From NCBI GenBank assembly GCA_964539415.1, contig CAZIID010000001.1:11979-75978 (forward strand): a stretch of DNA of 64,000 nucleotides, in the 5' to 3' direction. Within the stretch, counting starts at the first letter, position 1; every line of letters begins with the position of its first letter. Under the pieces are notes generated by a model, which worked only from the letters and a program-made list of their open reading frames with translations, searched no databases and was not told the origin of the DNA. Below are positions 1 through 64,000 of this stretch, one piece after another. Origin of the DNA: an uncultured Candidatus Saccharibacteria bacterium. Its GTDB lineage: Bacteria; Patescibacteriota; Minisyncoccia; Phycocordibacterales; GWA1-40-21. The position numbers and the translations under genes were made by a program.

Positions 1-128
1 ATGTCCAATTCTCCAAACTTCTTCCAATAATTTCGTTCTAGAATCTCAAAACTATGTTTCATAAGAAACATACAGGCAATATCCTCACCAAGATCTCCTG
101 TTTCCCTATTTTTAGTCTTATCTTTCAT
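1..128 (-). CDS. YraN/UPF0102 family putative endonuclease; N-terminal part only, the 3' end lies off the window
   Basis: Reverse-strand ATG at 126-128. The translation MKDKTKNRETGDLGEDIACMFLMKHSFEILERNYWKKFGELD matches the conserved GE..A...L...G..IL.RN....GEID core of the YraN family. Confidence 0.55.
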   Translation of the reverse strand, partial: MKDKTKNRETGDLGEDIACMFLMKHSFEILERNYWKKFGELD

Positions 129-197
129 ATTTTACTCTATTTTAAGGTATTTAAAGCTTTTTTGTCAATCTTAACTATAAAAGGTTTCGTGTGTAAC

Positions 198-238
198 ATA
201 TCTCAAATAATGTTACTTAGTAACATTATTTGAGATAT
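198..238. repeat. 41-bp perfect palindrome (20-bp arms ATATCTCAAATAATGTTACT / AGTAACATTATTTGAGATAT around a single central T)
   Basis: Seen directly in the sequence. It lies upstream of the partial yraN-like gene on the minus strand. Confidence 0.8.
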
Positions 239-482
239 TAGCTGTCTTTAACCTGTTTGTCCTAAAAATAGCTATATTTATAGCCATATAATCACTAAAG
301 GACCGATAAAATAGGCTTGTTTGCGCATTGTTTCAGATTGTCTTTAATCAACATATACACATAGTTATCCACAGTTTTCCTTTAGAAAATGGCTAAAAAT
401 ATAGAAAGTGACTTTTATTATACTTTTTTGACCTTAATTTTATAGAACTGTCTCTAAAAGTAATAATAGCTAATGTCTTTAA

Positions 483-802
483 ATGTTTCGGGTGAAACAT
501 AATCAGAATTGTTCGTAAATAAAAAAGAAGGGCTTCGAACACTATACAAATATCAATGAAGCTGAAAACAGTAGGAATTTCGACCGTTACACGGTCAGTA
601 CCCCTTTCCCATTTACTCATAATCAGAATTACTCGTAAATAGGGGAAAGGGCTTCGAATCCTACACAAAAACAATAATATTGCTTTCGCGAGATATATAG
701 GACCGTGAGTACACTTTTCGACCGTTACACGGTCAGTACCCCTTTCCCATTTACTCATAATCAGAATTACTCGTAAATAGGGGAAAGGGCTTCGAATCCT
801 AC
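483..802 (+). repeat. Tandem direct repeat with about a 139-bp period: two near-identical 86-bp cores (578-664 and 717-802) plus a degenerate third copy (about 483-550). Each unit carries two hairpins and ends in GGGCTTCGAATCCTAC.
   Basis: Copies A and B are identical over about 86 bp (TTCGACCGTTACACGGTCAGTACCCCTTTCCC...GGGGAAAGGGCTTCGAATCCTAC). Each contains a GACCGT/ACGGTC hairpin and a CCCTTTCCC/GGGAAAGGG hairpin. The 121-aa ORF 393..758 is only a translation artefact of this repeat. Confidence 0.75.
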
Positions 803-870
803 TCGCGAGTGATACATATCACTCGCTTGAGAGCACAAAATAAAAACTGCCTAAGCAGTTTATATTTTGT

Positions 871-941
871 GCTCTCAGTAGGATTCGAACCTACAATAAT
901 GGTTTCGAAGACCATTGTGATATCCATTTCACTATGAGAGC
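871..941 (-). tRNA. tRNA-Arg (anticodon TCG); no CCA encoded
   Basis: The reverse complement folds as a cloverleaf: acceptor GCTCTCA/TGAGAGC, anticodon stem ATGGT/ACCAT with loop CTTCGAA, and T-arm GTAGG-TTCGAAT-CCTAC. Confidence 0.8.
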
Positions 942-1060
942 ATTTCTAATAAGTATGAGATAGGGTAATCATACGCTAAAATGATAAAAAATCAAAAGTT
1001 TGTTAATATTTTTGATTTTTAATTTTTTATATGTATAATAGTAAAGTCAAAGAAATAAAT

Positions 1061-1131
1061 GCGGGCGTGGTTTAATGGTAGAACAAGTCCTTGCCAAGGA
1101 TTGGATTCGGGTTCGATTCCCGGCGCCCGCA
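1061..1131 (+). tRNA. tRNA-Gly (anticodon GCC); no CCA encoded
   Basis: Acceptor GCGGGCG/CGCCCGC, anticodon stem AGTCC/GGATT with loop TTGCCAA, T-arm TCGGG-TTCGATT-CCCGG, discriminator A. Confidence 0.85.
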
Positions 1132-1236
1132 CTAATAAGAGAAAAAAATTTGACTGCGTGCGATAAAACAAATAGGTAGCAACTACTATCTCGCACAGAA
1201 TACTTAAATAATTTTTCTCTGATATAATATATTGAA

Positions 1237-2772
1237 ATGCTCAAAATAGATGGGGAATTCAAAAATATTCCTAAAATAATTTGGGAAACAGCACAGAAGC
1301 TTGAGAAAGCCGGTTTTGAGGCATACCTAATAGGTGGATGTGTTAGAGATATATTAATAAACAGAGCACCCAATGATTGGGATTTTACTACAAATGCTAC
1401 GCCAGATGAGATAATTGCTATTTTTGATAAGACTTTTTATGAAAACACTTACGGAACAGTTGGTGTTGTAAATGAAGACGTTTCACTAATCACAGGAGCA
1501 GACGGACAAGTAGATGAAACACTCAAGGTTATTGAAATAACACCTTATAGACTAGAAGCAGAATATTCAGACAACAGAAGACCAGATAGTGTTTCATTCA
1601 GTGAAAATCTAGAAGATGATCTAAAAAGACGTGATTTTACCGTAAATGCTATAGGACTTCACTTACACAGCTATGACGAAGCAACAGATACCTATAAAGG
1701 ACACTTGATTGACCTTTATAAAGGACAGGAAGATTTAACAAAAAAGGTAATAAGGACAGTTGGGCTACCAGAAGAAAGATTTGCAGAAGACGGCCTTAGA
1801 ATTTTGCGTGCAGTCAGAATTGCCACTCAGATTGGATTTAAAATTGAAGATAAAACGAAAGAAGCAATCATAAAATATGCGCCACTTTTGGAAAAAATAG
1901 CAAAAGAAAGAATTAGAGAAGAATTTACTAAGATAATAACATCAGACGAACCTGAAAGGGGATTGAATGCTTGTTATAAGCTTGGCGTACTCAAATACAT
2001 AATTCCAGAACTTGAAAAAACAATAAGTATAGAGCAGGGTGGGGCACATATTTATGATGTTTGGGAACATTCGCTAAAAGCTCTTCAGTGTGCAGCAGAC
2101 AAGAAATATTCGCTCGAGATTAGGCTAGCGGCTCTTTTACATGATATTGGTAAACCAAAAGCTAGACGTGCTGGTACAAACAAAGAATGGTCATTCTATG
2201 GGCATGAGGTTGTGGGAGCAAGATTTACAGAAAAAATACTCAATGATCTCAGATATCCAAAGAAAATTATAGAAAAAACGACAAAACTAGTTAGATGGCA
2301 TATGTTTTTCTCAGACACAGAACTTATAAGTCTTTCTGCAGTTAGAAGAATCATTGCTCAGGTGGGTAAAGATAATATTTGGGATCTTATGAATGTGAGA
2401 ATCTGTGACAGGGTAGGAATGGGTAAAGAAAAGGAAGATCCATATAGACTAAGGAAATATCATGCAATGATTGATGAGGCTGTAAGAGACCCTATCACTG
2501 TTGGAATGCTCAAACTTGATGGTAAACAACTTATGGAAGTACTTGGCGAGAAACCTGGACCGAAGATTGGTTTCATACTTCATGCAATGCTAGAAGACGT
2601 GCTGGATGACCCAAAGCTTAATACCGAAGAATATCTAACAAAAAGGGCAGAGGAGCTAGTAAAGATGACAGAAAAGGAATTAAAGAAGATAGGAGAAGAA
2701 GGTAAAAAGAAAAAGGAAGAAGAAAACCAAGTAGAGATTAAGGAGATAAGGAGTAAGCATAAGGTCAAATAA
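1237..2772 (+). CDS. cca: CCA-adding tRNA nucleotidyltransferase with HD domain
   Basis: Carries the N-terminal polymerase-beta nucleotidyltransferase motif (LIGGCVRDILI) and a downstream HD-domain region. It lies directly after two tRNAs that lack an encoded CCA. Confidence 0.8.
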   Translation: MLKIDGEFKNIPKIIWETAQKLEKAGFEAYLIGGCVRDILINRAPNDWDFTTNATPDEIIAIFDKTFYENTYGTVGVVNEDVSLITGADGQVDETLKVIEITPYRLEAEYSDNRRPDSVSFSENLEDDLKRRDFTVNAIGLHLHSYDEATDTYKGHLIDLYKGQEDLTKKVIRTVGLPEERFAEDGLRILRAVRIATQIGFKIEDKTKEAIIKYAPLLEKIAKERIREEFTKIITSDEPERGLNACYKLGVLKYIIPELEKTISIEQGGAHIYDVWEHSLKALQCAADKKYSLEIRLAALLHDIGKPKARRAGTNKEWSFYGHEVVGARFTEKILNDLRYPKKIIEKTTKLVRWHMFFSDTELISLSAVRRIIAQVGKDNIWDLMNVRICDRVGMGKEKEDPYRLRKYHAMIDEAVRDPITVGMLKLDGKQLMEVLGEKPGPKIGFILHAMLEDVLDDPKLNTEEYLTKRAEELVKMTEKELKKIGEEGKKKKEEENQVEIKEIRSKHKVK

Positions 2773-2808
2773 CTAGCTTTTAATAACCCTTATGATAATA
2801 TATTGATT

Positions 2809-3168
2809 ATGATAGATACAAATAAATACAAAATAATATTGGAAGCAGAATTAAAGAAAGTTGAAGGGGAACTTGGAACAGTTGCACAAAAAAATCCTAG
2901 TGTTAAAAACGACTGGCAAGCAGTTGCAACAAATCTTGAAGATGCAGATGATGAATCGGATCCAAATGATAATGCAGACAAGATAGAAGAATTTGAAACA
3001 AATGTTGCTATCACAGAAGACCTAGAAATAAGATTTACTGAAATAAAAGAGGCTTTGAAGAGAATAGAAGATGGAACCTATGGAAAATGTAGTGTTGATG
3101 GGGAAGAAATACCAGAAGAAAGACTAAACGCAAACCCAGCAGCAAAGAATTGTATAAAGCATTCATAA
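2809..3168 (+). CDS. DksA/TraR family C4-type zinc-finger protein
   Basis: Coiled-coil N-terminus followed by the C-terminal CSVDGEEIPEERLNANPAAKNC motif typical of DksA/TraR. The ORF track starts at a TTG at 2803; the ATG at 2809 is more likely. Confidence 0.55.
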   Translation: MIDTNKYKIILEAELKKVEGELGTVAQKNPSVKNDWQAVATNLEDADDESDPNDNADKIEEFETNVAITEDLEIRFTEIKEALKRIEDGTYGKCSVDGEEIPEERLNANPAAKNCIKHS

Positions 3169-3173
3169 TCTTA

Positions 3174-3199
3174 AAAAAACACCTTCGGGTGTTTTTTGT
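3174..3199 (+). terminator. Rho-independent terminator (CACC-TTCG-GGTG hairpin followed by a T-run)
   Basis: Seen directly in the sequence after the dksA-like gene. Confidence 0.6.
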
Positions 3200-3223
3200 T
3201 TTATGTGATATAATTTTCTGCAA

Positions 3224-4831
3224 ATGTCGTTTGCAAAAACTTATAGCGCGCAAACTGTTGGTCTTACCGCAAAAATTATTGATGTTGAAGTAGATCTTTC
3301 AAAAGGACTTCATTCTTTCTCCGTTGTTGGTCTTCCAGATAAAGCAGTTGAAGAATCTAAAGACAGAGTTTCTGCATCTATAAAAAACTCCGGCTATAAA
3401 TCTCCTAAAGCAAAGAACGAAAAGATAACAGTTTTTCTTGCACCTGCTGATATAAAGAAAGAAGGGCCTGCATTTGATGTCGCTATTGCCCTTGCATACC
3501 TTATCGCAAGTGATGAAATAAAATTTGATCCAGAGAAAAAACTTTTCTTGGGTGAACTTTCGCTTGATGGTAAACTCCGAAGAATAACCGGCGTGTTGCC
3601 AATAATTTCCAAAGCAAAAAATGCGGGTTTTAAACAAATATTTTTACCTAAAGAAAATGCCAGGGAAGCGGGACTCATAGAAGGTATAGAAATATATGGA
3701 GCAGGCACTTTACAAGAGATTATTGAACATATTAATGAAAAACCAGCATCCACTTCTGTCCTTCCCGCGAAGGCGGGGATCCAGAGATCGGCAAAATATA
3801 CAGCAAATGAGAAGACCATCAAAAAAATTCTTCTTCAACCAAAAACTTGTGTAGAGAAAAATTGTCTAGAAGAATATGATATTGATTTTGGAGATATCAA
3901 AGGACAGGAAACTGCAAAGAGGGGACTTGAGATTGCCGCAGCGGGTGGACACAACATCGCGATGTTTGGACCCCCAGGAACCGGAAAGACGATGCTCGCA
4001 CGTGCATTTTGTCACATATTACCTCCACTTTCTTTTGACGAACTTTTGGAAATCACTTCAATTCATTCTGTTGCAGGGATTCTAAAAGAAGATTTGATTT
4101 CAAAACCACCGATCAGGTCTCCGCATCACACATCATCTTATGTTTCACTCGTCGGAGGTGGTGCAATTCCAAAGCCCGGCGAAGTGACGCTCGCGCACAG
4201 AGGAGTATTATTCCTAGACGAATTTCCAGAGTTTGATAGGAAAGTCATAGAAGCGCTTCGTGAACCTCTTGAGGAAGGAGAGATAAGTATTTCACGTGCA
4301 AAAGGTTCACACACCTTTCCGGCAAGTTTCATTTTAATCGCCGCAATGAATCCATGCCCTTGTGGGAACTTTGGTTCAAAGAATAAAGAATGTATCTGTA
4401 AACCTACCGATTTACTTCGATATCAAAGGAAGATCTCTGGACCAATAGCAGACAGAATAGATATGTGGGTGGAAGTTTCACAGATTGATTATGATAAGCT
4501 CGGCGAGAAGAGGGAAAAGAAAGAAACACCAGAGATGCAAGGACGAGTCAGTGACGCCCGAGATATACAAAGAAAAAGATTTTTGAACGCCAGCAAAAAA
4601 ATTACGGCAAATAGCGAGATGAATTCAAAAGATGTAAACGAATTTTGCACTATCGGTGAAAAAGAAAAAGAAATTTTAAATACATCAGCAAGAAAGCTAA
4701 ATTTATCAGCGAGAGCATATCACAGAGTGTTAAAACTTGCTCGAACAATAGCAGATCTTGAAGAAAGCCCTGAGATAAAAATGCCTCATATACTTGAAGC
4801 ATTACAATATAGACCAAAGAGACAAGAATAG
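3224..4831 (+). CDS. comM: YifB/ComM family Mg-chelatase-like AAA+ ATPase
   Basis: N-terminal Lon-protease-like domain, Walker A GPPGTGKT, and the C-terminal Mg-chelatase ChlI-like region. Contains an in-frame miniature-repeat insertion at 3758-3782. Confidence 0.8.
   Translation: MSFAKTYSAQTVGLTAKIIDVEVDLSKGLHSFSVVGLPDKAVEESKDRVSASIKNSGYKSPKAKNEKITVFLAPADIKKEGPAFDVAIALAYLIASDEIKFDPEKKLFLGELSLDGKLRRITGVLPIISKAKNAGFKQIFLPKENAREAGLIEGIEIYGAGTLQEIIEHINEKPASTSVLPAKAGIQRSAKYTANEKTIKKILLQPKTCVEKNCLEEYDIDFGDIKGQETAKRGLEIAAAGGHNIAMFGPPGTGKTMLARAFCHILPPLSFDELLEITSIHSVAGILKEDLISKPPIRSPHHTSSYVSLVGGGAIPKPGEVTLAHRGVLFLDEFPEFDRKVIEALREPLEEGEISISRAKGSHTFPASFILIAAMNPCPCGNFGSKNKECICKPTDLLRYQRKISGPIADRIDMWVEVSQIDYDKLGEKREKKETPEMQGRVSDARDIQRKRFLNASKKITANSEMNSKDVNEFCTIGEKEKEILNTSARKLNLSARAYHRVLKLARTIADLEESPEIKMPHILEALQYRPKRQE
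3758..3782 (+). mobile_element. Degenerate copy of the GTCATTCCCGCGAAGGCGGGAATCC hairpin element, inserted in-frame in comM (translated ...SVLPAKAGIQ...)
   Basis: GTCCTTCCCGCGAAGGCGGGGATCC differs by 2 nt from the intergenic copies at 29929 and 48016. Confidence 0.6.
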
Positions 4832-4897
4832 TCGACCTTTATATAATCAGTAACTGACTATATAATAGTTAAGGTTTACTAATCAATAATATTACTA

Positions 4898-6244
4898 ATG
4901 AAAAACCTTTTAATAAAGACAGGAATAATTTTAGGTGGGACCGGCTTTGTGGTTTTAATAAATTTTCTATTTTTAAACTATAAAGGTGGTCTAAATGACG
5001 CAGCAAACGTGTCTCTACCAATGAATGTTAATAACAAAGTTCTCATAATTGCTGCAAATGGATATGGTTCTACAGGGTCTTTCACTGAAGCGGTTAACAA
5101 ACAACTTCAATCAGTCCAATGTGACAACATAGATAAAATATTTTACAAACTACCCCAGTCAAATAGTGCAAAGATAAATGGGCAGGCAATAAACAAAAAA
5201 ATCACTGAAACTCTCGCCAAAGATAAAAATACCAAAATTCTTGTAACCGCTCATTCGATTGCTGCTATTGGAGCGTGGAACTATAAATATTCCGGTCCAT
5301 ACACAAACAATGTCACTTATTTATTGTATGATCCACCTTACAATGCAGCTGGTTTTCTTACACCGGAATTTATCAAACTTCTTCCAAATGCCGGTTTCTT
5401 GAAATATGTCGCCAACGGAGGCGAAATAACCGCAGCAAAAAAGTCAGGGATTGCAAACTACTTCAATACCATAAAATGGACAAATGGATATAAAATGTCA
5501 GGGGTTCCGCCGTTCCGAACAGCAGCGCAGAAAAAAGCGAATCTTGAATTAGAGAGAAAACACGTTACGTTTGAAGGGACTAATAATTACACAAAGCTTG
5601 CGGATGTTTTTAATTGGGCAATTAATTATTGCCCGCGCCACATAAGTGGGGGAACACCATATACACCTTATGTCCCCCCTCCTGCACATGATAAACCCGT
5701 AATCTACCTATACCCAACACAAACCGAAAAAGTTAAGGTACAACTGGATTACAAAGGAGAGTTAGTTGTTGATTATCCTGAATACAACTATGATATGAAG
5801 GGTTGGGAAGTCACAGCTCATCCTGATGGAACAATAATAGATTCGGATGGAAAAGAATACAGTTATATATTCTGGGAGGGACTACCTAATGAGGAAATTG
5901 ATTACGATCTTTCAAAGGGGTTCATTGTAAAAGGTGAAGATACTGTAAACTTCCTACAACAAACTCTTTCAAAAATGGGTCTAATACCAAAAGAGTATAA
6001 TGAATTTATAGTTTATTGGTATCCAAAGATGAAAGACAATAAGTACAATCTAATACGTTTTGCTGATGAGGAATATACTGACATCGCACCACTTACGATT
6101 ACACCAGAACCAGATTCCATGTTAAGAGTATTCATGGTTTACAAGCCCCTCGAGGAAGCAATACAAATCCAAAAGCAGGATCTGAAAACATTCGAAAGAA
6201 AAGGATTTACGGTCATTGAGTGGGGAGGAGCTGAATTGAAATAA
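4898..6244 (+). CDS. Membrane-anchored hypothetical protein with a lipase/esterase-like N-terminal domain (AHSIA nucleophile-elbow-like motif)
   Basis: N-terminal TM helix. The TAHSIAA motif resembles the Sm-X-Ser-X-Sm elbow. No further homology recognised. Confidence 0.4.
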   Translation: MKNLLIKTGIILGGTGFVVLINFLFLNYKGGLNDAANVSLPMNVNNKVLIIAANGYGSTGSFTEAVNKQLQSVQCDNIDKIFYKLPQSNSAKINGQAINKKITETLAKDKNTKILVTAHSIAAIGAWNYKYSGPYTNNVTYLLYDPPYNAAGFLTPEFIKLLPNAGFLKYVANGGEITAAKKSGIANYFNTIKWTNGYKMSGVPPFRTAAQKKANLELERKHVTFEGTNNYTKLADVFNWAINYCPRHISGGTPYTPYVPPPAHDKPVIYLYPTQTEKVKVQLDYKGELVVDYPEYNYDMKGWEVTAHPDGTIIDSDGKEYSYIFWEGLPNEEIDYDLSKGFIVKGEDTVNFLQQTLSKMGLIPKEYNEFIVYWYPKMKDNKYNLIRFADEEYTDIAPLTITPEPDSMLRVFMVYKPLEEAIQIQKQDLKTFERKGFTVIEWGGAELK

Positions 6245-6245
6245 G

Positions 6246-6277
6246 AAAAAGCCTGAGAATTTTCTCAGGCTTTTTTG
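6246..6277. terminator. Bidirectional rho-independent terminator (GCCTGAGAA/TTCTCAGGC)
   Basis: Hairpin flanked by an A-run on one side and a T-run on the other, between convergent genes. Confidence 0.7.
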
Positions 6278-6280
6278 TTT

Positions 6281-6718
6281 TTATATTTTGATGACAGCAA
6301 TCATTTCTCTTTCATCTTCTGTATCTGGATCATCCCAAATAGGCAAAAATGTTTTTACATCCAAACTGGTTTTTCTTTTTAATCTTGGATCAGCAATATA
6401 TACTCTATTATTTTTTACTCCGTACACAACAGAGAAATGCCCTCCACCATGTCTCGTCCAATAAATTATCACCGGAATCCCTTTATCAGTTATTTTTTGT
6501 AATTCAGCGATACTTGATCCAACTTTATACTCAACTTTAAATCCTAATTTTTTTATCGCGGAGACTACTTTGTCTGTGGAACAACCTTCTCTTGTTTCAC
6601 CGATAATACCAGCAACTTCTTTTTCTGTTTTCTTTATTCCATAAAAGCCTAAAATCATTCGGAGAGATGAGGGGCCACAGAACCCTTTTGTTTGTTGAAA
6701 AAGTTTAATTTTTAACAT
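6281..6718 (-). CDS. Peptidase C39-like (papain-fold) domain protein
   Basis: Cys motif FCGPSSLRMIL and His motif GGGHFSVVYG are typical of the C39 / C39-like peptidase family. The start is set at the ATG at 6718 (MLKIK...), because the upstream TTG-initiated extension overlaps a terminator hairpin. Confidence 0.55.
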   Translation of the reverse strand: MLKIKLFQQTKGFCGPSSLRMILGFYGIKKTEKEVAGIIGETREGCSTDKVVSAIKKLGFKVEYKVGSSIAELQKITDKGIPVIIYWTRHGGGHFSVVYGVKNNRVYIADPRLKRKTSLDVKTFLPIWDDPDTEDEREMIAVIKI

Positions 6719-6749
6719 GAAGACATTATATCTTTTTGCGAGACAAACA

Positions 6750-6791
6750 AAAAGCGGGTTTTGAGGAAGCTTCCTCAAAACCCGCTTTTTT
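6750..6791 (-). terminator. Hairpin AAAAGCGGGTTTTGAGGAAGCTTCCTCAAAACCCGCTTTTTT
   Basis: Near-perfect palindrome with flanking A/T runs. Confidence 0.55.
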
Positions 6792-6794
6792 AAA

Positions 6795-6905
6795 GTTTGG
6801 AATTACCCCAGCTCCAAAAGTCATACGGCCTCGTGCTTGGTCAAAAGAGGACAGGACTATTCGTCCACGCACTCGACCTAGGTTGGAGAGGGGTTAATTT
6901 TTACA
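6795..6905 (+). ncRNA. Candidate structured RNA element; strand and identity unknown
   Basis: The 5' segment GGAATTACCCCAGCTCC can pair with the 3' segment GGAGAGGGGTTAATTT, enclosing about 80 nt. A terminator hairpin follows at 6913-6940. No known RNA family was recognised. Confidence 0.2.
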
Positions 6906-6912
6906 AGACACA

Positions 6913-6940
6913 AAAAAATCCCCATGAAGGGGATCTTTTT
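6913..6940. terminator. Rho-independent terminator (ATCCCC-ATGAA-GGGGAT with A/T flanks)
   Basis: Seen directly in the sequence, downstream of the M23 peptidase gene on the minus strand. Confidence 0.65.
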
Positions 6941-6951
6941 GTGAGTAAAAA

Positions 6952-7971
6952 TTAGAAAGGATTCTTTGCTCCACGAATCTCAAGGTGTAAGTGAGGTCCG
7001 GTAGAATTTCCGGTATTTCCTGTAAGACCTATAAGTTGGCCTTTTGTAACTCTTTGCCCTGGGGTCACATATACAGCACTTAAGTGACCATAGACAGTTT
7101 GTGAGCCATTGTAGTGTGAAATAACTATGTATTCAGCGTATCCTCCGTTCCATCCTGTAGTTTTTGCTATAACAACTTCACCGCCAGCTGCAGCAACAAG
7201 TGATGATCCAACTGGGATAGCATAGTCAACAGCATTGTATCCGTGCAAGCCTTGAGTCTTTCTTCCTCCAGAAATTGGCAACATATAATATCCAGCATAT
7301 GAAGGAACATTGTCTGTACCTTTTATAAGGGAAGTAGCACCAGTAACGGAAGTTTTTGCAGTTGAAACCTTTGATCCAGCATCTCCATCAGGAATTATAA
7401 CAGTATCTCCAATTGCTAATTTTGATGTTGAATCTAAACTGTTGAACTGCTGAATTTCAGCTAAATCACCTTTATATTTCTTAGCAATAGAACTTAATGT
7501 TTCGCCTTTTGCTACAGTGTGAATAACTCCAGAAACAGGCAATATAACAAGTTCCTGTCCTTCTTTAATTGATTTTCCGGATATATCATTTGCCCAAACA
7601 ATAGTATTTGTTGAAACACCAAACATTTTAGCAATAGAAGAAAGTGAATCTCCCTTTCTAACTATATATCTGCTAATAGTTCCATTTGTAACAGTATCAT
7701 TTATATCAGCAACAGTTCCTGATGGACCATTTTCTGACAAAAGAGCATTACCATCTACTATATTAATATCACCACCTCCAACAGAAGCGCTATTTATAGG
7801 TGATGGAGAACTTTGCAATAATGGCATAGTCTGAGAATTACCGACAATAACAGTTGCTTCCATTTTAGAATCTTTACCAGAGAAAAAGTCTGCTAAAAAT
7901 GAAAAAACACCAGCACTTGTAGTCAATGGGCTACCGACTGTCATCAAGATGGGTAGAGTAATGGCAAACAA
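6952..7971 (-). CDS. LysM-domain M23 family metallopeptidase (peptidoglycan hydrolase)
   Basis: Two LysM repeats (YIVRKGDSLSSIAKMFGVSTNTI and HTVAKGETLSSIAKKYKGDL) and the M23 HxH motif GNTGNSTGPHLHLEIR. The start may be the TTG at 7971 or the ATG at 7944. Confidence 0.8.
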   Translation of the reverse strand: MFAITLPILMTVGSPLTTSAGVFSFLADFFSGKDSKMEATVIVGNSQTMPLLQSSPSPINSASVGGGDINIVDGNALLSENGPSGTVADINDTVTNGTISRYIVRKGDSLSSIAKMFGVSTNTIVWANDISGKSIKEGQELVILPVSGVIHTVAKGETLSSIAKKYKGDLAEIQQFNSLDSTSKLAIGDTVIIPDGDAGSKVSTAKTSVTGATSLIKGTDNVPSYAGYYMLPISGGRKTQGLHGYNAVDYAIPVGSSLVAAAGGEVVIAKTTGWNGGYAEYIVISHYNGSQTVYGHLSAVYVTPGQRVTKGQLIGLTGNTGNSTGPHLHLEIRGAKNPF

Positions 7972-8194
7972 CCACTTACAATAAGTGGCTAATATTAAAG
8001 ATATTTTAGTTTCACCCCTCCTTTTTGCGTTTTTTGGGCTAACTTTGTGAGTTTTTTGTGAAATAAGCCTATTTTGTTAAGGGAATTCAAGCTGTCTGAA
8101 ACCGATATGGCTCAATAGAGCCATAAATAACAGTTTTCCGTGTTTCTGTGTACAATATCTAATGTTACCCTTTTGAAAACCATAGTCAAGAAAG

Positions 8195-8203
8195 TTATCC
8201 ACA
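8195..8203 (+). promoter_or_regulatory. Perfect DnaA-box TTATCCACA followed by AAAATGGCTAAAAATA; the same composite also occurs at 365-373 / 388-403
   Basis: Both the DnaA box and the 16-nt downstream motif are shared by two intergenic sites, at 361-405 and at 8191-8245. Confidence 0.4.
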
Positions 8204-8290
8204 CTTTATTCTCAATATACTATTAAAATGGCTAAAAATAAGGATATTTTTAAATTCTGAGCCGGCGACTTTTCATGCTATATTTACCTG

Positions 8291-10237
8291 ATGAATCATC
8301 TTGAAGGTTTAAACGAGCAACAGAAGGCGGCAGTCCTCCAAAAGGACGGCCCAATACTTATAATCGCAGGTGCCGGTGCAGGAAAAACAAAAACAATCAC
8401 ACATAGGATAATGCATTTAATAAAAGAAGGAGTCGCACCACACGAAATACTTGCTATCACTTTTACAAACAAGGCAGCAAAAGAAATGAGAGAGAGGGTA
8501 GAAAAAATAATCTCCGAAGACAACTCCCTTAACCTTCCTATAAAAAATAATGAGAGACCTTTTCTCAGTACCTTTCACTCTCTTGGAGTTCACATCATAA
8601 AAGAGAACAGTCGGCTTGTTGGAGTTTCAAGAAACTTCTCCATTATGGATAGAAGTGATTCAAAAAGAATTATCAAAGATATTCTTAAGTATCTTGATAT
8701 AGATCCGAAACAATATGAGCCTGGAAAAATAATTTCCGCTATTTCTATGGAAAAAAGCAATTTGAACTCACCTGAAAATTTTCTGGAAACTGCCGATAAA
8801 AAAGGGTATACAATGTCTTCTGTTGTAGCACGAGTTTGGCCATTATATGAAAAAAAACTTCTAGAAGAAAAAGCTTTGGACTTTGATGATTTGCTTTTGA
8901 AAGCTTACAAAATATTAAACGAGAATAAAGACGTCTTGGAACACTATCAAAATGTTTGGAAATATATTCATATAGACGAATATCAAGACACAAACAAAGT
9001 TCAATACATGACAAGCAGACTTTTGGCGCAAAAAAGTAAAAATATTTGTGTTGTGGGAGACATAGACCAAAATATTTATAGTTGGAGAGGTGCAAATATA
9101 GAAAACATTTTAAATTTTGAAAAAGACTACCCAAATGCAAAGGTTATTTTGCTTGAAGAAAATTATCGTTCAACACAGACAATTCTAAATGTTGCAAATA
9201 AAGTTATTTCAAAAAACAAGATGCGCCGTGAGAAAAATCTCTTCACAAAAAATGAAGAGGGAGAAAAAATAACTTATTGTAAAAGTCTAAATGAGAACGA
9301 AGAAGCTAGGTTTATAGCCAGAAAAGCGCAGAAGCTTATAGCAGATGGTGTTAACCCACAGGAAATGGCTGTGCTCTATAGAGCAAACTTTCAATCTCGT
9401 GTATTAGAAGAAGCTTTTATTTCAGAGAGCGTTCCTTACCAAGTCCTCGGTACAAAATTCTTTGAAAGAAAAGAAGTCAAAGATGTTTTGTGTTATCTTC
9501 GTGCCTCAATGAATCCAGAAAGTTTAAGTGATCTCAAAAGAATAATAAATATTCCTGCTCGAGGTATAGGCAAGGTTACAATGATGAAAATATTTGAAGG
9601 TAGAAAAGATTCACTCCCTGACACAATAAAAATTAAGGTGAATGATTTCTTTTCTTTATTACAGAGAATAAAAAATGAAACTGCAGAAAAAAAACCTTCT
9701 GAAATAATTAAATACATAATAAGAGAAAGTGGTTTAGAAAGAGAAATGCAAGGTGGGGGAGATGAAGACAAAGAAAGGTTAGAAAACATGCGTGAACTTG
9801 CAACTCTTGCAATAAAATATGATGTCTATCCAAAGCCTGAAGGTATAGAAAAACTTTTAGAAGAAGCTTCACTTGCAACTGACCAAGATTCTTTAGAAAA
9901 AAATGAGAAGGCAGTTAAACTTATGACTGTTCACGCATCAAAAGGACTTGAGTTTGACTATGTTTTTATCACTGGACTTGAAGAAGATCTTTTCCCTCAT
10001 CAAGCAATCGGCAAGGACGAAAAAACACCAGAAGAAATGGAAGAAGAGAGAAGACTGTTTTATGTGGCACTAACAAGAGCAAGAAAAAAGATTTTTCTTA
10101 CCTGCGCAGAAATGAGAACAATTTTCGGTTCACAACAAATGAATCTTCCATCACAATTCTTCGCGGATATTGATTCTGAATTTTTGGAAGAAGAAAACTT
10201 TGAATATCGCGAAAAAATCGTCTACCTAGAGTGGTAG
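8291..10237 (+). CDS. pcrA: UvrD/PcrA/Rep family ATP-dependent DNA helicase
   Basis: Walker A AGAGAGKTKT and the conserved SF1 helicase motifs (TFHSLG, VDEYQDTN, YRSTQ, VHASKGLEFD) are present. Confidence 0.85.
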   Translation: MNHLEGLNEQQKAAVLQKDGPILIIAGAGAGKTKTITHRIMHLIKEGVAPHEILAITFTNKAAKEMRERVEKIISEDNSLNLPIKNNERPFLSTFHSLGVHIIKENSRLVGVSRNFSIMDRSDSKRIIKDILKYLDIDPKQYEPGKIISAISMEKSNLNSPENFLETADKKGYTMSSVVARVWPLYEKKLLEEKALDFDDLLLKAYKILNENKDVLEHYQNVWKYIHIDEYQDTNKVQYMTSRLLAQKSKNICVVGDIDQNIYSWRGANIENILNFEKDYPNAKVILLEENYRSTQTILNVANKVISKNKMRREKNLFTKNEEGEKITYCKSLNENEEARFIARKAQKLIADGVNPQEMAVLYRANFQSRVLEEAFISESVPYQVLGTKFFERKEVKDVLCYLRASMNPESLSDLKRIINIPARGIGKVTMMKIFEGRKDSLPDTIKIKVNDFFSLLQRIKNETAEKKPSEIIKYIIRESGLEREMQGGGDEDKERLENMRELATLAIKYDVYPKPEGIEKLLEEASLATDQDSLEKNEKAVKLMTVHASKGLEFDYVFITGLEEDLFPHQAIGKDEKTPEEMEEERRLFYVALTRARKKIFLTCAEMRTIFGSQQMNLPSQFFADIDSEFLEEENFEYREKIVYLEW

Positions 10238-10245
10238 AATATTAT

Positions 10246-10997
10246 CCACTTGGTAGCGTCGCCACCAAGTGTTATAATCTAAAAATGGGACAAAGAAAAA
10301 CACCTTTCATAAACAATGAACTTTATCATATCTTTAATCGTGGAGTTGATAAAAAAGAAATTTTTATTGAAAAAGAAGATTACTTTCGTTTTATTGAAGA
10401 AATAAAAGAATTTAATATTGATAGACCAATAGGTAGTTTATACGAACTTTCGTTTGAAAGAAAAAAACTTGATAAAAAATCAGCATTTGGTAGCGACGCC
10501 ACCAAATTGGTTGATATTATTGCATATAATATCAATCCTAATCACTTCCATTTAATCTTAAAACAAAAAAAGATGGTGGAATCGGAAAATTTATGCAAAA
10601 AATTGGAACAGGCTATGTAAAATATTTTAATGAAAAAACTCACAGAACTGGTTCACTATTCCAAGGACCATTCAAGTCTGTTCACATTGATAGCAATGAA
10701 TATCTACTTTATTTAAGTGCTTATGTAAATTTAAACGATAAAATACATAAAATAGAAGACTCCTTTGGTTTTTCTAGTCTCCATGAGTATATTCAAGATA
10801 ACAAAGATGGAATGTGTGAAAAATCAATAATATTAGAACAATTTAGCAACAAAAAATATAATTATGAAGAGTTCTTAAATAAATCTCTACAGCAAATGAT
10901 AGAGACAAAAGAAGGTAACAAGAAGATGGAGAAGTATCTTCTGGAAAACTAACCATTGTCTACTAGCTATTTGGTAGCGTCGCTACCAAATAGCTAG
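10246..10997 (+). mobile_element. IS200/IS605-like (RAYT-like) element: Y1 HuH transposase gene flanked by palindromic TTGGTAGCGTCGC(C/T)ACCAA hairpins at 10246-10271 and 10963-10997; a third copy at 10485-10507 lies inside the gene
   Basis: The hairpins are seen directly in the sequence; the right-hand one is a perfect 35-bp palindrome. They flank a transposase whose N-terminus has the YHIFNRG motif. Confidence 0.6.
10285..10952 (+). pseudogene. IS200/IS605-family (REP-associated tyrosine transposase-like) HuH transposase, split by a frameshift in an A7 run near 10561-10572
   Basis: ORF1 has the YHIFNRG motif and the HuH motif NPNHFHLIL. ORF2, in the other frame (10593..10952), continues with KFMQKIGTGYVKYFN...GSLFQGPFKS...YLSAYVNLN (catalytic Tyr region). 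Joining the two frames requires a 1-nt slip within AAACAAAAAAAG. Confidence 0.55.
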
Positions 10998-11017
10998 TAA
11001 ATACATCAAAAACAAAC

Positions 11018-11818
11018 ATGAGTATAAAAGCTAAAAAATCATTAGGGCAAAATTTCCTCAAATCAGGGGCGATTTTAGATAAGATAATAATTGCCGGAAG
11101 CGTGGGTAAAGACGATCTAGTGCTAGAAATAGGCCCTGGAGAGGGTGCGCTCACCGAAAAATTGCTTGAAAAAGCTAAAAAAGTCATTGCTGTTGAAAAA
11201 GACGACAGACTTATTGGTGTTTTAGAGCAAAAATTCGCCAAAAACATAGAAAATGGCTCTTTTGAACTAATTCATGATGATATACTCGAATCAGACATAC
11301 AAAAATACGGCTTAAAATCTGAAGAATACAAGCTTATAGCGAACATTCCATACTATATTACTGGCCAAATTTTCAGAAAATTCCTTTCTGGACCAATTCA
11401 GCCCAATAAAATGGTAGTTTTGGTGCAAAAAGAAGTAGCTCAAAGGGCTGTTGCAAGAGATGAAAAAGAAAGTTTACTCTCTATCAGCATAAAAATCTAC
11501 GGAGAACCAAAAATGATGGGGGTAGTAGCTAGGGGGAACTTCAACCCTGTGCCAAATGTTGATTCAGCAATACTACTTGTGGACAATATTTCAAAGGACT
11601 TCTTTGCCGGTTTCACTGAAGATTCTTTTTTTGAAGTTTTAAAAGCCGGTTTTGCCCACAAAAGGAAACAAATAGCCGGAAATTTAAAAGACTTAATAAA
11701 AGACGGCGAAAAAGTAAGCACTTTGCTCAAAAAATGTGATATAGATGAAAAAAGTAGGGCAGAAGACCTAAATAAAGAAGATTGGGCAAAAATTGTGATA
11801 GAATATGGGGAAATATGA
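11018..11818 (+). CDS. rsmA: 16S rRNA (adenine1518/1519-N6)-dimethyltransferase
   Basis: SLGQNFL motif, SAM-binding LEIGPGEGALT, and overall KsgA architecture. Confidence 0.85.
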   Translation: MSIKAKKSLGQNFLKSGAILDKIIIAGSVGKDDLVLEIGPGEGALTEKLLEKAKKVIAVEKDDRLIGVLEQKFAKNIENGSFELIHDDILESDIQKYGLKSEEYKLIANIPYYITGQIFRKFLSGPIQPNKMVVLVQKEVAQRAVARDEKESLLSISIKIYGEPKMMGVVARGNFNPVPNVDSAILLVDNISKDFFAGFTEDSFFEVLKAGFAHKRKQIAGNLKDLIKDGEKVSTLLKKCDIDEKSRAEDLNKEDWAKIVIEYGEI

Positions 11819-13344
11819 ACAAAAAGTTTTATCTAATGACCTCATTTATAACTGGTTTTGCACTTATGACTGTAGAGTTGTTGGCTTCAAGAATTGTCGC
11901 GCCAATTATAGGTAGTTCTGTCTTTACTTGGACATCAGTTATAGGAACAACTCTTCTAGGTCTTTCTATTGGAAGTTATCTTGGTGGAAAATTATCGGAC
12001 AAATTTAACAATAACTGGCTTTTGCCTTTATCTTTTCTAGTTTCAAGTATTTCGGTATTTTTGATAAACTTTTTCGCAAAATCTGTAGGTTTCATAATAA
12101 ATTCCACAGATTCTATGCTTTTAATAAATTTATTTGTTTCACTGTATCTTTTTCTGCCTTCAGCCTTATTTATAGGGACCATACAACCAATCGTATTAAA
12201 GAAATACGCGGATAATATATCAAATATCGGCAAAGAATATGGTCTGTTGTCTTCATTGTGGTCTCTTGGAAGCATATTGGGGGTATTCCTTTCCGGCTTC
12301 TATTTTGTTTCAAATATAGGAAGTTTTGAGACACTAAATATGATATCTATTATTCTTTTAATATTGAGCATTGCCTTTTCTTATAAAAATAAAAGGTCTT
12401 TGACATTAAATCTAGTTATTTTGCTGATATTCTTAACAATCATATTCCTAATACCTAAAGTAAATCAAAAAAACAATAAAATTTTGTTTGAAAAAGAGAC
12501 AAACTACTACAAAATAAGGATAGTAGACAGAAACCTCCCCAAATATGGCGACACGAGGTTTCTTTTTTTAGATATAGACTCACACAATGAAATAGCAAAA
12601 GATGCAGATATAGATTCTTACACAAAAATATATCCGATATTCTCCGATATTAACGCCGATATGCAAAAAATGCTCGTAATCGGTGCTGGTGCTTATGAAA
12701 TACCTCAGTATTTAAAAGAAAATTATAAAAATTCAGATATAACCGTCTTAGAAGTTGACCCAGAGATAGAAAAAGTTGGAGAAATGTTTTTTGACTTAAA
12801 ACCGAAAGAAATCAAGACAAAGATCACTGATGCAAGGGTATTTTTCTCAAAAACAAGTCAAAAATATGACTTAATCTTTGGTGATGCTTATAATTCATTC
12901 ATTTCTGTCCCTTGGTATCTACTTACAGATCAATTTAATAAAGAAGTTTATGAAAAATTAACAGAAAATGGCATATATGCATTAAATTTTATAGGAAAAA
13001 TAGAAGGTAACGGTAGCGAATTAACAAAAAGCATTGCCACAACATTTAAAAAAACCTTTAAAAATAGCCTTATATTAAAATACGGAAATTTAGATAATTC
13101 TGTACAAAACATAGTGCTTATTGGTATTAAAGGAGAGGTAGAAATAAATTCAATTATTAACAAAATAACGAGAAATCATCCATCTCTTGCAGAAAAAATA
13201 CTTTCAAAAGAGAAAACGGACGAATTGACTTCATCAGGTCAAATCTTGACCGACAACTTTTCACCGATTGAAAAACTAATCAGCCCAATCACACAAGAAT
13301 ATTTTACTGAATACATTCGGTTCTTAGAAAAATTAAAAATATAA
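11815..13344 (+). CDS. Polytopic membrane protein fused to a spermidine synthase-like (class I SAM-dependent aminopropyltransferase-fold) domain
   Basis: About 7 N-terminal TM helices, then VIGAGAYEIP...VLEVDPEIEKVGEMFF...FGDAYNS, typical of the spermidine synthase fold. The ATG at 11815 overlaps the rsmA stop (ATGA). Confidence 0.55.
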   Translation: MNKKFYLMTSFITGFALMTVELLASRIVAPIIGSSVFTWTSVIGTTLLGLSIGSYLGGKLSDKFNNNWLLPLSFLVSSISVFLINFFAKSVGFIINSTDSMLLINLFVSLYLFLPSALFIGTIQPIVLKKYADNISNIGKEYGLLSSLWSLGSILGVFLSGFYFVSNIGSFETLNMISIILLILSIAFSYKNKRSLTLNLVILLIFLTIIFLIPKVNQKNNKILFEKETNYYKIRIVDRNLPKYGDTRFLFLDIDSHNEIAKDADIDSYTKIYPIFSDINADMQKMLVIGAGAYEIPQYLKENYKNSDITVLEVDPEIEKVGEMFFDLKPKEIKTKITDARVFFSKTSQKYDLIFGDAYNSFISVPWYLLTDQFNKEVYEKLTENGIYALNFIGKIEGNGSELTKSIATTFKKTFKNSLILKYGNLDNSVQNIVLIGIKGEVEINSIINKITRNHPSLAEKILSKEKTDELTSSGQILTDNFSPIEKLISPITQEYFTEYIRFLEKLKI

Positions 13345-13389
13345 ATTAAAAAATTTGTAATAGAATATATAAATGATATAATTTATTAA

Positions 13390-14337
13390 ATGCAAAATCT
13401 TAGACAATATCTTCCGTCAAAAAAGTTCGCTATTATTTTAATCTCTATTATTGTTGCATTAGTAATCATCTTTATAACAAAAACTTTTGTTAACATTAAA
13501 GACTCAGGCGAAGCAGAGGTAACCGCAGAAGTAAAAAAAGAAATCGCTTTGCGTGAACAATTTTTAGAAGTAGATTCAGACAACGATGGATTGAAAGATT
13601 GGGAAGAATCTTTATGGCAAACCGATCCAAAAAATCCTGACACGGACGGGGACGGCACAAGCGACGGTGCTGAAATAAAAGCTTATAGAGACCCATTGAA
13701 AGCTGGACCTAATGACGGTTTTGACCCAAAAGAAATCGCTGAAACAAAAAAAATTATAGATGAATATGAAAGTCTTAGTGTAACAGAAAAATTTTCAAGA
13801 ACCTTATTTTCTCAATATCTAGCAACACAAAAAGCAGACACTGCTATGTCAGAAAGCGACGCCAACTATCTTGTTGAGAATATGCTCGCTGACCTACCAA
13901 AAGAAACCCTAACAGATAAATATTTATCAAGTGATATTTCTGTGCTGACAGATGCGACAACTGAAGACTTAGATATTTATAGAAGTAAACTCGTGAATAT
14001 ACTTGATAAAAACTTCTGGTCATATTTCACGACTGAGATGACTATTTTCCAAAATGCAATGAGCACAGACAGCAAAGATGAACTTAAAAAATTAGACCCG
14101 ATCATTCAAAGTTATAAAGATGCATCTATCGCAGTAAGTAAATTAAAAACTCCTGAAATATTTAAAACAAATGGTGTTAATATCGCAAACTTATTATATA
14201 ATATGTCCATATCAGTTCAAGGTTTCAAAACTGTTTTTGAAGATTCTATTCCTGCACTCATGGCCTATGATAATTTTTATGTTTATTACAATCTATTAGA
14301 CAAGGAAATTGCTGAATTAAATTTATATAATAACTAA
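13390..14337 (+). CDS. Secreted/membrane-anchored hypothetical protein with a thrombospondin-type-3-like Ca-binding Asp repeat (DSDNDGLKDWEE...DPKNPDTDGDGTSDGAE); first gene of the T4SS-like operon
   Basis: N-terminal TM/signal segment and DxDxDG repeats. Confidence 0.45.
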   Translation: MQNLRQYLPSKKFAIILISIIVALVIIFITKTFVNIKDSGEAEVTAEVKKEIALREQFLEVDSDNDGLKDWEESLWQTDPKNPDTDGDGTSDGAEIKAYRDPLKAGPNDGFDPKEIAETKKIIDEYESLSVTEKFSRTLFSQYLATQKADTAMSESDANYLVENMLADLPKETLTDKYLSSDISVLTDATTEDLDIYRSKLVNILDKNFWSYFTTEMTIFQNAMSTDSKDELKKLDPIIQSYKDASIAVSKLKTPEIFKTNGVNIANLLYNMSISVQGFKTVFEDSIPALMAYDNFYVYYNLLDKEIAELNLYNN

Positions 14338-14338
14338 T

Positions 14339-15994
14339 ATGTCAAAAAATATTGCAAAAAAAATCTTCTCCTTACTTCTTATCGTTTCTATAATTTCTCC
14401 GACCATTTTCCTTGCAATACCGCAAAAGACGGAAGCTATAACAGTTATAGATGTGAAGCAATTTGCAATTCAAGTCTATTCTGAAGGCAAAAAGATGTTA
14501 GTTAAAGTTATATTACAACAACTTACACAACAAATAGTAAATTGGATAGACAGCGGTTTTGACGGAAACCCAGCTTTCATTCAAAATCCTTCTGGTTTTT
14601 TGACTTCCGTGGCAGACCAGACTATTGGAGAATTTATTTTTAATGAAGAGGGATTAAAATTTTTGTGTGATCCATTTAAAATTCAAATACAACTTGCTTT
14701 GGGCTTGCAGTATCAGCCTTTCAAAGCAAAAGTTAACTGTACTTTATCAGATATTCTTACAAATACCGAGAATGCTTATAATGATTTTGTTGGTGGTGAC
14801 TTTATAAATGGAGGAGGGTGGGACTCTTGGTTTAGTCTTACAACAAACCCTGCAAATTCTCCCCAAGGAGCATTTCTTATAGCAAAAAGCGAGCTTGACG
14901 CAAGAATAGTAACATCACAAGAAAACTCTGACAGAGAGGTTGGTTGGGGACAAGGATCTTTATCCTTACAAAAGTGTACAGAAACTGAATATGAAGTTTC
15001 CAAAGATGGAACTAAAAAAGAAATAGGTAAAAATAGTTTTACTGGAAATCCTTTTTATAAAGAGGCTGACTATCAAACAAAAAATGACGACGAATCGTCT
15101 GCAGGACGAGGATGGGCAAAAGTTTCTTCAGCAGATGATTTCACCTATAAAGCAAAAGAAACAAAGTGTGCCGTAACAACACCGGGACAAATTATTGTTG
15201 AAAAATTTAGATTCTCAGATACCTCTTTTATAAGGACAATGGAGCTTGAAAGTGTTATGGGTGAATCTATAAATGCAATTGGTTCTGCTCTTGTGAATCA
15301 ACTTACTAAACAGCTTATGGCACAAGTCCAAGGTATGGCATCGGGAATCCTTGGAAATAAAAATGATGCTCCAGACTACAAGAAACAAGTTGAAGAGCAA
15401 CTTAAGCTTCTAGAAGAACAGCAAAATTCTCAAATAAACTCTGGAGGAACAAATAACGGCACTAATACAACTGACAATCTTTCAAATACAAGAAATCAAG
15501 CAATCTCGGCAATAAATAACCAACTAGAGATAGAAAATAACTATATTCAAGTCCGATCAGATGCAAAGACATTACTTGAAAACACAAGCGACGCATACAC
15601 AAATGCAAGAATCTGTGTAAATAGATTGGGTGGAACAGAAGCAGTAATAAGATCCACAATGTTTACCGACAGAATAAACATAATTCAAGGAAATATGACT
15701 GGGCCGGTCATTGGTGGTCAAGTTGTAAATATAAAAACCATTACTGAACAAAACGCAGTTGCAAGATCAAACAAAGATCAGCTTAATTCAAGAAAAGATA
15801 CTATCCCTTCTGCAACAAGTATACAAAATATCAACTCTGCAATATCTGGAATAACATCTGCTCCATTTCACGCTCAATCTGATATAAAAGAAAATCTCTT
15901 TACGACGAAAGTTGAAGATTGGGTCAAACAAGAGATATCAAGTTATGCTTCGCCAGACAAACCCTGCTCATTTACTTTTGATTCTTTGAAATAA
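14339..15994 (+). CDS. Secreted hypothetical protein (signal peptide), part of the T4SS-like operon
   Basis: N-terminal signal peptide. A 1-nt gap separates it from the previous gene. No recognisable domain. Confidence 0.4.
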   Translation: MSKNIAKKIFSLLLIVSIISPTIFLAIPQKTEAITVIDVKQFAIQVYSEGKKMLVKVILQQLTQQIVNWIDSGFDGNPAFIQNPSGFLTSVADQTIGEFIFNEEGLKFLCDPFKIQIQLALGLQYQPFKAKVNCTLSDILTNTENAYNDFVGGDFINGGGWDSWFSLTTNPANSPQGAFLIAKSELDARIVTSQENSDREVGWGQGSLSLQKCTETEYEVSKDGTKKEIGKNSFTGNPFYKEADYQTKNDDESSAGRGWAKVSSADDFTYKAKETKCAVTTPGQIIVEKFRFSDTSFIRTMELESVMGESINAIGSALVNQLTKQLMAQVQGMASGILGNKNDAPDYKKQVEEQLKLLEEQQNSQINSGGTNNGTNTTDNLSNTRNQAISAINNQLEIENNYIQVRSDAKTLLENTSDAYTNARICVNRLGGTEAVIRSTMFTDRINIIQGNMTGPVIGGQVVNIKTITEQNAVARSNKDQLNSRKDTIPSATSIQNINSAISGITSAPFHAQSDIKENLFTTKVEDWVKQEISSYASPDKPCSFTFDSLK

Positions 15995-16038
15995 GATTTA
16001 AGCAGAATTTAGTTGTGTGTTATAATTAGTTGCAAATA

Positions 16039-18543
16039 ATGCCAAGGAAGTTTTTTAAAATAATTTTTTCCGTATTTATCTTAATCACGGTTTTTAACTT
16101 TGCCCCATTTTCTGAAAAAGGGGAGGGGTTTGGTATTAAAAAATTAAATGCACAATCAACAGATTTGGGTAATGTTCCTTTTCAATATACAGCACCGAAC
16201 CCAATCAACGACTCAAATAGCGGGATACCGAATACTACGACACCTGCAAACACAAATACACAAACTCCACCAGCAACAGACCAAACTGTAAATACAACAA
16301 ACCCTAAGACGCCAGCAACCACAAATCCGAATACAGCAAATGTTGATAATAACCTTGCAAATAATCCTGCTTATAATACCCAGAATACAACCCAAGTAGG
16401 AAAAACAAACACAACTTATAAGGCTGCACCAACAGAAAAAAGTATTCAACAAATAAAGAATGAAATCGAACAAAAAAACCTTGAAATAACAAGACTTGGT
16501 GCAAATAAAGCAAGCGCATTAGAAATACAAAAAGCTCAGGCTGAGAGGACTGCCCTTCAAGCTGAACTTGCAAAAGCAGAAGAAAAGAATGTTGAAGCAG
16601 GTAAAAAGTGCAGCGATGGTTTTTTTGGAGCAATATGGTGTTCAGCAAAAGAGGCCGTCTCTGTTATTTTTGAAGGTCCTTTGGGAATTCTTTATTTAAT
16701 CATAAACGGTTTACTTTTACTAATCCAACACCTTGCTCAATGGATTTTCCAAATCGTAGCATCAGTTTTGGACTTTGCCATAATATTTTCAATTAATATA
16801 TCAACATATATTTCTCCTATGACTGATAGTATTGATACAACATGGGCTCTAATAAGAGATGTTTTTAATGTCATTTTTGTATTTCTACTACTTTATATAT
16901 CAATAAAAACAATTATTGGGACATCTATCACAACAACAAAACAAATGCTGGGTAGTATTGTTTTAGCAGCTGTTCTTGTTAATTTCAGTATGTTTATTAC
17001 AAAGACATTAATAGATGTAAGCAACCTTATTTCTCTAACACTATATAACAAAGTGACTATAGGTGGTAGTGTCGCTACATATTTTATGCAAGTCACAGGA
17101 ATTACCGAAACATTAAATTCTCCTGTAGTAGGAGGAGGAATAAATTCCATAATTTTTAACTCCACAAATGCAGCCCTTCTAATTATCGCCATCTGGGCAT
17201 TTGGAACCATGGCAATGCTTTTTTTGGTAAGAGGTGCTTTGTTTATTATATTAATAGTAACATCACCTGTTGCTATTGCTGGTTCTTTATTACCAATGAC
17301 TAAAGAATACAGCACAAAATGGTGGGACGCCTTGAACAGTCAACTTTTAGTAGCACCAATCTTTTTTATTTTCTTACTATTAACATTCAAATTTGCAGTC
17401 GGATTAAAAAGTGTACAAATGCCAATAGTGGCAAACAGTGTTGATATGAGCCCAATTTTTAAATATGGATTAATAATTACTATTTTAATAATAGGTACAA
17501 ACATAACAAAAAAGACCTCTGGAGCAGCTGGTCAGATGCTGACAAATATAGCAAAAACAGGAATGGGTATGGCTCTAGGCCTTGCAACTGGAGGGGCAGC
17601 TCTTGCAGGAAGTGCTCTTATTGGAGGTGCAGCTTCGAGAATTATGAGCCCAGACAGAATTGCAAAATTAAAAGAAAGAACCTTACAAGGTGGTATTGGA
17701 GGACAAATCGCCTCTCTACAACTTAAGGTTGGAGAAGCTGCAAAGAAAGGAACATATGATGTCAGAAACACTGGTTTGGGCCAATACACACAGAAAAAGA
17801 CTGGACTTAATTTAGGAACTGGTAACAAAACATCATACTCATCTAGAACTGAGGCTGAAGTTAAAGCAAAAACAGAAAAATTAAAGCTTGCAGATGAGAT
17901 AGTTCAAGACAAAGCGAAAGCTTATGCAAGAACCATCCCTGAAGAAGATCTCAAGACAAAGAGAGAAGGAGATGTTAAAAAGAAAGAAGATAAGATTAAA
18001 GAAAAACATGAAGGGGAAAACCTCAGACTATCAAGAAGAGAGGCTGATATTTCAGACAAAGCCGCGGCAGAATTAAGAAAGACAGCTGAAGAAGCTAGAA
18101 AAGCTACAGAAAAAGCAAGTCAAGATTATAAAGATAACGATGCAAAGAAAAAAGCTGAAATAGATAGAATAGAGGAAGAAAAGAAACGCAAACTTCAAGA
18201 AGTGGTTGAGGATGAAAAGAGAAAGAAAGCCGACCTAGAACAAGACAAAAAAGACCTTGCAGAAAAACAGAAAGAAGAGAAAAAGAAAAATGATGAAGAA
18301 ATTGAAATAATAGAGAGTGACGGTCAATATGCAAATGAAAGAGAAGCAATAAAAGCTGATTTCATAAAAGGAAAAGTAGGAGGAGGAGATAATCTAAATC
18401 TTGAAGCACAAAAACAAAAAAGCTCTTACGCAGAAAGTGTCTCAGCTAGACCATGGCATAAAAAATTATTATCATCAGCACATTATAGAAGAGAAGTAGC
18501 TGAACAAATTAGAGATGCAGCTAGACCTAAAAAAGACAAATGA
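16039..18543 (+). CDS. VirB6/TrbL-like polytopic inner-membrane protein with a T/N/P-rich N-terminal low-complexity region and a K/E-rich coiled-coil C-terminus
   Basis: Signal/TM segment, T-N-P-rich stretch, at least 6 predicted TM helices in the central region, and a charged C-terminal tail. It lies immediately upstream of VirB4-like and PrgI-like genes. The ORF track starts at a TTG at 16030; the ATG at 16039 is more likely. Confidence 0.45.
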   Translation: MPRKFFKIIFSVFILITVFNFAPFSEKGEGFGIKKLNAQSTDLGNVPFQYTAPNPINDSNSGIPNTTTPANTNTQTPPATDQTVNTTNPKTPATTNPNTANVDNNLANNPAYNTQNTTQVGKTNTTYKAAPTEKSIQQIKNEIEQKNLEITRLGANKASALEIQKAQAERTALQAELAKAEEKNVEAGKKCSDGFFGAIWCSAKEAVSVIFEGPLGILYLIINGLLLLIQHLAQWIFQIVASVLDFAIIFSINISTYISPMTDSIDTTWALIRDVFNVIFVFLLLYISIKTIIGTSITTTKQMLGSIVLAAVLVNFSMFITKTLIDVSNLISLTLYNKVTIGGSVATYFMQVTGITETLNSPVVGGGINSIIFNSTNAALLIIAIWAFGTMAMLFLVRGALFIILIVTSPVAIAGSLLPMTKEYSTKWWDALNSQLLVAPIFFIFLLLTFKFAVGLKSVQMPIVANSVDMSPIFKYGLIITILIIGTNITKKTSGAAGQMLTNIAKTGMGMALGLATGGAALAGSALIGGAASRIMSPDRIAKLKERTLQGGIGGQIASLQLKVGEAAKKGTYDVRNTGLGQYTQKKTGLNLGTGNKTSYSSRTEAEVKAKTEKLKLADEIVQDKAKAYARTIPEEDLKTKREGDVKKKEDKIKEKHEGENLRLSRREADISDKAAAELRKTAEEARKATEKASQDYKDNDAKKKAEIDRIEEEKKRKLQEVVEDEKRKKADLEQDKKDLAEKQKEEKKKNDEEIEIIESDGQYANEREAIKADFIKGKVGGGDNLNLEAQKQKSSYAESVSARPWHKKLLSSAHYRREVAEQIRDAARPKKDK

Positions 18544-19226
18544 ACGAAGAATTCAAAAAAATAATAGAAGAGAGAAAAAAGTCTTTACCAGAAGACATTA
18601 ATACTGCTATTGATTCAATAGATCTTGATTCAGCTCTTGCAGAAATAACAAAAAGGAACAACCTCCTTATAGATCAATCTGGATTATTATTCGCAGAAAT
18701 AACCCTTGCTTTGTATGGTATTGAACCACTATCTTCTCTTGTTTCAAATCTATCTAGAGAGCTTAGTATTTCTACTGACAAAGCAAACAAAATAGCTAAA
18801 GACGCAGACGATTTAATTTTTAGGGATATTAGAGCTAATTTAAAAGAACTGAATCGTCTTGAGGATGAAATAGAACAAGAAAAAAACATTAAACAAGGAG
18901 GGCTGTCTCGTGAACAAGTCTTAGATGAAATAGAAAACCCTCAAAAAGCAAGGCCTTCTGGCGACACAAGAACCAACGAGATTGAAATAAATTTACCGAT
19001 GAATACTCCGGAAAATGATATCATCATAAATAAAGTTGCTTTACCACAAAAAACAGATGGTATTACAGTAACAAATTCAGTTTCAGAGAAAAAAGAAATA
19101 GAAAATATTCTTGAAGCAAATTTAAACAGAACAGTTAGCTTACCAAAAGAACAAAAGATAGTTGAAGAAAAAACAAAGCTACCACAAAAGGGGAGCAGTG
19201 ACCCATACAGAGAGCCGATTGAATAA
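18540..19226 (+). CDS. Hypothetical coiled-coil protein; translationally coupled (ATGA overlap) to the VirB6-like gene
   Basis: Continuous ORF with a 4-nt overlap on the upstream gene. Confidence 0.4.
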   Translation: MNEEFKKIIEERKKSLPEDINTAIDSIDLDSALAEITKRNNLLIDQSGLLFAEITLALYGIEPLSSLVSNLSRELSISTDKANKIAKDADDLIFRDIRANLKELNRLEDEIEQEKNIKQGGLSREQVLDEIENPQKARPSGDTRTNEIEINLPMNTPENDIIINKVALPQKTDGITVTNSVSEKKEIENILEANLNRTVSLPKEQKIVEEKTKLPQKGSSDPYREPIE

Positions 19227-19230
19227 AATA

Positions 19231-19277
19231 AGATGGTTTGCTTCGTCGCTTTACTCCTCGCAAAGACGGAGGGTAAA
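19231..19277. mobile_element. Miniature repeat unit (AGATGGTTTGCTTCG...CTCGCAAAGACGGAGGG), one member of a family recurring in the window
   Basis: The AGATGGTTTGCTTCG and CTCGCAAAGAC motifs also occur at 25185-25212. Their reverse complements occur at 41210-41280. CTCGCAAAGAC occurs again at 47871-47881. Confidence 0.5.
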
Positions 19278-19292
19278 AAGAAATAAAACAGT

Positions 19293-19730
19293 ATGCAACA
19301 ATATCAAGTTCCACAATTTATAGAAGTTGAAGACAAGATTTTTGGGCCTTTAACACTCAAACAATTCATCTACATAGTAGGTGCTGCTGGTTTATCTTTC
19401 TTAATTTATAGATTTATACCTTATTCTTTTATATCTTTTCCTATAATATTTGCTGTTATAGCACTCGGACTAGCTCTTGCGTTCTACAAGGTAAATAACA
19501 GGTCTTTTATCTTTATGATGGAATCAGCTTTTTATTACTATATTGGTAGCAAATTATATATTTGGAAGAAAAAAGAAAAAACACCAGAAAGAAAAGCAGT
19601 AATGCAACCAAAAACAGCTAACACAGTATATGTTCCAAGATTAACCGAAAGTAAACTACGAAATCTTACTTGGAGCTTGGATATAAATGAAAAGATTGAT
19701 TCAACAAAAGGAAGACCCTCAGTGAAATAA
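19293..19730 (+). CDS. PrgI-family / VirB3-like small membrane protein
   Basis: N-terminus MQQYQVPQFIEVEDKIFGPLTLKQFIYIVGAAGLSFLIY followed by two TM helices, matching the PrgI-family pattern found beside VirB4 in Gram-positive-type T4SS. Confidence 0.5.
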   Translation: MQQYQVPQFIEVEDKIFGPLTLKQFIYIVGAAGLSFLIYRFIPYSFISFPIIFAVIALGLALAFYKVNNRSFIFMMESAFYYYIGSKLYIWKKKEKTPERKAVMQPKTANTVYVPRLTESKLRNLTWSLDINEKIDSTKGRPSVK

Positions 19731-19796
19731 CAGAACAAATTTCACAAGGTAGAAATAAATTACACTTTAATTATTTTGTAGTGTATAATATTAGAA

Positions 19797-20444
19797 ATGG
19801 CGACATCAAACGCTAAGGCGACACAAGATTTTATACCAGTAAAAGAAGTTAGGGATGGCATCATGGTTCTCAAAGATGGTTCATTGAGAGCTATCGTGAT
19901 GGTATCTTCTCTTAACTTTGCTCTAAAATCTCCAGACGAACAAGATGCTATTATTTATCAATTCCAAAACTTTCTAAACTCTTTGGATTTCTCTGTTCAG
20001 ATATGTATTCAATCAAGAGAACTTGATATAAGACCTTATATAGCACTACTTGAAGAGAGACTAAAAAACGAGCTGAATGAACTACTCAGAATGCAAATAA
20101 AAGAATATGTTCAATTCGTCAGAGCTTTCGTAGAACAGTCAAACATAATGACAAAAACATTCTTCACTGTCATTCCATACTCACCAAGTTTTATAAACCA
20201 AGGTTCATCACCATTTTCAAAATTTTCTGGAAGTTCATCAAACAAAGAAAAACAAACAAAAGAACAAGAACAAAATAGACTTTTTGAAGAGAGCAGAACA
20301 CAGTTAGAGCAGAGGACAAGTGTCGTTCAACAAGGACTTACAAGATGTGGATTAACAAGTATTCAGCTTGGTACAGATGAAATGGTAGAGCTTTTATATA
20401 AAACATTTAATCCAGGAGATATGGGTAAGCCTGCAGTTCAATAA
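19797..20444 (+). CDS. T4SS-associated protein resembling the extreme N-terminal region of VirB4/TraC (DFIPVKEVRDGIMVLKDGSLRAIV...); possibly the split-off 5' part of virB4
   Basis: Its stop lies 4 nt before the VirB4-like ORF start, in a different frame. The combined length (215 + 606 aa) equals that of a typical VirB4. Confidence 0.4.
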   Translation: MATSNAKATQDFIPVKEVRDGIMVLKDGSLRAIVMVSSLNFALKSPDEQDAIIYQFQNFLNSLDFSVQICIQSRELDIRPYIALLEERLKNELNELLRMQIKEYVQFVRAFVEQSNIMTKTFFTVIPYSPSFINQGSSPFSKFSGSSSNKEKQTKEQEQNRLFEESRTQLEQRTSVVQQGLTRCGLTSIQLGTDEMVELLYKTFNPGDMGKPAVQ

Positions 20445-20448
20445 AAAT

Positions 20449-22269
20449 ATGGGTATATTTGATTTTTTAAAAAACAATAAAGAAAAAGAACAGGAATTAA
20501 CATCTTTTTTACCGCATGAAATATATCAGGCTGGTGTACTTGAATTACAAGATGTTATCGCACCTTCTGCACTTAAAATAACACCAAATGAACTAAATCT
20601 CGGGGAAAAGATAGTAAAAACTTTCTTCGTTATTTCATATCCAAGATTTTTAGCACAAAGCTGGTTTGCTCCTATTATAAATCTAGACAAAATTTTTAAT
20701 GTTTCTATTTTCATACACCCGCTAGATACAACACAAATATTAAAACAGTTTCAAAAGAAAGTTGCAGAAGTTCAAAGCCAAATAAATACAAGAGAGAAAA
20801 AGGGTTTAGTTAGAGATCCACAGCTTGATATTGCTTATCAAGATCTAGAATCACTTAGAGATAACCTCCAGCAAGCCCAAGAAAAGCTTTTTGATACAGC
20901 TATTTATATTTCTATATATGGAAATACAGAAGAAGAAGTAAACAAACTTGAAGCAGAAATAAAATCAATCCTTGAATCAAAAATGATTTATGTAAAACCT
21001 GCACTTTTCCAACAAGAACAAGGCTACAAGAGCGTTCTACCTATAGCAACAGATGAATTAAAAGTATATTCCAAGCTCAATTCTTCACCACTTTCAAGTA
21101 TTTTCCCATTCGTTTCTTTTGACCTCACACAAGACAAGGGAATACTCTATGGTATAAACAGACACAATTCAGGTCTTGTTTTATTTGATAGATTTTCTCT
21201 AGAAAACTACAACTCTATTACTTTTGCAAAATCTGGATCAGGTAAATCATATATGTTAAAGCTTGAGATTCTTAGAAGTTTGATGTTTGACATAGACGTT
21301 ATGGTAATAGACCCCGAAAAAGAATATGAGTTCTTGGCAGAAGCCACAGGCGGAAAATCTTTCAATATTTCTTTAAACTCAAATAGCAATATTAACCCTT
21401 TTGACCTTCCAACACCTAGGGAAGATGAGTCTACGTCAGATGTTCTAAGATCAAACATTATAAACCTCGTTGGTTTGTTTAGAATAATGTTGGGCGGATT
21501 AAGTGCAGAAGAAGACTCTATTATTGACCAAGCTGTAGCAGAAACTTATGCCTTAAAGGATATTACCCCCGACTCAGATTTTTCAAACATTGAACCACCA
21601 CTACTTTCAGATTTTGAGCTTGTTCTTTCTGGTATGCAAGGCGCAGAAAGTCTTGTCCAAAAACTTTCTAAATATACTAGAGGAACATGGTCAGGTTTCT
21701 TAAATAGACCAACAAACGTAGATATCAACCACAAATTTATAGTATTTTCTATAAGAGATATGGAAGATGAGCTTAAACCCGTCGCGATGTATCTTGTTAC
21801 CAGATATATTTGGAATGCTGTAAGAAGAAACTTAAAGAAAAGACTGCTTGTTGTGGATGAGGCTTGGTGGATGATGAAATCAGAAGATACAGCTTCTTTC
21901 TTATACAGTATGGCAAAAAGAGGAAGAAAATATTTCTTGGCTCTTGCTACAATAACGCAAGACGTTGATGATTTCTTAAAATCTCCTTATGGACAGCCGA
22001 TTGTAGCAAACTCTTCAATTCAAATTCTTCTCAAACAATCTCCGTCTGTTGTAGACAATCTACAAAAAGTATTTAATCTTACCGATGAAGAAAAATATCT
22101 TCTACTTGAATCTAATGTGGGGGAGGGAATATTCTTCGTAGGACAAAAACACATTGCGATAAAGGTTACAGCTTCATACACTGAAGATCAGATCATAACT
22201 TCAGATCCATCCCAAATACTCGCTATTAAAAAGGCCAAAGAAGAACTCAGAAGCTCAACTGGTTTATAA
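20449..22269 (+). CDS. virB4: VirB4/TrbE/TraC-family type IV secretion ATPase
   Basis: Walker A FAKSGSGKSYMLK, Walker B LLVVDEAWWMM, and the conserved C-terminal ATPase region. Confidence 0.75.
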   Translation: MGIFDFLKNNKEKEQELTSFLPHEIYQAGVLELQDVIAPSALKITPNELNLGEKIVKTFFVISYPRFLAQSWFAPIINLDKIFNVSIFIHPLDTTQILKQFQKKVAEVQSQINTREKKGLVRDPQLDIAYQDLESLRDNLQQAQEKLFDTAIYISIYGNTEEEVNKLEAEIKSILESKMIYVKPALFQQEQGYKSVLPIATDELKVYSKLNSSPLSSIFPFVSFDLTQDKGILYGINRHNSGLVLFDRFSLENYNSITFAKSGSGKSYMLKLEILRSLMFDIDVMVIDPEKEYEFLAEATGGKSFNISLNSNSNINPFDLPTPREDESTSDVLRSNIINLVGLFRIMLGGLSAEEDSIIDQAVAETYALKDITPDSDFSNIEPPLLSDFELVLSGMQGAESLVQKLSKYTRGTWSGFLNRPTNVDINHKFIVFSIRDMEDELKPVAMYLVTRYIWNAVRRNLKKRLLVVDEAWWMMKSEDTASFLYSMAKRGRKYFLALATITQDVDDFLKSPYGQPIVANSSIQILLKQSPSVVDNLQKVFNLTDEEKYLLLESNVGEGIFFVGQKHIAIKVTASYTEDQIITSDPSQILAIKKAKEELRSSTGL

Positions 22270-22309
22270 TAACTTTTTGAAAAAAACAATCCGTGTTATA
22301 ATTTTAAGA

Positions 22310-23317
22310 ATGATTTTAGGTAAAATCAAAAAACTTTTAAGTATATCTTTTGCTTTAGTGTTCTTTTTAACATTTAGTTTTTCAACGAATGTTTTTTCTC
22401 AATCCAGCTCAATATATAATCCCAAAATATCAATAAGCCCATCAAATCCAAAATATGGTCAAGATGTTACTGTTTCTGTAAGCTTAATTTCTATAAATAT
22501 AGACAGTGCAAATATCCTTTGGCAAGTAAACGGAGTTACAAAAAAACAGGGAACAGGTGAGAAAACTTTTTCTTTCAAGACCGACAGCACAGGAAAAACT
22601 TCTTTGGTAAAAGTAATAATTACAGAATCAGATGGAACAACCTATGAAAACAGCTACGAAATAGCACCTTCAGAAGTTGATCTTATAATAGAACCTCTAT
22701 CTTTTGTTCCTCCATTTTATAAAGGTAAATCAGCCTTTGTTCCACAAGGAAGTGCAAAAATCGTTGCTATTACAAATATTCTTTCAGATGGAACTAAAAT
22801 TTCAAATAACAACTTAATTTTTAAATGGAAAAAGAATGGAATGGTCTTATCCGATAGCTCTGGACGAGGAAAAAATACTCTCATAGTAAATGGCTCTGTG
22901 CCAATCAAAGATATAAATATAGAATTAGAAGTCTCCAATTCAACCTCAAAAGTTGTTGGTTCAAATAGTATTATTCTTACGCCATACAATACAAAAGTAG
23001 CTTTGTATGAAAACAATGCTCTATACGGAAAACTTTTCAATAAAGAACTTACAGGATATATAAATATTGGGACTCAAGAAGAATTTTTAATCGCAGCATA
23101 TCCTATGTTTTTCAATATAACAGATGAAACTGGTGATGAAATTACATACAAATGGTCTGTGGGGAATAAAAGCACAGCAACAGATGGAGATGTAAATACC
23201 TTATTGCTAAGACAAGTAGGGAATGTAGGTAATTCTTCAATTTCATTAAAAGTAGATGGTGTTTCAAGAATATTTCAGTATGGTTCAAGTGGTTTTAGTT
23301 TAATGTTTGGAGAATAA
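22310..23317 (+). CDS. Secreted/membrane-anchored hypothetical protein of the T4SS-like operon
   Basis: Signal/TM N-terminus and a beta-rich sequence. The ATG at 22310 lies 7 nt after TGTTATAAT; the ORF track begins at a TTG at 22277. Confidence 0.4.
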   Translation: MILGKIKKLLSISFALVFFLTFSFSTNVFSQSSSIYNPKISISPSNPKYGQDVTVSVSLISINIDSANILWQVNGVTKKQGTGEKTFSFKTDSTGKTSLVKVIITESDGTTYENSYEIAPSEVDLIIEPLSFVPPFYKGKSAFVPQGSAKIVAITNILSDGTKISNNNLIFKWKKNGMVLSDSSGRGKNTLIVNGSVPIKDINIELEVSNSTSKVVGSNSIILTPYNTKVALYENNALYGKLFNKELTGYINIGTQEEFLIAAYPMFFNITDETGDEITYKWSVGNKSTATDGDVNTLLLRQVGNVGNSSISLKVDGVSRIFQYGSSGFSLMFGE

Positions 23318-23338
23318 TTATTAATTTAGAATAAAAAA

Positions 23339-23728
23339 ATGTTAAATTCCCTAATTAAAAGAAAAAACCTAGTAAAAAAGACTTTTTCTATTTTAAGTAT
23401 GTTAATAGCCTTACCTTCAATTATCTACGCAGAAGCTGTGAATTTTGTACCTTTAGAAACAAGTTCTCCTTGGGCCAAAAGCATTGACCCAAATAAACCA
23501 GCAGAATTCTTCCAAAGTGTTTTTAATACTGGTCTTGCTATCGCTGCCACACTTGCAGTTGTGATGATTATGTATGGAGGCGTAAAATATATGACAACAG
23601 ATGCATGGAATAACAAAGAAGAAGCGAAGGAAATCATTCAAAACGCCGTATATGGTCTAGTTCTTGCTTTGGTTTCTTACTTAATACTTTACACAATAAA
23701 CCCAGACATATTAAATGTTAGACTATAA
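23339..23728 (+). CDS. TrbC/VirB2-like pilin
   Basis: 129 aa: a signal peptide, a first hydrophobic helix (LAIAATLAVVMIMYGG), a short charged loop, and a second hydrophobic helix (AVYGLVLALVSYLILY). This architecture is typical of VirB2/TrbC pilins. Confidence 0.45.
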   Translation: MLNSLIKRKNLVKKTFSILSMLIALPSIIYAEAVNFVPLETSSPWAKSIDPNKPAEFFQSVFNTGLAIAATLAVVMIMYGGVKYMTTDAWNNKEEAKEIIQNAVYGLVLALVSYLILYTINPDILNVRL

Positions 23729-23843
23729 TAAGTACTTGTCCCGTTGTAAATTCAGCTGATACAAGTAAAATAAAAGGGCAAGATTGTTTAAGATAATAAA
23801 TAAGATTAAAAAAAATTATGAGGATTAAAATTTTACAACTGGG

Positions 23844-25091
23844 ATGAACATATCAAAAAAATCAGCCATAATATTAATACTTGGAGCAGTAATACTTCTT
23901 ATTGGTTTATTTTTATATTTTTATTTATCTCCAACTAAAACAAACACAACAAACACTGTAGCGACTTCCACAAAAAACGTTTCTTTTGGTGATACATCCA
24001 AAACTAACAATGAAATACCGACAGATACCACAAAAACCGGCACGACAACCCAAGTAAGTTCAAATAGACCAGCAGAAACATTAAGACAAATATTTTCTGA
24101 ACCAACTTCAGGTTCTATTGTTTATACAAAAAACAAAGACACAGTAGCAAGATTTGTAGAAAGAAGTAATGGTAATGTGTATGAAGTAAAAAGAAACTCT
24201 TCTGAAACTATAAGATTGACCAATACTACTATCCCAAAAATTCAAGAAGCTATCTGGGACAAAGGTGGTAATGATATTCTTTTTAGATATCTAAATGAAA
24301 GTAGGGGAGATCAGATAGAAACATTTGCTGGAAAAATAAAACTTTCAACCTCAACTTCAAATGAATTCTTTGGTGAAATACTCGGGACTTTTTTGCCTGC
24401 TAAACTTCTTCAAGTTACAACAAACCCTTCTTCCGGTAAGATTGCTTATATTCAGAACAAGATAAACAACGACGGAACATATATTTATATATCAAATACC
24501 AATGGTTCAAATAAGGTTCAATTGGCAGATATACCACTTTCTGAGGTATCAATATCTTGGCCAAAAGAAAACACAATCGCCTTAATTACTAAACCCTCAT
24601 CAAGATACGCAGGATTCTTATACTTTATAAATACACAAGAAGGTGTTTTAAGAAAGGTTATCGGGGATGTTTGGGGTCTTAATGCTTTAGTAAATTCACA
24701 AGCAAATAAAGTTGTATACTCAAAAACATCAAGAAACGAACCTGTAATAAATTTTTATGATATGACTACAGGAGAAGACACGAGCCTCCAAATAAAAACC
24801 CTTGCAGATAAATGTGTGTGGGGAAAGAAAGATACAGAGGTTATATTCTGCGCTGTGCCAAATACAATACCAGCGGGGGATTATCCTGACAGTTGGTATC
24901 AAGGAAAAACTTTTTTCAATGATAATATCTGGAAAATTAATTTAGAGACTGGACAAAGCACAATGATACGCGATATAGCTTCAGATGGGCTCTCCATAGA
25001 CGCTATGAGCCTCGCCATAAGTGATAAAGACGACTTCTTAGTGTTTACTAATAAAAAAGATTTGTCGCTCTGGGGATTGATTATAGAGTAA
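23844..25091 (+). CDS. Secreted protein with TolB/PD40-like beta-propeller repeats; last gene of the T4SS-like operon
   Basis: N-terminal TM/signal segment, a T/N-rich linker, and PD40-like repeats (IAYIQNKINNDGTYIYISNTNGSNKVQLADIP). Confidence 0.4.
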   Translation: MNISKKSAIILILGAVILLIGLFLYFYLSPTKTNTTNTVATSTKNVSFGDTSKTNNEIPTDTTKTGTTTQVSSNRPAETLRQIFSEPTSGSIVYTKNKDTVARFVERSNGNVYEVKRNSSETIRLTNTTIPKIQEAIWDKGGNDILFRYLNESRGDQIETFAGKIKLSTSTSNEFFGEILGTFLPAKLLQVTTNPSSGKIAYIQNKINNDGTYIYISNTNGSNKVQLADIPLSEVSISWPKENTIALITKPSSRYAGFLYFINTQEGVLRKVIGDVWGLNALVNSQANKVVYSKTSRNEPVINFYDMTTGEDTSLQIKTLADKCVWGKKDTEVIFCAVPNTIPAGDYPDSWYQGKTFFNDNIWKINLETGQSTMIRDIASDGLSIDAMSLAISDKDDFLVFTNKKDLSLWGLIIE

Positions 25092-25105
25092 AGTTTTAAA
25101 TTAAT

Positions 25106-25145
25106 AAAAATACCTCAGCGTAGAGCGCACGAGGTATTTTTATTT
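25106..25145. terminator. Bidirectional terminator (AAAATACCTC...GAGGTATTTT hairpin)
   Basis: 10-bp perfect stem with A/T flanks, between convergent genes. Confidence 0.7.
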
Positions 25146-25146
25146 C

Positions 25147-25214
25147 CGTCATTGCGAGGAGGTCTTCCGACGTGGCAATCCAGAGATGGTTTGCTTCGCT
25201 TTCGCTCGCAAAGA
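25147..25214. mobile_element. Composite miniature repeat (GTCATTGCGAGG...CGTGGCAATCC + AGATGGTTTGCTTCG...CTCGCAAAGAC)
   Basis: Shares both sub-units with the copies at 19231, 41210, 47853-47935 and 51676. Confidence 0.5.
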
Positions 25215-25248
25215 CAAAATATTACCCGATACTTTGTATTGGGTAATA

Positions 25249-25713
25249 CTAGGATTTAACGTATTTTATAACCACCCTTCTTTCTTTTCCTTCACCTGTT
25301 GATTCTGTTTTTATACCACTTTCTTTTCCAAGTAAATCGTGAACCACGAGCCTTTCATATGATGACATCGGCTCCATTTCTATATCTGATTTCAAATCTC
25401 TTGCTCTATTAGCTAATATTAAGGCTTTATTCTTTAGTCTATCAACAATACTAGACTGATAATCATTTACATCAACAGAAAAAGTCTTTGAATCATCCAT
25501 TTCCACTCCTTTCATTACCATTTTCTTGATTATATGGCTAAGTGAAAAGAAAGTTTCTCCTCGATCACCAATTAATATGCCAGATTCTGATGTTCTTATG
25601 ATAAAAACAGTCCTTTTAGTAATCTCATCTTCTTTGATATCTACACTTCTAAAAGAAACACCCATTTTAGCCAATAAATCAGATATTAAAGCTTTAATTT
25701 GTTCATTGTTCAT
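25249..25713 (-). CDS. jag: Jag/SpoIIIJ-associated protein (KH + R3H RNA-binding domains)
   Basis: C-terminal R3H motif (SYERLVVHDLLG). Position immediately downstream of yidC. Confidence 0.7.
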   Translation of the reverse strand: MNNEQIKALISDLLAKMGVSFRSVDIKEDEITKRTVFIIRTSESGILIGDRGETFFSLSHIIKKMVMKGVEMDDSKTFSVDVNDYQSSIVDRLKNKALILANRARDLKSDIEMEPMSSYERLVVHDLLGKESGIKTESTGEGKERRVVIKYVKS

Positions 25714-25714
25714 A

Positions 25715-26446
25715 TTATTGTTTTTTGAGCTTATTAGCCATTAAGACTTCTTGGATAACTGAAAAAATATTGCTTGTTATCAAATACAAAGATACAACAA
25801 TAGGGAAGCTTCTTGCAACTATAAAAATCATAAAAGGCATAACGTATTTCATTTGGGAAGTCATACTTTTAGACAATTCGTCTTTAAAGCTTGGTTTTTG
25901 GCCATCTTTTACAACTGGTTTAGGTGTTTTATTTGAAGATAAGCTTATCTGTAAGAACTGAGTAAGTGCAGCAACGAGGGCTATAAGAGTACTTTTACCA
26001 GCAACGTCTATACCAAAGAAAAACATATTTATATTTTCAGGAACTTTCACAAAAGAATACAATAGATCAAGATTAATTTGTGGTAGACCACCTTTTAGAA
26101 AAATGGCATACAAAGCCCAAAGTATTGGAAGTTGAATAATTAAAAGCAAAATACCAGAAAATGGATTTATCCCTCTGGTTTTATAAACCTCCATGATTTT
26201 CTGAGCTTGAACTTGTTTATCGTCTTTATATTTATCTTTTATCTCATCTAATTCAGGTTCTATTTTTTTCATCTCAAGCTGAGTTCTGACAGACTTCTGA
26301 GAAATAGGGAATAGTATAAAACGAACAAGAATTGTGAATAAAATCACCGCGACACCGACGTTTATCCAAGGAATATAAGCCAAAAAGACTACAAGACCGT
26401 TGTACAAAGGTTTATAAAATATTGCATTGTATAGAAAGCTAAACAT
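25715..26446 (-). CDS. yidC: Membrane protein insertase YidC/Oxa1 family (short form)
   Basis: Conserved insertase core with 5 TM helices. Sits in the rnpA-yidC-jag arrangement. The ATG at 26446 is used here; the ORF track starts at a TTG at 26455. Confidence 0.75.
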   Translation of the reverse strand: MFSFLYNAIFYKPLYNGLVVFLAYIPWINVGVAVILFTILVRFILFPISQKSVRTQLEMKKIEPELDEIKDKYKDDKQVQAQKIMEVYKTRGINPFSGILLLIIQLPILWALYAIFLKGGLPQINLDLLYSFVKVPENINMFFFGIDVAGKSTLIALVAALTQFLQISLSSNKTPKPVVKDGQKPSFKDELSKSMTSQMKYVMPFMIFIVARSFPIVVSLYLITSNIFSVIQEVLMANKLKKQ

Positions 26447-26492
26447 TGTCCTCAAATTCTATACGAAAAGAATCCAAAACTCAAGGAAAAGT

Positions 26493-26819
26493 TTATTTTA
26501 AAACACAAACTTCTACCTGTTGCTTTATTTCTGGTATATCTGTGCTAATAAAAGTAGTTTTAACAAAAAAAGCAAAGTCGGTCTGTTCTTTAAATTTACT
26601 CTTATCCATCTTATCTAAAATCGCCCAAAGCCTTCTTTTTAACAAATGTCTTTGTACTGAGGTTTTTGCAACCTTTTTACCCACAACAACCACAAAACGG
26701 CTATTTTTAAAACTATTTGCCATACTTTTAACATAAAAAAACTTAAAATTAGGCCCTTTGCCAAATTTTACTACTTTTTCCATATATTCCTTAGGAATTC
26801 TATATTTTTGAGCTAACAT
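26493..26819 (-). CDS. rnpA: Ribonuclease P protein component
   Basis: Basic protein with FVVVVGKKVAKTSVQRHLLKRRL. Located between rpmH and yidC. Confidence 0.75.
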   Translation of the reverse strand: MLAQKYRIPKEYMEKVVKFGKGPNFKFFYVKSMANSFKNSRFVVVVGKKVAKTSVQRHLLKRRLWAILDKMDKSKFKEQTDFAFFVKTTFISTDIPEIKQQVEVCVLK

Positions 26820-26863
26820 ATGTATATTATAACAAAAAAGAGGCTTAGAGCCCCTTTTTATAT

Positions 26864-27001
26864 TTAAACTGTTGAAAGTCTCTTTCTACCTTTCTGTCTT
26901 CTCTTCTTTAAGACTCTTTTACCATAAGCGGTTCTTGTTCTTGAAAGAAAGCCATGCTTTTTGGCTCTTTTTCTTTTTTTAGGTTGATATGTTTGTGACA
27001 T
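26864..27001 (-). CDS. rpmH: 50S ribosomal protein L34
   Basis: The reverse-strand translation [45 protein letters not shown] matches the L34 consensus. Not present in the supplied ORF track because it is shorter than 60 aa. Confidence 0.85.
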
Positions 27002-27255
27002 AAAGAGAGTATAAATCAAAATACATAAATTGTAAAGCTGATTTTAGCTTTTTCTGTTGACCACAAAACAAAAAAGAATAGGGGATTGGGGCAGTGCAAA
27101 ACAGAGCCTAAGTATATAAAAAATGGTGTAATGAAAAAAATCTTGAAGTATATGTATATACATATATAATAGTAATCAACTTATTCACAGGTTATAAACA
27201 AAAAATATTTTTATTAACATCTTGAACAACTTATAATCTTAACTGTAGATAAATT

Positions 27256-28593
27256 ATGTCTGACAATAAAACACTTTGGGAAAATGTCTTAACGCAAATG
27301 GAGCTTTCTATGTCGAAGGCGAATTTTAGTATGTGGTTTAAAGATACATATGTTCAAAAACAAGATGATGGAACAGTTTTTTTAGCTGTACCAAACGTTT
27401 TTGTAAAAGATTGGCTAATAAACAAATACCACAAAGATATATTAAAAAATCTCAGAGAGTTTGGTGAGCATATTAGAGCTGTAGAATACATAGTAGCCAA
27501 AGATGAGAGTAAGAAGCCTCAAATGGTTGTAAATAACTGTACACACACAGAACTTCCTTTAAATGACTTCTACATAAACAAGGAAGACAATCTCAATCCT
27601 AAGTACACATTTGATACTTTTGTTGTTGGCCCATTCAACGAACTTGCACACGCAGCATCTCAAGCAATATTAAAAAAGATTGTTATTTATAATCCATTTT
27701 TCGTTTATGGAAGCACTGGTCACGGAAAAACACACCTTATACAGGCACTTGGCAATCATTTTAAAAATACAGACTCAAATAAAAAGATCTTTTATATGAC
27801 CTCAGAAAAGTTTGTTAATGATTATCTAAATTCATTAAGTAATGGAACAATAAATGCTTTTAAAGAAAAATACAGAAAATATGATGTTTTAATCATAGAC
27901 GATATTCAATTCCTATCAAAGAAAGATAAGTCACAAGAAGAATTCTTCCATTTATTCAATAGCTTCCACGAAAACGGCAAGCAACTAATCTTCTCATCTG
28001 ATAAGCACCCAAACTTTATTCCTGACATTGAAGACAGAATTAAATCTAGATTTAATGCTGGTATGATAGTAGAAATTCAAAAACCAGATTTTGAATCAAG
28101 AATTCAGATATTTAAAAAGAAATCTGCAATGATAAATCTAGTTATTTCAAATGAAGTGATTGAATACTTGGCTTCTTCTGTAGAGGGGAACATAAGAGAG
28201 CTTGAAGGAATACTCAATATAATAATGTGTCAGACACAACTCAAACAAAGAGATCTAAACATTACAGAAATAAAGGAATTGTTAAAAAACAGTGGAAAAC
28301 CAAAGAAAACATTTTCAATTAAAGAAATAATAAAAACAATTGCTGATTTTTACGCAATTGAAGAGGATGAAATATACGAAAAAGGAAGAAAAAAGGAAGT
28401 TATAAAACCAAGACAGGTTATTATGTATATTCTTAGAGAAGATTTTGATATTTCTTTCCCATCTATCGGAGAAAAGGTAGGTAATAGAGATCACTCCACA
28501 GTTATTCACTCTTACGAGAAGATAAAAAATGATATGAAAGTAGACAATAATTTATTACAGGAGATAACACAAATAAGATCAATGTTGAAATAG
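27256..28593 (+). CDS. dnaA: Chromosomal replication initiator protein DnaA
   Basis: AAA+ Walker A GSTGHGKTHL, and the C-terminal DnaA-box-binding domain with the DnaA signature. Confidence 0.9.
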   Translation: MSDNKTLWENVLTQMELSMSKANFSMWFKDTYVQKQDDGTVFLAVPNVFVKDWLINKYHKDILKNLREFGEHIRAVEYIVAKDESKKPQMVVNNCTHTELPLNDFYINKEDNLNPKYTFDTFVVGPFNELAHAASQAILKKIVIYNPFFVYGSTGHGKTHLIQALGNHFKNTDSNKKIFYMTSEKFVNDYLNSLSNGTINAFKEKYRKYDVLIIDDIQFLSKKDKSQEEFFHLFNSFHENGKQLIFSSDKHPNFIPDIEDRIKSRFNAGMIVEIQKPDFESRIQIFKKKSAMINLVISNEVIEYLASSVEGNIRELEGILNIIMCQTQLKQRDLNITEIKELLKNSGKPKKTFSIKEIIKTIADFYAIEEDEIYEKGRKKEVIKPRQVIMYILREDFDISFPSIGEKVGNRDHSTVIHSYEKIKNDMKVDNNLLQEITQIRSMLK

Positions 28594-28808
28594 TATAGAT
28601 AACTTGTGGATAATCAAAAAATAACCTGTTAATAATATATTGATAAATAAACAGATAATTTTAAACAGTTAGTTATAAACAAAAATATAAACATAGAAAA
28701 AATATAAAAAAATATTTTATGCTTATAAAATAAGGATTAAATAGTTATAAACATATACACACATATAATATTAATAATAGGTTTTTAATAGAAAATAAAT
28801 AAAATACT
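28594..28808. promoter_or_regulatory. Candidate oriC: AT-rich dnaA-dnaN spacer with a perfect DnaA box TGTGGATAA (28605-28613) and several degenerate boxes (TATAGATAA, TTATAAACA x2, TGATAAATA)
   Basis: DnaA boxes seen directly in the sequence. Gene orientation switches across the rpmH/dnaA divergence. Confidence 0.55.
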
Positions 28809-29909
28809 ATGAAATTAGAATCTGTAAAAGATAAATTGAATGTAGCAGTCTCAAAGGCAGGGAGAATAACAAGTAAAAATCTTACATTACCTGTACTTTC
28901 TTGTTTACTTTTAGAGACAAATAAAAATTTTCTAAAGATAAAAGCCACTAACTTAGATTTAGGAGTTGAAATAATGATACCGGTCAAAACAGAGATTGAA
29001 GGTGTTGTAGCAGTTCCTGCACAAGTTATAAACAATTTTTTAAATAATTTAGAGGAAGATAAAAGTGTTTTTATAGAAAAGAAAGAAAATACACTAGAAA
29101 TAAGATCAGAAAGTAGTGTTGCAGAAATAAAGACATTTCCTATAGATGATTTTCCAACAATCCCTTCTGTTGATAATGGTAAAACATTTAAAATACAAGC
29201 TAAGGACTTTTTAAAGGGAATAAGAGCTGTTATCTATAGTTCTTCAACATCAACTGTTAAACCTGAACTTTCAAGTGTCTATATATACTCAGAAGAAGAA
29301 TATCTTGTTTTTGTTGCCACAGATTCTTTCCGTCTTGCAGAGAAAAAAGTTAAAATTAAAAAAACAGCTGATTTTGGAGGAATATTGCTACCTTATAAAA
29401 ATGCCTCAGATATTATTAAACTTTTTGAAGATATAGATGATGAACTTGAAATAAAAGTTTCAAAAAACCAACTTTCTGTTTTTTATAGTGGTTTGTATGT
29501 TGTGTCACGCGTTATTGATGGGGTGTTTCCAGATTACAAACAAATAATTCCAAAAGAAACAAAAACTCAGGTTATTGTTTTGAAACAAGATATTATAAAT
29601 TCTCTTAAATTATCAAATATTTTTTCTGATAGCTTTAATCAGATAAATTTAAAAGTTTTACCAAGTAAAAGAATTTTTCAAGCAAAAACAAAAAATCTAG
29701 ATGTTGGAGAAAATATAAATCAGATAGAGGCAACAACAGAAGGGGAGGATATAGAAATAAACTTTAATCATAGATATATTACAGATTGTCTTTCTTCTAT
29801 AGACTCTGATAGTGTATTTTTAACTTTTAATGGTATGGCTAAGCCACTTGTAATAAAAGGTGTATCTGATAAGAGTTTTACGTATTTGGTGATGCCGATG
29901 AATAGGTGA
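28809..29909 (+). CDS. dnaN: DNA polymerase III beta sliding clamp
   Basis: Three-domain beta-clamp-like sequence located directly after dnaA. Confidence 0.85.
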   Translation: MKLESVKDKLNVAVSKAGRITSKNLTLPVLSCLLLETNKNFLKIKATNLDLGVEIMIPVKTEIEGVVAVPAQVINNFLNNLEEDKSVFIEKKENTLEIRSESSVAEIKTFPIDDFPTIPSVDNGKTFKIQAKDFLKGIRAVIYSSSTSTVKPELSSVYIYSEEEYLVFVATDSFRLAEKKVKIKKTADFGGILLPYKNASDIIKLFEDIDDELEIKVSKNQLSVFYSGLYVVSRVIDGVFPDYKQIIPKETKTQVIVLKQDIINSLKLSNIFSDSFNQINLKVLPSKRIFQAKTKNLDVGENINQIEATTEGEDIEINFNHRYITDCLSSIDSDSVFLTFNGMAKPLVIKGVSDKSFTYLVMPMNR

Positions 29910-29928
29910 TTATTCTCTGTGTCATTCC

Positions 29929-29995
29929 CGCGAAGGCGGGAATCCAGGTTTAATCTAATATAGTCCTGGATCCCAGATCGAGTCTGGGATGACAG
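29929..29995. mobile_element. Miniature inverted-repeat element with TGTCATTCCC / GGGATGACA-like ends
   Basis: TGTCATTCCCGCGAAGGCGGGAATCCAGG...CCTGGATCCCAGATCGAGTCTGGGATGACAG. Its reverse complement matches 47936-48043, which carries an extra nested 40-bp insert. Confidence 0.65.
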
Positions 29996-30064
29996 AAAAA
30001 ACAAAAAGGATTTTCAAGATAAAAAATTGTTCCATTAAGTTTTTATTTTATTTACACTGTTTTT

Positions 30065-30319
30065 ATGTTTAATATATCTAACTACTTAGAAAAATTTAAA
30101 ACACTTTATTCGAATAATCTTTATTTAAAAGATACGATTGTTAAAGTTGTAAAAGAAATAACAGGTATTGAAGTTGATAAAGAAAAAATTAACTACAAAA
30201 ATGGTATTTTAATACTTAATCTAAAACCAATTCAGAAAAGCGAACTTTTTCTGAAAAAAAGTTCGCTTTTAAAGAAGTTTGATGAAGTGATGCCCAACAA
30301 AATAATAGACTTAAGGTGA
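30065..30319 (+). CDS. DUF721 / DciA-like small protein
   Basis: 84 aa with IVKVVKEITGIEVDKEKINYKNGILILNLKPIQKSELFL, matching the DUF721 pattern (G..A..T.P....G.L.I.V.S..W..EL). Located next to dnaN. Confidence 0.5.
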   Translation: MFNISNYLEKFKTLYSNNLYLKDTIVKVVKEITGIEVDKEKINYKNGILILNLKPIQKSELFLKKSSLLKKFDEVMPNKIIDLR

Positions 30320-32824
30320 TTAATTAACCTTAAAGTTTATGGAACTTTCGTTTTTATTAAACAATCCATCAAATCCAACGACTCTTATTATGTTTTCTTG
30401 TTTGAGATTGTCTGTTTGGCTTGGAATAAAAGATATAGAGTATGGGGCATTGTATGCTGAACCTATAAAATTATCATTAAGATAGAAATCCGCTTTCAAA
30501 GGGAAGCTTGTGTTTAGTATTTGTGCGGAGACTGTAATTTTTTGATCTTTATCATAAGAGACACCATTTGCTGGGGAAGTAATAATTATATTTGGTCTAG
30601 TAGCTGATGTGTGAACAGAGTCAGTTCCAGACGGCTTAATATTTGCCGGTATATTTTGTGTTCTTAACCATTCTTGAACAGAGAATTCCCAAGATGCAAA
30701 TTGTGAATCGTTCTCAGGGTTTGTTGGAACTGGGCCTGTTGGATTATTTTTGTCTACCCAATAAAGTATTGAATGTGGATTTACTACAGATTTTTCTTCT
30801 CTTGTTTCACTTGGAGTATATTCTGTCGCAAGTAGTCCTGATATTTTATCTACGATATAAGTTTCATTACCTTGCCAGAAACCTCTAAGCACAGGTTTTA
30901 AGTCTTTACTTATTTCGGAGGGTTTTTTAAATGGGTTACTTGGGTATACGGAAAAAGTTTGTTTAATGAATTCATTCCAAAGAGGGGAGACGATATAACC
31001 AGCAACTTTTTTATCCATAGGAGTGTTGTCGTTATTTCCAACCCATGCACCAACAACAAGATCTGGTGTATAACCAACGATCCAAGCATCTTTGTAGTCG
31101 TTTGTTGTTCCTGTTTTCACTGCTACTTGTCTATCTGAAAAATATAGAGATGAGTGAGCTCCAAACACAGGTGCTCTAGCTGCGTCGTCTGAAAGAACAT
31201 CAGAAATCGTAAGGGCAATATCTTCAGGTAAAACTGAGTTTTCTTTTTGTTCAAATTTTTCAATTACCTTACCGCTTGAATCTTCGATAGAGAGAATGCT
31301 TGCATAAGGGTTTCTTGCTCCACTGTTTGCAAAAACTCCATAAGCGCTCGTCATATCAAGTAGAGAAACTTCTCCACCTCCAAGAACGAGTGTTAAACCA
31401 TAAGTGTCTGCATTTGAAAGTGTGGTTATTCCCATAGACTTTGCTGTTTGCAGAGAATCTTTAATACCAGCAAGGTATAGTAATTTAACAGAAGGCACGT
31501 TCCTTGACTGTGCTAGGGCGCTTCTAAGGGATATTGGGCCAACGTATGTGCCTGTATAATTTACAGGAGCATAACAAGTTGAAGATCTATTGTTTCCAGG
31601 AAGAGTTATTGGACCTATTGGGCTACAACTTGAGTTGAATTCTGTTGGTAAATCAAAAAGTACAGTATCTGGAGTGTATCCTTTTTCAAAAGCTGTCGCA
31701 TAGACAAAAGGTTTGAATGTTGATCCTGGTTGTCTTTCTGCGATTGCGATATTAAAGTTTCCATCTATTTCTGCATCAAAATAATCACGAGATCCTACCA
31801 TTACCAAAATTTGTCCAGTTTTTGGATCGATAGCAACAAGGGAAGCGTTCTCAGCGTTATAAGCCTTGCTGTTTTCTAAGGCTTTTCTTTTTACAATTTC
31901 CTCAGCTTTTTGCTGGAGATTGTAGTCTAGAGTTGTTATAACTTTGTATCCATTTTCCTCTACCGCTCTTTCGCCATATTTTTCTATCAAATACTGCCTT
32001 ACAAATTCCACAAAATGCGGAGCGGAGATACCATATTTTTCTTTTGGTTTGAATTCAATTACTTCTTTTTTTGCAGCGTCGTATTCATCTTTGGTAATAA
32101 AATTCTTTTCTAACATTTTCTGTAGAACAAGATTTTTTCTATTATCCAAAGCTTGTTTATTGTTGCCATAAGGTGAGAAAAAAGTCGGAGCCTGAGGTAT
32201 TGCTGCAAGATAAGCGGATTCTGCGATGGACAGATCATCAGAGCTTTTTCCAAAGAAAGCTTTACTTGCTTCTTCTACTCCATACAAGTTTCCTCCATAA
32301 GGTGTTTCATTTAAATAGAGAGATAAGATTTCTTCTTTTGAAATTGTTCTTTCAATTTTTAATGATAAATATATTTCTTTGAGTTTTCTTGAGATTGTTT
32401 TGTCTTGCGTTAGTAAAGAATTTTTTACAACTTGCTGAGTGATTGTCGAACCTCCTTGTCCGTAGCTTCCACTAGAAAAGTTGGCAAGAGTAGCTCTTAT
32501 GAGAGATGTTATTTTTATACCGTGGTGTTCATAAAAATCTGCGTCTTCAATGGCAACGGCGGCGTTTTTAATATTCTTTGAAATTGTTTCAAAGGGGACA
32601 ACTGTTCTTTTTATGTCTTGGTGAATATTATAGAGCAGGATTTTCCCAGTTCTATCGTATATTTTTGTAGATTGTGAGACTTTTCTGTCCTCAAAAGATG
32701 AAAGATCCGGTAGTTTGAATGTTGAAACCCACATTGCTGTAGCGCCTAAAACCAATAGCACACAAATTATAGCTAAAATAAACAGTTTCTTATATAATTT
32801 TTTTATTTTCGTCTTTGTTTTCAT
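30320..32824 (-). CDS. Class A penicillin-binding protein (glycosyltransferase + transpeptidase) with C-terminal Ig-like extensions
   Basis: GT51 motifs (EDADFYEHHGI, GGSTITQQ). Transpeptidase motifs STFKP, SRN and KTGT. Confidence 0.85.
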   Translation of the reverse strand: MKTKTKIKKLYKKLFILAIICVLLVLGATAMWVSTFKLPDLSSFEDRKVSQSTKIYDRTGKILLYNIHQDIKRTVVPFETISKNIKNAAVAIEDADFYEHHGIKITSLIRATLANFSSGSYGQGGSTITQQVVKNSLLTQDKTISRKLKEIYLSLKIERTISKEEILSLYLNETPYGGNLYGVEEASKAFFGKSSDDLSIAESAYLAAIPQAPTFFSPYGNNKQALDNRKNLVLQKMLEKNFITKDEYDAAKKEVIEFKPKEKYGISAPHFVEFVRQYLIEKYGERAVEENGYKVITTLDYNLQQKAEEIVKRKALENSKAYNAENASLVAIDPKTGQILVMVGSRDYFDAEIDGNFNIAIAERQPGSTFKPFVYATAFEKGYTPDTVLFDLPTEFNSSCSPIGPITLPGNNRSSTCYAPVNYTGTYVGPISLRSALAQSRNVPSVKLLYLAGIKDSLQTAKSMGITTLSNADTYGLTLVLGGGEVSLLDMTSAYGVFANSGARNPYASILSIEDSSGKVIEKFEQKENSVLPEDIALTISDVLSDDAARAPVFGAHSSLYFSDRQVAVKTGTTNDYKDAWIVGYTPDLVVGAWVGNNDNTPMDKKVAGYIVSPLWNEFIKQTFSVYPSNPFKKPSEISKDLKPVLRGFWQGNETYIVDKISGLLATEYTPSETREEKSVVNPHSILYWVDKNNPTGPVPTNPENDSQFASWEFSVQEWLRTQNIPANIKPSGTDSVHTSATRPNIIITSPANGVSYDKDQKITVSAQILNTSFPLKADFYLNDNFIGSAYNAPYSISFIPSQTDNLKQENIIRVVGFDGLFNKNESSINFKVN

Positions 32825-32863
32825 GACATTTAAAAGTATAGCATTTTGTGGTAAATTTTATAG

Positions 32864-33346
32864 ATGAAGATAATTTCAATTGATCCAGGGTACGAAAGAG
32901 TAGGGGTAGCGATTATAGAAAAAACAGGGTCAAAGGAAGAACTTATTTTTTCTGATTGTATACAAACATCTGCAAAGATTGAACATTCAAAAAGACTTCT
33001 TGCAGTTGGACAGGAAGTGGCTTCTCTTATAGAGAAATATCAGCCATCTGTTTTGGCAACTGAAAGTTTGTTTTTTAAAAATAATCAAAAGACTGCGATG
33101 AAAGTTTCTGAGGCAAGAGGGGTTGTAATTTATGAGGCACAAAAAGCTGGATTGAAGATTTTTGAATACACACCACTGCAAATAAAGATTGCGACTACTG
33201 GTTATGGTAAGAGTGAAAAGAATCAGGTTATGGAAATGGTAAAACGTCTTATCAAAATAAATAAAACTATTAAATATGATGATGAGTATGACGCTATCGC
33301 TGTCGGTTTAACTTTTTTTGCTACGGATTCAAATAGGGTTAAGTAA
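32864..33346 (+). CDS. ruvC: Crossover junction endodeoxyribonuclease RuvC
   Basis: MKIISIDPGYERVGVAI N-terminus and the conserved catalytic acidic residues of RuvC. Confidence 0.8.
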   Translation: MKIISIDPGYERVGVAIIEKTGSKEELIFSDCIQTSAKIEHSKRLLAVGQEVASLIEKYQPSVLATESLFFKNNQKTAMKVSEARGVVIYEAQKAGLKIFEYTPLQIKIATTGYGKSEKNQVMEMVKRLIKINKTIKYDDEYDAIAVGLTFFATDSNRVK

Positions 33347-33347
33347 C

Positions 33348-33377
33348 AAAAAACTCGCTTGAGTGCGAGTTTTTTTG
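33348..33377. terminator. Rho-independent terminator (CTCGC-TTGAGTG-CGAG with a T-run)
   Basis: Seen directly in the sequence. Confidence 0.65.
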
Positions 33378-33382
33378 TTTTT

Positions 33383-33577
33383 TTAAAAGTTGTCTAAACC
33401 GTCTGTACTCATCATACCTAGAAAATCATCTTCCTCGTCCTCTTCTTCAAGAGTCTCTTCTTCATCAACTCCAATCTCTTCATCAAAAGCTTCTAAAACA
33501 TCATCGGAGATAGGGCCTTTTGCCTTTTCTTCTCCTCCTTCTTCACCGTCTTTTAAATCTTTATCGTCGTCACTCAT
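33383..33577 (-). CDS. Small highly acidic hypothetical protein (64 aa, D/E-rich)
   Basis: ATG start, bounded by terminators on both sides. No homology recognised. Confidence 0.3.
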   Translation of the reverse strand: MSDDDKDLKDGEEGGEEKAKGPISDDVLEAFDEEIGVDEEETLEEEDEEDDFLGMMSTDGLDNF

Positions 33578-33782
33578 TTTATTATTAATAATTATTTTTA
33601 ATTTTATGCTTTTGAAAGCATTTTTATATATTGTCTAAAATTTTAGAATAAATGCAAATGTTTTAAACTGTGGATAAGTCCAACCTCTTTTTTCTTATAA
33701 CTTATATCAAAATTCTTACACTTTTCTTATATGCTAAACTGAGTTTGCCATCATAAACTAAATAAAATAACTGTCAAGCATA

Positions 33783-33817
33783 AAAACAACCTATATTTTT
33801 TATAGGTTGTTTTTTTG
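33783..33817. terminator. Rho-independent terminator (AACAACCTATA-TTTTT-TATAGGTTGTT)
   Basis: Seen directly in the sequence, downstream of the YebC-family gene on the minus strand. Confidence 0.65.
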
Positions 33818-33857
33818 TCTTTCTTTGGACTTTAGACTTTAGGCTTTTGACTAATTT

Positions 33858-34388
33858 TTATTCTGCATTCGTATAAACTTCCTGTACATCCTCGTTGTTT
33901 TCTAAATCCTCAATAAGCTTTTCTAGTTTTGGACTATCTTCTTCAGTGACAGCCACAGTGCTTTTTGGTATCCATCCTTCGTTTGTTTTTTCAAATGCCC
34001 ATGAAGCACTTCCAGGGGAGGCAAGAGAAGTGCCATTTTCAGACAAAATATGTTTAATTTCTCCTGCCGCTCTGTTCCTGCTATCTGTAAGAACTTCAAC
34101 CATAATAGCACAACCTCCTGGCCCATAAGCTTCGTAGACTATAGACTCCATTTCTTTTGCATCAGCACTTGTCGCTTTTTTGATGGCTCTCTCTATTGTG
34201 TCGTTTGGCATATCATAAGATCTTGCTTTTTCTATTGCGGCCCTTAGTCCTGGAGAGTTTGTGTCACCGTTGGCTTTTTTTGCTTCAGTTTGAATAAGCT
34301 TTCCGAGTTTAGTAAAAGCTGAGCCTTTTTGGGTATCATTTTTTGCTTTTAATCTTTTTATTTTTGAAAATTTGTTATGTCCTGACAT
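33858..34388 (-). CDS. YebC/PmpR family DNA-binding regulator (short, 176 aa)
   Basis: N-terminus MSGHNKFSKIKRLKAKNDTQKGSAFTKLGKLI is the YebC signature. Confidence 0.7.
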   Translation of the reverse strand: MSGHNKFSKIKRLKAKNDTQKGSAFTKLGKLIQTEAKKANGDTNSPGLRAAIEKARSYDMPNDTIERAIKKATSADAKEMESIVYEAYGPGGCAIMVEVLTDSRNRAAGEIKHILSENGTSLASPGSASWAFEKTNEGWIPKSTVAVTEEDSPKLEKLIEDLENNEDVQEVYTNAE

Positions 34389-34787
34389 GGTAGATTTTTT
34401 TAATGAGTAAAACGAATTTAAAAAATCACCACCCTGTGAAATGCCAGGCTCTTGCCGGCATATTTCACTGGGGTCGGATTTCTTATCCCCACTATACTAC
34501 TTTGAAAATTATTTTTCAATAAAAAACCCTCCCCAGCCAATCTTAGGATAATCGCATTAAAAATAAGGCGACTGGCTGGGGAGGTAGAAAGTGTGGAGTC
34601 ACAAATGTAGACAATTAATGTCAAAGCGTTATCTTAAAAGGTACGCCACCTTGTTTTGCATGCCATAGCTATCCAAACTTTTCAAATCTCAAAAGAACTG
34701 TGTTCATATAATATCAAACCAAGGGAAACAGGCAAGATGGAAAGTGGATAACTTTTTTTAAAAACACTTTATGATATAATTTATAGT

Positions 34788-37700
34788 ATGATGAGCAAAA
34801 AATTCTTTCTTTATTTCATTTTTTTTCTAGTTTTACCTCTTACAACTGCTTTAACGACAAACGCTAGCACTCTTTATTTTAAGGATATTAGTGAAACCCC
34901 TGATTTTGCTTGGGATACGGTTGCAAATTGGTGGACTGATGCAGAGGCAACAATACCCGCTGCAGCCTTACCGTTAAATGGTGACGTTGTTAATATTGAA
35001 AGCAATTTAACTGCTGGCCCATCTATCCCTGTAAGTTTGAGCGTAATAGTGGTAAATAATGTTCTTTACGACGTTGTTTTCACAGGGGCTTCCGGCCCTG
35101 CTATCTTTAATGGTGCCTGTGGTAACGCTGGAACCGTTGATGGTAATGCCGAATTTAATAATGGTAGTAATAATTATGGCACTGTTACGGGGGATGCAAT
35201 TTTTAGTGCAGAATCAAAGAATAATAATGCGGCTCTAGTACAAGGGAATGCAATCTTTTGGGGGACATCGAAAAACCAAGGAACTGTAACTGGGTATGCT
35301 ACTTTTTTTGACTCGTCAATAAACGATCTAGGATCAGTCGGTGGAACCGGAACTTTCAATAATAGTTCAAGTAACAACGGAACAGTGATAGGCGCTGCTT
35401 ATTTTTATGGTAGCTCTATAAGTGAACAGGGGAGTTACTCCGCTGATGTAAATTTTTATGATAGTTCCTATAATAATGCTAGTACAATAACAAGTGCAAC
35501 TTTTAATGGAAGTTCGCGTAATGATATTAATGGAACAATTGGTACTGCTGTTTTTAATGACACGTCTATTAATAATGGAAGTATTAGCATATTAGCAACT
35601 TTCAATGGTAATTCATTAAACACCGGGACTGTTGCCTCGAGTGATTTTTATGGTAGTTCATATAATGATTATAGTGGAAATGTCACTACTGCTACATTCA
35701 ATAACACATCTTTTAATAATTATGGAACAGTTGGCACTGCAATTTTTAATGATTCCTCATTTAACGATGGGTCAGTATCTACTGCTACATTTAATAGTAC
35801 ATCATACAATAATAATGGGACTGTTGAGAATGCGACTTTTAGTGGTCAAGCATATAACGCCGGCACTGTCACCTTTTCTTATGGCACAATGTTTAGAAAT
35901 GATGCTGCAGTTACTACAAATAATGGGACAATTACGACAAACATTGGTTCGATTTCCGGAAATGATGGCACGGTCACTACTAACTCGGGAACAATTGGAG
36001 CACAAAATAATATCGTGGAGACAAACAATGGGACAATTGAAAGTAATAATAATTTTGGTTTTATTACTACAAATAATGGAACTGTCACTATAAACAGTGG
36101 ATCAGTTACGACAAATAGTAATACAGGATCTATACCGGAGATTATTGGAGTGGTAGAAACAAATAATGGTTCAATAGGTCAAACATATAATGGATCTTCG
36201 GTGACTGACAACTATGGAACTGTTTCAAATAATAATGGTGGAACTATAACAAACAATTATGGCACTGTTACAGACAATAGTACTGGAAGTGTCTCAAATA
36301 ACTACGGAACCATAGTCTTAAATGGAAATATAGTAAGTACTAATATGGAGACTGGTATAATTCAAACCAATAGTGCTGGTTCAATATCAGACAATATCGC
36401 TGGTGGCGTTGTTGGTACCAACGACGGATATATATATGGAGGTATATATACAACTTTTGTAGTTAATGATAATGGATATATTGAAGGCGGTTCCTTCTGC
36501 CAATCCCAAGCTGAAACAGGTGGCACCATCAACGCAGGCACCTTCAGCATCTCTAACTCACGCTGTTACAACGCAGCTCCAGGTATATCCATCTCCCCCA
36601 CAAATCTTTCAGTCCTAAATTCTTGGACTCCAGGTCTCTCTTTCGCAACATCAACATCATGTAGCTACAAGATAGACAGTGGTAATTATGTATCACTAAA
36701 CTGTGCATCTCCTTCAATACCTGCACCATCAAACTTTCCACACTTACTGACCATAGTAGCTGAAAACCAGTACAGAACAGCAACATCAACACTCTCTTTC
36801 ATCTACTCCACACTACTCGGCATCTTCACCGGCAGTCTCACCCCATACGCAGTGCCAGCACCTACATACCACACTCTCACAGACATATACAATGTAATCA
36901 TGTCAGGTACACCATCTACTGCAGGAAATCACACACTCTCAACATCACAAACGCCGAACGCAACAACAGGTCACTCAACAAGTGAGATATATGTAAGACT
37001 TGCAAACCTTATAGACGCATCAACTATCAAACCAGGAATCACTTACCTTGGTGTTACAGGAGGAGGAGAGACACCAGATCCAATTGATCTGCCAACATCA
37101 TCTCTTACACCAACAGGGACACCAAATGACAGAACAGGTTTTTCTCTTGAAGATATATACCAACTTGTAAAGAACAATGTCAGAGTCACCTCATCAACAC
37201 ACAGTACCTCAACTTCAGCACATCCTACAGCAACTACCACTCACTCAATTGAAGATGTTTATAGAACACTGACAGCTCTTGTACAGCCGGGGAATATATT
37301 ACTTGGAGATAGTTATTTGGGAGTGGAGGGGGCGTATGTCCCCATGGAAGGTCTAGCTATCCAATACAGGATGAATGATAATACAGCAAGCACTGTTGTT
37401 GTTGATACTTCTGATAATGCAATAAATGCATCTTCCTCACGAAACACTTCTTTGATACATACTGACTCTGGTAATCCGCCATCGCTAAACGGAGCATTTG
37501 CTTTTAATGGCACATCCGATGGAGTTACAGTTCTTGATTCTGCAACTTTTACTAATAATTTTACTATTGCTTTCTGGTATTACGCAGATAGTGATTCAAC
37601 TGGAACTAGAAGCCTATACTGGATTCATGTCCCTGGTTACAATAACTATTTCTCACAATTATCTATGGCACATAACTTAAATGTTTATGGATGGTCAAAT

Positions 37701-38012
37701 TATGATGGAACTAATAATCCATACAATAACAGTATTCCAACAGCTTCTTTGGGTGCTTGGCATTTTGTTGTTGTCGAAAGAAATCTGGCAACTTCTAAGA
37801 TGTCTCTTTATATTGATAATGTAAGTGTCGGAGAATTTGTTGATACAACGATCGGTACTGAACCAGTATACAATGAGCTTTATATAGGCAGAGATGCAGG
37901 CCCAGGATATTTAAAAGGTAAAATGGATGATTTCCGTGTATACGACAGAGTCTTAACAACAGATGAAAAATCTCAGTTGTATAATTCTGGGCTCGGAAAT
38001 GAACTAATATAA
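34788..38012 (+). CDS. Giant secreted surface protein: signal peptide, N/S/T-rich beta-helix-like pseudo-repeats (FNNSS.NNGTV), a conserved central module, and a C-terminal LamG/concanavalin-A-like lectin domain
   Basis: Signal peptide, long repetitive region, and C-terminus (GAWHFVVVERNLATSKMSLYIDNVSVGEF...KGKMDDFRVYDRVLT) typical of LamG-like jelly-roll domains. Paralog of the gene at 42462..45302. Confidence 0.6.
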   Translation: MMSKKFFLYFIFFLVLPLTTALTTNASTLYFKDISETPDFAWDTVANWWTDAEATIPAAALPLNGDVVNIESNLTAGPSIPVSLSVIVVNNVLYDVVFTGASGPAIFNGACGNAGTVDGNAEFNNGSNNYGTVTGDAIFSAESKNNNAALVQGNAIFWGTSKNQGTVTGYATFFDSSINDLGSVGGTGTFNNSSSNNGTVIGAAYFYGSSISEQGSYSADVNFYDSSYNNASTITSATFNGSSRNDINGTIGTAVFNDTSINNGSISILATFNGNSLNTGTVASSDFYGSSYNDYSGNVTTATFNNTSFNNYGTVGTAIFNDSSFNDGSVSTATFNSTSYNNNGTVENATFSGQAYNAGTVTFSYGTMFRNDAAVTTNNGTITTNIGSISGNDGTVTTNSGTIGAQNNIVETNNGTIESNNNFGFITTNNGTVTINSGSVTTNSNTGSIPEIIGVVETNNGSIGQTYNGSSVTDNYGTVSNNNGGTITNNYGTVTDNSTGSVSNNYGTIVLNGNIVSTNMETGIIQTNSAGSISDNIAGGVVGTNDGYIYGGIYTTFVVNDNGYIEGGSFCQSQAETGGTINAGTFSISNSRCYNAAPGISISPTNLSVLNSWTPGLSFATSTSCSYKIDSGNYVSLNCASPSIPAPSNFPHLLTIVAENQYRTATSTLSFIYSTLLGIFTGSLTPYAVPAPTYHTLTDIYNVIMSGTPSTAGNHTLSTSQTPNATTGHSTSEIYVRLANLIDASTIKPGITYLGVTGGGETPDPIDLPTSSLTPTGTPNDRTGFSLEDIYQLVKNNVRVTSSTHSTSTSAHPTATTTHSIEDVYRTLTALVQPGNILLGDSYLGVEGAYVPMEGLAIQYRMNDNTASTVVVDTSDNAINASSSRNTSLIHTDSGNPPSLNGAFAFNGTSDGVTVLDSATFTNNFTIAFWYYADSDSTGTRSLYWIHVPGYNNYFSQLSMAHNLNVYGWSNYDGTNNPYNNSIPTASLGAWHFVVVERNLATSKMSLYIDNVSVGEFVDTTIGTEPVYNELYIGRDAGPGYLKGKMDDFRVYDRVLTTDEKSQLYNSGLGNELI

Positions 38013-38030
38013 TAGTCGATGCCTAAAATT

Positions 38031-38058
38031 TAAAAACCACACCAGAAGGTGTGGTTTT
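38031..38058. terminator. Bidirectional terminator (CCACACC-AGAA-GGTGTGG)
   Basis: Seen directly in the sequence, between convergent genes. Confidence 0.7.
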
Positions 38059-39098
38059 TATAATAGTTTGCCAGAACCCTTTATGTTCAAATGTCTTTTT
38101 GCTCTTTCTGTTATAACTCTCCCTCTCGAAGTTCTTTCTATAAAACCAAGTTGTAGTAGATATGGTTCGTAGACATCTTCTATTGTGGCTTGCTCTTCTG
38201 ATAGGGCAGCGGCGAGTGTGTTTAGCCCCACTGGGCCACCATTAAATTTTTCTTCCATCACTTTTAGTAATGTTCTGTCTGCTTGAGTAAGTCCGACTTC
38301 ATCTATACAAAGCAAGTCTAAAGCCTCATCTACCATCTTTTTGGAAAGCTTTTCACCTCGCACTTGAGCCATATCACGACATCTTTTCAGTAAATAATTT
38401 GCAGTTCTTGGGGTAAACCTGCTTCTAACTGCTATTTCTTTTATGGCCTCCTCATCTATTTCAACATCAAGTATTTTTGCAGACCTTTTTACTATTTGTC
38501 CTATTTCTTCATTTGTATAAAATTCTAGTTTGAAAACTCCTCCAGAAAATCTTGAACGTAGTGGAGCAGAGAGAAGAGCGATTCGTGTTGTCGCTGCGAT
38601 AAGTGTAAAAGGTGGAAGCTCAAGCTGTATGGTTCGAGCTGATGGACCTTTACCGATAATAATATCAAGTGAGCCCGACTCCATAGCGGGGTAGAGAACT
38701 TCTTCTATTGCTTTGTTGAGTCTGTGTATCTCGTCAATAAATAAAATATCGTTAGGAGCTAGGTTTGTAAGAATAGATGCCAAATCACCAACTTTTTCTA
38801 TGGCTGGTCCTGATGTTATTTTTATTTGAGCGTTAGTTTCTTTTGCTATAAGGTGTGCGAGAGTCGTTTTTCCAAGTCCAGGTGGGCCGTAAAATAAAAT
38901 ATGTTCTGGTGTGTGATTCCTTTGTTTGGCTGCAGTAAGTAAAATATGAAGATTATCTTTGATGTTTTTTTGACCTATGTATTCATTCCAAGAGGAAGGT
39001 CTAAGGGTCTGGTCTAAATGAGTGGTGTCTGTGCTTTCACGGCTTAAAACCTCATCATTTTCACAGGATTCTTTTTTAATGTTATTTTTGCTTGACAT
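38058..39098 (-). CDS. ruvB: Holliday junction branch-migration helicase RuvB
   Basis: Walker [12 protein letters not shown], sensor and arginine-finger regions, and the C-terminal winged helix. Confidence 0.9.
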
Positions 39099-39452
39099 AA
39101 TTCCATTTTATGCTATACTCTTATTAGAGCCTAACGAGAAGGCTTTTTTCATTCCTTTTACGTAGTGTTTGCAAAAATATTATTGTTCAGGTTGTAAATC
39201 TCTAAACAATTATGCTCGAAAGAGTTTACGAGTTTTTTTTCAAGGACATTTTGGTTCTATTTCTTCGGAAATTTTGCTGAGGTTATCCTTAAAGACTAAT
39301 TTAACTTTTTACCGCCAGGTTTAAAGTATTGTTTAGAGATTTATGTCTTGAACTAAAATCACCGCTTTGTGGCCCCGCCATAAGGCGGTGATTTATTCTT
39401 ATATTATTCTGACAAAAAACTTTTGCAACTGTTGAAAACCTTTAAGACACAT

Positions 39453-41135
39453 TTAATCTTCTGATTCAAGGTCTATCACACGGGAGAGTTCATCGAAGGT
39501 GCTTACACCTTTCAAAACTTTTAATGTTCCGTCTTGTCTCATATCTAAAATATTTTGTGGGAGAGCTGCTTTTTTTATATCTCTGTCACTTGGGTTTGAA
39601 ACGATAGCTTCTGTTACTTCTTTTGTTGTAAGTATGGCTTCACATATAGCTACTCTTCCTTTGTATCCAGTGTTGTGACATTTTTCACAACCTTTTGATT
39701 CCCAAACTTTTTCCATTTGAACTCCTTCAATATATGTTTTGTCTGTAATACCTTCTATGATTTTTTTTACAAGTTCTTTTTCTTTTTCATCCATCACTCT
39801 TTCTTGCCTACAAGACAAACAAAGTTTTCTTATAAGTCTTTGCGCCATTGTAATATTTACAGCGGAAGAAATAATTTTAGGATTTACTTTAAGATCTATA
39901 AGGCGGGGGAAGGCACCAGCTGCACTATTTGTGTGAAGTGTTGAAAAAACTAAGTGACCTGTAAGTGCTGAGTTGATCGCGATGGCCGCTGTTTCTGTGT
40001 CACGGATTTCTCCCACCATAATAACGTCTGGATCTTGTCGCAGTGCTGCTCGAAGTCCTGAAAGAAAAGTATATCCCTTTTCTTCTTCAACTTGCGTTTG
40101 AACAACTCCAGGAAGATGGTATTCAATCGGGTCTTCAATCGTGATAATTTTTATTTCAGAAGAAAAGATTTTTCTCATAAAGGCATATAAGGTAGTGGTT
40201 TTACCAGAACCTGTAGGACCAGTGATAAGAAGCATACCGTTTGGCTTTTGGATTTGTTCAAGCAAAATATCTAGAGTTCTTTTTTCTATACCAAGCTCTT
40301 CGAGGGGAACAGAAATAGATTTTGGATTGAGGATTCTCATAACCACGGATTCGTTGTAAGCACCAGGTAATATGGATGTTCTTATTTGAATATCATTTTC
40401 TTGAATCTCTACGCTAAATCTTCCGTCTTGAGATTCACTTATGACGTTAAGTTTTAAACCAGAGAGAAGTTTAATTCTTGAAAGGAGAAGTTTATATGTT
40501 GGTTTATCAAATTGGGTTATGTTTAAAAGGACTCCATCAAGTCTGTATCTCATTCGGATAAATTCTTCTTCGGGCTCTATGTGAATATCAGAAGCTTTTA
40601 GAGCGAGTGCTCCAGCAAGCATGATTTCTAATATTTTTGAAATTCGGTATGTTTGTTTTATTCCCATCAATCCTTCTACTTTTGTTTGGACATCTTGGAT
40701 TGATTTAATTTCACTTATAAGTGTCGTGACGCTTTCGTTTGCAATATCAAAAGTTCCTGCTCGGCTTGCTGATGAGCCAGATATTTCACTGTATCTTCCC
40801 CAAGCTTTTTCTAAACTCGCTGTGGAGACTACACTAAGAGTAGGGAAGTAATTGTCTTCTTCAAGTTTTTTGATTACTTGAGCGGTTTTGTCGGCACCAG
40901 GTGCAAGAACTGCCACTTGGATTCTCCTGTCTGTTATATCAAATACGGCAACCTTTGTGTCACGAGCTGTTTCTTCGGGTAATAGTCTAAGTGCTTCTGA
41001 GTTAATAGCAACAGGCCCAAGATCAAGATAGTTTAAACCATATCTAACAGCAAGAATTTTGGCGACTTCCTCTTCTTCTTTCGCTCTAAGTTCTGCTATA
41101 CGAGCTTTTTGTTTTTCTTCATCAAATTGGACCAT
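39453..41135 (-). CDS. GspE/PilB-family secretion or pilus-assembly ATPase (stand-alone paralog)
   Basis: Walker A GPTGSGKTTT, Asp and His boxes, and the C-terminal tetracysteine motif (CLSC...CEKC). Confidence 0.8.
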   Translation of the reverse strand: MVQFDEEKQKARIAELRAKEEEEVAKILAVRYGLNYLDLGPVAINSEALRLLPEETARDTKVAVFDITDRRIQVAVLAPGADKTAQVIKKLEEDNYFPTLSVVSTASLEKAWGRYSEISGSSASRAGTFDIANESVTTLISEIKSIQDVQTKVEGLMGIKQTYRISKILEIMLAGALALKASDIHIEPEEEFIRMRYRLDGVLLNITQFDKPTYKLLLSRIKLLSGLKLNVISESQDGRFSVEIQENDIQIRTSILPGAYNESVVMRILNPKSISVPLEELGIEKRTLDILLEQIQKPNGMLLITGPTGSGKTTTLYAFMRKIFSSEIKIITIEDPIEYHLPGVVQTQVEEEKGYTFLSGLRAALRQDPDVIMVGEIRDTETAAIAINSALTGHLVFSTLHTNSAAGAFPRLIDLKVNPKIISSAVNITMAQRLIRKLCLSCRQERVMDEKEKELVKKIIEGITDKTYIEGVQMEKVWESKGCEKCHNTGYKGRVAICEAILTTKEVTEAIVSNPSDRDIKKAALPQNILDMRQDGTLKVLKGVSTFDELSRVIDLESED

Positions 41136-41168
41136 ACTGTGCTTGATTATATCATAGAAGTTCTCTAG

Positions 41169-41209
41169 GTGTCACATTTTTGAAAAATAGTTTCAAAAAT
41201 GTGACACCT
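41169..41209. repeat. Perfect 18-bp-arm palindrome GGTGTCACATTTTTGAAA...TTTCAAAAATGTGACACC in a divergent promoter region
   Basis: Seen directly in the sequence. Confidence 0.7.
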
Positions 41210-41320
41210 TGTCTTTGCGAGAAGCGAAGCGTTTACCCCGTGAAATTTCTTTGTATTTCATTGGGGACGAAGCAAACCAGTTTTAAGATGGATTACTTCG
41301 GAAGGTCTTGCAGAGACAAA
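41210..41320. mobile_element. Miniature repeat in reverse orientation (GTCTTTGCGAG...CGAAGCAAACCAG) carrying a nested approximately 45-bp GTTTACCCCGTGAAATTTC...GGGGA insert
   Basis: Reverse complement of the 19231/25185 unit. The nested insert matches 47951-47990. Confidence 0.55.
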
Positions 41321-41458
41321 TAAAAAAAGAAGATTGTTGGTAGTTGCTTTTTATAACTATATATGGTATAATACTAGTAGGTTAATAAAGTACATAAAAA
41401 GCCTAAAAACAGTGTTTTTGGCTTAAAATATCAAAAATCAAAAAGAAGGAGTGGTAAG

Positions 41459-41848
41459 ATGAAGAAAGTAGTTGTTGGTCTGTTTGGTTTTCTTGTGGTT
41501 CTGGTACTTCTCTCTGTGTGTGGTTGTGAAGAAACAGACGCCCACAAGAACAGCGACAGTAACAGAGACAATTATTACGGCAACAACGATTCTGGCAGAA
41601 GTATCACTGTCAGAGTTGAGAATCAGTCGCCTTACGATATCATTGTTTACAAAGGTGACTCTCGTTATGCAACACTTGAATCTGGTGCTGGGGTTAGCGT
41701 ATATGCTTACCTAGTTTCGGATCAAGAGTTGTCGGTCGCTGTTTCCACACCAGTCTTTGGTGTTAGGAAAAATTTTGATAGGTATGACTCTTATTCCAAC
41801 TTTGTAGTCTATGAAAGTGATTACAGTGTGGAGTCTGAACAATATTGA
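41459..41848 (+). CDS. Putative lipoprotein (signal peptide with a lipobox-like Cys)
   Basis: LLSVCGCEE after a hydrophobic signal segment. Confidence 0.45.
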   Translation: MKKVVVGLFGFLVVLVLLSVCGCEETDAHKNSDSNRDNYYGNNDSGRSITVRVENQSPYDIIVYKGDSRYATLESGAGVSVYAYLVSDQELSVAVSTPVFGVRKNFDRYDSYSNFVVYESDYSVESEQY

Positions 41849-41906
41849 AGTAGCATTTTTGCCCGGGGAGAAACTAGTTTTCTCTTCGGGCATTTTTTGT
41901 TAGTAT

Positions 41907-42347
41907 ATGAGGATGATAATCACAAGTAAGAGTGTAGAACAGACAGGAGAGGTAGCCAAGGAGTTTTTACAGAAAGTATCTCACGGTGTATATACCGGAG
42001 CTCTTGTTGTTGGTCTTTATGGGGATTTGGGTTCTGGAAAGACTACTTTTACTCAGGCGTTTGCAAAACATTTGGGAATCACCAACAATATTACTAGTCC
42101 AACTTTTGTTATAGAGAAGATTTACAAGATTGAAAATAGTCCATTTGAAAATCTTATTCATATTGATGCATACAGACTAGAAAATTCTAAAGAACTTTCA
42201 ATGCTTTCTTGGCAGGAGCAGGTAACGAATCCTAAAAACCTTATTCTCATAGAATGGCCAGAAAGGGTAGTTGATATCTTGCCAGAAAATCACGCGAAAA
42301 TTATGTTTAAGTTTATTTCTGAAACTGAAAGGGAAATCGAGATTTAA
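41907..42347 (+). CDS. tsaE: tRNA threonylcarbamoyladenosine biosynthesis protein TsaE
   Basis: P-loop GDLGSGKTTF and the typical length of about 150 aa. Confidence 0.75.
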   Translation: MRMIITSKSVEQTGEVAKEFLQKVSHGVYTGALVVGLYGDLGSGKTTFTQAFAKHLGITNNITSPTFVIEKIYKIENSPFENLIHIDAYRLENSKELSMLSWQEQVTNPKNLILIEWPERVVDILPENHAKIMFKFISETEREIEI

Positions 42348-42364
42348 AAATAAGAAGGACATGA

Positions 42365-42407
42365 AAAAAGAGGATTTTGCAAAGCAAAATCCTCTTTTGT
42401 TTTTTTT
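42365..42407 (+). terminator. Rho-independent terminator (AGAGGATTTTGC-AAA-GCAAAATCCTCT followed by T8)
   Basis: Seen directly in the sequence. Confidence 0.7.
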
Positions 42408-42461
42408 GAAAAAACCATGATATAATAAACTCAATTAATTAATAACTACAAGACTTATTAA

Positions 42462-45302
42462 ATGAAAAAACAAAACAAAATAATCTTTTCTTTTCTAGTT
42501 TCTATCATCCTATTTTTGGGATTTAGTTTTTCAAATACTTATGCCGCTACTTTGTATTTTAATAATAACACAGGAGATGGTACTTGGGATACTTCTGAAA
42601 ATTGGTGGAGCGATGTATCAATGCAGACCCCCGCTGGATCAATTCCAAGTAATGGAGACGCTGTCTACATTGCCGCAGATATTTGCACAGGACCATCTCA
42701 GACTGTAAATCTGGACCATGTATATGTGGCTGATGAAAGTACTGGAGGAGGAAACTTTACTGTTAATTTGTCGAATGCTGTGAGTGATGTCACTTTTAAT
42801 AATGGTTCCTATAATTACTACGGCAGCGCGATTACTGGAAATGTTACTTTTACCGGCAGTTCTTATCCATTTAATCCTATAAGCCAAGACTTCTTCTACG
42901 GAGGCTCTGTGACTGGTTCAGTAACCTTTACGGCAGACAATGTCACTTTTACTATCGGGGATGGCCAATACTGGAATATGGACACTTCTTCGTGGATTTT
43001 TACAGGAGTAGGTACACCAACGTGGATTTTTAATGGAGGAACTTTAAACAGTACAACTATTAATGGTAATGCTATTTTTAATTTTGGTTCTTATAGTTAT
43101 TCTTCGAAAGTGGATGGTAATGCTACATTTACTGGAACTTCATATTCAAATGATCCGACAGGAGTTGATATGCAAGTTAATGGTTCGGGTGTTACTGGAA
43201 CCGTAACCTTCACCGGGGATAATGTAACTTTTTCAGTCAGTAACTTTGTATGGCAGACTGAGGCGTCATCATGGATTTTTACAGGAGAAGGGACACCCAC
43301 CTGGACCTTTGAAAGTGGGTCAGATTTAAATTATGGAACGATACATGGTAATGCCGTTTTTAAGGCTGGTTCAATTTTTAGTTACGGAACCGTAGTAGGT
43401 GATGTCACTTTTTACGGAAGTTCACAAAATGGAAATAGAATAGAAGGTAGTGCGATCTTTAATGGAAGTTCATATTTAAACGACCCGACAAGGGATCCCA
43501 ATGTGGGAAGTTCGGCGGGAATCACCGGGACAGTTACTTTTACAGGGAATAATGTCACTTTTACATTAGAAAGTGAGCATACTTGGGATTCGGACACATC
43601 ATCATGGATTTTTACAGGTAGTGGTGCTCCTCTATTAATAAACGAAAGTTCGATAAATGGCGGAACTTTTTTTATCCCGATTAGAAATGATAACACTATA
43701 GAAGGTGGAATATTTCATGGTTCGATAACAAATAATAATTATATATATAATGGCAGTTTTTATTCCCTCGTAACAAACAATGGAACAATTTACGGTGGAT
43801 CATTTTGTCAGTCTCAGGCCGAAACAGGCGGTTCAATAGAGGATTATAACGGAGTTACTTTTGGAATAAGCAACCCTCTCTGTTACAACACTCCCACTTC
43901 CATCATTGTTAATTCTCCAACAAATCTTTCCGTCCTTTCTTCGTGGTCCCCATCAATCTCTTTCACTGGCTCTCCAACAACGTGTAAATATAAAATGGAC
44001 AGTGATGACTATGTAACACTTGATTGTAATTCCATGTCTATTCCTACACCAACTGAGTGGCCACACTTACTTACTGTGACAGCAGAAAGTCCATATGGTG
44101 GATCTACTTCAACAATCTCTTTTATCTTCTCTACTCTACTTGGTAATTTCACAGGTTCTCTCTCACCAATCGCATTACCTGCACCAACTCACCACACACT
44201 TGGAGACATATACAACGTAATAGTAGAGGGAACACCATCAGAGACAAATGATCATACTCTCTCAACTACTACAACTCCTACAGCAACCACCACACACTCA
44301 ACAAGTGAGATATACGCACGTCTTGCAAACCTTATTGATGCATCAACTATCAAATCAGGAGTAACATACCTTGGTGTCACAGGAGGAGGAGAGACACCAG
44401 AGCCAATTGAGATTATACCAACATCACTTACACCACTTCTCACACCAAATGACAGAACAGGTTTCTCTCTTGAAGATATATACCAACTCGTAAAGAACAA
44501 TGTAAGAGTTACTTCATCAACTCATGATATTACAAACTCGTCCACTGTCGGTCTAACTCAACATTCTATTGAAGATATCTATAGAACTCTTACTGCTCTG
44601 ATACAGCCGGGGAATGTTTTACTTGGAGAGAGTTATTTGGGGGTGGAGGGAGCTTATGATCCAAGACCGATTGCACAGTGGAAGATGAATGATAATGCTG
44701 GGTCTACAACAGTCCTAGACAGTTCAGGAAATGGACTTGACGGAACTGCAATACAGAATACGAGTGTTATTCATGCGACGGGTGTTGTGGGCGGGGCGTT
44801 GAGTTTTGATGGTGTGAGTGACACTGTATCAATAAATAATTTTACTATGGATGCAGATTGGTCAATTGATGGTTGGATTAAACCGACGATTAATCAAGTT
44901 GGTGCGATAATTTCACAATCAACTGATAGTAATAACAATGCGGTCATATTTCTCCAAGGTGCCAATAATGGAGAACTAACATTTTATGTTAATTCAGAGG
45001 GAAATAACGTCGTAAACGTTGCTTCTGCTGGAGGATTTAATTTGAATGAGTGGAAGCATTTTGTTTTAGCTTATGATGGAATTGATTATCATTTTTATAT
45101 TAATGGTGTTGAAGGGACTACTGTGTATAATAATGCTCAGTCGTGGGGTAGTTATAGTGGAAACTTGGTTCTAGGACATCGTGATATGGATGATAGTTAC
45201 TATTTTGGTGGTTTAATGGACGATGTAAGAGTCTATAACAGAGCTTTATCACAAGAAGAAATCAGTGCACTCTATAATTCAGGTAACGGAACAGAGAATT
45301 AA
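42462..45302 (+). CDS. Giant secreted surface protein; paralog of the gene at 34788..38012 (beta-helix-like repeats, conserved central module, LamG-like C-terminal domain)
   Basis: Shares the N-terminal ATLYF...W.T..NWW.D motif, the approximately 285-aa central module and the LamG-like C-terminus (WKHFVLAYDGIDYHFYINGVEG...LMDDVRVYNRALS). Confidence 0.6.
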   Translation: MKKQNKIIFSFLVSIILFLGFSFSNTYAATLYFNNNTGDGTWDTSENWWSDVSMQTPAGSIPSNGDAVYIAADICTGPSQTVNLDHVYVADESTGGGNFTVNLSNAVSDVTFNNGSYNYYGSAITGNVTFTGSSYPFNPISQDFFYGGSVTGSVTFTADNVTFTIGDGQYWNMDTSSWIFTGVGTPTWIFNGGTLNSTTINGNAIFNFGSYSYSSKVDGNATFTGTSYSNDPTGVDMQVNGSGVTGTVTFTGDNVTFSVSNFVWQTEASSWIFTGEGTPTWTFESGSDLNYGTIHGNAVFKAGSIFSYGTVVGDVTFYGSSQNGNRIEGSAIFNGSSYLNDPTRDPNVGSSAGITGTVTFTGNNVTFTLESEHTWDSDTSSWIFTGSGAPLLINESSINGGTFFIPIRNDNTIEGGIFHGSITNNNYIYNGSFYSLVTNNGTIYGGSFCQSQAETGGSIEDYNGVTFGISNPLCYNTPTSIIVNSPTNLSVLSSWSPSISFTGSPTTCKYKMDSDDYVTLDCNSMSIPTPTEWPHLLTVTAESPYGGSTSTISFIFSTLLGNFTGSLSPIALPAPTHHTLGDIYNVIVEGTPSETNDHTLSTTTTPTATTTHSTSEIYARLANLIDASTIKSGVTYLGVTGGGETPEPIEIIPTSLTPLLTPNDRTGFSLEDIYQLVKNNVRVTSSTHDITNSSTVGLTQHSIEDIYRTLTALIQPGNVLLGESYLGVEGAYDPRPIAQWKMNDNAGSTTVLDSSGNGLDGTAIQNTSVIHATGVVGGALSFDGVSDTVSINNFTMDADWSIDGWIKPTINQVGAIISQSTDSNNNAVIFLQGANNGELTFYVNSEGNNVVNVASAGGFNLNEWKHFVLAYDGIDYHFYINGVEGTTVYNNAQSWGSYSGNLVLGHRDMDDSYYFGGLMDDVRVYNRALSQEEISALYNSGNGTEN

Positions 45303-45311
45303 AATATCTTT

Positions 45312-45350
45312 AAAACACCCCACAGGAAGCTCTGTTTTTCTGTGGGGTAT
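45312..45350 (+). terminator. Rho-independent terminator (CCCCACAG...CTGTGGGG)
   Basis: Seen directly in the sequence. Confidence 0.65.
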
Positions 45351-45379
45351 TTTTCTTTTAGTTTGTTATAATACCTAAT

Positions 45380-47782
45380 ATGGCAGATAAAAAAGAGAAC
45401 AAAAAACTAGTACTACTCGATGTTCATGCAATCATCCATCGCGCATATCACGCACTTCCTGATTTTGCGACTAGTAAGGGAGAACCAACCGGTGCGCTTT
45501 ATGGTCTCTCGACAATGTTGCTTAAAATTATCTCTGACATAAAACCAGACTACATTGTCGCGTGTTATGACTTACCAAAACCGACTTATAGGCATGAGGC
45601 TTATAAAGACTACAAAGCTGGTAGAGCAAAAGCAGATGATGAACTCGTATCACAGCTTAAAAAGTCATACGACATTTTTAAAGCTTTTGATATTCCAGTT
45701 TATTCAAAAGAAGGTTTTGAAGCTGATGATATGATAGGAACGATCGTTGAACAAGGTAAGAAAGATAAAAACCTAGATATTGTTATTGCTTCGGGAGATA
45801 TGGACACTCTCCAACTTGTAGAAGGGGATAAAGTGAAAGTATATACACTTAAGAAGGGGATTAAAGATACGATTGTCTATAACGAAAAAGCAGTTGAAGA
45901 AAGATTTGGTTTTTCAGCAAGACTTTTGCCAGACTATAAAGGGCTTCGTGGTGACCCATCTGATAATATTATCGGCATAAAAGGAATTGGTGAAAAGACA
46001 GCGAGTGAACTAATACAGAAATTTGGTTCAATTGAAGAAATATATAAAACACTCAAAAAAGATAGAAAGAAACTTTTGGATGCTGGGGTGAAAGAACGAA
46101 TCGTTGGACTTCTTGAAACAAATGAAGAGGAGGCTCTATTCTCAAAAATGCTTGGAACTATAAGGCGAGATGCACCAATAGATTTTGTATTGCCAGAAAA
46201 AACATGGAAAGAAGGATTGGATTTTGAAAAAATAAATAATGTCTGGGTAGAACTTGAGTTTAGAACGTTAGGTTCAAGGCTTAAAACTGTACTAGGTGAA
46301 AAAGTTTCAATTGATGTTGATAACTCAGATGATTTGGTGGCGACGCTACCAAATAAAGAGAGCTTGGGAGCCTCGCTTCCAAGTGAGAAAATTGCTGAAC
46401 TTTCTGTAATACTCTGGTTAATTAACTCTACAATCACAACTCCTAAACTTGAAGATATATATAATTTTACAAAGACAAAAGATGGAGTTTCTGCGGAGAA
46501 GATTTTGTTGGATGAGATAAAAAATAAGGGGCTTTCTGAAGTTTGGGAAAAAATTGAAAAGCCGTTACTTCCAATAATAGTAGAAATGAAAGTGAATGGA
46601 ATAAAAGTAGATTCAAATGCACTCGTAGCACTTTCAAAAGAGTATCATGAAAAACTGTCTGAGCTTGAAAGAAAAATCTGGGAATTGTCTGGTGTAGTTT
46701 TTAATATAAATTCTCCAAAACAGCTTGGTGAAGTTTTGTTTACAAAGCTTGGACTAAAGCCAAAGAATCAAAAGAAGACAAGTAGTGGAGCAATGTCTAC
46801 AAAAGAATCTGAACTAGAAAAAATGCGTGATTTACATCCTGTGATACCTTTTATTTTTGAACATAGAGAATTACAAAAACTTCTTTCTACTTATATAGAT
46901 GTAATACCAAGTCTACTAGACGAAAAACAGAGACTTCATGCAACTTTCTTGCAAGCAGGAACAACGACAGGAAGAATGGCATCAAGTGAGCCAAATTTGC
47001 AAAACATTCCGATTAGAAGTGATCTAGGTAAAAATATAAGGAAGGCATTTATTGCAGAGAAAGGTTTTAAACTTGTTGCTTTTGATTATTCACAAGTTGA
47101 ACTGAGAATTGCGGCTTTTCTTTCTGGTGATAAAAAACTTATAGATATTTTTAAAAAAGGGGAAGATGTTCATACTGCTGTAGCCTCTGAAGTTTTTAAT
47201 GTTCCACTTGATGCTGTAGATAAAGAAATGAGAAGAAGAGCAAAGATAATAAACTTTGGAATAATGTATGGAATGGGAGTAAACGCATTGAAACAAAATC
47301 TAGGTACTGACAGAAAAGAAGCACAGATATTTTATGATGAATATTTTAAAAAGTTTGAAGGATTAGCAAAATATCTTGATAACACAAAAGCAAATGCACA
47401 AAGAAAAGGGTATACGGAAACATTTTTTGGTAGAAGAAGATATTTTGAAGGTTTACAATCTAAGTTGCCTTTTATAAAGGCGATGGCAGAGAGGATGGCT
47501 ATCAATGCGCCAATTCAAGGTACAGAAGCCGACTTAGTGAAACTTGCGATGGTTGAGGTGGATAAATATTTGGAAGGGCAAAAATTGAAAAATAAGGTGA
47601 AGATACTTTTGCAGGTTCATGATGAACTAGTTTATGAAATTTCAGAAGATGTTATCGGAACAGTTGTAAATAATATTAAAAAAATAATGGAAGGTCTGAT
47701 TCCGCCAGAAAAAGTATCAGGAATTGTATGTAAAACAACCATTGAAGTGGGGGATAACTGGCTAGAAATGGAGGAGATTTAG
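45380..47782 (+). CDS. polA: DNA polymerase I (5'-3' exonuclease + polymerase domains; no obvious 3'-5' exonuclease)
   Basis: N-terminal FEN-like 5' nuclease domain. Polymerase motifs A (DYSQVELRI), B (RRRAKIINFGIMYG) and C (QVHDEL). At 800 aa it is too short to include a proofreading domain. Confidence 0.85.
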   Translation: MADKKENKKLVLLDVHAIIHRAYHALPDFATSKGEPTGALYGLSTMLLKIISDIKPDYIVACYDLPKPTYRHEAYKDYKAGRAKADDELVSQLKKSYDIFKAFDIPVYSKEGFEADDMIGTIVEQGKKDKNLDIVIASGDMDTLQLVEGDKVKVYTLKKGIKDTIVYNEKAVEERFGFSARLLPDYKGLRGDPSDNIIGIKGIGEKTASELIQKFGSIEEIYKTLKKDRKKLLDAGVKERIVGLLETNEEEALFSKMLGTIRRDAPIDFVLPEKTWKEGLDFEKINNVWVELEFRTLGSRLKTVLGEKVSIDVDNSDDLVATLPNKESLGASLPSEKIAELSVILWLINSTITTPKLEDIYNFTKTKDGVSAEKILLDEIKNKGLSEVWEKIEKPLLPIIVEMKVNGIKVDSNALVALSKEYHEKLSELERKIWELSGVVFNINSPKQLGEVLFTKLGLKPKNQKKTSSGAMSTKESELEKMRDLHPVIPFIFEHRELQKLLSTYIDVIPSLLDEKQRLHATFLQAGTTTGRMASSEPNLQNIPIRSDLGKNIRKAFIAEKGFKLVAFDYSQVELRIAAFLSGDKKLIDIFKKGEDVHTAVASEVFNVPLDAVDKEMRRRAKIINFGIMYGMGVNALKQNLGTDRKEAQIFYDEYFKKFEGLAKYLDNTKANAQRKGYTETFFGRRRYFEGLQSKLPFIKAMAERMAINAPIQGTEADLVKLAMVEVDKYLEGQKLKNKVKILLQVHDELVYEISEDVIGTVVNNIKKIMEGLIPPEKVSGIVCKTTIEVGDNWLEMEEI
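46332..46354. mobile_element. REP-like hairpin ATTTGGTGGCGACGCTACCAAAT embedded in-frame in the polA inter-domain linker (translated DLVATLPNK)
   Basis: Same palindrome family as the hairpins flanking the RAYT-like transposase at 10246, 10485 and 10963. Confidence 0.6.
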
Positions 47783-47812
47783 AAAGCTAAAATAGTATAA
47801 GAAATTAGTATA

Positions 47813-48043
47813 AGCCTGCCTGCGCAGGCAGGTATGAGAAAGAACTGGATTGCCACGTTCGGAATACCTCACTCGCAAAGACGGAGCAGGGCTTCTTCTG
47901 TCATTGCGAGCGAAGCGTGGCAATCCATCTTCTCTGTCATCCCAGACTTGTTTACTCCGTGAAATTTCATAGTATTTCAACTGGGGATCTGGGATCCAGG
48001 ATTTTATCAACAAACTTTGGATTCCCGCTTGCGCGGGAATGAC
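47813..48043. mobile_element. Cluster of nested miniature inverted-repeat elements (CCTGCCTGCGCAGGCAGG palindrome; GGATTGCCACG...CGTGGCAATCC; TGTCATCCCAGAC...[45-bp insert]...ATCTGGGATCCAGG...GGATTCCCGCTTGCGCGGGAATGACA)
   Basis: Segment 47936-48043 is the reverse complement of 29929-29995 plus an inserted unit that is also found at 41228-41270. Confidence 0.65.
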
Positions 48044-48051
48044 AAAAAATA

Positions 48052-48110
48052 AATTAAAAAACCGAGGTTAAACCTTTCTACAGACTTAAGGTTTAACCTC
48101 GGTTTTTTTG
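48052..48110. terminator. Bidirectional terminator (ACCGAGGTTAAACCT...AGGTTTAACCTCGGT with A/T flanks)
   Basis: 15-bp perfect stem between convergent polA and tig. Confidence 0.7.
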
Positions 48111-48116
48111 TTCAGA

Positions 48117-49181
48117 CTAATTTTTCTGTGCTTCTAGAAAATCAAACACCATTTTGTTTATTAGATTTGATTCAACGTAAATTCTCACTCTGTCTATGGA
48201 AGCATCTTTGTATTGTTCCATAAGATGTTTAACTTCTGTTTCTACTTCTTCTTTTTTGGCTTCAATTTTTTCTGTGATTGCGATGTTGTGAACAATAACT
48301 TGTAGCTTAGCTCTTTTTTCAGCATCATCAGCCCATTCTTTTCTCAATTCTTCCCAAGTCTTTTTGATATGTTTTAGATAGTCTTCTGGTTTCATGCCCA
48401 TTCTTGTGATGTCATCTTCGAACTGAGCTTGCATTTTGTTGAGTTCACTCAACACAAGAGCTTTTGGCATTTCTATTTTTGATTCTTTGATTATCTCTTC
48501 AATAATAGTAAGTTTTTTCTTATCTTGAGCCTTTTGCTCTTTTTCTTTCATTATTCCTTCTTTTATTTTATCTCTAAAATCTGCAATTGTTTTAAAATCA
48601 CCAAGTTTTTTAACAAACTCTTCATTTACTTCTGGCAGATCAAGCTTTTCTTCTTCAGAATGTTTTTCACCTTCTTTATGGGTATGGTTTTGTCTTGCCC
48701 ACATAGCTCTTATTTCTTCTACAGTTTCATCTATTTGTTTTTCTTCTACTGTAATCTTTTCTGGAGTCTTTCCATTTTCTTTTACTGCAATTTTTTTGTA
48801 ATCGCCAAGTTTTACTTCTGGCATTGTTGCAACACGAACCTTGAACTCAAGAGGGGAGCCAATAGCAATCTTTGATATGGAAACATCCGGTCTGCCGACA
48901 AAATTCGGAGCTTTCTCAGCTATTATTTCCATCGCACAGTCATTTATAGCAAGCTCTAGTGCCTCTTCAAGAAGCCCTAGCTCACCAATTTTTTCTAAAA
49001 GCATTTTTTCTGGAACAAAGCCTTTTCTAAAGCCTGGCATTTCTGCTACTTCTTTCATTCTCTTGAGGGCCTTGTCTTTATAAGGTTTAATATCAGCTTC
49101 TTGTATTTCTACAGTTATTTCAACTTCACAATCTGGGAGTTTCTTGCTGTCCTTTATCTCGTATATTTTTTTGTTTGTCAT
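48117..49181 (-). CDS. tig: Trigger factor lacking the central PPIase domain
   Basis: N-terminal ribosome-binding domain with the MPGFRKGFVP signature, the linker, then C-terminal domain motifs (LPEVNEEFVKKLG). About 100 aa corresponding to the FKBP domain are absent. Confidence 0.65.
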   Translation of the reverse strand: MTNKKIYEIKDSKKLPDCEVEITVEIQEADIKPYKDKALKRMKEVAEMPGFRKGFVPEKMLLEKIGELGLLEEALELAINDCAMEIIAEKAPNFVGRPDVSISKIAIGSPLEFKVRVATMPEVKLGDYKKIAVKENGKTPEKITVEEKQIDETVEEIRAMWARQNHTHKEGEKHSEEEKLDLPEVNEEFVKKLGDFKTIADFRDKIKEGIMKEKEQKAQDKKKLTIIEEIIKESKIEMPKALVLSELNKMQAQFEDDITRMGMKPEDYLKHIKKTWEELRKEWADDAEKRAKLQVIVHNIAITEKIEAKKEEVETEVKHLMEQYKDASIDRVRIYVESNLINKMVFDFLEAQKN

Positions 49182-49234
49182 CCCAAGAGTCTATACGAAA
49201 ATGAGCAAAAATGCAAAAATAATTTGAGTATATA

Positions 49235-49262
49235 AAAAACACCGCGATTGGCGGTGTTTTTA
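49235..49262. terminator. Terminator (AACACCGC-GATT-GGCGGTGTT)
   Basis: Seen directly in the sequence. Confidence 0.65.
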
Positions 49263-49283
49263 AATTGAATATTTGAGTGCCCT

Positions 49284-49529
49284 TCAGAGCGAGTTTATTT
49301 CCGCATCCAACTTATTTATATCCATTGATTTTGAATCCAATTCAATGGTTTTTATATCGTCAGCTTCATTGTTTATTTCTTGTAGGACAGTTGCTTGTTT
49401 CTCCACATTTATTTTTGATGTGAACATATAGAAAGCGCCAAAAAGTAGAACCACCATAACAATCAACGTACCCCAAAGTGCACCAGCTCCTCCTTTTGTT
49501 TGATTGTTTGTTGTTTCTTCTTTATTCAT
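49284..49529 (-). CDS. Small single-TM hypothetical protein
   Basis: 81 aa with one TM helix. It overlaps the stop of the upstream gene by 8 nt and is followed by a terminator. Confidence 0.35.
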   Translation of the reverse strand: MNKEETTNNQTKGGAGALWGTLIVMVVLLFGAFYMFTSKINVEKQATVLQEINNEADDIKTIELDSKSMDINKLDAEINSL

Positions 49530-50151
49530 CCTGATTTATATTATCTGTTGTTGAACTTGTGCTTATTTCTTCATCTATTTTGGTATCTTCTGGACCTTTT
49601 ATGGATGATATTACTTCCGTTATGGAAGCTTGTGCAACCTTAATAGCTTCTTTTGTATTTTTTGTTTGTTCTTTAACTGCTTCTATACTTTCTTTTTTTG
49701 AATTTTTATTAAAATTGTCTGGAATAGTATCGGTCAATTTTACTAGTTCATTTTTTGCTAAAATAATATCTGAGTTTGCTTTTTCTAAAAGAACTTTTGC
49801 TTCTGCTATATCATCACCAGCTATTTCAGTTTTTTCTATTCTTGAACTTACTCTTCTTGATAGGTTTTCTAGGTTTCTAATAGCAACTTCAAAATTTTTG
49901 AGTGTCTTTGTTTTTAAGCTTTCTTCTTCAACTTTCTGGAACTTTTGAATAATAGATTTTAACAAGCTAACTTTTTCTTCTTTTTTGTTTTCTACGGCCT
50001 GTTTCTTAACTTCTACTTGTTCAATTTTTGCTTTTATTTCTTCTTTTTTTGCAGAAATAACGTCCTTTTTGTTGTTTAAGGTTTCTGCGTTAGCGAATGT
50101 ATTGAAACATAGTGTGAGTGCTAGTATTGATGTAAATATTGTTGTTTTCAT
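49522..50151 (-). CDS. Secreted coiled-coil hypothetical protein
   Basis: Signal peptide MKTTIFTSILALTLCFNTFANA. The upstream in-frame extension overlaps the nusA terminator hairpin, so the start is set at 50151. Confidence 0.4.
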   Translation of the reverse strand: MKTTIFTSILALTLCFNTFANAETLNNKKDVISAKKEEIKAKIEQVEVKKQAVENKKEEKVSLLKSIIQKFQKVEEESLKTKTLKNFEVAIRNLENLSRRVSSRIEKTEIAGDDIAEAKVLLEKANSDIILAKNELVKLTDTIPDNFNKNSKKESIEAVKEQTKNTKEAIKVAQASITEVISSIKGPEDTKIDEEISTSSTTDNINQDE

Positions 50152-50178
50152 AACAAAATAACTATAACACAGACTAAA

Positions 50179-50220
50179 GACAAATACAAAAACCGCCAGT
50201 TGGCGGTTTTTGTATTTGTC
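50179..50220 (-). terminator. Terminator (GACAAATACAAAAACCGCCAG-TTGG-CGGTTTTTGTATTTGTC)
   Basis: Long perfect hairpin downstream of nusA. Confidence 0.7.
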
Positions 50221-50230
50221 TTTTTTGGAA

Positions 50231-51421
50231 TTATTTTCCTGTCTCTTCTTCCTCAACAACTTCTTCAACGTATTCTCCTTCAATTGCGACGATATCTATT
50301 TTCCAACCAGTTAGTTTTGCTGCGAGGCGAACGTTTTGTCCTCCTTTTCCGATAGCAAGCGATTGCTGATCTTCTGCAACTTCAACAACTGCTTTCTTTT
50401 CTGTATTATTAACTGAAACAGAAAGTATTCTTGCAGGGGACAGGGAATCCTCAATAAACTTTGCAGGATCTTCTGACCAGGGAATAATATCTATCTTTTC
50501 TCCAGCAAGTTCACTCATAACAGTAGAAACTCTAACTCCACGTTGTCCTACCATAGAACCAACTGGGTCAATATGTTCATCTTTTGAAGACACTGCAATC
50601 TTTGATCTTGATCCAGCCTCTCTTGCAATAGCTTTTATTTCAACTACTCCACCAGCGATCTCAGGAGCTTCTGTTTTGAATAACTCTTCTAAGAATTTTG
50701 GATGTGAACGAGAAAGTCTCAAAAATACGCCTTTAGGTGTCTCTTCAACTCTGTAAAGGTAACCTTTGATTCTTTCACCTGGCTTATATTTTTCACCTGG
50801 GAGCTGTTCTTCAAAAGGAAGTATCGCTGTAGCTCTACCCATATCAACAAAAAGATTTCCTCTTTCTAATCTTTGAACAGTACCAGAAACAATTTCTCCT
50901 TCTTTTTCTCCATATTCTTTGAATACAGAAACTTTTTCTGCTTCTCTGATTTTTTGGATAATAACTTGTTTTGCTGTTTGGGCTGCGATTCTTCCATAGT
51001 CGCTCTTTTCTTCAAGAGGGAAGACAAGCTCTTCACCAAGCTCTACACCTTTTTTGATTTTCTTAGCGTCTTCTAAAAAGATGTGATGTTCAGGATTGTA
51101 ATATACTGGCTTGTTTGGATCATCTTCAACTCTTTCTTCTACATTAAACTTTTCTCTCTTTTGTTCTCTTTCTGGTTTCTCTTCAACTGCTTCACGAATA
51201 ATAACGTTGTCTTTATCAACAACGATTTTTACTTGGAAGAATTCTGCTTTACCAGAATTTAGATCAAGTTTTGCTTTTATTATTTGTCCTCTCTTTCCGT
51301 ATTCTTTTTTATAGGCAGTAGCCAAAGCCATTTCAATAGCTTCAAACATTTTTTCTTTTGGAATACCTCTCTCTTGTTCCATTTGCTCTATAACCGAATT
51401 TATTACTTTTAGGTCTAACAT
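50231..51421 (-). CDS. nusA: Transcription termination/antitermination factor NusA
   Basis: N-terminal domain MLDLKVINSVIEQMEQERGIPKEKMFEAIEMALATAYKK, an S1 domain, and two KH domains (AVSSKDEHIDPVGSMVGQRG...LAIGKGGQNVRLAAKLTGW). Confidence 0.85.
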   Translation of the reverse strand: MLDLKVINSVIEQMEQERGIPKEKMFEAIEMALATAYKKEYGKRGQIIKAKLDLNSGKAEFFQVKIVVDKDNVIIREAVEEKPEREQKREKFNVEERVEDDPNKPVYYNPEHHIFLEDAKKIKKGVELGEELVFPLEEKSDYGRIAAQTAKQVIIQKIREAEKVSVFKEYGEKEGEIVSGTVQRLERGNLFVDMGRATAILPFEEQLPGEKYKPGERIKGYLYRVEETPKGVFLRLSRSHPKFLEELFKTEAPEIAGGVVEIKAIAREAGSRSKIAVSSKDEHIDPVGSMVGQRGVRVSTVMSELAGEKIDIIPWSEDPAKFIEDSLSPARILSVSVNNTEKKAVVEVAEDQQSLAIGKGGQNVRLAAKLTGWKIDIVAIEGEYVEEVVEEEETGK

Positions 51422-51840
51422 ATTGTTTTTTATAATTTTTTTAAAAAAATAAGCTCGCTTTCGGCGAACTAACAGTATTACTATTATATACCTAATGACT
51501 TTTAAAGTCAATATCCACAGTAAAAGTGTATATATTTAGCCGTTTTAAGTAGTTTTACATAGGCTAAGCCTATGTAGACAGGAAAAGTGGTCAACGTGCC
51601 ACGTTGGCCACTTTATTATAAAATATTACAACACACATAATCGAATACCAAGGTCCGACCTTGGTAGGTACTCTCGTCATTGCGAGTGAGGTGTGGCAAA
51701 CCAGTTCTTCCTTATACTCATACCCCAGTAGTAGAAGAATCAGAATTCTTCACTACAGGGCAGGCTAATATTTATACTATTTTCAACTTATCCACCCTCT
51801 CAATTTGCAATCCAAACATTATCTTATATAATATACTCAT

Positions 51841-52554
51841 ATGAATACTAAACTCAAAACTCTTTCTTATATCATCGGCGCATCACTTGTAATCGGAGGC
51901 GTAGTTCTTGCGGGTTCACTTACACCAACAGTCGTAGATACAAACACCACCTCAATGGTTACTCTACAAGACCTATGGAACAAAACCCAAGACTTCACTT
52001 ACTCCACATCTTCTTCTCCTCGTTATGTATCAACTTCATCTTCTCCTCTTGCATCCTTCAGATCATTACAAGATGTTTGGGACTCTCTTACTGAAAATCC
52101 TATAACATCAAACATTATACTTACTGGTAATACAGTGCTCGGTGTGGAGGGGAGTGCTACTGCTGGGGCTCCGGCTCTTGTTTGGTCTAATATTGCACCT
52201 ACTCGACTTTGTTGGGATGCTTCTGATTTTTCAAGTGAAGCTAATTGTTCTATTGATGGTTGGACAGCTGAGGGTTATGGTGCACTAGAATATTGTGAGA
52301 ATCTTGTAGAGGGTGGGTCAAGTAATTGGAGATTGCCATCAATCACTGAACTTTTAGCTGGTTTATCAGGACAAGTTTTAGAGGTCCCTGCTACAGTAAG
52401 TGGTTTTGATGAGATGCTTACTTATTATTGGGCTGCTGCTTATCCATATACTCCAATTCATGCTTATAGAGCTACCAGTAACCAAACTATGACTCAAGTA
52501 ACAGCTGATTATACAACTAAAGGTGTGAGACACGCTGTTCGTTGTGTCCGATAA
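51841..52554 (+). CDS. Secreted protein with a DUF1566 (Lcl C-terminal-like) domain
   Basis: N-terminal TM/signal segment and the WRLPSITELLAGL motif characteristic of DUF1566. Confidence 0.45.
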   Translation: MNTKLKTLSYIIGASLVIGGVVLAGSLTPTVVDTNTTSMVTLQDLWNKTQDFTYSTSSSPRYVSTSSSPLASFRSLQDVWDSLTENPITSNIILTGNTVLGVEGSATAGAPALVWSNIAPTRLCWDASDFSSEANCSIDGWTAEGYGALEYCENLVEGGSSNWRLPSITELLAGLSGQVLEVPATVSGFDEMLTYYWAAAYPYTPIHAYRATSNQTMTQVTADYTTKGVRHAVRCVR

Positions 52555-52575
52555 TATTTATCAAACTATTTAATT

Positions 52576-52609
52576 AAAATCAGCGCGCGGTACTCCGCGC
52601 GCTGATTTT
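52576..52609 (+). terminator. Terminator (AAAATCAGCGCGCGG-TACT-CCGCGCGCTGATTTT)
   Basis: Seen directly in the sequence. Confidence 0.7.
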
Positions 52610-52671
52610 GTTTCTCTTTGTTCTATTCTTTTTTACACAATTTTATTTCTTTTATGATATAATTTTATCAA

Positions 52672-54432
52672 ATGCATCTTGAGAAAAATAAATTAAGAGA
52701 GTTTATTTTGGATTCTGGTCTTATAACAAGAACAGAGTATGACAAGGCTGAATCTGACGCCAAAAAAGATAAGAACGGTGAGACTGCCGAAAAGATTTTA
52801 GTTAGTTCTGGAAAAATAACTGAAGATGACTTGAGAAGAGCCAATGCTTACGTCTTCGGTATTCCTTTTGTTGATTTAAAAAGTCAAAAGATTGATTTTT
52901 CTGTTCTTTCTTTAATTCCTGAGCCTGTTGCAAGAAAAAATAACATTATCGCTTTCAAGAAAAATGAAGATTCTTTGGAAGTCGCAATGCTTGATACCCA
53001 AGACCTCGCTTCTATTGAATTTATAAAAAAGAAAGTTGGTTTAAAAATATTACCGAGACTCACAGATCTTGAATCTATAAAAAGTGCGATACTTCAATAT
53101 CAAAAAAGTTTGAAAGCAGAGTTCGGGGATATGATTCAAAAAGACGCCCTTGTTATCAAAGATTTTGGTAACAATGTTATTACTGACGAATCTTCTGAGG
53201 GAGCACTGAAGAAAATGGCAGAGGATCTTCCGGTTGTTCGTGTTGTAGAAACACTTTTGAAACATGCTATTTTACAGAATGCGTCAGATATTCATATAGA
53301 ATGTTTAGAAAATAGTGTGCTTATTAGATATAGAATAGACGGCATACTTCACGACGCTATGATTTTGCCCAAAAATTCTGCGACAGGTATTATTGCAAGA
53401 ATTAAAGTTTTATCAAACCTAAAGCTTGATGAAAAGAGATTACCTCAAGACGGAAGATTTAAGATAGATTTGAATGCTGAAAAAGTTTCTTTTAGAGTCT
53501 CTATTATTCCTACAAACTACGGTGAGAAGGCGGTTATGAGACTTTTGAGAGAAAATGTTGCTGGCTACACACTTGAAAGTATTGGTTTTCACGGTGAATC
53601 ACTTGAGGCGGTTTATGAAGCAACAAGACAAGCAAATGGAATGATCCTAACCACAGGTCCGACTGGTTCAGGTAAGACAACAACTTTGTATTCCATTCTT
53701 GAAATATTAAATACTCCATATGTGAATATATCAACCATTGAAGATCCTATTGAATATCAAGTTCAGAGAATTAATCAAACGCAAGTAAAGCCAGAGATTG
53801 GATTTTCTTTTTCAAATGGACTCAGATCACTTGTAAGGCAAGATCCAGATATTATTATGGTGGGGGAAATTAGAGATAATGAGACGGCTGCTATTTCTGT
53901 AAACGCTGCACTTACTGGCCACCTTGTTTTATCAACTTTGCACACGAATAGCGCTGCTGGAGCAATACCTAGACTTATGGATATGAAGGTGGAACCATTT
54001 TTATTGATTTCAACACTTAGAATTGTTTTGGCACAAAGACTTGTTAGGAAACTTTGTAAAATAAAAGAGAAATATTTTTTAACAAAAGCAGAAATCGCCA
54101 CTATTGCTAAGAATGTTGATTTAAATAGAGTTTTGGAATTCCTTAAAAAAGAAAAAATAATAGGACCAAAAGATGACTGGGAGAAAATTCCTTTTTACAG
54201 ACCAAAAATTTCCGAAGAATCTAAAGACGGTTTTAAGGGTAGGGTAGGAATTCACGAGGTATTAAAAGTATCTTCTGCTATTAAAGATATTATTATTAAA
54301 GGTGGAACTACAGAAACGATAGAAGAGCAAGCAAAAAAAGAGGGTATGATGACAATGATTGAAGACGGTATTTTTAAAGCAACTCAAGGTTTAACGACAC
54401 TTGAGGAGGTATTGAGAGTTGTTAGTGAGTAA
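52672..54432 (+). CDS. pilB: Type IV pilus assembly ATPase PilB (GspE family)
   Basis: Walker A GPTGSGKTTT and the GspE N-terminal domains. First gene of the pilus locus. Confidence 0.8.
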   Translation: MHLEKNKLREFILDSGLITRTEYDKAESDAKKDKNGETAEKILVSSGKITEDDLRRANAYVFGIPFVDLKSQKIDFSVLSLIPEPVARKNNIIAFKKNEDSLEVAMLDTQDLASIEFIKKKVGLKILPRLTDLESIKSAILQYQKSLKAEFGDMIQKDALVIKDFGNNVITDESSEGALKKMAEDLPVVRVVETLLKHAILQNASDIHIECLENSVLIRYRIDGILHDAMILPKNSATGIIARIKVLSNLKLDEKRLPQDGRFKIDLNAEKVSFRVSIIPTNYGEKAVMRLLRENVAGYTLESIGFHGESLEAVYEATRQANGMILTTGPTGSGKTTTLYSILEILNTPYVNISTIEDPIEYQVQRINQTQVKPEIGFSFSNGLRSLVRQDPDIIMVGEIRDNETAAISVNAALTGHLVLSTLHTNSAAGAIPRLMDMKVEPFLLISTLRIVLAQRLVRKLCKIKEKYFLTKAEIATIAKNVDLNRVLEFLKKEKIIGPKDDWEKIPFYRPKISEESKDGFKGRVGIHEVLKVSSAIKDIIIKGGTTETIEEQAKKEGMMTMIEDGIFKATQGLTTLEEVLRVVSE

Positions 54433-54572
54433 TTGTGAATTATTAATCTAATAGGATTTATCCTGTTAGAAATTGCGATTAGTAGTATAAAAAATATTTG
54501 TTTTATAAGGTTGTTGTATAATTTAAAATGTTGTGGGTTACGAAATCAAAATCGCACTCTACTTCTAATAGG

Positions 54573-55787
54573 ATGAAATATAAATTTAACGCAATAAAAA
54601 AGAACGGTGAGAGATATTCTGGGTTTAGAGACTCTGCTGATAAATTTTCTTTATATGCAGATCTGAAGATAGAAGGGGATACTCTCATTAGTGCTACCGC
54701 AGTGGATAAAAAAGATAATGTTTTTTTTCAGAATATTACTGTTTATTTAGAAAGTATAGGCGAACAAAAAAAAATCTTTTTTGCAAAAAATCTTGGAGCC
54801 ATGCTTGAATCGGGACTTGCTTTAGCTCGAGCTCTTACTGTTATGGAAAAGCAGATAGAAAATAAAAATTTTAAAGCACTTGTTTCTTCTATGAATGATG
54901 ATATTAAGAAAGGTGAGACACTCAGTGAATCTTCAAGAAAACATCCTAGTGTATTCTCGAGTCTTTTTGTTTCTATGGTAAAAGCTGGAGAAGAAAGCGG
55001 AAATCTAGCCGGATCACTAAAGATAGTTGGTGAACAAATGGATTCTTCTTATAAACTAAAGAAAAAGATTCAGGGGGCTCTCATATATCCAGCTGTTATA
55101 TTAATTTTAATGATTGCAATTGGTGTTTTGATGATGGTGTATGTTGTTCCAAGCCTTAGTGCTACTTTTTCAGATTTAAGTGTTGAACTCCCAGCAATGA
55201 CAAAGGCTATAGTTTTTTTAAGTGATTTTTTAAAAAATAATATCCTTGTAAGTCTTGCGGTAATTATCGTCGTAGCTTTGTCTGTTTATTTTTTCTCTTT
55301 AAGCAAGACAGGCAAAAAGTTTTTTGATTTTGTTTCTATAAAAACTCCTGTTATTTCACCGATTGTAAAAGAAGTAAATTCTGCCAGAACAGCGAGAACT
55401 CTTTCATCTCTTTTGTCTTCAGGTGTTCCTTTTGCTGAAGCAATACTTATAACAAGTGAAGTTGTGCAGAATCATTATTTTAGAGAAGTTTTAGATCATG
55501 CAAGACTTGGTGTAGAGAAAGGCGAACCTATGTCAAAGTTTTTTATTGATAATTCAAATCTGTATCCAGTTTTTGTTGGCGAGATGATGGCCGTAGGAGA
55601 GGAGACTGGAAATATTTCTGGAATGCTTATGGAGACTGCTGAATTTTATGAAAATTCTGTAGATCAGAAAACAAAAGATATGTCTACGATTATAGAACCT
55701 GTGCTTATGATTATTATCGGTATAGCTGTAGGTATATTTGCTTTCTCTATGATAACTCCAATATATTCTCTAATGGATAAAATATGA
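54573..55787 (+). CDS. pilC: Type IV pilus inner-membrane platform protein PilC (GspF family)
   Basis: Duplicated GspF domain with 3 TM segments. Start set at MKYKFNAIKKNGE, where AGGA lies 5 nt upstream of the ATG. Confidence 0.75.
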   Translation: MKYKFNAIKKNGERYSGFRDSADKFSLYADLKIEGDTLISATAVDKKDNVFFQNITVYLESIGEQKKIFFAKNLGAMLESGLALARALTVMEKQIENKNFKALVSSMNDDIKKGETLSESSRKHPSVFSSLFVSMVKAGEESGNLAGSLKIVGEQMDSSYKLKKKIQGALIYPAVILILMIAIGVLMMVYVVPSLSATFSDLSVELPAMTKAIVFLSDFLKNNILVSLAVIIVVALSVYFFSLSKTGKKFFDFVSIKTPVISPIVKEVNSARTARTLSSLLSSGVPFAEAILITSEVVQNHYFREVLDHARLGVEKGEPMSKFFIDNSNLYPVFVGEMMAVGEETGNISGMLMETAEFYENSVDQKTKDMSTIIEPVLMIIIGIAVGIFAFSMITPIYSLMDKI

Positions 55788-56263
55788 TCCACACTTTAAA
55801 GACAAAATTTATTTCTGGATTTTCTCTCGGAGAGGTTCTCATCACTTTAGCGATAATATCTATCGTTTCTTCTATTGCTGTAACCGCTTTTAAAGGAATG
55901 AATGAAAGACAGGTTTTAGACAAAAGCATACTTTCAGTAATGAGTATCATAAATGAGACCAGATCATCTTCACTTTCTTCTAAAGACTCTAGTGATCATG
56001 GTGTCTATATAGAAGAAGGAAAAATAACTTCTTTTATTGGTTCAAATTATAGTCCGACAGATTCTAAAAATGTAATTTATGATTTGAATAGTTTGGTAAG
56101 AGTATCATCGTCTGTCCCAAAGACAATTGTTTTTAAAAGGACAACTGGAATTTTATTTCAAAATAGTCCGATTGTCGTAAATGTATCTTTGAAAAAAGAT
56201 GTAAATGCGAGTTCGTCTATTATTGTTTTTCCGACAGGAATAATTCAAAAAAATGCGCTTTAG
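55784..56263 (+). CDS. Prepilin-type N-terminal cleavage/methylation domain protein (pilin/pseudopilin)
   Basis: SGFSLGEVLITLAIISIVSSIAV class III signal sequence. Confidence 0.7.
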   Translation: MIHTLKTKFISGFSLGEVLITLAIISIVSSIAVTAFKGMNERQVLDKSILSVMSIINETRSSSLSSKDSSDHGVYIEEGKITSFIGSNYSPTDSKNVIYDLNSLVRVSSSVPKTIVFKRTTGILFQNSPIVVNVSLKKDVNASSSIIVFPTGIIQKNAL

Positions 56264-56738
56264 AAATTACAAAAAAGGCATAGGTCTTGTGGAAGTAATA
56301 GTAGCTGTTTTTATATTGACTATTGTTTTGAGTTCACTTTTTACAATCAACAACCTTTATTTAAAATCTTCTCTTGGTAATATCAAATCAACTAAAGGGG
56401 CATATTTGGCAAGCGAAGCAGTAGAAGCTGTAAAGACGATTAGAGATTCTGGTTGGAGTAATATAGTAAATATTGCCAATAATACAGATTACTATCTTTA
56501 CTTTAACAACGAGACTTCAGTTTGGGTTGCGACTTCTTCTATTCAAGCTATAGATGGTTTTTCAAGAAAATTTAAAATAAATAATGTATATAGAGATGCA
56601 AGCGGAGATATTTCAAATGCTGGAACGGTTGATCCAAATACAAAAAAACTAGAAACTTTTGTTTCTTGGCACGCTTCATCTGGCCAGATTGTAGAAAAAA
56701 GTCTGATTACTTACATTTCTAATATTTTTGAAGATTAA
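56253..56738 (+). CDS. Prepilin-type pseudopilin
   Basis: KGIGLVEVIVAVFILTIVLSSLF N-terminal motif. Confidence 0.65.
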   Translation: MRFRNYKKGIGLVEVIVAVFILTIVLSSLFTINNLYLKSSLGNIKSTKGAYLASEAVEAVKTIRDSGWSNIVNIANNTDYYLYFNNETSVWVATSSIQAIDGFSRKFKINNVYRDASGDISNAGTVDPNTKKLETFVSWHASSGQIVEKSLITYISNIFED

Positions 56739-57268
56739 TGAAAAAAACAGAGATAAAAAAGAATGCTTTTTTTAAGTCGAAGTCTACTTCCGGCTTTTCT
56801 TTGATTGAAATGTTAGTTTATTTGGCACTCATGACCATGATTTCTGTGGTGATTGTTCAATCTATTGTTGTGGTTTTAAAATCTAACAAAGAATCATTTA
56901 ATAATAATGTTATAGAAAATTCAGCAGTCTCTGTATTTGAAAGAATAAAAAGGGAAACAAGAAGGGCGAAAGAAGTGGATCTTGTAGGGAGCAATCTGAC
57001 CAATGGTCAACTGCAAATGAATGTTATACAGCCTGATGATAGTATTTCTAATATAAAAATATCTTTGGCAGGAAATGGTGCAGTAAATATATATGAAACA
57101 GGGGTTCTTTCTGGACCTCTAACAATATCTGGAGCAGAAGTTACAACTTTGATTTTTAAACAGATAAAAAGTGGAAAATCTGAGGCGATAAGAACAGAAA
57201 TGACAATTAAAAGTGGAATAAAATCAGAAACTTTTTATTCTACTGAAATATTGAGAGGTTCATATTAA
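56738..57268 (+). CDS. Prepilin-type pseudopilin
   Basis: SGFSLIEMLVYLALMTMISVVIV N-terminal motif. Confidence 0.65.
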   Translation: MKKTEIKKNAFFKSKSTSGFSLIEMLVYLALMTMISVVIVQSIVVVLKSNKESFNNNVIENSAVSVFERIKRETRRAKEVDLVGSNLTNGQLQMNVIQPDDSISNIKISLAGNGAVNIYETGVLSGPLTISGAEVTTLIFKQIKSGKSEAIRTEMTIKSGIKSETFYSTEILRGSY

Positions 57269-57273
57269 AAAAA

Positions 57274-59076
57274 ATGTTAAAAAAAATCAGTAAAAAAAGA
57301 GGTCAGGTAATGCTTGTAACGACGTTATTTTTTATGTCTTTTTCTTTGATTGTTTCTGCTGGGCTTATAATGCCAATTGTAAAACAACTAAAAGTTTCTG
57401 CTAATGCTTGGAAGTCTATGGAAAGTTATTATACAGCCGAAGCCGGGGTAGAGGACATTACATACAGAGTAAAAAGTGGCAAAGATTATAATACTACAGA
57501 AGCGATGGCTATCGGTGATTTTACGGTTGAAACGACTTTAGAAAATACCATAGATGGAATTACAATCACTTCAACTGGGGTTTCTGGAGGACACGAAAAA
57601 ATTATTGAAACCAAGGTTGTGGAAAGTGAAGGTGTATCTTTTGTTTACGGGATACAATCTGGTAAAGGAGGAATACTCTTTCAAAGTAGTGCGGGTGTTA
57701 TAGGAAATGTATATTCAAATGGAGATATTATTTCTCAAAATTCGGGTGCTTTTATAACCGGCTCAGCATATGTTGCAAATAGCCCAGATTTGATTGCAGA
57801 CCAGTCAAATGCACTTCCTAGTACTCCAACAAATTCAGTTATATTTGGTAATGCAGACACTTCGCAAGATTTTGCTCAGAGTTTTAAAGTTTCTACCTCT
57901 TCGTCAATAACTCAAGTTAATTTATTTTTAAAACAGATTGGTTCACCTGCTGATGCCACAGTGAAGATTGTTAGAGACGTTTCTGGTAGTCCAAGTGTAA
58001 ATACCTCAGACATATTAACTTCTGGAACTCTTTATTCATCTTTGGTTACAAATACTTTTGGTTGGATAGAAATACCATTTTCATCCGAACCCGTTCTCGT
58101 GCCAAATACTTTGTATTGGATATTTATAGACGCGTCGACTGGTTCAGCAAGTAAAAACTATACGATAGGGGCGAATATAGATAGTAATTATACTAATGGC
58201 CAATCTAAAACAAGTGTTGTTGGTAAAAAAACTTTTTCTTGGAGTTCACCTACTGGTTATGACGCATATTTTAAAATATATCTTGGTGGAGAATTTGGTA
58301 AAATTGTTGGCGTTAATGAATGGAATAAATTTAATATTGGAACAGAAGGGGTAGGGAACGTTCACGCACATACAGTAAACTATGTAAATGCATCTGGCTT
58401 TATTAGATGTAAATCAGATTATAAAAATAATAAAGTTTGTGATACTTCTTTTGATGATCCAACACCAACACCTTTTCCTATTTCAGATGGAAATATAGAA
58501 GATTGGAAAGAAAAAGCTGCTCAAGGTGGTGTTTTTGTCGGAAATTACAATACTCTAGGTTATGGAACATCTACTCTTCCTTATGGAAAAATTGTTGGCA
58601 ACCTTACAATCTCTGGAGGACATATATTAACTCTTAATAAAATGCTTTGGGTTACAGGTAATATTATTATGGAGGGTAGTTCAAAAATAGTATTGTCTTC
58701 TTCTTTTGGTAATAAAGGTGGAATCATAGTTACTGATGGTAGAGTAGTTATCCCTGGAAGTTGTCTTGCAAATGGAAATGGAAATCCTGGTAGTTATATT
58801 ATGTTGGTTAGCACGAGTAATTGTTCTGGAGAGGCAACTTGTGGTGGAGAATATGCTGTTAGGATTAGTGGATCTGGAGGCGCAATTATTTTAAATGCTC
58901 AAAAAGGGACAATATATTTTGAAGGAAGTGCAAGTGCAAAAGAAGCTACTGCAAATAAGATTATTCTTGCTGGTGGGGGTACAAGAATTTATTATGAAAG
59001 CGGTTTAATAAATCCAAACTTTGTAGATGGTCCATCAGGAGGTTTTGATATCACAAGTTGGAAAGAAGTTGAATAG
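57274..59076 (+). CDS. PilX-like large minor pilin / pilus tip-associated protein
   Basis: N-terminus KKRGQVMLVTTLFFMSFSLIVSAGLIMP...YYTAEAGVED resembles the PilX N-terminal domain. Followed by a large beta-rich domain. Confidence 0.45.
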   Translation: MLKKISKKRGQVMLVTTLFFMSFSLIVSAGLIMPIVKQLKVSANAWKSMESYYTAEAGVEDITYRVKSGKDYNTTEAMAIGDFTVETTLENTIDGITITSTGVSGGHEKIIETKVVESEGVSFVYGIQSGKGGILFQSSAGVIGNVYSNGDIISQNSGAFITGSAYVANSPDLIADQSNALPSTPTNSVIFGNADTSQDFAQSFKVSTSSSITQVNLFLKQIGSPADATVKIVRDVSGSPSVNTSDILTSGTLYSSLVTNTFGWIEIPFSSEPVLVPNTLYWIFIDASTGSASKNYTIGANIDSNYTNGQSKTSVVGKKTFSWSSPTGYDAYFKIYLGGEFGKIVGVNEWNKFNIGTEGVGNVHAHTVNYVNASGFIRCKSDYKNNKVCDTSFDDPTPTPFPISDGNIEDWKEKAAQGGVFVGNYNTLGYGTSTLPYGKIVGNLTISGGHILTLNKMLWVTGNIIMEGSSKIVLSSSFGNKGGIIVTDGRVVIPGSCLANGNGNPGSYIMLVSTSNCSGEATCGGEYAVRISGSGGAIILNAQKGTIYFEGSASAKEATANKIILAGGGTRIYYESGLINPNFVDGPSGGFDITSWKEVE

Positions 59077-59158
59077 GGGGGGTGATTAATTTTAAATTAA
59101 ATAAAAAAGTTAGTTATACGTGCAATAAAAACTAATTTAGTTTATAATTTGAATAAAT

Positions 59159-60316
59159 ATGAATAAAGAAACTGGTAAAAGTTTTGTTGTGAATATCACT
59201 GCAGGATCTATTGTAAAGGCTGTGTTGGTAGTTTTGGGTGTTGCATTTTTGTTCTATATTAAAGACATTGCTCTTGTTGTTCTAACTGCTGTTGTGCTTG
59301 CATCTGCTGTTGAGCCTTTTATTTTATGGTGCGGTAAATACAAAATAAACAGATTGGTTTCGGTTATAGTTGCTTATATAGCATTGTTTGTTGTTTTTGC
59401 TGGATTATTTTATATGTTTATCCCAACTCTTTTAGAAGACGCTTCAACATTACTTTCATCTGTACCGAAACAATTAGAATCTCTTGATCTTTGGAATCCA
59501 CTTGCTATATCTTCAGAAAAAGTGGCTTCATCACAAAAGATTATTCAAGGTCTTTCTGATACAGTTCAATCTCCGTCGGTCCTCTCTTCTGTTACACAAA
59601 GTGCTGGAGATACCACAAGTAACGTGAGTTCTGGTTTGGGTTCACTTATAGGAAATATTAAAACAATTTTATCTGGATTTTCTAGTGGGTTTGTCAGCTC
59701 TCTCAGCTCTGTGTTTGGAGGATTATTTTCTTTCATCTTAATTGTTGTCTTGTCTTTTTATTTTACTGTGCAAGAAGATGGAGTTGCAAAGTTTTTGAGT
59801 TTTATTACTCCAGTAGACAAAGAAGCTTATGTCGTTGGTCTTTGGAAAAGATCGCAAAAAAAGATCGGTTCTTGGATGCAAGGTCAGTTGTTACTCGCGA
59901 TCCTTGTTGGAGTTCTTGTGTATTTAGGTTTGACTATTTTGGGTGTTAAGAATGCGATACTTCTTGCTGTCCTTGCTGGAGTGCTTGAAATTATTCCTCT
60001 TTTTGGACCGATTGTTGCTTCGATACCAGCGATACTTACTGCTTTTGGAGATGGTGGAATAACAGCAGCACTTCTTGTTGTTGGTTTATACATCATAATC
60101 CAGCAATTTGAAAATCATCTTATTTATCCACTTGTTGTTCAGAAGATTGTTGGTATTTCCCCGATACTTGTTATTTTGGCACTTATTATTGGTGCAAAAT
60201 TTGCAGGATTCTTGGGAATTGTTCTATCTGTGCCTATATCAGCAACACTTATGGAATTCTTGGATGATCTTCAAAGAAGGAAACATCTCTTGCAAAATTG
60301 TGAGAATAAGAGTTAA
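59159..60316 (+). CDS. AI-2E family transporter (UPF0118/PerM-like)
   Basis: 8 TM helices with the conserved C-terminal LEIIPLFGPIVASIPAIL region. Confidence 0.7.
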   Translation: MNKETGKSFVVNITAGSIVKAVLVVLGVAFLFYIKDIALVVLTAVVLASAVEPFILWCGKYKINRLVSVIVAYIALFVVFAGLFYMFIPTLLEDASTLLSSVPKQLESLDLWNPLAISSEKVASSQKIIQGLSDTVQSPSVLSSVTQSAGDTTSNVSSGLGSLIGNIKTILSGFSSGFVSSLSSVFGGLFSFILIVVLSFYFTVQEDGVAKFLSFITPVDKEAYVVGLWKRSQKKIGSWMQGQLLLAILVGVLVYLGLTILGVKNAILLAVLAGVLEIIPLFGPIVASIPAILTAFGDGGITAALLVVGLYIIIQQFENHLIYPLVVQKIVGISPILVILALIIGAKFAGFLGIVLSVPISATLMEFLDDLQRRKHLLQNCENKS

Positions 60317-60325
60317 TATCTAATA

Positions 60326-61771
60326 ATGAATAAAAAACCTTTCTATATAACAACGACTCTGCCGTATGTAAATTCAGAGCCTCATATAGGTTTTGCTGTT
60401 GAGATTGTTAGAGCAGATATAATTGCGAGGTATAAAAAACTTCAAGGTTTTGAGGTATTTTTTAATACCGGAACAGACGAACACGGTTTAAAAATTTATA
60501 GAAAGGCCATAGAGAAAGGATTAACACCAAAACAGACTGTTGATAATTTTGTTCAGCCTTTTAAAGAACTCCTTCCTGTTCTTGGGATAAGCGAAGATGT
60601 AAAATTCGTAAGAACTACCGATGAACACCACATAATGGCAGCACAAGAATTTTGGAAAATTTGTGATAGGAATGGTTTTATATATAAAAAGAATTATAAA
60701 GTAAAATATTGTGTCGGTTGTGAACTTGAGAAGTCTGATTCAGATCTTGTAAATGGTAAGTGTCCTGATCATCCAAATCTAGAAATTGAAACGATAGATG
60801 AAGAGAACTATTTTTTTAAGTTTTCGTTTTTTCAAGAAAAACTTTTGGAACTTTATGAAAAAAGAACAGATTTCGTTGTGCCAGATTATAGATTAAAAGA
60901 AATTAATACTTTTGTTAAAAGTGGTCTATCTGATTTTAGTATTTCAAGATTGAAAGTCAAAATGCCTTGGGGGATAGAAGTTCCTGGAAATCCAGAGCAA
61001 GTTATGTATGTTTGGTTTGATGCTTTGGTAAACTATATTTCAACTTTAGGTTGGCCAGATGATATGGGCTCTTTCGGTAAATGGTGGAATGAGACGGGGG
61101 GTGCACTTCAATATTGTGGCAAAGACAATCTTCGTCAGCAATCAGCTATGTGGCAAGCAATGCTTATGGCAGCAAACATTTCTCCTTCAAAACAAATAGT
61201 GATTGATGGTTTTGTTACCGGTGCTGGTGGTATTAAGATGAGCAAGAGTCTTGGAAACGTAGTAAGTCCAGTAGACCTCGTGCGTGACTATGGAACAGAA
61301 GCACTCAGATATTATGTGACAAGAGAAGTACATCCTTTTGAAGATACACCTTTTACGCTAGATTCATTTAAGGCTGCTTACAACGCAAACTTGGCAAATG
61401 GTCTTGGAAACTTGGTGAATAGGATTATGAAAATGGCGGAAGATAACCTATCTGGTCCAGTTGCAGTTTTAGAGACAGGTTTTTCTGATGATTTTATTGC
61501 TGCAATGGAAAAGTTTAATATTCAGGAAGCAACAGATATTATTTGGAAAAAGATTACGACTCTTGATGCAAAGATTCAAGAAACTCAACCATTCAAACTT
61601 GTAAAAACAGACACCGAAGCAGGGAAGAAAATAATTAGAGAGTTAGTAGAGGGGTTGTATGAGGTAAAATGTTTGCTTGAACCAATAATGCCAGAAACTT
61701 CTAGAGCAATAGAAAATGCAGTAAAACAAAACAAGAAACCGGTAACACCTTTGTTTTTGCGTAAAGATTAA
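60326..61771 (+). CDS. metG: Methionine--tRNA ligase (short form without C-terminal tRNA-binding extension)
   Basis: Class I motifs: HIGFAV (HIGH-like) and KMSKS. A Zn-knuckle with CVGCE...CPDH. Confidence 0.85.
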   Translation: MNKKPFYITTTLPYVNSEPHIGFAVEIVRADIIARYKKLQGFEVFFNTGTDEHGLKIYRKAIEKGLTPKQTVDNFVQPFKELLPVLGISEDVKFVRTTDEHHIMAAQEFWKICDRNGFIYKKNYKVKYCVGCELEKSDSDLVNGKCPDHPNLEIETIDEENYFFKFSFFQEKLLELYEKRTDFVVPDYRLKEINTFVKSGLSDFSISRLKVKMPWGIEVPGNPEQVMYVWFDALVNYISTLGWPDDMGSFGKWWNETGGALQYCGKDNLRQQSAMWQAMLMAANISPSKQIVIDGFVTGAGGIKMSKSLGNVVSPVDLVRDYGTEALRYYVTREVHPFEDTPFTLDSFKAAYNANLANGLGNLVNRIMKMAEDNLSGPVAVLETGFSDDFIAAMEKFNIQEATDIIWKKITTLDAKIQETQPFKLVKTDTEAGKKIIRELVEGLYEVKCLLEPIMPETSRAIENAVKQNKKPVTPLFLRKD

Positions 61772-61772
61772 A

Positions 61773-61803
61773 AAACCGGTCTCACTTTCGTGAGTACCGG
61801 TTA
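61773..61803 (+). terminator. Terminator (AACCGGTCTCAC-TTTC-GTGAGTACCGGTT)
   Basis: Seen directly in the sequence. Confidence 0.6.
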
Positions 61804-62136
61804 TGTTGTTACTTTTTCTTCTTTTAGGTTTAGAGGTTTAGTTCGTTTTTTCTTGATGAACTTCCTGATAAACCACCTTACTATTGAGTGCCTGAAAGAG
61901 CCGAGTTTTATTTTTTTATTTATTTTGTTGGCTTTTTCAATCAACCTCTCCATAAACCCAATCTTCACGCCATAATATTTACGGAGGAGAAGATAAATAA
62001 CAATGAGAGTTTCTGTCACAAGAAGCCTCCTTTCCTTGATTATATTAGGTTTTTTCGTTTAAGAACTATCTCTACCGGGCACATTATACTTTCTTTTTAA
62101 CTTTATACAATCATTTATGTGCTGTATAATATTTTT

Positions 62137-62922
62137 ATGAAATACATGGATATACATTCTCATCTTGGTTTTGAAGATTATGGAAAAGACTTAGATGAAG
62201 TAATAAAGAGAATGAAAGATGCGGAAGTTGGTACTATTGCTGTGGGCGCGGATTTTAAAAGTTCTGAGGATGCAGTAAAGGTTGCAATAGAAAATGAAAA
62301 TATTTGGGCTTGTATAGGACAGCATCCAAATGAGAAAAAGGATGAAGTTTTTGATGAATCAAAATATGAAGATCTTGTAATAAATCCAAAGGTTGTGGCG
62401 ATAGGAGAGTGTGGACTGGACTATTTTGTAAACTCTAAAGATAAAAGTGAAGGAAAAAGTATTTCAGAAGAAGAGAAAGACAGACAGAAAAAACTTTTTA
62501 TACAGCAAATTGAGTTTGCAATAAAACATAATAAACCGCTAATGCTTCATATTCGTGATGCTCATGATGATGCGTATGAAATCCTTAAGGATTATAAAGG
62601 AAAGGTAAAAGGAGACTTACACTTCTTTACTTCAAACCTCTCTAATGCAAAAAAGTTTATAGAACTTGGTTTTACTATTTCTTTTCCAGGAATTATTACC
62701 TATATTCGAGACTTTGATAAAGTTATAAAAGGGATACCGCTTGAGATGATACACGCTGAGACGGATGCTCCTTTTGCTTCACCTGCGCCTCATAGGGGAA
62801 AGAGAAATGAGCCAGCCTATGTAATAGAAGTTGTTAAAAAAATAGCTGAAATTAGAGGGGAAGATATTGAGAAAGTTACAATACAGCTTATAGAAAATTT
62901 TAAAAAACTTTTTGGTATTTAA
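62137..62922 (+). CDS. tatD: TatD family metal-dependent hydrolase/DNase
   Basis: MDIHSHL N-terminal metal-binding motif and conserved His/Asp/Glu positions. The ORF track starts at a GTG at 62119; the ATG at 62137 lies 6 nt after a TATAAT. Confidence 0.75.
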   Translation: MKYMDIHSHLGFEDYGKDLDEVIKRMKDAEVGTIAVGADFKSSEDAVKVAIENENIWACIGQHPNEKKDEVFDESKYEDLVINPKVVAIGECGLDYFVNSKDKSEGKSISEEEKDRQKKLFIQQIEFAIKHNKPLMLHIRDAHDDAYEILKDYKGKVKGDLHFFTSNLSNAKKFIELGFTISFPGIITYIRDFDKVIKGIPLEMIHAETDAPFASPAPHRGKRNEPAYVIEVVKKIAEIRGEDIEKVTIQLIENFKKLFGI

Positions 62923-62956
62923 TGATTTTTTAATGTTTTTGTTGTAGTATTAAGAA

Positions 62957-63844
62957 ATGGAACCAAAAATATTAAAAACATTACCAAGCGCTGATTATGA
63001 ACTAATAGACAGCGGTGAAGAAGAAAAACTTGAAAGATATGGTAAATACATATTAAGAAGACCTGATCCACAGGCTCTTTGGAGTAAAAATTTAGCAGAA
63101 ACTGAATGGAAGAAAGCTGATGGAACTTTTTTTACAGACGAGTTAAGAAAGGGTTGGAAGAAGAAAGATGGAATGTTAGGTGAATGGCAAATATCTTTTG
63201 GTAACTTAGTTTTTAATATAAAACCAGGCGCTTTTAAACATACTGGTGTTTTTCCAGAACAAGAGATGAATTGGAAATTCATCCAGGCCAAAATAGAAAG
63301 TGAAAAGTCAAAAGATAGAACAGAGCCTATCAAGATTCTAAATTTATTTGGATACACTGGAGGTGCGACCCTTGCAGCACTTTCTGCTGGGGCAGAAGTG
63401 ACCCATGTAGACGGATCAAAAGCTACAGTGGAGTGGGCAAAAGAAAATGCTGTGTCTTCTGATTTAGACAAAAAACCTGTGAGATGGATTATCGATGATG
63501 CACGAAAATTTGTAATGAGAGAAATAAAAAGAGAAGCCAAGTATGACGGAATAATAATGGACCCACCTTCTTTTGGTAGGGGAGGAAAAGGCGAACTCTG
63601 GAAAATTGAAGAAAACTTTTTACCACTTATAGAGCAATGTTCAAAAATACTTTCAGACAATCCACTTTTCTTTTTGATAAACGGATATGCAGCTGGATAT
63701 TCTTCACAGGCATACTTCAATGCATTAAAACCAATAATGGAAAAATACAAAGGAGTCTTTGAAATTGGTGAACTTACAATAGAAGAAAAAACCTCAAAAA
63801 GGCTTTTACCTTGCGGTATTTTTGTTAGGTGGTCTAAAAATTAG
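62957..63844 (+). CDS. Class I SAM-dependent methyltransferase (RlmI/RlmK-like rRNA methyltransferase fold)
   Basis: LNLFGYTGGATLAALSAGAEVTHVDGSKATVEWAKENA is a SAM-binding fold motif. The N-terminal region is PUA-like. Confidence 0.5.
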   Translation: MEPKILKTLPSADYELIDSGEEEKLERYGKYILRRPDPQALWSKNLAETEWKKADGTFFTDELRKGWKKKDGMLGEWQISFGNLVFNIKPGAFKHTGVFPEQEMNWKFIQAKIESEKSKDRTEPIKILNLFGYTGGATLAALSAGAEVTHVDGSKATVEWAKENAVSSDLDKKPVRWIIDDARKFVMREIKREAKYDGIIMDPPSFGRGGKGELWKIEENFLPLIEQCSKILSDNPLFFLINGYAAGYSSQAYFNALKPIMEKYKGVFEIGELTIEEKTSKRLLPCGIFVRWSKN

Positions 63845-64000
63845 GCTGGTGGTATAATTGATCTATTACTAGTATGAGCCGTCAGAACGATCGGCTATAA
63901 TATTTTTTTTTATGAATGAAGAAATGAAAACATGTTGGGTTAATCACAAGCAAAAAATGGGAATGGTTATATTGCCATTGGTGATAATTTTGGGTGTTTG

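What the first reader, a model, noticed from the sequence alone, without database searches (positions are those of the whole stretch)
10246..10997. Frameshifted IS200/RAYT-like HuH transposase bracketed by GGTAGCGTCGCTACC hairpins
The transposase begins 7 nt after an extended -10 (TGTTATAAT). It carries the YHIFNRG and HFHLIL (HuH) motifs and, in a second frame, the catalytic-Tyr region. Restoring the reading frame needs a 1-nt slip in an A7 run (10566-10572). Near-perfect palindromes with a TTGGTAGCGTCGCYACCAA core sit at both ends, and the right one is a 35-bp perfect palindrome. These are the hairpin substrates expected for Y1 transposases or REP-associated tyrosine transposases. A third copy lies inside the transposase coding sequence. 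The A-run break may be decay, a sequencing slip, or programmed frameshifting, which is not characteristic of this transposase family.
Basis: partly seen in the sequence, partly recalled or inferred. Interest (0 to 1): 0.6.

Follow-up and report, generated by a model that had tools for sequence, protein, structure and literature searches.

The report
RAYT-like gene with built-in hairpins
This is a domesticated hairpin-cutting (HUH/tyrosine) transposase-like gene of an ultrasmall (Patescibacteria) bacterium. It carries copies of its own palindromic target in its promoter, inside its coding sequence and after its stop codon. In most sampled populations a genuine one-base loss in a run of A's breaks it. 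It is a known kind of system in a new and unusually regular form.

Summary
A 222-aa Y1 HUH gene (10285-10952, between uvrD and rsmA) is split by a 1-nt deficit in an A run (10565-10571). Copies of TTGGTAGCGWCGCYACCAA lie upstream, inside the CDS and downstream. A fourth copy lies in frame inside polA.

The restored protein passes Pfam Y1_Tnp. Its model is closest to E. coli TnpA-REP (RAYT) bound to a REP hairpin.

The frameshift is neither programmed nor an artefact. All 79 homologous genome loci and the syntenic orthologue are unbroken. At least 8 assemblies of this strain carry A7, and 2 otherwise identical ones carry A8 (intact).

The more interesting result is family-wide. In 66 of 81 Patescibacteria loci the gene has its own lineage-specific palindrome (frame ACTTGG...CCAAGT) at up to four fixed positions:
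- inside the promoter of an apparently leaderless mRNA;
- in two in-frame loop sites;
- just after the stop codon.

Copies are near-identical within a locus and different between loci and between paralogues. Dispersed copies are sparse, and several sit in frame in other genes.

Verdict: a REPtron-like RAYT relative, a new variant of a known kind, of moderate interest.

The parts
8291..10237 (+). Upstream neighbour, a UvrD/PcrA-type helicase. It is not part of the element and defines the syntenic slot.
   Evidence: Pfam UvrD-helicase 1.7e-85. It is also the upstream neighbour in the orthologous loci L001, L005 and L058.
10247..10271 (.). Upstream (U) palindrome CACTTGGTAGCG-T-CGCCACCAAGTG, with its core at 10250-10268.
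   Evidence: It folds as ssDNA at -8.7 kcal/mol, z = -5.2. A lineage-specific palindrome lies in the same region upstream of the start codon (most often about 26 nt) in 61 of the 66 loci with matching hairpins.
10250..10278 (+). Promoter-like site that overlaps the U palindrome: -35 TTGGTA (10250-10255), a 17-nt spacer, TG (10270-10271) and -10 TATAAT (10273-10278). The ATG follows after 6 intervening bases, so the mRNA is probably leaderless.
   Evidence: 10 of 12 matches, TG present. The same layout, CCAAGTGnTAnnnT-N6-ATG, recurs in relatives: 42 of 61 U sites have TAnnnT at +10 to +18, against 13% in the control. Function is inferred, not shown.
10285..10620 (+). ORF1 (111 aa) in the A7 allele. 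It encodes the N-terminal half with YHIFNRG (10324-10344) and the HUH motif HFHLIL (10543-10560), then runs out of frame to a stop.
   Evidence: H87 and H89 are invariant in 102 homologues.
10485..10507 (.). Internal (I1) palindrome ATTTGGTAGCG-A-CGCCACCAAAT, with its core at 10487-10505. It is read in frame as F68-G-S-D-A-T-K74.
   Evidence: Homologues carry LGxxx[ST]K at this site, encoded by their own palindrome. In the model it maps to the lowest-confidence internal stretch (residues 61-70, pLDDT 58).
10565..10571 (+). A7 run, the site of the 1-nt deficit. The zero-frame codons CAA AAA AAG make the heptamer A AAA AAG (10566-10572).
   Evidence: The A8 allele is found in L090 and L091, which are otherwise identical over 6.8 kb. 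The orthologue L001 reads AAA CAA AAA ATC GAT in frame.
10572..10952 (+). C-terminal half in the second frame (D97 to N222, then the stop). It includes the RxGxLFQ motif and the putative catalytic Tyr147 (10722-10724) in SAYVNLN. Gene callers call a 119-aa ORF at 10593-10952.
   Evidence: Y147 is invariant.
10961..10999 (.). Downstream (D) palindrome, a 39-nt perfect palindrome with its core at 10971-10989. It starts 9 nt after the stop codon.
   Evidence: 19-nt arms, 100% complementary. It folds as ssDNA at -17.9 kcal/mol, z = -9.6. A D-site palindrome is present in 58 sites across relatives.
11018..11818 (+). Downstream neighbour, rsmA/ksgA (16S rRNA dimethyladenosine transferase). It is not part of the element.
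   Evidence: Pfam RrnaAD 3.7e-51. It is syntenic in L001, L005 and L058.
46332..46383 (.). Dispersed copies inside the polA CDS (45380-47782). There is a perfect copy at 46334-46352 and a divergent hairpin at 46364-46382, read in frame as DLVATLPNKESLGASLPS in a hypervariable linker.
   Evidence: The peptides are present in a polA at 90% identity and absent from polA at 83-84% identity.

Best explanation
The locus is a REPtron-like unit. It is a single, vertically inherited gene for a Y1 HUH endonuclease of the TnpA-REP/RAYT type, together with its cognate palindromic hairpins.

Shown:
- The restored 222-aa protein has the HUH motif (H87-F-H89), an invariant Tyr147 and a Y1 fold closest to E. 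coli TnpA-REP.
- The same palindrome sits in the promoter (U), in frame in a surface loop before the HUH motif (I1), and right after the stop codon (D).
- A further copy has recently appeared in frame in a linker of polA.
- Across Patescibacteria the same sites, plus a second in-frame site after the Tyr helix (I2), carry a palindrome. It is near-identical within a locus but differs between loci and between paralogues of one genome, and the differences preserve pairing.

Inferred:
- By analogy with TnpA-REP and IS608 TnpA, the enzyme binds the hairpin extruded on single-stranded DNA. It recognises the conserved ACTTGG/CCAAGT foot and the lineage-specific inner stem, cuts next to the hairpin with Tyr147 and a metal held by the HUH histidines, and rejoins the strands.
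- Repeated cut-and-rejoin between copies, or template-directed replacement, would occasionally seed new copies such as the polA one. It would also keep all copies matched to the protein, which would explain the concerted evolution.
- Because the U copy spans the -35 to the TG of an extended -10 promoter, binding there probably also sets the gene's own expression.

The frameshift:
- In the window the gene is inactivated by a contraction of an A8 tract to A7.
- This is a real allele that coexists with the intact A8 allele in an otherwise identical strain background. It is a simple slipped-strand mutation in a dispensable gene, not a programmed recoding signal.
- The resulting A AAA AAG heptamer, and polymerase stuttering, could incidentally allow a trace of full-length protein.
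For: Protein identity:
- Pfam Y1_Tnp scores 27.7 bits against a cutoff of 23 on the restored sequence.
- 2261 homologues were found, nearly all full length at 208-250 aa.
- Invariant residues include H87, H89, Y147 and N151.
- The AF2 model has pLDDT 87.4 and pTM 0.85.
- The top Foldseek hit is 4er8_A, RAYT bound to a REP hairpin, at E = 9e-7. IS608 and ISDra2 TnpA follow.

Hairpins at this locus:
- There are three copies at the gene plus the polA copy, with none expected by chance.
- They form stable ssDNA hairpins.

Concerted evolution:
- The orthologue L001 (76% identity, same uvrD-gene-rsmA synteny) has palindromes at the same three positions with a compensatorily changed core, TTGGAGGC-CTC-GCCTCCAA.
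- 66 of 81 loci have at least two matching hairpins at the conserved sites (U 67, D 58, I1 47 and I2 33 sites).
- The 11-nt variable cores differ by 0.5 nt on average within a locus and by 5.9 nt between loci. There are 54 distinct cores among the 66 loci.
- On an alignment of one hairpin per locus for 58 of those loci (mostly U sites), 93% of cells are paired. There are 130 double-sided changes against 36 in shuffles.
- Paralogues in one genome or locus each have a private palindrome.

Promoter:
- Searches support the promoter overlap.

Dispersal:
- 29 cognate copies lie elsewhere in 1.25 Mb of relatives, and several are in frame in long ORFs.
- The polA copy is absent from polA at 83-84% identity.

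Frameshift:
- All 79 genome loci give one unbroken HSP.
- A7 is found in at least 8 assemblies and A8 in 2, which are otherwise 100% identical.
- 62 other A or T runs of 7 or more in CDSs of the window are in frame.

Precedent:
- REPs flanking tnpA-REP genes, and inserted in frame within them and within other genes, are described in PMC6006769 and PMC3733652.
Against: - No biochemical evidence exists for this family. Binding, cleavage and copying of the hairpins are inferred by analogy.
- The protein fails the NCBIfam RAYT equivalog model (21 bits against a cutoff of 80). It also lacks the Pro of the class-2 Y---NP signature.
- No hit to solved structures was found by sequence.
- The dispersed hairpin population is small, about one site per 40-80 kb. 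Dissemination activity, if any, is therefore low.
- The GTAG guide typical of REPs is present in this window's palindrome but not across the family.
- Loop orientation relative to U is random. This fits recognition of a symmetric duplex about as well as recognition of a strand-specific hairpin.
- The hairpin sets were found with a palindrome detector and kept only if a partner matched, so the pairing and within-locus identity figures are partly ascertained.
- JGI and Logan assemblies may share read sets, so 'at least 8 independent assemblies' may overcount.
Confidence: 0.72

Rival explanations
1. The hairpins are mainly regulatory cis-elements. They would act as an operator in the promoter and as RNA or DNA structures within and after the CDS that control transcription, translation or mRNA stability. 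They would be kept alike by ordinary gene conversion or by selection, and would not be substrates that the HUH enzyme cuts and copies.
For: - The U palindrome exactly fills the -35-to-TG interval of the best promoter-like site. This layout recurs in relatives.
- Loop orientation is random, as expected for a symmetric duplex site.
- Very few dispersed copies exist.
Against: - Cognate copies do occur far from the gene and inside unrelated genes such as polA, where a role in regulating this gene makes no sense.
- The protein's nearest structural relative is an enzyme solved in complex with such a hairpin.
- Private palindromes for each paralogue are what protein-hairpin specificity predicts.
- The two views are not exclusive, because autoregulation at U is part of the best explanation.
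Confidence: 0.12
2. Programmed -1 ribosomal frameshifting, or programmed transcriptional slippage, at A AAA AAG makes the full-length enzyme from the A7 sequence. ORF1 alone would be a second, regulatory product, as in IS1 and IS3 transposases.
For: - The zero-frame codons CAA AAA AAG form the classic X XXY YYZ heptamer in the correct register.
- A -1 slip gives exactly the family-consensus protein.
- The A7 allele predominates among assemblies.
Against: - No homologue shares the break. All 79 genome loci and the syntenic orthologue are in one frame, and the orthologue has no heptamer (AAA CAA AAA ATC).
- An intact A8 allele exists in the same strain.
- The 78 nt downstream are less structured than shuffled sequence (z = +1.9).
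- No upstream Shine-Dalgarno-like stimulator is evident in the sequence.
Confidence: 0.05
3. It is an active or recently active IS200/IS605-type insertion sequence. The flanking hairpins would be its left and right ends, and it would now be decaying.
For: - It has the Y1 HUH fold, and IS608 and ISDra2 TnpA are among the structural hits.
- Hairpins sit at both ends.
- Some genomes carry more than one family member.
Against: - The Tyr motif is Y---N rather than the Y---Q of IS200 transposases.
- There is no tnpB. Both ends carry the same palindrome rather than distinct left and right ends.
- The chromosomal slot is the same in relatives down to 47-76% protein identity.
- Paralogues within a genome are divergent and each has a different hairpin. 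They are not near-identical copies.
- Only one copy lies in about 83 kb.
Confidence: 0.05
4. The frameshift is a sequencing or assembly error at a homopolymer, and the gene is really intact.
For: - The break is a 1-nt length difference in a homopolymer.
- Two assemblies of the same strain read A8.
Against: - A7 is called in at least 8 assemblies from two pipelines (JGI and Logan), and both pipelines also produce A8 in other samples.
- 62 other A or T runs of 7-9 nt in CDSs of the window cause no frameshift.
Confidence: 0.03

Closest known systems
E. coli TnpA-REP (RAYT, YafM) and its REPtron; solved with a REP hairpin (PDB 4er8)
   Same: - It has the Y1 HUH fold, and 4er8 is the best structural match.
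- It is a single chromosomal gene flanked by its own palindromic repeats.
- The repeats are specific to the gene.
- It is vertically inherited.
   Different: - It fails the RAYT equivalog model.
- Its motifs are FQ instead of WE or WQ, and YVNLN[DN] instead of Y---NP.
- It has a roughly 60-aa C-terminal extension.
- The repeats are short perfect palindromes with a conserved ACTTGG/CCAAGT double foot, rather than a 5' GTAG plus an imperfect stem.
- It has tens of dispersed copies at most, not hundreds.
- Copies sit at fixed places in the promoter and inside the CDS.
TnpA-Y1 subclass 2.4 of Quentin et al. 2018 (RAYT group 4 of Bertels et al.): 'double-foot' REPs, REPs inserted in frame within tnpA-REP
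   Same: - Both have an NH[IFV]H-type HUH motif.
- In both, the palindromes carry the foot at both ends.
- In both, REP copies are inserted in frame inside the transposase gene and inside unrelated genes.
- Both have a low repeat copy number.
   Different: [quoted passage not shown] Here the two sites are fixed, one before the HUH motif and one after the Tyr helix, across the family.
- The motifs differ: FQ and YVNLN here, WQ and YIxNNP in 2.4.
- The host range differs: Patescibacteria here, Cyanobacteria and Bacteroidetes for 2.4.
- That paper does not report a promoter-embedded copy.
TnpA-Y1 subclass 2.1 / TIRYT (Quentin 2018; Di Nocera 2013)
   Same: Among the motif sets tabulated in PMC6006769, this subclass is the nearest to this protein. 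It has NH[YF]H, FQ and Y[IV]HLN, a conserved SS motif in the tail, and a length of about 220-240 aa.
   Different: - Subclass 2.1 is reported to have no REP-like hairpins. Some members have terminal inverted repeats, and the class has a C-terminal HTH-like domain.
- This family has cognate hairpins, and no HTH was detected by Pfam.
- The comparison rests on motifs only. No phylogeny was made.
Rickettsia palindromic elements (RPE) and intragenic REPs
   Same: Short palindromic repeats are inserted in frame in protein-coding genes. They favour permissive loops and often sit in replication or repair genes. Here the example is the polA linker.
   Different: - RPEs are 100-150 bp and no associated HUH gene is known (my own knowledge).
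- Here the unit is about 23 bp and has a cognate enzyme gene.
IS200/IS608 TnpA
   Same: It has the same fold and presumably the same chemistry, namely ssDNA hairpin recognition with HUH plus Tyr.
   Different: - It is not an insertion sequence.
- It lacks the Y---Q motif.
- It has no distinct left and right ends, no tnpB and no multicopy identical units.

Membership tests
Y1 HUH endonucleases (TnpA-Y1 superfamily, Pfam PF01797) | Profile match above Pfam's gathering score | tested here: met
   The restored 222-aa protein scores 27.7 bits against a cutoff of 23, E = 3e-6. The fragments alone do not pass.
Y1 HUH endonucleases (TnpA-Y1 superfamily, Pfam PF01797) | HUH motif and a single catalytic Tyr on a following helix | tested here: met
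   H87-F-H89 and Y147 are invariant in 102 homologues. Y147 lies in helix 138-149 of the model.
Y1 HUH endonucleases (TnpA-Y1 superfamily, Pfam PF01797) | Fold of solved Y1 transposases | tested here: met
   The AF2 model has pLDDT 87.4. Foldseek gives 4er8_A at E = 9e-7, and 2vjv, 2a6m and 2xm3 at E about 3e-4.
Y1 HUH endonucleases (TnpA-Y1 superfamily, Pfam PF01797) | Metal-dependent cleavage and joining of single-stranded DNA next to a hairpin | not testable with these tools
   This needs biochemistry.
RAYT / TnpA-REP with REPtron | Match to the curated RAYT model (NCBIfam NF047646, equivalog) | tested here: not met
   21.4 bits against a cutoff of 80.
RAYT / TnpA-REP with REPtron | Class-2 Tyr signature Y---NP | tested here: inconclusive
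   Y147-V-N-L-N151 is conserved, but the next residue is D or N rather than P. The signature comes from PMC6006769.
RAYT / TnpA-REP with REPtron | Gene flanked on both sides by copies of one palindromic repeat family | tested here: met
   for the window. The same holds in 66 of 81 loci.
RAYT / TnpA-REP with REPtron | The same repeats dispersed at high copy number in extragenic space | tested here: not met
   Only the polA site (one perfect and one divergent copy) lies in about 83 kb around the gene. In relatives there are 29 copies in 1.25 Mb, and several are intragenic. The whole genome is not available.
RAYT / TnpA-REP with REPtron | 5' GT[AG]G guide at the foot of the hairpin | tested here: inconclusive
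   The window has GTAG/CTAC inside the stem (GGTAGCG...CGCTACC). Family-wide, the conserved foot is ACTTGG/CCAAGT, not GTAG.
RAYT / TnpA-REP with REPtron | Low copy number, vertical inheritance, and each paralogue with its own repeat | tested here: met
   Synteny is kept at 47-76% identity. Paralogues have private palindromes.
TnpA-Y1 subclass 2.4 (REPs inserted in tnpA-REP) | [quoted passage not shown] | tested here: not met
   An in-frame REP is present. However, I1 lies before the HUH motif (residues 68-74) and I2 lies after the Tyr. The motifs are FQ and YVNLN.
IS200/IS605 insertion sequence | Y---Q motif, distinct subterminal left and right hairpins, multiple near-identical copies, often tnpB | tested here: not met
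   The motif is Y---N. The same palindrome sits at both ends. The neighbours are uvrD and rsmA. Synteny is conserved. There is one copy in the window.
Programmed -1 ribosomal frameshift site | Slippery heptamer X XXY YYZ in register | tested here: met
   A AAA AAG lies at 10566-10572 with zero-frame codons CAA AAA AAG. A -1 slip gives the consensus protein.
Programmed -1 ribosomal frameshift site | Downstream stimulatory structure, and conservation of the two-frame arrangement in relatives | tested here: not met
   No structure is present (z = +1.9). All relatives are in one frame. An intact A8 allele exists in the same strain.

The most novel reading that the evidence does not exclude
The window samples an undescribed, Patescibacteria-wide subclass of RAYT-like Y1 HUH genes. 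In this subclass the cognate hairpin is a built-in, positionally fixed part of the gene, not an accidental insertion. It forms the core of the promoter of a leaderless mRNA, two in-frame loop-coding segments, and the 3' end. The protein and its three or four hairpins co-evolve as a unit, with dozens of distinct natural protein-hairpin pairs. The intragenic copies would be functional, for example for autoregulation, cis-preferential action or self-templated renewal of the repeat. In this strain the system is toggled off and on by slippage of an A7/A8 tract.
Probability: 0.35. Interest if true: 0.65.

Novelty: new variant of a known kind. Interest (0 to 1): 0.5.

Why it matters
- RAYT/REP systems are the best-studied case of a domesticated transposase living with its own short repeats. 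How the enzyme recognises, copies and co-evolves with its hairpin is still largely unsolved.
- This family offers dozens of natural enzyme-hairpin pairs. They share a common foot and differ in a 4-5 bp inner stem, in tiny genomes with very few copies to track. That is a compact data set for working out a recognition code and for testing whether hairpins are overwritten in place.
- It shows that ultrasmall, streamlined Patescibacteria genomes keep such a system.
- It shows that hairpin-coded peptides are written into essential proteins such as DNA polymerase I.
- For annotation, the 'LGxxxSK' and 'LExxLPS' peptide segments in CPR proteins can be recognised as repeat-derived.
- The frameshift itself is ordinary.

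Tried and rejected
- Metagenome scan for the palindrome: the pattern TTGGTRGCGNCGCYACCAA in metagenome contigs gave 109 contigs, each with a single site. By my own estimate for a collection of that size, this is about what chance would give. None resembles the three-copy locus, so the source genome is not in that collection and no genome-wide census was possible.
- Partial census instead: I extended the census by about 19 kb using neighbouring contigs. No further copies were found.
- Sequence search of the PDB with a 102-sequence profile: nothing relevant was found. Only the fold comparison linked the family to solved Y1 enzymes.
- Literature searches for RAYT, REPtron or TnpA-REP together with Patescibacteria, CPR or Parcubacteria: no paper describes this family. 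This is absence in the searchable library only.
- Programmed frameshifting: considered because the heptamer is in register, and rejected.
- Assembly-wide homopolymer error: rejected.
- D hairpin as an intrinsic terminator: no T tract follows it.
- Conserved uvrD-rsmA synteny for the whole family: it holds only for the nearest relatives.
- One search failed because of a one-base coordinate error of mine.
Full report
WHAT IS THERE

The window has 34% G+C and is densely coding. Between a uvrD/pcrA-type helicase gene (8291-10237) and rsmA (11018-11818) lies a 780-bp slot holding two overlapping ORFs on the + strand. These are 10285-10620 (111 aa from the ATG) and 10593-10952 (119 aa).

Adding one A to the run at 10565-10571, or stepping back one base after AAG, joins them into a 222-aa protein. 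Coordinates 10566-10572 are the heptamer A AAA AAG.

The pattern TTGGTAGCGWCGCYACCAA occurs at 10250-10268, 10487-10505 and 10971-10989. It also occurs at 46334-46352, with a divergent neighbour at 46364-46382. No match is expected in shuffled sequence. The right-hand copy is the centre of a 39-nt perfect palindrome, 10961-10999, not 35 bp. As single-stranded DNA the copies fold well: U at -8.7 kcal/mol and D at -17.9 kcal/mol, with z-scores of -5.2 and -9.6.

WHAT THE PROTEIN IS

The fragments alone do not pass Pfam, but the restored protein hits Y1_Tnp at 27.7 bits against a cutoff of 23. The NCBIfam RAYT equivalog is matched only weakly, at 21 bits against a cutoff of 80.

A database search found 2261 homologues, almost all 208-250 aa and covering 95-100% of the restored query. 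Sources that name them call them 'transposase' or 'REP element-mobilizing transposase RayT', and those whose source names an organism come from Patescibacteria.

Invariant or near-invariant residues include:
- Y14-H15, R19-G20;
- N84, N86, H87, H89 (the HUH motif);
- R121, G123, L125, F126, Q127;
- Y147, N149, N151 (SAYVNLN);
- S164-S165.

A profile search of PDB sequences found nothing. An AlphaFold model (pLDDT 87.4, pTM 0.85) matches the E. coli REP-associated tyrosine transposase bound to a REP hairpin (4er8_A, E = 9e-7). IS608 and ISDra2 TnpA follow.

Against the motif table of Quentin et al. 2018 (PMC6006769):
- The Tyr motif Y---N places the family with class 2 (TnpA-REP-like), not with IS200 (Y---Q).
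- NH[FY]H, FQ, YVNLN and the SS motif resemble subclass 2.1 most.
- The Pro of Y---NP is missing.

THE FRAMESHIFT

The closest homologue (76% identity) sits in the same uvrD-gene-rsmA slot of a related genome and is intact. At the break it reads AAA CAA AAA ATC GAT, whereas the window reads AAA CAA AAA AAG ATG. All 79 loci retrieved from species-representative genomes give one unbroken alignment. The two-frame arrangement is therefore private to this lineage.

Exact-protein look-ups found the window's own sequence in many assemblies:
- The A7 form occurs in JGI 3300044990, 3300044952, 3300044987, 3300044991 and 3300059473, and in Logan SRR12261226, SRR35365870 and SRR35365835.
- An A8 form that encodes the intact 222-aa protein occurs in Logan SRR35365923 and JGI 3300045131.
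- The A8 contigs are identical to the window over 6.8 kb except for that one base.

The window holds 62 other A or T runs of 7-9 nt within CDSs, none of which breaks a frame. The 78 nt after the heptamer are less structured than shuffled controls.

I conclude that this is a real A8-to-A7 slippage allele, polymorphic in one strain population. It is neither a sequencing error nor programmed recoding. The heptamer is in the right register for a -1 slip, so a trace of full-length product from the A7 allele is possible. I regard that as incidental. I cannot tell whether the tract switches recurrently (phase variation) or whether two clones coexist. Some JGI and Logan assemblies may derive from the same reads.

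THE HAIRPINS ARE A FAMILY-WIDE, POSITIONALLY FIXED FEATURE

The orthologue L001 has palindromes at the same three places, but with a different core whose changes preserve pairing. L001 has TTGGAGGC-CTC-GCCTCCAA, and the window has TTGGTAGCG-T-CGCYACCAA.

A hairpin scan of all loci shows the same in nearly every genome. A palindrome with the common frame ACTTGG...CCAAGT and a lineage-specific inner stem and loop lies at up to four positions:
- U, most often centred about 26 nt before the start codon (range 18-61 nt);
- I1, at about nt 175-230, encoding L-G-x-x-x-[ST]-K;
- I2, at about nt 440-520 in a subset, encoding a second such peptide;
- D, within about 10-100 nt after the stop codon.

This explains why the protein alignment shows two co-varying 'LGSEASK'-type segments.

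The numbers are as follows:
- 66 of 81 loci have at least two matching hairpins at these sites (U 67, D 58, I1 47 and I2 33 sites).
- The 11-nt variable cores differ by 0.5 nt on average within a locus (74% identical) and by 5.9 nt between loci.
- There are 54 distinct cores among the 66 loci.
- On an alignment of one hairpin per locus for 58 of those loci (mostly U sites), 93% of cells are paired. There are 130 double-sided changes against 36 in shuffles (0 of 500).

These figures are partly ascertained, because hairpins were found by a palindrome detector and kept only if they had a partner. The expectation of such matches by chance is nevertheless essentially nil.

Paralogues in the same genome or even the same locus each have a private palindrome: L007/L017, L026/L032, L054/L056, L036/L081, and the second copies in L014, L030 and L046. 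In about ten loci the sites hold back-to-back inverted doublets, which are REPIN-like. Some of these lie inside the CDS and are still in frame. Loop orientation relative to U is random.

In the model, the I1 peptide (residues 68-74) falls in the lowest-confidence internal stretch (residues 61-70, pLDDT 58), between a helix and the strand that leads to the HUH motif. I2 would fall in a loop after the Tyr helix.

THE U COPY IS PART OF THE PROMOTER

The best promoter-like site in the region is TTGGTA (10250-10255), a 17-nt spacer, then TATAAT (10273-10278) with TG at 10270-10271. The left arm of the palindrome supplies the -35, the rest of it is the spacer, and the extended right arm (…CCAAGTG) supplies the TG. 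The ATG follows after 6 intervening bases, which suggests a leaderless mRNA.

Among the 61 U sites in relatives (one per locus):
- 42 have TAnnnT starting at +10 to +18 from the palindrome centre, and 26 of these start exactly at +14. The control frequency is 13%.
- 27 have the TG.
- In 20, six bases separate the hexamer from the ATG.

Promoter function and autoregulation are inferences.

DISPERSED COPIES

Within the window the only other site is in polA (45380-47782). There a perfect copy and a divergent hairpin are read in frame as DLVATLPNKESLGASLPS. This is a hypervariable linker. A polA at 90% identity has the peptides, and those at 83-84% identity lack them. Other Paceibacteria polA proteins carry LEARLPS- or LGGDASKL-type peptides at the same place. 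These resemble translations of their own palindromes, but I did not check the DNA.

Extending the search about 19 kb beyond the window found no more copies. In relatives, 29 cognate copies lie outside the gene in 1.25 Mb, against well under one expected by my own estimate. Several are in frame in ORFs of 291-687 aa. A scan of the metagenome collection for the window's palindrome returned only chance-level single hits. The true genome-wide count remains unknown, but it is clearly tens at most, not hundreds.

COMPARISON WITH WHAT IS KNOWN

REP-associated tyrosine transposases are single-copy genes flanked by cognate REPs (REPtrons). Each paralogue has its own REP family (PMC6006769; PMC5581495).

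[quoted passage not shown] They also report that REPs occur in unrelated genes. Di Nocera et al. note that intragenic REPs often lie in replication and repair genes. Low repeat numbers are typical of RAYT groups 1 and 4.

The present family fits this kind. It differs in five ways:
- a different motif set;
- failure of the curated RAYT model;
- fixed intragenic sites, one before the HUH motif and one after the Tyr helix, rather than variable sites between them;
- a promoter-embedded copy;
- a different conserved foot, ACTTGG rather than GTAG (the window's own palindrome happens to contain GTAG/CTAC).

I found no paper describing such units in Patescibacteria.

VERDICT

The frameshift is an ordinary, real and polymorphic homopolymer mutation.

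The locus is a new variant of a known kind. The regular four-site architecture and the concerted evolution across a whole radiation deserve moderate interest. Interest would be higher if the intragenic and promoter copies prove functional.

Noticed in passing
window 29924-29943, 48021-48040; also 25148, 47900, 51676 and 29984, 47936: This is a second, unrelated set of G+C-rich intergenic hairpin modules: ATTCCCGC-loop-GCGGGAAT, GTCATTGCGAG and GTCATCCCAG/CTGGGATGAC. The same sequences recur in a few other Patescibacteria loci (for example 9 copies in 5 of 80 loci, one of them just downstream of the HUH gene in L008). Unlike the HUH palindromes, they are not lineage-specific.
   Followed up: partly
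L023, L027, L039, L053, L057, L059, L064, L068, L073, L080 (at the U, I1 or D sites of the HUH gene): These sites hold back-to-back inverted doublets of the hairpin (34-52-nt perfect palindromes, REPIN-like) instead of single hairpins. Some doublets lie inside the CDS, and the gene still gives a single in-frame alignment.
   Followed up: partly
polA homologues P0134, P0135, P0141, P0151, P0162, P0164, P0165 (linker aligned to window polA residues about 310-335): Other Paceibacteria DNA polymerase I proteins carry LEARLPS- or LGGDASKL-type peptides in the same hypervariable linker. These look like translations of their own palindromes, which suggests repeated independent insertions at a permissive site.
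   Followed up: partly
L014 732-1382 and 6417-7016; L030 10001-10630 and 16250-16867: Two HUH paralogues lie 5-6 kb apart in one locus, each with a different private palindrome. In L014, a palindrome of the second paralogue's type also lies about 170 nt upstream of the first paralogue.
   Followed up: partly
window 19293-22269 and 52672-59076: Gene calls on the matching contigs show a PrgI / TraC-like / VirB4-TraG-like cluster (a type IV secretion or conjugation-like system) and a type IV pilus cluster (T2SSE/MshEN, T2SSF, N_methyl pilins).
   Followed up: no
window 10485-10507, minus strand: On the minus strand the I1 hairpin is followed by GCTGATTTTT and scores as a terminator-like site. It could stop antisense transcription into the gene. 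I did not check this in relatives.
   Followed up: no
L205 1-721 (contig Ga0485166_0000038, about 8-9 kb left of the window start): A phage-integrase-family tyrosine recombinase gene lies upstream of the window on the same contig. No link to the HUH locus is evident.
   Followed up: no

What the first reader, a model, noticed from the sequence alone, without database searches (positions are those of the whole stretch)
13390..25091. Ten-gene type IV secretion-like operon (VirB6-like, PrgI-like, split VirB4, VirB2-like pilin, secreted proteins) with no relaxase or coupling protein in the window
Ten co-directional genes are separated by 0-120 nt, some with ATGA overlaps. The set encodes a VirB4-family ATPase with clear Walker A and B motifs, an upstream PrgI/VirB3-like membrane protein, and an 830-aa VirB6-like polytopic protein with unusual T/N/P-rich and K/E-rich extensions. 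It also encodes a VirB2/TrbC-like pilin and five secreted or membrane-anchored proteins of unknown function, including a Ca-binding Asp-repeat protein and a PD40 beta-propeller protein. No relaxase, VirD4, VirB11 or lytic transglycosylase is recognisable in the window. This points to a minimal, monoderm-type T4SS whose cargo and role are open: cell-cell contact, DNA or nutrient exchange with a host, or an episymbiotic lifestyle. Half of its genes have no assignable function.
Basis: partly seen in the sequence, partly recalled or inferred. Interest (0 to 1): 0.7.

Follow-up and report, generated by a model that had tools for sequence, protein, structure and literature searches.

The report
Patescibacterial chromosomal type IV secretion locus
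This is the chromosomal, relaxase-free type IV secretion gene cluster that nearly all ultra-small Patescibacteria (here a Paceibacteria/Parcubacteria genome) carry next to their replication origin; the kind was described in 2023-2025, so the locus is real and biologically important but not new.

Summary
g5 is PrgI/VirB3. g6 and g7 are a split VirB4: a TrsD-like N-terminal piece plus a CD1110-family ATPase with Walker A and B motifs. g9 is a VirB2-like pilin and g1 a Ca-binding TSP3-repeat protein. g3 is polytopic with only weak TrbL/PrgH similarity.

No relaxase, coupling protein, VirB11, VirB1 or VirB8 homologue was found in the window or within about 10 kb beyond either end. The flanks are housekeeping genes (uvrD, ksgA; jag, yidC, dnaA, dnaN).

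The block is not mobile. The order ksgA-(g1)-g2...g10-yidC-dnaA-dnaN is collinear in all 53 related Paceibacteria loci that hold at least 8 of the 10 genes. VirB4 (median 77% identity) is better conserved there than DnaA (60%).

This architecture was published for Patescibacteria in 2025 (PMC12102498). The homologous system is essential for epibiotic growth of Southlakia epibionticum (PMC10633639).

Five accessory proteins stay unassigned. g8 is an anchored triple Ig-like protein (confident model). g10 is probably a TolB-like propeller. g2 and g4 match nothing known.

Side findings: genome-wide leaderless-type promoters split the "operon" into several units, and relatives carry hypervariable C-terminal extensions on the pilin.

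Verdict: interpretation supported; a new member of a known kind.

The parts
13390..14337 (+). g1: membrane-anchored protein (one N-terminal TM helix) with two Ca-binding TSP3 Asp repeats and a C-terminal domain of unknown function. It is the variable member of the block.
   Evidence: Pfam TSP3_bac E 4e-9; TM 12-30. A homologue is present in only 27 of the 80 related loci, median 29% identity. An extended -10 box (TGATATAAT) ends 7 nt before the ATG.
14339..15994 (+). g2: secreted or anchored protein of 551 aa. It has a conserved Cys/Trp-rich N-terminal domain and a confident C-terminal long-helix bundle. Function unknown; a VirB5-like tip or adaptor role is a lead only.
16039..18543 (+). g3: polytopic membrane protein and candidate extended VirB6/PrgH. 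After a signal-like helix comes a T/N/P-rich region (55% T+N+P over residues 45-140), then about 8 hydrophobic helices (residues 212-489), then a K/E-rich tail (53% charged over residues 600-800). The longest ORF starts at TTG 16030; ATG 16039 is the likely start.
   Evidence: TM scan and composition. The window protein has no Pfam hit, but TrbL PF04610 is the top family among orthologues (4 of 35, best E 1.6e-4). hhalign of the family profile against pCF10 PrgH gives P 6e-4, with g3 388-499 aligned to PrgH 142-265 and covering invariant R401 and P413. Against Tn916 Orf15 the P is 2e-3 over the same region. No PDB sequence hit. The -10 box TGTTATAAT ends 12 nt before ATG 16039.
18540..19226 (+). 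g4: cytoplasmic 228-aa protein of unknown function, translationally coupled to g3 by an ATGA overlap. It has a conserved N-terminal helical region and an invariant C-terminal DPYRE(P)I motif.
   Evidence: No TM helix. D221, Y223 and E225 are invariant, and P222 and R224 nearly so, across 31 orthologues. No Pfam or PDB relative.
19293..19730 (+). g5: PrgI/VirB3-family small membrane protein with a hydrophobic hairpin.
   Evidence: Pfam PrgI PF12666 E 3e-10, 40.9 bits against a cut-off of 27. Hydrophobic stretch about 20-67. Median 52% identity in 77 of 80 relatives.
19797..20444 (+). g6: TrsD-like protein, equivalent to the N-terminal domain of VirB4 encoded as a separate gene.
   Evidence: NCBIfam VirB4_plasma E 4e-12 (profile positions 99-225), CD1110 VirB4 positions 1-120 at 3e-7, TrsD NF041427 at 7e-6. 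JGI precomputed Pfam TraC-like PF26593. A separate ORF of about 212 aa in all 80 relatives.
20449..22269 (+). g7: VirB4-family ATPase (Gram-positive CD1110/PrgJ type) lacking the N-terminal domain. Walker A lies at nt 21226-21249 and Walker B at nt 21844-21861.
   Evidence: NCBIfam NF045971 E 2e-110, 370 bits, above the cut-off of 325, profile positions 175-734 of 752. Pfam P-loop_TraG 7e-26. PDB 4ag5 VirB4 4e-39 and TrwK 2e-8. BLASTP to PrgJ 2e-39 over PrgJ 228-772. 74-82% identical in 80 species-level genomes.
22310..23317 (+). g8: membrane-anchored surface protein with an N-terminal TM helix and three tandem Ig-like beta-sandwich domains. It may act as a stalk or adhesin. The longest ORF starts at TTG 22277; ATG 22310 is the likely start and the called start in public records.
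   Evidence: AF2 pLDDT 93.7, pTM 0.78. Foldseek against PDB returns only tandem Ig/FN3 adhesin-type hits (Hoc, SiiE, GhpA), E 1e-9 to 1e-6. A W-x-x-N/D-G motif recurs three times in the 90-sequence family. P0078 is identical from M12. A -10 box lies 7 nt upstream of ATG 22310 and is conserved in 41 of 54 relatives.
23339..23728 (+). g9: VirB2/TrbC-like T4SS pilin in its minimal 129-aa form, with a long signal peptide and two hydrophobic helices.
   Evidence: Pfam T4SS_pilin PF18895 E 4e-9, 36.8 bits against a cut-off of 26.6. Weak NCBIfam hit to the Mbov_0395 pilin-like family. Hydrophobic segments at 11-39, 57-75 and 99-117. Most relatives carry the same module plus an unrelated C-terminal extension of 150-300 aa.
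23844..25091 (+). g10: membrane-anchored protein with a T-rich linker and a probable TolB-like beta-propeller ectodomain.
   Evidence: TM 8-26. The family profile hits TolB 7mx5 at E 0.0034 over residues 197-313. NCBIfam Dpp5 propeller region 2e-5, far below cut-off. No PD40 Pfam hit in 35 orthologues. Present in 65 of 80 loci, median 32% identity.

Best explanation
[quoted passage not shown] It belongs to the lineage-specific VirB4 clade that is nested in the monoderm MPF_FATA class, here in a Paceibacteria (Parcubacteria) genome. It sits between ksgA and the jag-yidC-dnaA-dnaN origin region.

**Shown here**
- It encodes a membrane energising and translocon core: PrgI/VirB3 (g5), a two-piece VirB4 made of TrsD-like g6 and ATPase g7, and a polytopic VirB6 candidate (g3).
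- It encodes a VirB2-like pilin (g9).
- It encodes five lineage-specific accessory proteins. Four are exported or membrane-anchored: a Ca-binding TSP3 protein (g1), a helical Cys-rich protein (g2), a triple-Ig protein (g8) and a probable propeller (g10). One is cytoplasmic (g4).
- Within about 84 kb there is no relaxase, coupling protein, VirB11, VirB1, VirB8 or outer-membrane core.

**Inferred mechanism**
- The VirB3/VirB4/VirB6 core, anchored in the single membrane, extracts pilin from the membrane and polymerises a VirB2-type filament or short conduit through the thin wall.
- The fast-evolving surface proteins, and in relatives the variable C-terminal domains on the pilin, make contact with the host cell.
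- The machine serves the obligate host-dependent lifestyle by moving proteins or other molecules across the contact. It does not conjugate DNA.

**Inferred by homology.** Its importance follows from the essentiality of the homologous system for epibiotic growth in Southlakia epibionticum. The extreme conservation of VirB4 in this lineage points the same way.
For: **Family assignments.**

**Split VirB4.** The split is conserved in 80 of 80 relatives.

**Lineage and synteny**
- VirB4 relatives at 74-82% identity occur in at least 579 species-representative genomes, and the named ones are all Paceibacteria/Parcubacteria-type MAGs.
- All 53 loci holding at least 8 of the 10 genes are collinear and flanked by ksgA on one side and yidC-dnaA-dnaN on the other.

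**Conservation gradient** (median identity)
- Core: VirB4 77%, TrsD 58%, PrgI 52%.
- Surface and accessory: 27-41%.
- Housekeeping for comparison: DnaA 60%, DnaN 52%.
- This fits a conserved motor with a diversifying host interface.

**No transfer or mobility genes**
- None in the Pfam scans of the window.
- None in about 10 kb beyond each end on the 102-kb source contig.
- tblastn with pCF10 and Tn916 T4CP, relaxase, VirB1 and VirB8 proteins found nothing in 1.5 Mb of window plus related loci.

**Literature**
- PMC12102498 describes the same clade, gene set, lack of relaxase and dnaA/ksgA proximity.
- PMC10633639 reports that the T4SS genes and pilin array are essential in S. epibionticum and lack recognisable coupling and relaxase proteins.
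- PMC12857230 is a review of these systems.
- PMC10936435 finds T4SS pilins among the most highly expressed unknown genes of Paceibacterales co-cultured with methanogens.
Against: **Function and structure are untested**
- No functional data exist for any Paceibacteria system. The essentiality data come from a different class (Saccharimonadia) whose locus differs: it has a pilin array and adjacent peptidase and lysozyme genes.
- Neither a pilus nor any substrate has been observed.

**Weak or missing assignments**
- The VirB6 assignment of g3 rests on weak similarities (P 6e-4 to 2e-3; 4 of 35 orthologues hit TrbL).
- No VirB8-like or wall-hydrolase component was identified, so the envelope-spanning part is unexplained.

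**Limits of the searches**
- A coupling protein or relaxase could lie elsewhere in the genome. Only about 84 kb was inspected, and PMC12102498 reports that most patescibacterial VirD4 homologues lie far from virB4.
- The 80 compared loci were picked by VirB4 similarity, which inflates VirB4's apparent relative conservation somewhat.
- Membership of g1 is doubtful, since it is present in about a third of the related loci.
Confidence: 0.72

Rival explanations
1. It is a pilus-biogenesis and adhesion organelle only. The VirB3/4/6 core assembles a VirB2-type filament, with Ig-like, propeller and Ca-binding surface partners, that attaches the cell to its host. No substrate is translocated.
For: - A pilin is present, but no coupling protein or recognisable substrate is.
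- The accessory proteins look like adhesin or stalk modules: three Ig domains and TSP3 repeats.
- In relatives the pilin carries species-specific C-terminal domains.
- Pilins are highly expressed in Paceibacterales co-cultures (PMC10936435).
Against: - The genome already has two type IV pilus loci in this window (PilB 39453-41135 and 52672-54432, PilC, pseudopilins). Such loci are the documented adhesion and motility organelle in Saccharibacteria (PMC12857230).
- VirB4 is more conserved than DnaA, and the system is essential in Southlakia. Both are easier to explain by a supply function than by one of several adhesins.
Confidence: 0.14
2. It is a DNA-uptake or DNA-exchange T4SS, like the H. 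pylori ComB or archaeal Ced systems. It would import host DNA as a nucleotide source or for recombination, which needs no relaxase.
For: - There is no relaxase or T4CP, as in uptake-type T4SSs.
- Patescibacteria lack nucleotide biosynthesis (PMC10633639).
- In class ABY1 the T4SS genes sit beside comF, recG and radA (PMC12102498).
Against: - In S. epibionticum, deleting comEC abolished competence without affecting viability, whereas the T4SS is essential. DNA uptake through ComEC is therefore not the essential role (PMC12857230).
- The Patescibacteria VirB4 clade is separate from the archaeal importer clades.
- No DNA-binding or DNA-processing gene lies in the conserved block.
Confidence: 0.08
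3. It is the mating-pore module of an integrative conjugative element, or a decayed remnant of one. Its relaxase, T4CP and integrase would lie outside the inspected region.
For: - The genes are homologous to Gram-positive conjugation genes (PrgI, TrsD, PrgJ-type VirB4).
- A tyrosine recombinase lies about 22 kb upstream of g1 on the source contig.
- PMC12102498 finds VirD4 homologues elsewhere in many patescibacterial genomes.
Against: - The same gene order, between the same housekeeping genes (ksgA; yidC-dnaA-dnaN), is found in 53 of 53 informative loci from different species.
- GC content is uniform across the region.
- Housekeeping genes (CTP synthase, tRNA genes, CCA-adding enzyme, uvrD, ksgA) fill the space between the recombinase and the block. 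The recombinase has the XerC/D domain layout.
- Only 109 relaxases were found in 3,035 patescibacterial genomes, and 15 of them lie near virB4.
Confidence: 0.04

Closest known systems
Patescibacteria-clade T4SS, as surveyed in Quinonero-Coronel et al. 2025 (PMC12102498), Paceibacteria arrangement
   Same: - VirB4 of the monoderm type with a separate TrsD-like gene directly upstream.
- PrgI/VirB3, a VirB6 candidate and a VirB2-like pilin nearby.
- No relaxase.
- Chromosomal position next to ksgA and dnaA/dnaN.
- Vertical inheritance within the class.
   Different: Nothing essential differs. This genome has a single bare 129-aa pilin rather than an array or an extended pilin. It has a fused MFS/spermidine synthase gene inserted between ksgA and the block. 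The five accessory genes characterised here are unannotated ('grey') in that survey.
Southlakia epibionticum ML1 T4SS (SEML1_0006-0019; Wang et al. 2023, PMC10633639)
   Same: - Gram-positive-like subunit composition plus VirB2-like pilins.
- No recognisable relaxase or coupling protein in the cluster.
- Origin-proximal, judging by the low locus-tag numbers.
- TrsD, PrgI and VirB6 homologues are reported there as essential (as summarised in PMC12102498).
   Different: It belongs to a different class (Saccharimonadia). It has an array of six divergent pilins and essential peptidase and lysozyme genes downstream of virB4. The window has one pilin and no hydrolase inside the block. Whether g1, g2, g4, g8 or g10 have counterparts there was not tested.
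pGO1/pSK41/pIP501-type Gram-positive conjugative T4SS (TrsC-TrsD-TrsE module)
   Same: The order small VirB3-like protein, then TrsD, then VirB4 is the same as g5-g6-g7. The order in these plasmids is from my knowledge of them plus the statement in PMC12102498 that TrsD is specific to the pGO1 subclass. There is no outer-membrane core.
   Different: Those systems sit on plasmids with a relaxase, T4CP, VirB1-type hydrolase and VirB8-like proteins, and they have no pilin. Here all of those are missing and a pilin is present.
pCF10 Prg/Pcf T4SS (Enterococcus faecalis)
   Same: - PrgI family hit for g5.
- g7 aligns to PrgJ residues 228-772 at E 2e-39.
- The g3 family profile aligns weakly to the C-terminal half of PrgH.
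   Different: PrgJ is a single 796-aa protein, whereas here it is split. tblastn found no counterpart of PrgK (hydrolase), PrgL or PrgD (VirB8-like), PcfC (T4CP) or PcfG (relaxase). The PrgA/B/C adhesins were not searched for and nothing like them appeared in the Pfam scans. pCF10 is a pheromone-inducible plasmid, not a core chromosomal locus.

Membership tests
Type IV secretion system (VirB4-defined superfamily) | VirB4-family ATPase with Walker A and B motifs | tested here: met
   NF045971 E 2e-110, 370 bits against a cut-off of 325. PDB 4ag5 at 4e-39. Walker A is AKSGSGKS and Walker B is LLVVDE.
Type IV secretion system (VirB4-defined superfamily) | VirB3-like small membrane partner encoded next to VirB4 | tested here: met
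   g5 hits PrgI PF12666 at E 3e-10, above the gathering score. It lies 66 nt upstream of g6.
Type IV secretion system (VirB4-defined superfamily) | VirB6/TrbL/PrgH-type polytopic channel protein | tested here: inconclusive
   g3 has about 8 hydrophobic helices but no Pfam hit of its own. TrbL hits 4 of 35 orthologues, best E 1.6e-4. hhalign gives P 6e-4 to PrgH (probability 29%) and P 2e-3 to Tn916 Orf15. No structure model could be made because the homologue search returned 2 proteins.
Patescibacteria VirB4 clade within MPF_FATA (PMC12102498) | VirB4 phylogenetically inside the Patescibacteria clade nested in MPF_FATA | not tested
   No tree was built. Indirect support: the best profile is the Firmicutes CD1110 family, and all 80 closest relatives (74-82% identity) are Paceibacteria/Parcubacteria-type or unclassified MAGs.
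Patescibacteria VirB4 clade within MPF_FATA (PMC12102498) | Separate TrsD-like gene adjacent to virB4 | tested here: met
   g6 hits NF041427 TrsD at 7e-6 and VirB4 N-terminal profile positions at 4e-12. It ends 4 nt before g7, and the arrangement is conserved in 80 of 80 loci.
Patescibacteria VirB4 clade within MPF_FATA (PMC12102498) | VirB2-like pilin near virB4 despite monoderm-type machinery | tested here: met
   g9 hits PF18895 at E 4e-9, two genes downstream of g7.
Patescibacteria VirB4 clade within MPF_FATA (PMC12102498) | Chromosomal, near dnaA/dnaN/ksgA (Paceibacteria pattern), with no relaxase nearby | tested here: met
   ksgA is at 11018-11818, yidC at 25715-26455, dnaA at 27256-28593 and dnaN at 28809-29909. 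The same order holds in 53 of 53 loci. No relaxase was found.
Conjugative element (plasmid or ICE) | Relaxase (MOB) gene and oriT | tested here: not met
   No relaxase domain appears in any window ORF of 110 aa or more, or within 10 kb beyond the window ends. tblastn with PcfG and MobT gave no hits. oriT was not searched. The rest of the genome was not available.
Conjugative element (plasmid or ICE) | Type IV coupling protein (VirD4, TcpA or FtsK-like) | tested here: not met
   No hit in the same scans. tblastn with PcfC and Tn916 Orf21 gave no hits in 1.5 Mb. One elsewhere in the genome cannot be excluded.
Conjugative element (plasmid or ICE) | Integrase at one edge, variable presence and location among related genomes | tested here: not met
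   The nearest tyrosine recombinase is about 22 kb upstream, beyond housekeeping genes. The block sits at the same chromosomal position in all informative relatives. GC content is uniform.
Gram-positive T4SS accessory set (VirB8-like NTF2 protein; VirB1-like wall hydrolase) | Bitopic VirB8-like protein and a peptidoglycan hydrolase encoded within the cluster | tested here: not met
   No Pfam, NCBIfam or PDB-profile hit for g1, g2, g4, g8 or g10 points to either. The g8 model is three Ig-like domains, not NTF2. The g2 family has no invariant acidic residue. tblastn with PrgK, PrgL, PrgD and Orf14 was negative. The folds of g1, g4 and g10 were not modelled. An M23/LysM endopeptidase lies outside the block at 6952-7971.
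TolB/PD40 beta-propeller (for g10) | PD40 or TolB-type propeller blades detectable by profile or fold | tested here: inconclusive
   The family profile hits TolB 7mx5 at E 0.0034. The Dpp5 propeller region scores 2e-5, far below its cut-off. No PD40 Pfam hit appears in 35 orthologues.

The most novel reading that the evidence does not exclude
The conserved, origin-proximal machine may not be an exporter at all. It may be a host-tapping conduit. In this reading the VirB3/VirB4/VirB6 core and the VirB2-like filament form a feeding tube. Through it the ultra-small cell would draw lipids, nucleotides or other metabolites from its host, or exchange them in both directions. The lineage-specific proteins would form its wall-spanning stalk and host-recognition tip: g2 (helical), g8 (triple Ig), g10 (propeller) and g1 (Ca-binding), plus the species-specific C-terminal pilin domains seen in relatives. 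The five unassigned conserved genes would then be a new structural module that replaces VirB8, VirB1 and the adhesins of Gram-positive systems.
Probability: 0.15. Interest if true: 0.85.

Novelty: new member of a known kind. Interest (0 to 1): 0.35.

Why it matters
Patescibacteria make up a large share of bacterial diversity, and how they live off their hosts is largely unknown. Their relaxase-free T4SS is the only T4SS reported to be essential for its bearer (PMC12857230). Its cargo and direction of transport are open questions.

This window adds no new kind of system, but it gives a clean Paceibacteria example and three usable facts.

1. The motor ATPase is more conserved than DnaA, while every surface-exposed partner diverges to about 30% identity. 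That is the signature of a host interface.
2. A fixed set of five accessory genes travels with the core across the class. One of them is now confidently a membrane-anchored triple-Ig protein. These are concrete candidates for the missing envelope-spanning and host-contact parts.
3. In relatives the pilin is fused to hypervariable C-terminal domains.

These points sharpen hypotheses for the few cultivable Patescibacteria-host pairs, but they do not answer the functional question.

Tried and rejected
**Structure model of the VirB6 candidate g3.** The word-indexed homologue search with its TM domain returned only 2 proteins, so no usable alignment existed. The second structure job went to g8 instead. 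VirB6 status therefore rests on weak profile evidence.

**Fold of g2**
- The model was of moderate quality (pLDDT 71).
- Foldseek found nothing with E<0.1.
- The profile against PDB returned only Vipp1/PspA coiled coils.
- I do not call g2 VirB5-like.

**g2 as a lytic transglycosylase.** Rejected as unsupported: no invariant acidic residue appears in 76 sequences, and there is no hydrolase hit.

**g8 as a VirB8 analogue.** Rejected: the confident model is three Ig-like sandwiches, not an NTF2 fold.

**g4.** Pfam scans of 31 orthologues and a PDB profile search gave only noise.

**g10.** A Pfam scan of 35 orthologues gave no propeller family.

**g6 against PrgJ by BLASTP.** Not significant. Only profiles show the relationship.

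**ICE hypothesis.** Rejected on synteny and on walks beyond both window ends.

**FtsK/HerA alternative for g7.** Rejected. DUF87/HerA is only a weak secondary Pfam hit (1e-5), against VirB4 models at 1e-110.

**Promoter and terminator consensus scan of the locus.** Counts were no higher than in shuffled sequence. The informative signal was positional, namely -10 boxes just upstream of start codons.

**Not used.** The representative-library HMMER job was not run. It returns no annotation, and its top 150 hits would all be close patescibacterial orthologues.

Full report

The window holds ten + strand ORFs from 13390 to 25091. They are separated by 1, 35, -4, 66, 66, 4, 7, 21 and 115 nt; the -4 is an ATGA overlap between g3 and g4. 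I number them g1 to g10.

| Gene | Coordinates | Assignment | Evidence |
|---|---|---|---|
| g1 | 13390-14337 | Two bacterial TSP3 Ca-binding Asp repeats behind one TM helix | Pfam E 4e-9 |
| g5 | 19293-19730 | PrgI family | PF12666, E 3e-10, above the gathering score |
| g7 | 20449-22269 | VirB4 ATPase | See below |
| g9 | 23339-23728 | T4SS pilin with a long signal peptide and two hydrophobic helices | PF18895, E 4e-9 |

For g7 the evidence is as follows:
- NCBIfam 'VirB4-like conjugal transfer ATPase, CD1110 family', E 2e-110, 370 bits against a cut-off of 325.
- Pfam P-loop_TraG, 7e-26.
- The solved VirB4 C-terminal domain 4ag5, 4e-39, and TrwK, 2e-8.
- pCF10 PrgJ, 2e-39.
- Walker A is AKSGSGKS (residues 260-267) and Walker B is LLVVDE (residues 466-471).

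The 'split VirB4' is genuine:
- g7 matches positions 175-734 of the 752-position CD1110 profile and PrgJ residues 228-772.
- g6 (19797-20444) matches positions 1-120 of the same profile, positions 99-225 of the mycoplasma ICE VirB4 profile (E 4e-12), and the TrsD family (7e-6).
- The two genes are in different frames, 4 nt apart.
- The same two-gene arrangement occurs in all 80 related loci I retrieved, so it is ancestral rather than a sequencing frameshift.

**2.

*g3 (VirB6 candidate).* The architecture matches the description:
- a signal-like helix;
- a T/N/P-rich stretch (55% T+N+P over residues 45-140);
- about eight hydrophobic helices between residues 212 and 489;
- a K/E-rich tail (53% charged over residues 600-800).

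The VirB6 label rests on weak similarity:
- The window protein hits no Pfam or NCBIfam model.
- Among 35 orthologues, TrbL/VirB6 PF04610 is the most frequent family, but only in 4 of them (best E 1.6e-4).
- A profile of the family aligns to the C-terminal half of pCF10 PrgH with P 6e-4 (probability 29%). It aligns to Tn916 Orf15 with P 2e-3. Both alignments cover the same segment, which holds the family's invariant R401 and P413.
- There is no PDB sequence hit.
- I could not model it, because the homologue search with its TM domain returned two proteins.

Position, topology and the published survey make VirB6 the best guess, not a demonstrated membership.

*g10 (propeller).* It has a TM anchor and a T-rich linker. 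Its family profile hits TolB at E 0.0034. No PD40 Pfam hit appears in 35 orthologues. 'Probable TolB-like propeller' is as far as the data go.

*'One operon'.* See section 6.

**3. Surroundings: a core chromosomal locus, not a mobile element**

Every other ORF of 110 aa or more in the window was scanned.

- Upstream: CCA-adding enzyme, a Mg-chelatase-like ATPase, a C39 peptidase, an M23/LysM endopeptidase, UvrD, KsgA and a fused MFS/spermidine synthase.
- Downstream: Jag/KhpB, YidC, DnaA, DnaN, a class A PBP, RuvC, YebC, RuvB, two PilB-type ATPases with PilC and pseudopilins, two large LamG surface proteins, PolA, trigger factor, NusA, MetRS and TatD.

No relaxase, coupling protein, VirB11-size ATPase, lytic transglycosylase or integrase is present.

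The window is part of a 102-kb JGI metagenome contig. Walking about 10 kb past each end gave these results:
- On one side SIMPL, SecE, NusG, L11, NDK and nucleotide-metabolism genes.
- On the other side CTP synthase, a TrmB-like regulator and a tyrosine recombinase with the XerC/D domain layout, about 22 kb from g1.

GC content is uniform at about 0.31-0.35 across the locus.

**4. Relatives and synteny**

A scan of one genome per GTDB species with g7 found at least 579 loci that encode a relative. The best 80 share 74-82% amino-acid identity. Those that carry a name are Paceibacterota/Parcubacteria MAGs (Taylor-, Zambryski-, Kaiser-, Campbell- and Wolfebacteria), or are labelled generically.

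tblastn of the window's proteins against these loci shows the order ksgA-(g1)-g2-g3-g4-g5-g6-g7-g8-g9-g10-(jag)-yidC-dnaA-dnaN throughout. All 53 loci holding at least 8 of the 10 genes are collinear. This excludes an integrative conjugative element and shows vertical inheritance at a fixed site by the origin region.

Median identities to the window proteins:

| Protein | Median identity |
|---|---|
| VirB4 (g7) | 77% |
| DnaA | 60% |
| TrsD (g6) | 58% |
| UvrD | 56% |
| PrgI (g5) | 52% |
| DnaN | 52% |
| KsgA | 50% |
| YidC | 45% |
| pilin (g9) | 41% |
| g10 | 32% |
| g2 | 31% |
| g8 | 31% |
| g4 | 30% |
| g1 | 29% |
| g3 | 27% |

The loci were selected by VirB4 similarity, which favours VirB4 somewhat. 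Even so, a motor more conserved than the replication initiator, paired with surface components that have diverged to about 30%, is the pattern expected of an important machine whose exterior meets a changing partner.

g1 is found in only 27 of the 80 loci. The stable block is therefore g2 to g10.

tblastn with pCF10 PcfC (VirD4), PcfG (relaxase), PrgK, PrgL, PrgD, PrgH and PrgI found nothing in the 1.5 Mb of window plus loci. The same holds for Tn916 Orf21, MobT and Orf13/14/15/17. Only PrgJ hit. This is a low-sensitivity check but agrees with the profile scans.

**5. The unassigned genes**

- *g8.* With a 90-sequence alignment it gave a confident model (pLDDT 93.7, pTM 0.78): an N-terminal TM helix followed by three tandem Ig-like beta-sandwiches. 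A W-x-x-N/D-G motif recurs in each. Foldseek against the PDB returned only tandem Ig/FN3 modules of adhesins and capsid decorations (Hoc, SiiE, GhpA), E 1e-9 to 1e-6. It is a membrane-anchored stalk- or adhesin-like protein, not a VirB8 (NTF2) analogue.
- *g4.* It is cytoplasmic and overlaps the g3 stop codon. Its very C-terminus carries an invariant DPYRE(P)I motif. No family or structure relative was found.
- *g1.* Beyond its TSP3 repeats it has no detectable relatives.

So half of the genes indeed remain unassigned, and no VirB8-like or VirB1-like component is recognisable inside the block. The only wall hydrolase nearby is the M23/LysM endopeptidase at 6952-7971. It sits on the other strand, 5.4 kb upstream.

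**6. Transcription units**

In this genome a -10 box TA[TAC]AAT, usually as extended TGnTATAAT, ends 5-12 nt (mode 7) upstream of 17 of 49 start codons. The rate at internal in-frame ATGs is 5 of 304 (binomial p about 2e-18). Shine-Dalgarno motifs are almost absent. This indicates widespread leaderless or near-leaderless transcripts.

Inside the locus such boxes precede g1, g2, g3 (at ATG 16039), g6 and g8 (at ATG 22310). In relatives they are conserved before the g8 homologue (41 of 54) and the g5 homologue (42 of 75). The background rate before g7 is 6 of 80.

The block is therefore more likely several co-directional units (g1; g2; g3-g4-g5; g6-g7; g8-g9-g10) than one operon. Public gene calls also start g8 at that ATG.

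**7. How it most likely works**

*Shown.* The locus encodes a monoderm-type inner-membrane T4SS core (VirB3-like, two-piece VirB4, probable VirB6), a VirB2-like pilin, and four exported or anchored accessory proteins. There are no DNA-processing or coupling functions nearby. The locus is fixed in the core genome.

*Inferred.*
- VirB4 hexamers docked on VirB3 and VirB6 extract pilin from the membrane and polymerise a filament or short conduit.
- The Ig-like, propeller, Ca-binding and helical proteins span the thin wall or cap the structure and contact the host.
- The system serves host dependence rather than conjugation.

*Support from the literature.*
- In Southlakia epibionticum the T4SS genes and pilin array are essential for epibiotic growth and lack recognisable coupling and relaxase proteins (PMC10633639).
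- comEC deletion there abolishes competence without loss of viability, so ComEC-dependent DNA uptake is not the essential role (PMC12857230).
- T4SS pilins are among the most highly expressed unknown genes of Paceibacterales growing with methanogens (PMC10936435).

Cargo and direction of transport remain unknown. I rank the alternatives as follows:
- adhesion-only pilus, about 0.14;
- DNA-uptake device, about 0.08;
- ICE module, about 0.04.

**8. Comparison with what is known**

The closest description is the 2025 survey of Patescibacteria T4SS (PMC12102498). It reports the following:
- 2,425 VirB4 proteins form a Patescibacteria clade nested in MPF_FATA.
- TrsD is the most abundant neighbour (1,664 next to virB4).
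- PrgI/VirB3, VirB6 and VirB2-like pilins lie nearby.
- VirB8 and VirB1 are rare.
- Relaxases are almost absent (109 in 3,035 genomes).
- In Paceibacteria, virB4 lies close to dnaA, dnaN, ksgA and rnpA/rpmH.

The window matches this on every feature I could test. The one defining feature I did not test is the VirB4 phylogeny itself.

Relative to the Gram-positive conjugative prototypes, it shares the TrsC/PrgI-TrsD-VirB4 module of the pGO1/pIP501 subclass and the PrgJ-type ATPase. It lacks relaxase, T4CP, hydrolase and VirB8-like proteins, and it adds a pilin.

**9. Novelty and score**

The kind is known and well surveyed. This is one more member, from a public metagenome contig.

What this analysis adds is modest:
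- a confident fold for one accessory protein;
- negative results for the others;
- the conservation gradient;
- the leaderless promoter layout;
- the observation that relatives fuse unrelated C-terminal domains of 150-300 aa to the pilin module.

The open biological question, what this essential relaxase-free T4SS moves and in which direction, is important. This locus alone does not make it more testable than the published systems do. Interest is 0.35.

Noticed in passing
whole window; in the locus at 13374-13382, 14324-14331, 16019-16027, 19783-19789, 22295-22303: Genome-wide leaderless-type promoter layout. TA[TAC]AAT, mostly as extended TGnTATAAT, ends 5-12 nt (mode 7) upstream of 17 of 49 start codons. 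The rate at internal in-frame ATGs is 5 of 304 (p about 2e-18). Shine-Dalgarno motifs are nearly absent (2 of 49). Boxes precede g1, g2, g3, g6 and g8, and are conserved before the g8 (41 of 54) and g5 (42 of 75) homologues in relatives.
   Followed up: partly
L005:12907-13806, L010:12854-13870, L058:13462-14496, L074:13236-14174 (homologues of window 23339-23728): In most related Paceibacteria the VirB2-like pilin module (signal peptide plus two hydrophobic helices) is followed in the same ORF by a C-terminal extension of 150-300 aa. The extension differs completely between species; the median homologue length is 338 aa. The window and L003 have the bare 128-129 aa pilin. This may be a species-specific surface decoration of the filament.
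   Followed up: partly
window 20449-22269 compared with 27256-28593 and 28809-29909: Across the 80 related genomes VirB4 (median 77% identity) is more conserved than DnaA (60%), DnaN (52%), KsgA (50%) or YidC (45%). Part of this may come from selecting the loci by VirB4 similarity.
   Followed up: partly
window 11782-13344: A fused MFS/spermidine synthase gene (NCBIfam NF037959, E 8e-75) sits between ksgA and g1. It is absent from that position, and from the whole +/-10 kb, in all 80 related loci. It is a lineage-specific insertion next to the T4SS block.
   Followed up: partly
window 18540-19226 (C-terminus at about 19200-19223): The cytoplasmic protein g4 ends in a DPYRE(P)I motif. D, Y and E are invariant, and P and R nearly so, in 31 orthologues that are otherwise about 30% identical. 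It looks like a short linear docking motif; the partner is unknown.
   Followed up: no
window 10231-10620 and 10593-10952: Two small overlapping ORFs lie between uvrD and ksgA. They have no Pfam or NCBIfam hit and no counterpart in any related locus. From memory their sequences (…YHIFNRG…, …GSLFQGPFKS…YLLYLSAYVNLN…) resemble a split REP-associated/IS200-like Y1 transposase. The profile scans did not confirm this.
   Followed up: no
window 34788-38012 and 42462-45302: Two large paralogous secreted proteins (1074 and 946 aa) have similar N-termini (…ATLYF…WDT..NWW…) and C-terminal LamG (Laminin_G_3) domains. One weakly resembles the TafC fimbrial protein (2e-11). They lie among two type IV pilus loci: PilB at 39453-41135, and PilB, PilC and pseudopilins at 52672-57268.
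   Followed up: no
window 6281-6778 and 6952-7971 (- strand): A stand-alone C39-family cysteine peptidase and an M23/LysM peptidoglycan endopeptidase lie 5-7 kb upstream of the T4SS block. The published survey notes M23/LysM domains on some patescibacterial 'VirB1' candidates. Whether this one serves the T4SS was not tested.
   Followed up: no

Follow-up and report, generated by a model that had tools for sequence, protein, structure and literature searches.

Two paralogous LamG-domain proteins in a CPR genome belong to a large family defined by a conserved, unannotated module

Introduction

To our knowledge, all cultivated CPR/Patescibacteria are attached to other microbes, and the proteins that make the contact are largely unknown outside Saccharibacteria. 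The stretch of 64,000 nucleotides analysed here (contig CAZIID010000001.1, positions 11,979 to 75,978; hereafter the window) belongs to an uncultured, ultra-small member of the Paceibacteria (CPR/Patescibacteria). It contains two genes, A and B, which a first-pass annotation described as giant secreted paralogues built around a near-identical module and ending in a LamG domain, and likened to a family of cell-surface adhesins. What are these proteins assembled from, why is their central part so much more alike than its flanks, and what might they bind? We favour, with somewhat better than even confidence, the explanation that A and B are paralogous, Sec-secreted chimaeric binding proteins of the cell surface or the extracellular space, which arose by fusion, evolved as mosaics and were partly homogenised by gene conversion. 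Their domain content and the biology of the group suggest that they may act as adhesins.

Domain architecture

A and B are paralogues with an identical domain layout (Table 1). BLASTP aligns them at 52% identity over 552 amino acids (E 1e-142; A 537-1072, B 413-945) and finds a second, weak match in the N-terminal third (29%, E 5e-18). At 946-1074 aa, they are large rather than giant proteins. The first-pass annotation described both as secreted, and both have predicted Sec-type signal peptides. In A, the strongest hydrophobicity peak lies in the signal peptide; just one further 18-aa window exceeds the threshold, a weaker one at aa 80-82 within the N-terminal domain. The residues corresponding to this domain carry high pLDDT in the AlphaFold model of B. 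The hydrophobicity calculation revealed no second, comparably hydrophobic (transmembrane-like) segment in either protein, and both lack the LPxTG motif, at any position, and the C-terminal hydrophobic segment of sortase-anchored adhesins. The lack of LPxTG and of a second transmembrane-like segment, together with four conserved cysteines, points to an extracellular location. Four independent metagenome contigs match the window, gene A included, at 100% identity and thus show no population variation in the repeat region.

Table 1. Features of genes A and B and of a third family member, with positions in the window
Feature	Position	Strand	Evidence or remark
Gene A, 1074 aa, multidomain protein, predicted to be secreted	34788..38012	+	intact ORF, exactly as in the first-pass annotation
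A, predicted Sec-type signal peptide, aa 1-27 (KK + hydrophobic core + TNA|S)	34788..34868	+	sequence reading, hydrophobicity calculation
A, N-terminal TLYF..WDT..NWW.D..P..GD.V.I domain	34869..35087	+	alignment with B
A, N/S/T/G-rich solenoid-like repeats	35088..36467	+	composition, internal DNA repeats D4 and D6
A, cap 'GGSFCQSQAETGG' and Ig-like beta-sandwich, 4 conserved Cys	36468..36827	+	63% identity to B
A, linker 'FTGSLTP' and 170-aa xTLxDIY / YLGVxG double-pair module	36828..37343	+	alignment A2
A, high-identity tract, 274 nt, 82% to 44251-44524	36928..37201	+	DNA comparison; contains the low-dS core 36948-37172
A, shorter high-identity tract, 97 nt, 85% to 44562-44658	37242..37338	+	DNA comparison
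A, Laminin_G_3 / ConA-like jelly roll	37353..38009	+	Pfam PF13385, E 9.9e-21, aa 907-1060
Gene B, 946 aa, paralogue of A	42462..45302	+	intact ORF, exactly as in the first-pass annotation
B, predicted Sec-type signal peptide, aa 1-28 (TYA|A)	42462..42545	+	sequence reading, hydrophobicity calculation
B, N-terminal TLYF..WDT..NWW domain	42546..42761	+	pLDDT 83-92 over aa 31-90; alignment with A
B, solenoid-like region, three ~93-111-aa super-repeats	42762..43781	+	DNA repeat families D2 and D5
B, cap and Ig-like domain	43782..44150	+	A-B alignment, AlphaFold model, conserved Cys
B, linker 'FTGSLSP' and double-pair module	44151..44666	+	profile match E 4.4e-69, aa 564-733
B, high-identity tract	44251..44524	+	partner of 36928-37201
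B, second high-identity tract	44562..44658	+	partner of 37242-37338
B, Laminin_G_3 / ConA-like jelly roll	44670..45299	+	Pfam E 1.2e-24, aa 784-935
Third family member, 237 aa	51841..52554	+	translation; PF07603 on record

Behind the signal peptide, both proteins carry the expected TLYF...NWW.D motif (A, 'STLYFKDISETPDFAWDTVANWWTD'; B, 'ATLYFNNNTGDGTWDTSENWWSD'), and the NWW domain around it is also found in P0009, P0010, P0013 and P0062. The repeats that follow had been described as N/S/T-rich and beta-helix-like. The first half of this description is borne out: Asn, Ser, Thr and Gly make up 58% of A 91-560 and 52% of B 91-440 (about 55% of the solenoid region, in which 7-9% of residues are charged). 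The repeat units of A are about 16-18 aa long (GtVxGxAxFnxsSxN) and then about 7-9 aa (TNNGTVT); the super-repeats of B have the consensus VTGxVTFTxDNVTF...W..DTSSWIFTG.GTP, and its D2 and D5 DNA repeats are spaced by 279-333 nt. As for the fold, the model of B displays regular short strands of 3-5 residues, at a pLDDT of only 37-78 over aa 100-440. None of the pectate-lyase, Beta_helix and pentapeptide Pfam models matches A or B, even at E<=1, and a Foldseek search with the model of B recovered no beta-helix protein among the matches listed, all of them ConA-like or LamG-type with alignments of about 190-290 columns. Since no Pfam model matches and the AlphaFold confidence over the solenoid is low, we can only infer a possible beta-helix here. 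The short, regular, Asn/Gly/Thr-rich repeats with many short strands in the model are reminiscent of beta-solenoid surface proteins and of bactofilin-like repeats (PF04519), and P0003, P0004, P0006 and P0013, homologues of the N-terminal half, carry PF04519, though A and B do not. Bactofilins, however, are cytoplasmic polymers, whereas A and B have predicted signal peptides and match no solenoid model. The solenoid ends in the cap and Ig-like domain, which in B is modelled with a pLDDT of about 80-88; the cysteines conserved between the two proteins are residues 571, 593, 625 and 639 of A.

The C-terminal domain of both proteins is confirmed as a LamG/ConA-like jelly roll. Laminin_G_3 (PF13385) reaches 74.9 bits in A and 87.6 bits in B, above the gathering cut-off of 27.6, and in B, the only one of the two modelled, aa 740-940 adopt a two-sheet jelly-roll fold with a pLDDT of about 80-90. 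The best Foldseek match of this domain is domain 4 of AbnA (5hon_A, TM 0.75); other top matches are clostridial neurotoxin Hc, a trans-sialidase lectin domain and a pentraxin. The homologue P0045, from Candidatus Paceibacterota, is annotated by NCBI as 'LamG-like jellyroll fold domain-containing protein'. By Pfam threshold and fold, A and B thus resemble LamG/Laminin_G_3 (ConA-like lectin/glucanase) proteins, but no more than about 20% of either protein is made up of LamG.

A family defined by the module

The part of A and B that lies between the Ig-like and LamG domains consists of two pairs of xTLxDIY / SxSEIYxxLxxLI..G.xYLGVxG motifs, arranged as helix-helix-hairpin pairs whose helices have a pLDDT above 90 in the model of B. 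This module of about 170 aa has no match in Pfam, NCBIfam, PHROG, PDB or BFVD. A profile built from alignment A2 (nine rows, A and B among them), which B matches over positions 1-170, finds 498 clusters at E<=1e-3, of which 78 reach E<=1e-30. One of the proteins found, P0120, is a Sushi-like repeat protein and was discarded as spurious. In about 82 of 86 strong matches, the module starts no later than residue ~65, and in 76 of the 83 complete members a signal-peptide-like N-terminus directly precedes it. The heads are diverse: among 90 members we counted Laminin_G_3 (23), Lcl_C (21), GLUG (17), Flg_new (9) and fn3 (5), besides NHL, DUF285 and others. The module is therefore a widespread, unannotated domain with a normally N-terminal position. 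It is not always a base with a head on it, since P0021 and P0037 terminate straight after the module, headless, and P0062 has its NWW domain C-terminal to it.

A and B depart from this plan. Their module is internal (aa 681 in A, aa 564 in B) rather than placed straight after the signal peptide, an atypical fused architecture that P0021 and P0037 alone share with them. B 550-945 is matched, in the order signal peptide, module and LamG, by proteins such as P0076, P0045 and P0093, and the junction 'STLLG(I/N)FTGSL(T/S)P..PAPT' of A and B resembles the '..IIFAGSLNPSSTPAPS' signal-peptide ends of canonical members. Because the module almost always follows a signal peptide and carries a variable head in the family, A and B look like a solenoid-plus-Ig protein fused to a canonical family member. 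Their C-terminal half (the putative vestigial signal-peptide end 'FTGSL(T/S)P', the module and LamG) would then correspond to an entire protein of a large CPR family whose plan is a signal peptide, directly followed by the module and then by an exchangeable, presumably ligand-binding head. Ahead of it would have been fused the N-terminal half, with its signal peptide, NWW domain, Asn/Ser/Thr/Gly-rich stalk and probably disulfide-bearing cap and Ig-like domain. A scan of the genome collection with the A+B alignment yielded only two weak relatives of the Ig region, one of them in a Taylorbacteria MAG.

A third member of the family in the window (51841-52554) has the canonical short architecture: a signal peptide, 'LAGSLTP', one repeat pair and an Lcl_C head. 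The first-pass annotation had missed this gene, as well as the widespread, normally N-terminal module and the absence of both A and B from two close relatives. It heads an operon in which pilB, pilC and pilin genes follow immediately downstream. A link to type IV pili is not supported as a general rule: four other family loci are without pilus genes and have no consistent neighbours such as pili or sortase, and the PilB-like gene located between A and B is kept by relatives that have neither of the two.

One family member, P0033 (locus L012), is a DGR target, with a TR/VR pair, mismatches at template adenines, and adjoining RT and bAvd genes. DGRs are known to target DUF1566/Lcl_C, a domain with the C-type-lectin fold (PMC11661182). 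Together, these two observations suggest that the family heads are the ligand-binding, fast-evolving part. The DGR-diversified C-type-lectin/DUF1566 surface proteins of CPR (PMC11661182) belong to the same N-terminal module family and likewise combine a conserved base with a hypervariable binding head. A and B differ from them in that their heads are LamG and the window is without RT, Avd or TR; of the 56 ORFs of at least 120 aa in the window, roughly 43 were scanned, and none of these matched RVT_1. A DGR origin of the tract shared by A and B was rejected, their mismatches being spread over all bases and not adenine-specific.

A second comparison is offered by Legionella Lcl, which consists of an N-terminal helix, a collagen-like stalk and a DUF1566/Lcl_C head (PMC11162425). 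Its N-terminal part serves oligomerisation or re-attachment to the producer, the middle is a stalk, and the C-terminal lectin-like head binds glycans (PMC11162425). Many members of the module family, the third gene of the window included, share the Lcl_C head. A and B do not: their translations and Pfam matches contain neither collagen GXY repeats nor a C-terminal DUF1566 domain, their head is LamG, and they have the solenoid-plus-Ig half in addition. In the module family the N-terminal part is, moreover, the unrelated xTLxDIY/YLGVxG module of 85-170 aa. By analogy with Lcl, the most likely role of the module is that of a family-wide scaffold, which would serve in presentation, in oligomerisation or in re-attaching the protein to the cell. 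A more specific proposal, which we put forward tentatively and would not yet bet on, is that the module is an undescribed CPR-specific fold and a common surface-display or docking unit. It would bind non-covalently to the envelope or S-layer, or oligomerise, on behalf of interchangeable heads, some of them DGR-hypermutated, in wall-bearing, host-dependent cells; A and B would be two-armed, with a solenoid arm and a LamG arm, their docking compatibility being kept through gene conversion.

The locus thus leads to a family of about 500 clusters, apparently secreted, with a conserved unannotated module, swappable lectin-like heads and some DGR targets. Naming and modelling the module would improve the annotation of many 'hypothetical' CPR proteins and provide candidates for attachment studies. 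A and B themselves are an ordinary case of mosaic paralogous surface proteins; the module is the new, mildly interesting part.

Similarity between A and B and probable gene conversion

The first-pass annotation had placed the shared module at 36487-37338 and 43795-44658 and called it near-identical, with 80-90% nucleotide identity in long stretches. The DNA match is both shorter and weaker, covering 36594-37338 and 43914-44658 with 73.4% identity over 752 nt (E 5e-125), and identity of 80-90% is reached only in the two tracts of Table 1. In the proteins, the shared block starts further towards the N-terminus, at aa 537 of A and aa 413 of B, and takes in the cap and Ig-like domain besides the module. 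The strings quoted as shared, AACCTTAT[A/T]GA[C/T]GCATCAACTATCAAA[C/T]CAGGA and GGAGGAGGAGAGACACCAGA, do occur in both genes. The overall pattern of a conserved core with highly divergent flanks also holds, LamG being the least conserved part (about 30% identity) and the solenoid having a dN of 0.78. The module is indeed GC-richer than its surroundings, at 0.44 in A and 0.41 in B against 0.345 in the window and 0.36-0.38 in the rest of the two genes. Its in-frame GC3 is only 0.33 (A) and 0.27 (B), compared with about 0.25 in other genes, and the excess is therefore mostly due to Thr, Pro, Gly and Ala codons and not to foreign DNA.

Substitution rates are uneven along the block. Over most of its length, dS is close to saturation at about 1.2-1.4 and dN/dS is about 0.2. 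A core of 225 bp (36948-37172 in A) has a dS of 0.39, against 1.2-1.7 elsewhere, and uses the same codon at 48 of 61 identical residues, where 23.5 are expected; this was reached in 0 of 20000 simulations. The modules of A and B are 76.5% identical, compared with 53.8% between B and its positional orthologue P0037, from a genome whose core proteins are 83-86% identical to those of the window. The solenoid of A is 43% identical to that of P0037 and only 34% to that of B. The core is consistent with an old gene-conversion tract between A and B, which lends some support to the conversion suggested by the first-pass annotation. The flanking domains would have diverged to saturation while purifying selection kept the cap-Ig-module block, and a tract of ~225-274 bp within it would have been homogenised between the loci some time ago.

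The low dS of the core may have other causes, namely nucleotide-level constraint or chance in a short tract. On this basis, the likeness of the central block could be explained without conversion, by stronger purifying selection after one old duplication. The rates over most of the block fit such an account, and the longest exact run shared by A and B is only 23 nt, at which present-day recombination would be inefficient. Antisense ORFs also lie over the core in both genes (37043-37240 and 44252-44500) and might constrain it; their unequal extent (65 aa and 82 aa) speaks against real elements, and they are expected as by-products of Thr/Ser/Pro/Gly-rich sense codons. The excess of identical codons in the core and the greater closeness of the A and B modules to each other than of B to its positional orthologue make purifying selection without conversion unlikely as the full explanation, and we retain an old conversion event as the probable cause.

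Proposed ligand binding

The domains of A and B suggest a role in attachment or ligand binding. The LamG head, and possibly the solenoid too, would engage ligands, either carbohydrates or proteins, on a host or partner cell. A different function is conceivable, in which A and B are secreted polysaccharide-active proteins, the solenoid being a catalytic beta-helix of the pectate-lyase or glycosidase kind and LamG a carbohydrate-binding module as in the extracellular arabinanase AbnA. A beta-helix with a CBM is a common enzyme layout, and the best structural match of LamG is domain 4 of this GH43 enzyme. Yet at E<=1 Pfam yields no match to a glycoside hydrolase, a lyase, Beta_helix or pectate lyase, and a solenoid so rich in N/S/T/G, so poor in charged residues and unconserved between A and B is not what one expects of a conserved active site. 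The solenoid is, furthermore, wholly absent from relatives of the C-terminal half. Catalysis therefore appears improbable to us, and binding by secreted surface proteins the better account of A and B.

Genomic setting

A and B are accessory genes that differ between close relatives, and turnover of the family at this level is the behaviour expected of host-range determinants. Both are single-gene insertions that interrupt core genes, between RuvB/YebC or TsaE/PolA. Terminator-like hairpins upstream (42366-42398) and downstream (45317-45348) of B indicate that it is its own transcription unit. No phage, integrase or transposase gene adjoins A or B, and the search for signs of a mobile cassette (shared upstream DNA, flanking repeats) returned only a 10-nt match resembling a -10 element. 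The GC-rich hairpins upstream of A have no credible match in Rfam. We give very little credence to A and B being phage receptor-binding or tail-fibre remnants or mobile-element cargo instead of cellular surface proteins: presence and absence do vary among close relatives, the LamG part of B matches PHROG 8510 ('virion structural protein') and some distant matches, e.g. P0154, resemble tail-fibre repeat proteins, but the PHROG match is limited to this generic domain, the module matches neither PHROGs nor BFVD, and the genes are single insertions with their own terminators and without phage, integrase or transposase neighbours.

Two relatives with the same synteny and a RuvB 93% identical to that of the window (L007 and L009) both lack B; in a third, L014, site B carries an orthologue without LamG. 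Site A is without a gene in L009. In L007 it is occupied by a 232-aa protein with a signal peptide, one repeat pair and a C-terminus that ends in the same CVR motif and is Lcl_C-like as assigned by eye, with no Pfam match on record.

Domain order and structure

Genes A and B, two paralogues on the same strand, have the extents given in the first-pass annotation, and the sequence strings quoted there are found in them. Both proteins follow the same order: a Sec-type signal peptide, an N-terminal domain, repeats, a cap with an Ig-like domain, a linker, the module and LamG. The signal peptide is the strongest hydrophobic peak in each protein; one other, weaker stretch exceeds the hydrophobicity threshold (A residues 80-82). 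The N-terminal domain (~70 aa, motif TLYF..WDT..NWW.D..P..GD.V.I) is modelled with pLDDT 83-92. The repeat region spans 350-470 aa, is composed of N, S, T and G to 52-58%, and has just 7-9% charged residues. In A it consists of ~16-18-aa units followed by TNNGTVT-type units. In B it is built of super-repeats that are 63-76% identical in DNA; their motif VTGxVTFTxDNVTF...W..DTSSWIFTGxGTP recurs in large PF04519-bearing proteins such as the homologue P0003. The cap (GGSFCQSQAETGG) precedes an Ig-like sandwich with four conserved Cys, and the linker is a low-confidence stretch with 'FTGSL(T/S)P'. The module (~170 aa) comprises two pairs of [x-T-L-x-D-I-Y-x-x-I ... H-x-L-S] + [S-x-S-E-I-Y-x-x-L-x-x-L-I ... 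G-x-x-Y-L-G-V-x-G]. The proposed C-terminal LamG domain is borne out by Pfam, with Laminin_G_3 matching to the final residues (E 9.9e-21 in A, 1.2e-24 in B). LPxTG motifs and C-terminal anchors are absent from both proteins.

AlphaFold models B with a mean pLDDT of 70; confidence is good for the N-terminal and Ig-like domains, the helices of the module and LamG, and poor (pLDDT 37-78) in the repeat region. Foldseek against the PDB matched ConA-like domains only: AbnA domain 4 (TM 0.75), clostridial neurotoxin Hc, a trans-sialidase lectin domain and a pentraxin. The repeats had been called beta-helix-like; no Beta_helix, pectate-lyase or pentapeptide model matches A or B at E<=1. Three features alone suggest a solenoid: the pattern of repetition, the model's short regular strands and PF04519 matches in homologues of the N-terminal half.

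Coordinates of features in the window
Feature	Coordinates	Strand	Remark
Gene A	34788-38012	+	1074 aa
Gene B	42462-45302	+	946 aa
B super-repeats	42912-43643		three in tandem, ~93-111 aa
Sole long A/B DNA match	36594-37338 / 43914-44658		73.4% over 752 nt, E 5e-125
A/B repeat-search match	36928-37201 / 44251-44524		274 nt at 82%
A/B repeat-search match	37242-37338 / 44562-44658		97 nt at 85%
Core, A residues 721-795	36948-37172		
Antisense ORF, gene A	37043-37240	-	65 aa
Antisense ORF, gene B	44252-44500	-	82 aa
Third family member (canonical)	51841-52554	+	signal peptide, 'LAGSLTP', one repeat pair, Lcl_C head
Type IV pilus operon	52672-57268		
pilB	52672-54432		
pilC	54528-55787		
N_methyl pilin-like genes	at 56253 and 56738		
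PrgI/VirB4 cluster	~14339-25091		
PrgI-family gene	19293-19730		
VirB4/TraG P-loop ATPase	20449-22269		
T4SS pilin	23339-23728		
yebC / gene A hairpins	34430-34590		
Stretch overlapping the hairpins	34518-34686		79-80% conserved in L007, L009
54-nt element	47832-47885		downstream of polA
dnaA + dnaN	27256-29909		
Lowest-GC kilobase	28001-29000		GC 0.256

Divergence of A and B

By BLASTP, A 537-1072 and B 413-945 are 52% identical (E 1e-142), and the N-terminal thirds match weakly (29%, E 5e-18). The module had been reported as near-identical between the genes. The homology is real and far above chance, but the label fits less than half of the module as it was delimited: in a sliding codon-aligned comparison, most of the shared block has 57-72% nucleotide identity, 79-88% is reached only from ~36948 to 37217, and no exact match is longer than 23 nt. 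The module is indeed GC-richer (0.44 and 0.41 vs 0.345 for the window). Its in-frame GC3 is 0.33 and 0.27 vs ~0.25 in 19 other genes, and the excess comes mainly from Thr/Pro/Gly/Ala codons.

Nei-Gojobori estimates of dS between A and B are 1.67 in the solenoid (dN 0.78), 1.41 in LamG (0.91), 1.34 in the Ig-like domain (0.30), 1.21 and 1.40 in the first and last parts of the module (0.28 and 0.20), and 0.39 in the core (0.14). Identical residues of the core use the same codon at 48 of 61 positions (expected 23.5; reached in 0 of 20000 simulations), and same-codon use in LamG and the solenoid is at expectation. The modules of A and B are 76.5% identical, that of B and its positional orthologue P0037 only 53.8%, and the A solenoid is nearer P0037 (43%) than B (34%). 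Taken as a whole, these values fit mosaic evolution in which gene conversion between the loci has left one tract or more of ~225-274 bp; the first-pass annotation had thought such conversion possible. Purifying selection acts on the remainder of the cap-Ig-module block (dN/dS ~0.2).

Nucleotide-level constraint is an alternative explanation of the low-dS core. Antisense ORFs overlie the core in both genes and have FFTSWYISSREKPVLSFGV in common; they are, however, unequal in extent and expected from codon composition, and probably arise as a side effect of Thr/Ser/Pro/Gly-rich sense codons. An origin of the tract by a diversity-generating retroelement (DGR) is excluded, the mismatches not being adenine-specific; no reverse transcriptase match was obtained among the ~43 window ORFs scanned. 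The putative conversion tract is not recent, because it is still 17% diverged.

Module family

The module has no match in Pfam, NCBIfam or PHROGs and no PDB sequence match. Among 1.84 billion representative proteins, a profile search returned 498 clusters at E<=1e-3, 78 of them at E<=1e-30. The module is thus a widespread unannotated domain, without detectable relatives in structure libraries; NCBI lists one family member, from Candidatus Paceibacterota, as a LamG-like jelly-roll protein. The module starts at about residue 20-45 in nearly all strong matches, directly behind a signal-peptide-like N-terminus in 76 of 83 complete members, often ending 'AGSLxP'. Behind the module the heads vary; those in 90 members include Laminin_G_3 (23), Lcl_C/DUF1566 (21), GLUG (17), Flg_new (9), fn3 (5) and Gly_rich_2 (5), besides NHL, DUF285 and others.

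An internal module occurs only in A and B and in P0021, P0037 and P0094. P0021 and P0037 stop right after it, headless, and P0062 carries the NWW domain behind it. Proteins of ~420-490 aa (P0076, P0045, P0093 and others) consist of signal peptide, module and LamG and align end to end with B 550-945. The A/B junction '..FI(Y/F)STLLG(I/N)FTGSL(T/S)P..PAPT' resembles the signal-peptide end and mature N-terminus of canonical members, e.g. '..IIFAGSLNPSSTPAPSG'. These sequences lead us to infer a fusion origin for A and B, in which a solenoid+Ig protein was joined on ahead of a canonical member of the family.

Genomic context

The gene order is dnaA, dnaN, PBP1, ruvC, yebC, A, ruvB, pilB-like, hypothetical, tsaE, B, polA, trigger factor, nusA; RuvB has its best named relatives in Candidatus Paceibacterota and Taylorbacteria. 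The window recurs with 100% identity on four contigs from other samples, which leaves no population variation to analyse. Two related loci, L007 and L009, keep the gene order (RuvB 93% identical) and lack gene B, polA adjoining tsaE. At site A, L009 has a 376-bp spacer without a gene (5168-5542), and L007 (11214-11912) has a 232-aa protein with a signal peptide, one repeat pair and, by eye, an Lcl_C-like C-terminus; it has no Pfam match on record. In L014 (TsaE 83%, PolA 86% identical) site B holds P0037 between tsaE and polA (1381-3699), with signal peptide, solenoid, Ig and module and without LamG. Since relatives differ there, both sites are hot spots where members come, go and change architecture. 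A and B are each a single-gene insertion, with terminator-like hairpins on both sides of B; no mobile-element genes or common flanking DNA were found at A and B. Elsewhere, too, core genes flank members of the family: P0023 (module, fn3, Lcl_C) sits between rpsG (S7) and fusA (EF-G) in L013 (3610-8626), and P0028 adjoins thrS. The P0023 insertion interrupts the str operon, which is highly conserved in other respects. A contig of the window's own metagenome (JGI 3300045131; L016 3-1677) has the solenoid-Ig-module gene of P0021 beside rplJ/rplL, split into two overlapping ORF calls, which could reflect a frameshift or an assembly error.

Likely function

The initial finding is real and was mostly read correctly, and it is of an ordinary kind: mosaic paralogous surface proteins. 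The present analysis adds the unannotated ~170-aa module, evidence for A and B as rare products of fusion, their accessory status and one old putative conversion tract. Signal peptides, conserved Cys, lectin-type heads, turnover among relatives and a DGR at one homologue together point to a family of extracellular ligand-binding proteins whose heads would adapt quickly. That homologue, P0033 (Lcl_C head; L012 929-4733), qualifies as a bona fide target of a DGR: VR (2046-2202) and TR (4113-4269) are 86% identical, almost all mismatches fall at TR adenines, and RT (2815-3927) and bAvd (4359-4733) are neighbours. Between the target and RT there is a gene for a PemK toxin. DUF1566 is a reported C-type-lectin-fold DGR target (PMC11661182).

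In CPR bacteria with an obligate host association (PMC10633639, PMC11623550), the obvious role of A and B would be to attach to partner cells or recognise them. In Legionella Lcl, an N-terminal segment binds back to the surface of the producer and, with the stalk, oligomerises beneath the DUF1566 head (PMC11162425). The most plausible reading of the conserved module is as the family scaffold; by analogy with Lcl, it may mediate retention or oligomerisation.

Other loci in the window

The third family member, canonical in form, lies directly upstream of the type IV pilus operon, heading it; a general pilus link of the family is not supported. The PrgI/VirB4 cluster, flanked by large ORFs without Pfam matches, looks like a Patescibacteria type IV secretion (conjugation-like) system. 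Two GC-rich hairpins, e.g. AACCCTCCCCAGCC...GGCTGGGGAGGT, lie in the otherwise AT-rich divergent promoter region between yebC and gene A; Rfam gave no credible match for them. The 54-nt element, with an 87% copy downstream of ruvB in L007 (11041-11094), may be a common terminator or small repeat element. Finally, dnaA/dnaN and the GC minimum suggest a chromosomal replication origin ~5-7 kb upstream of gene A.
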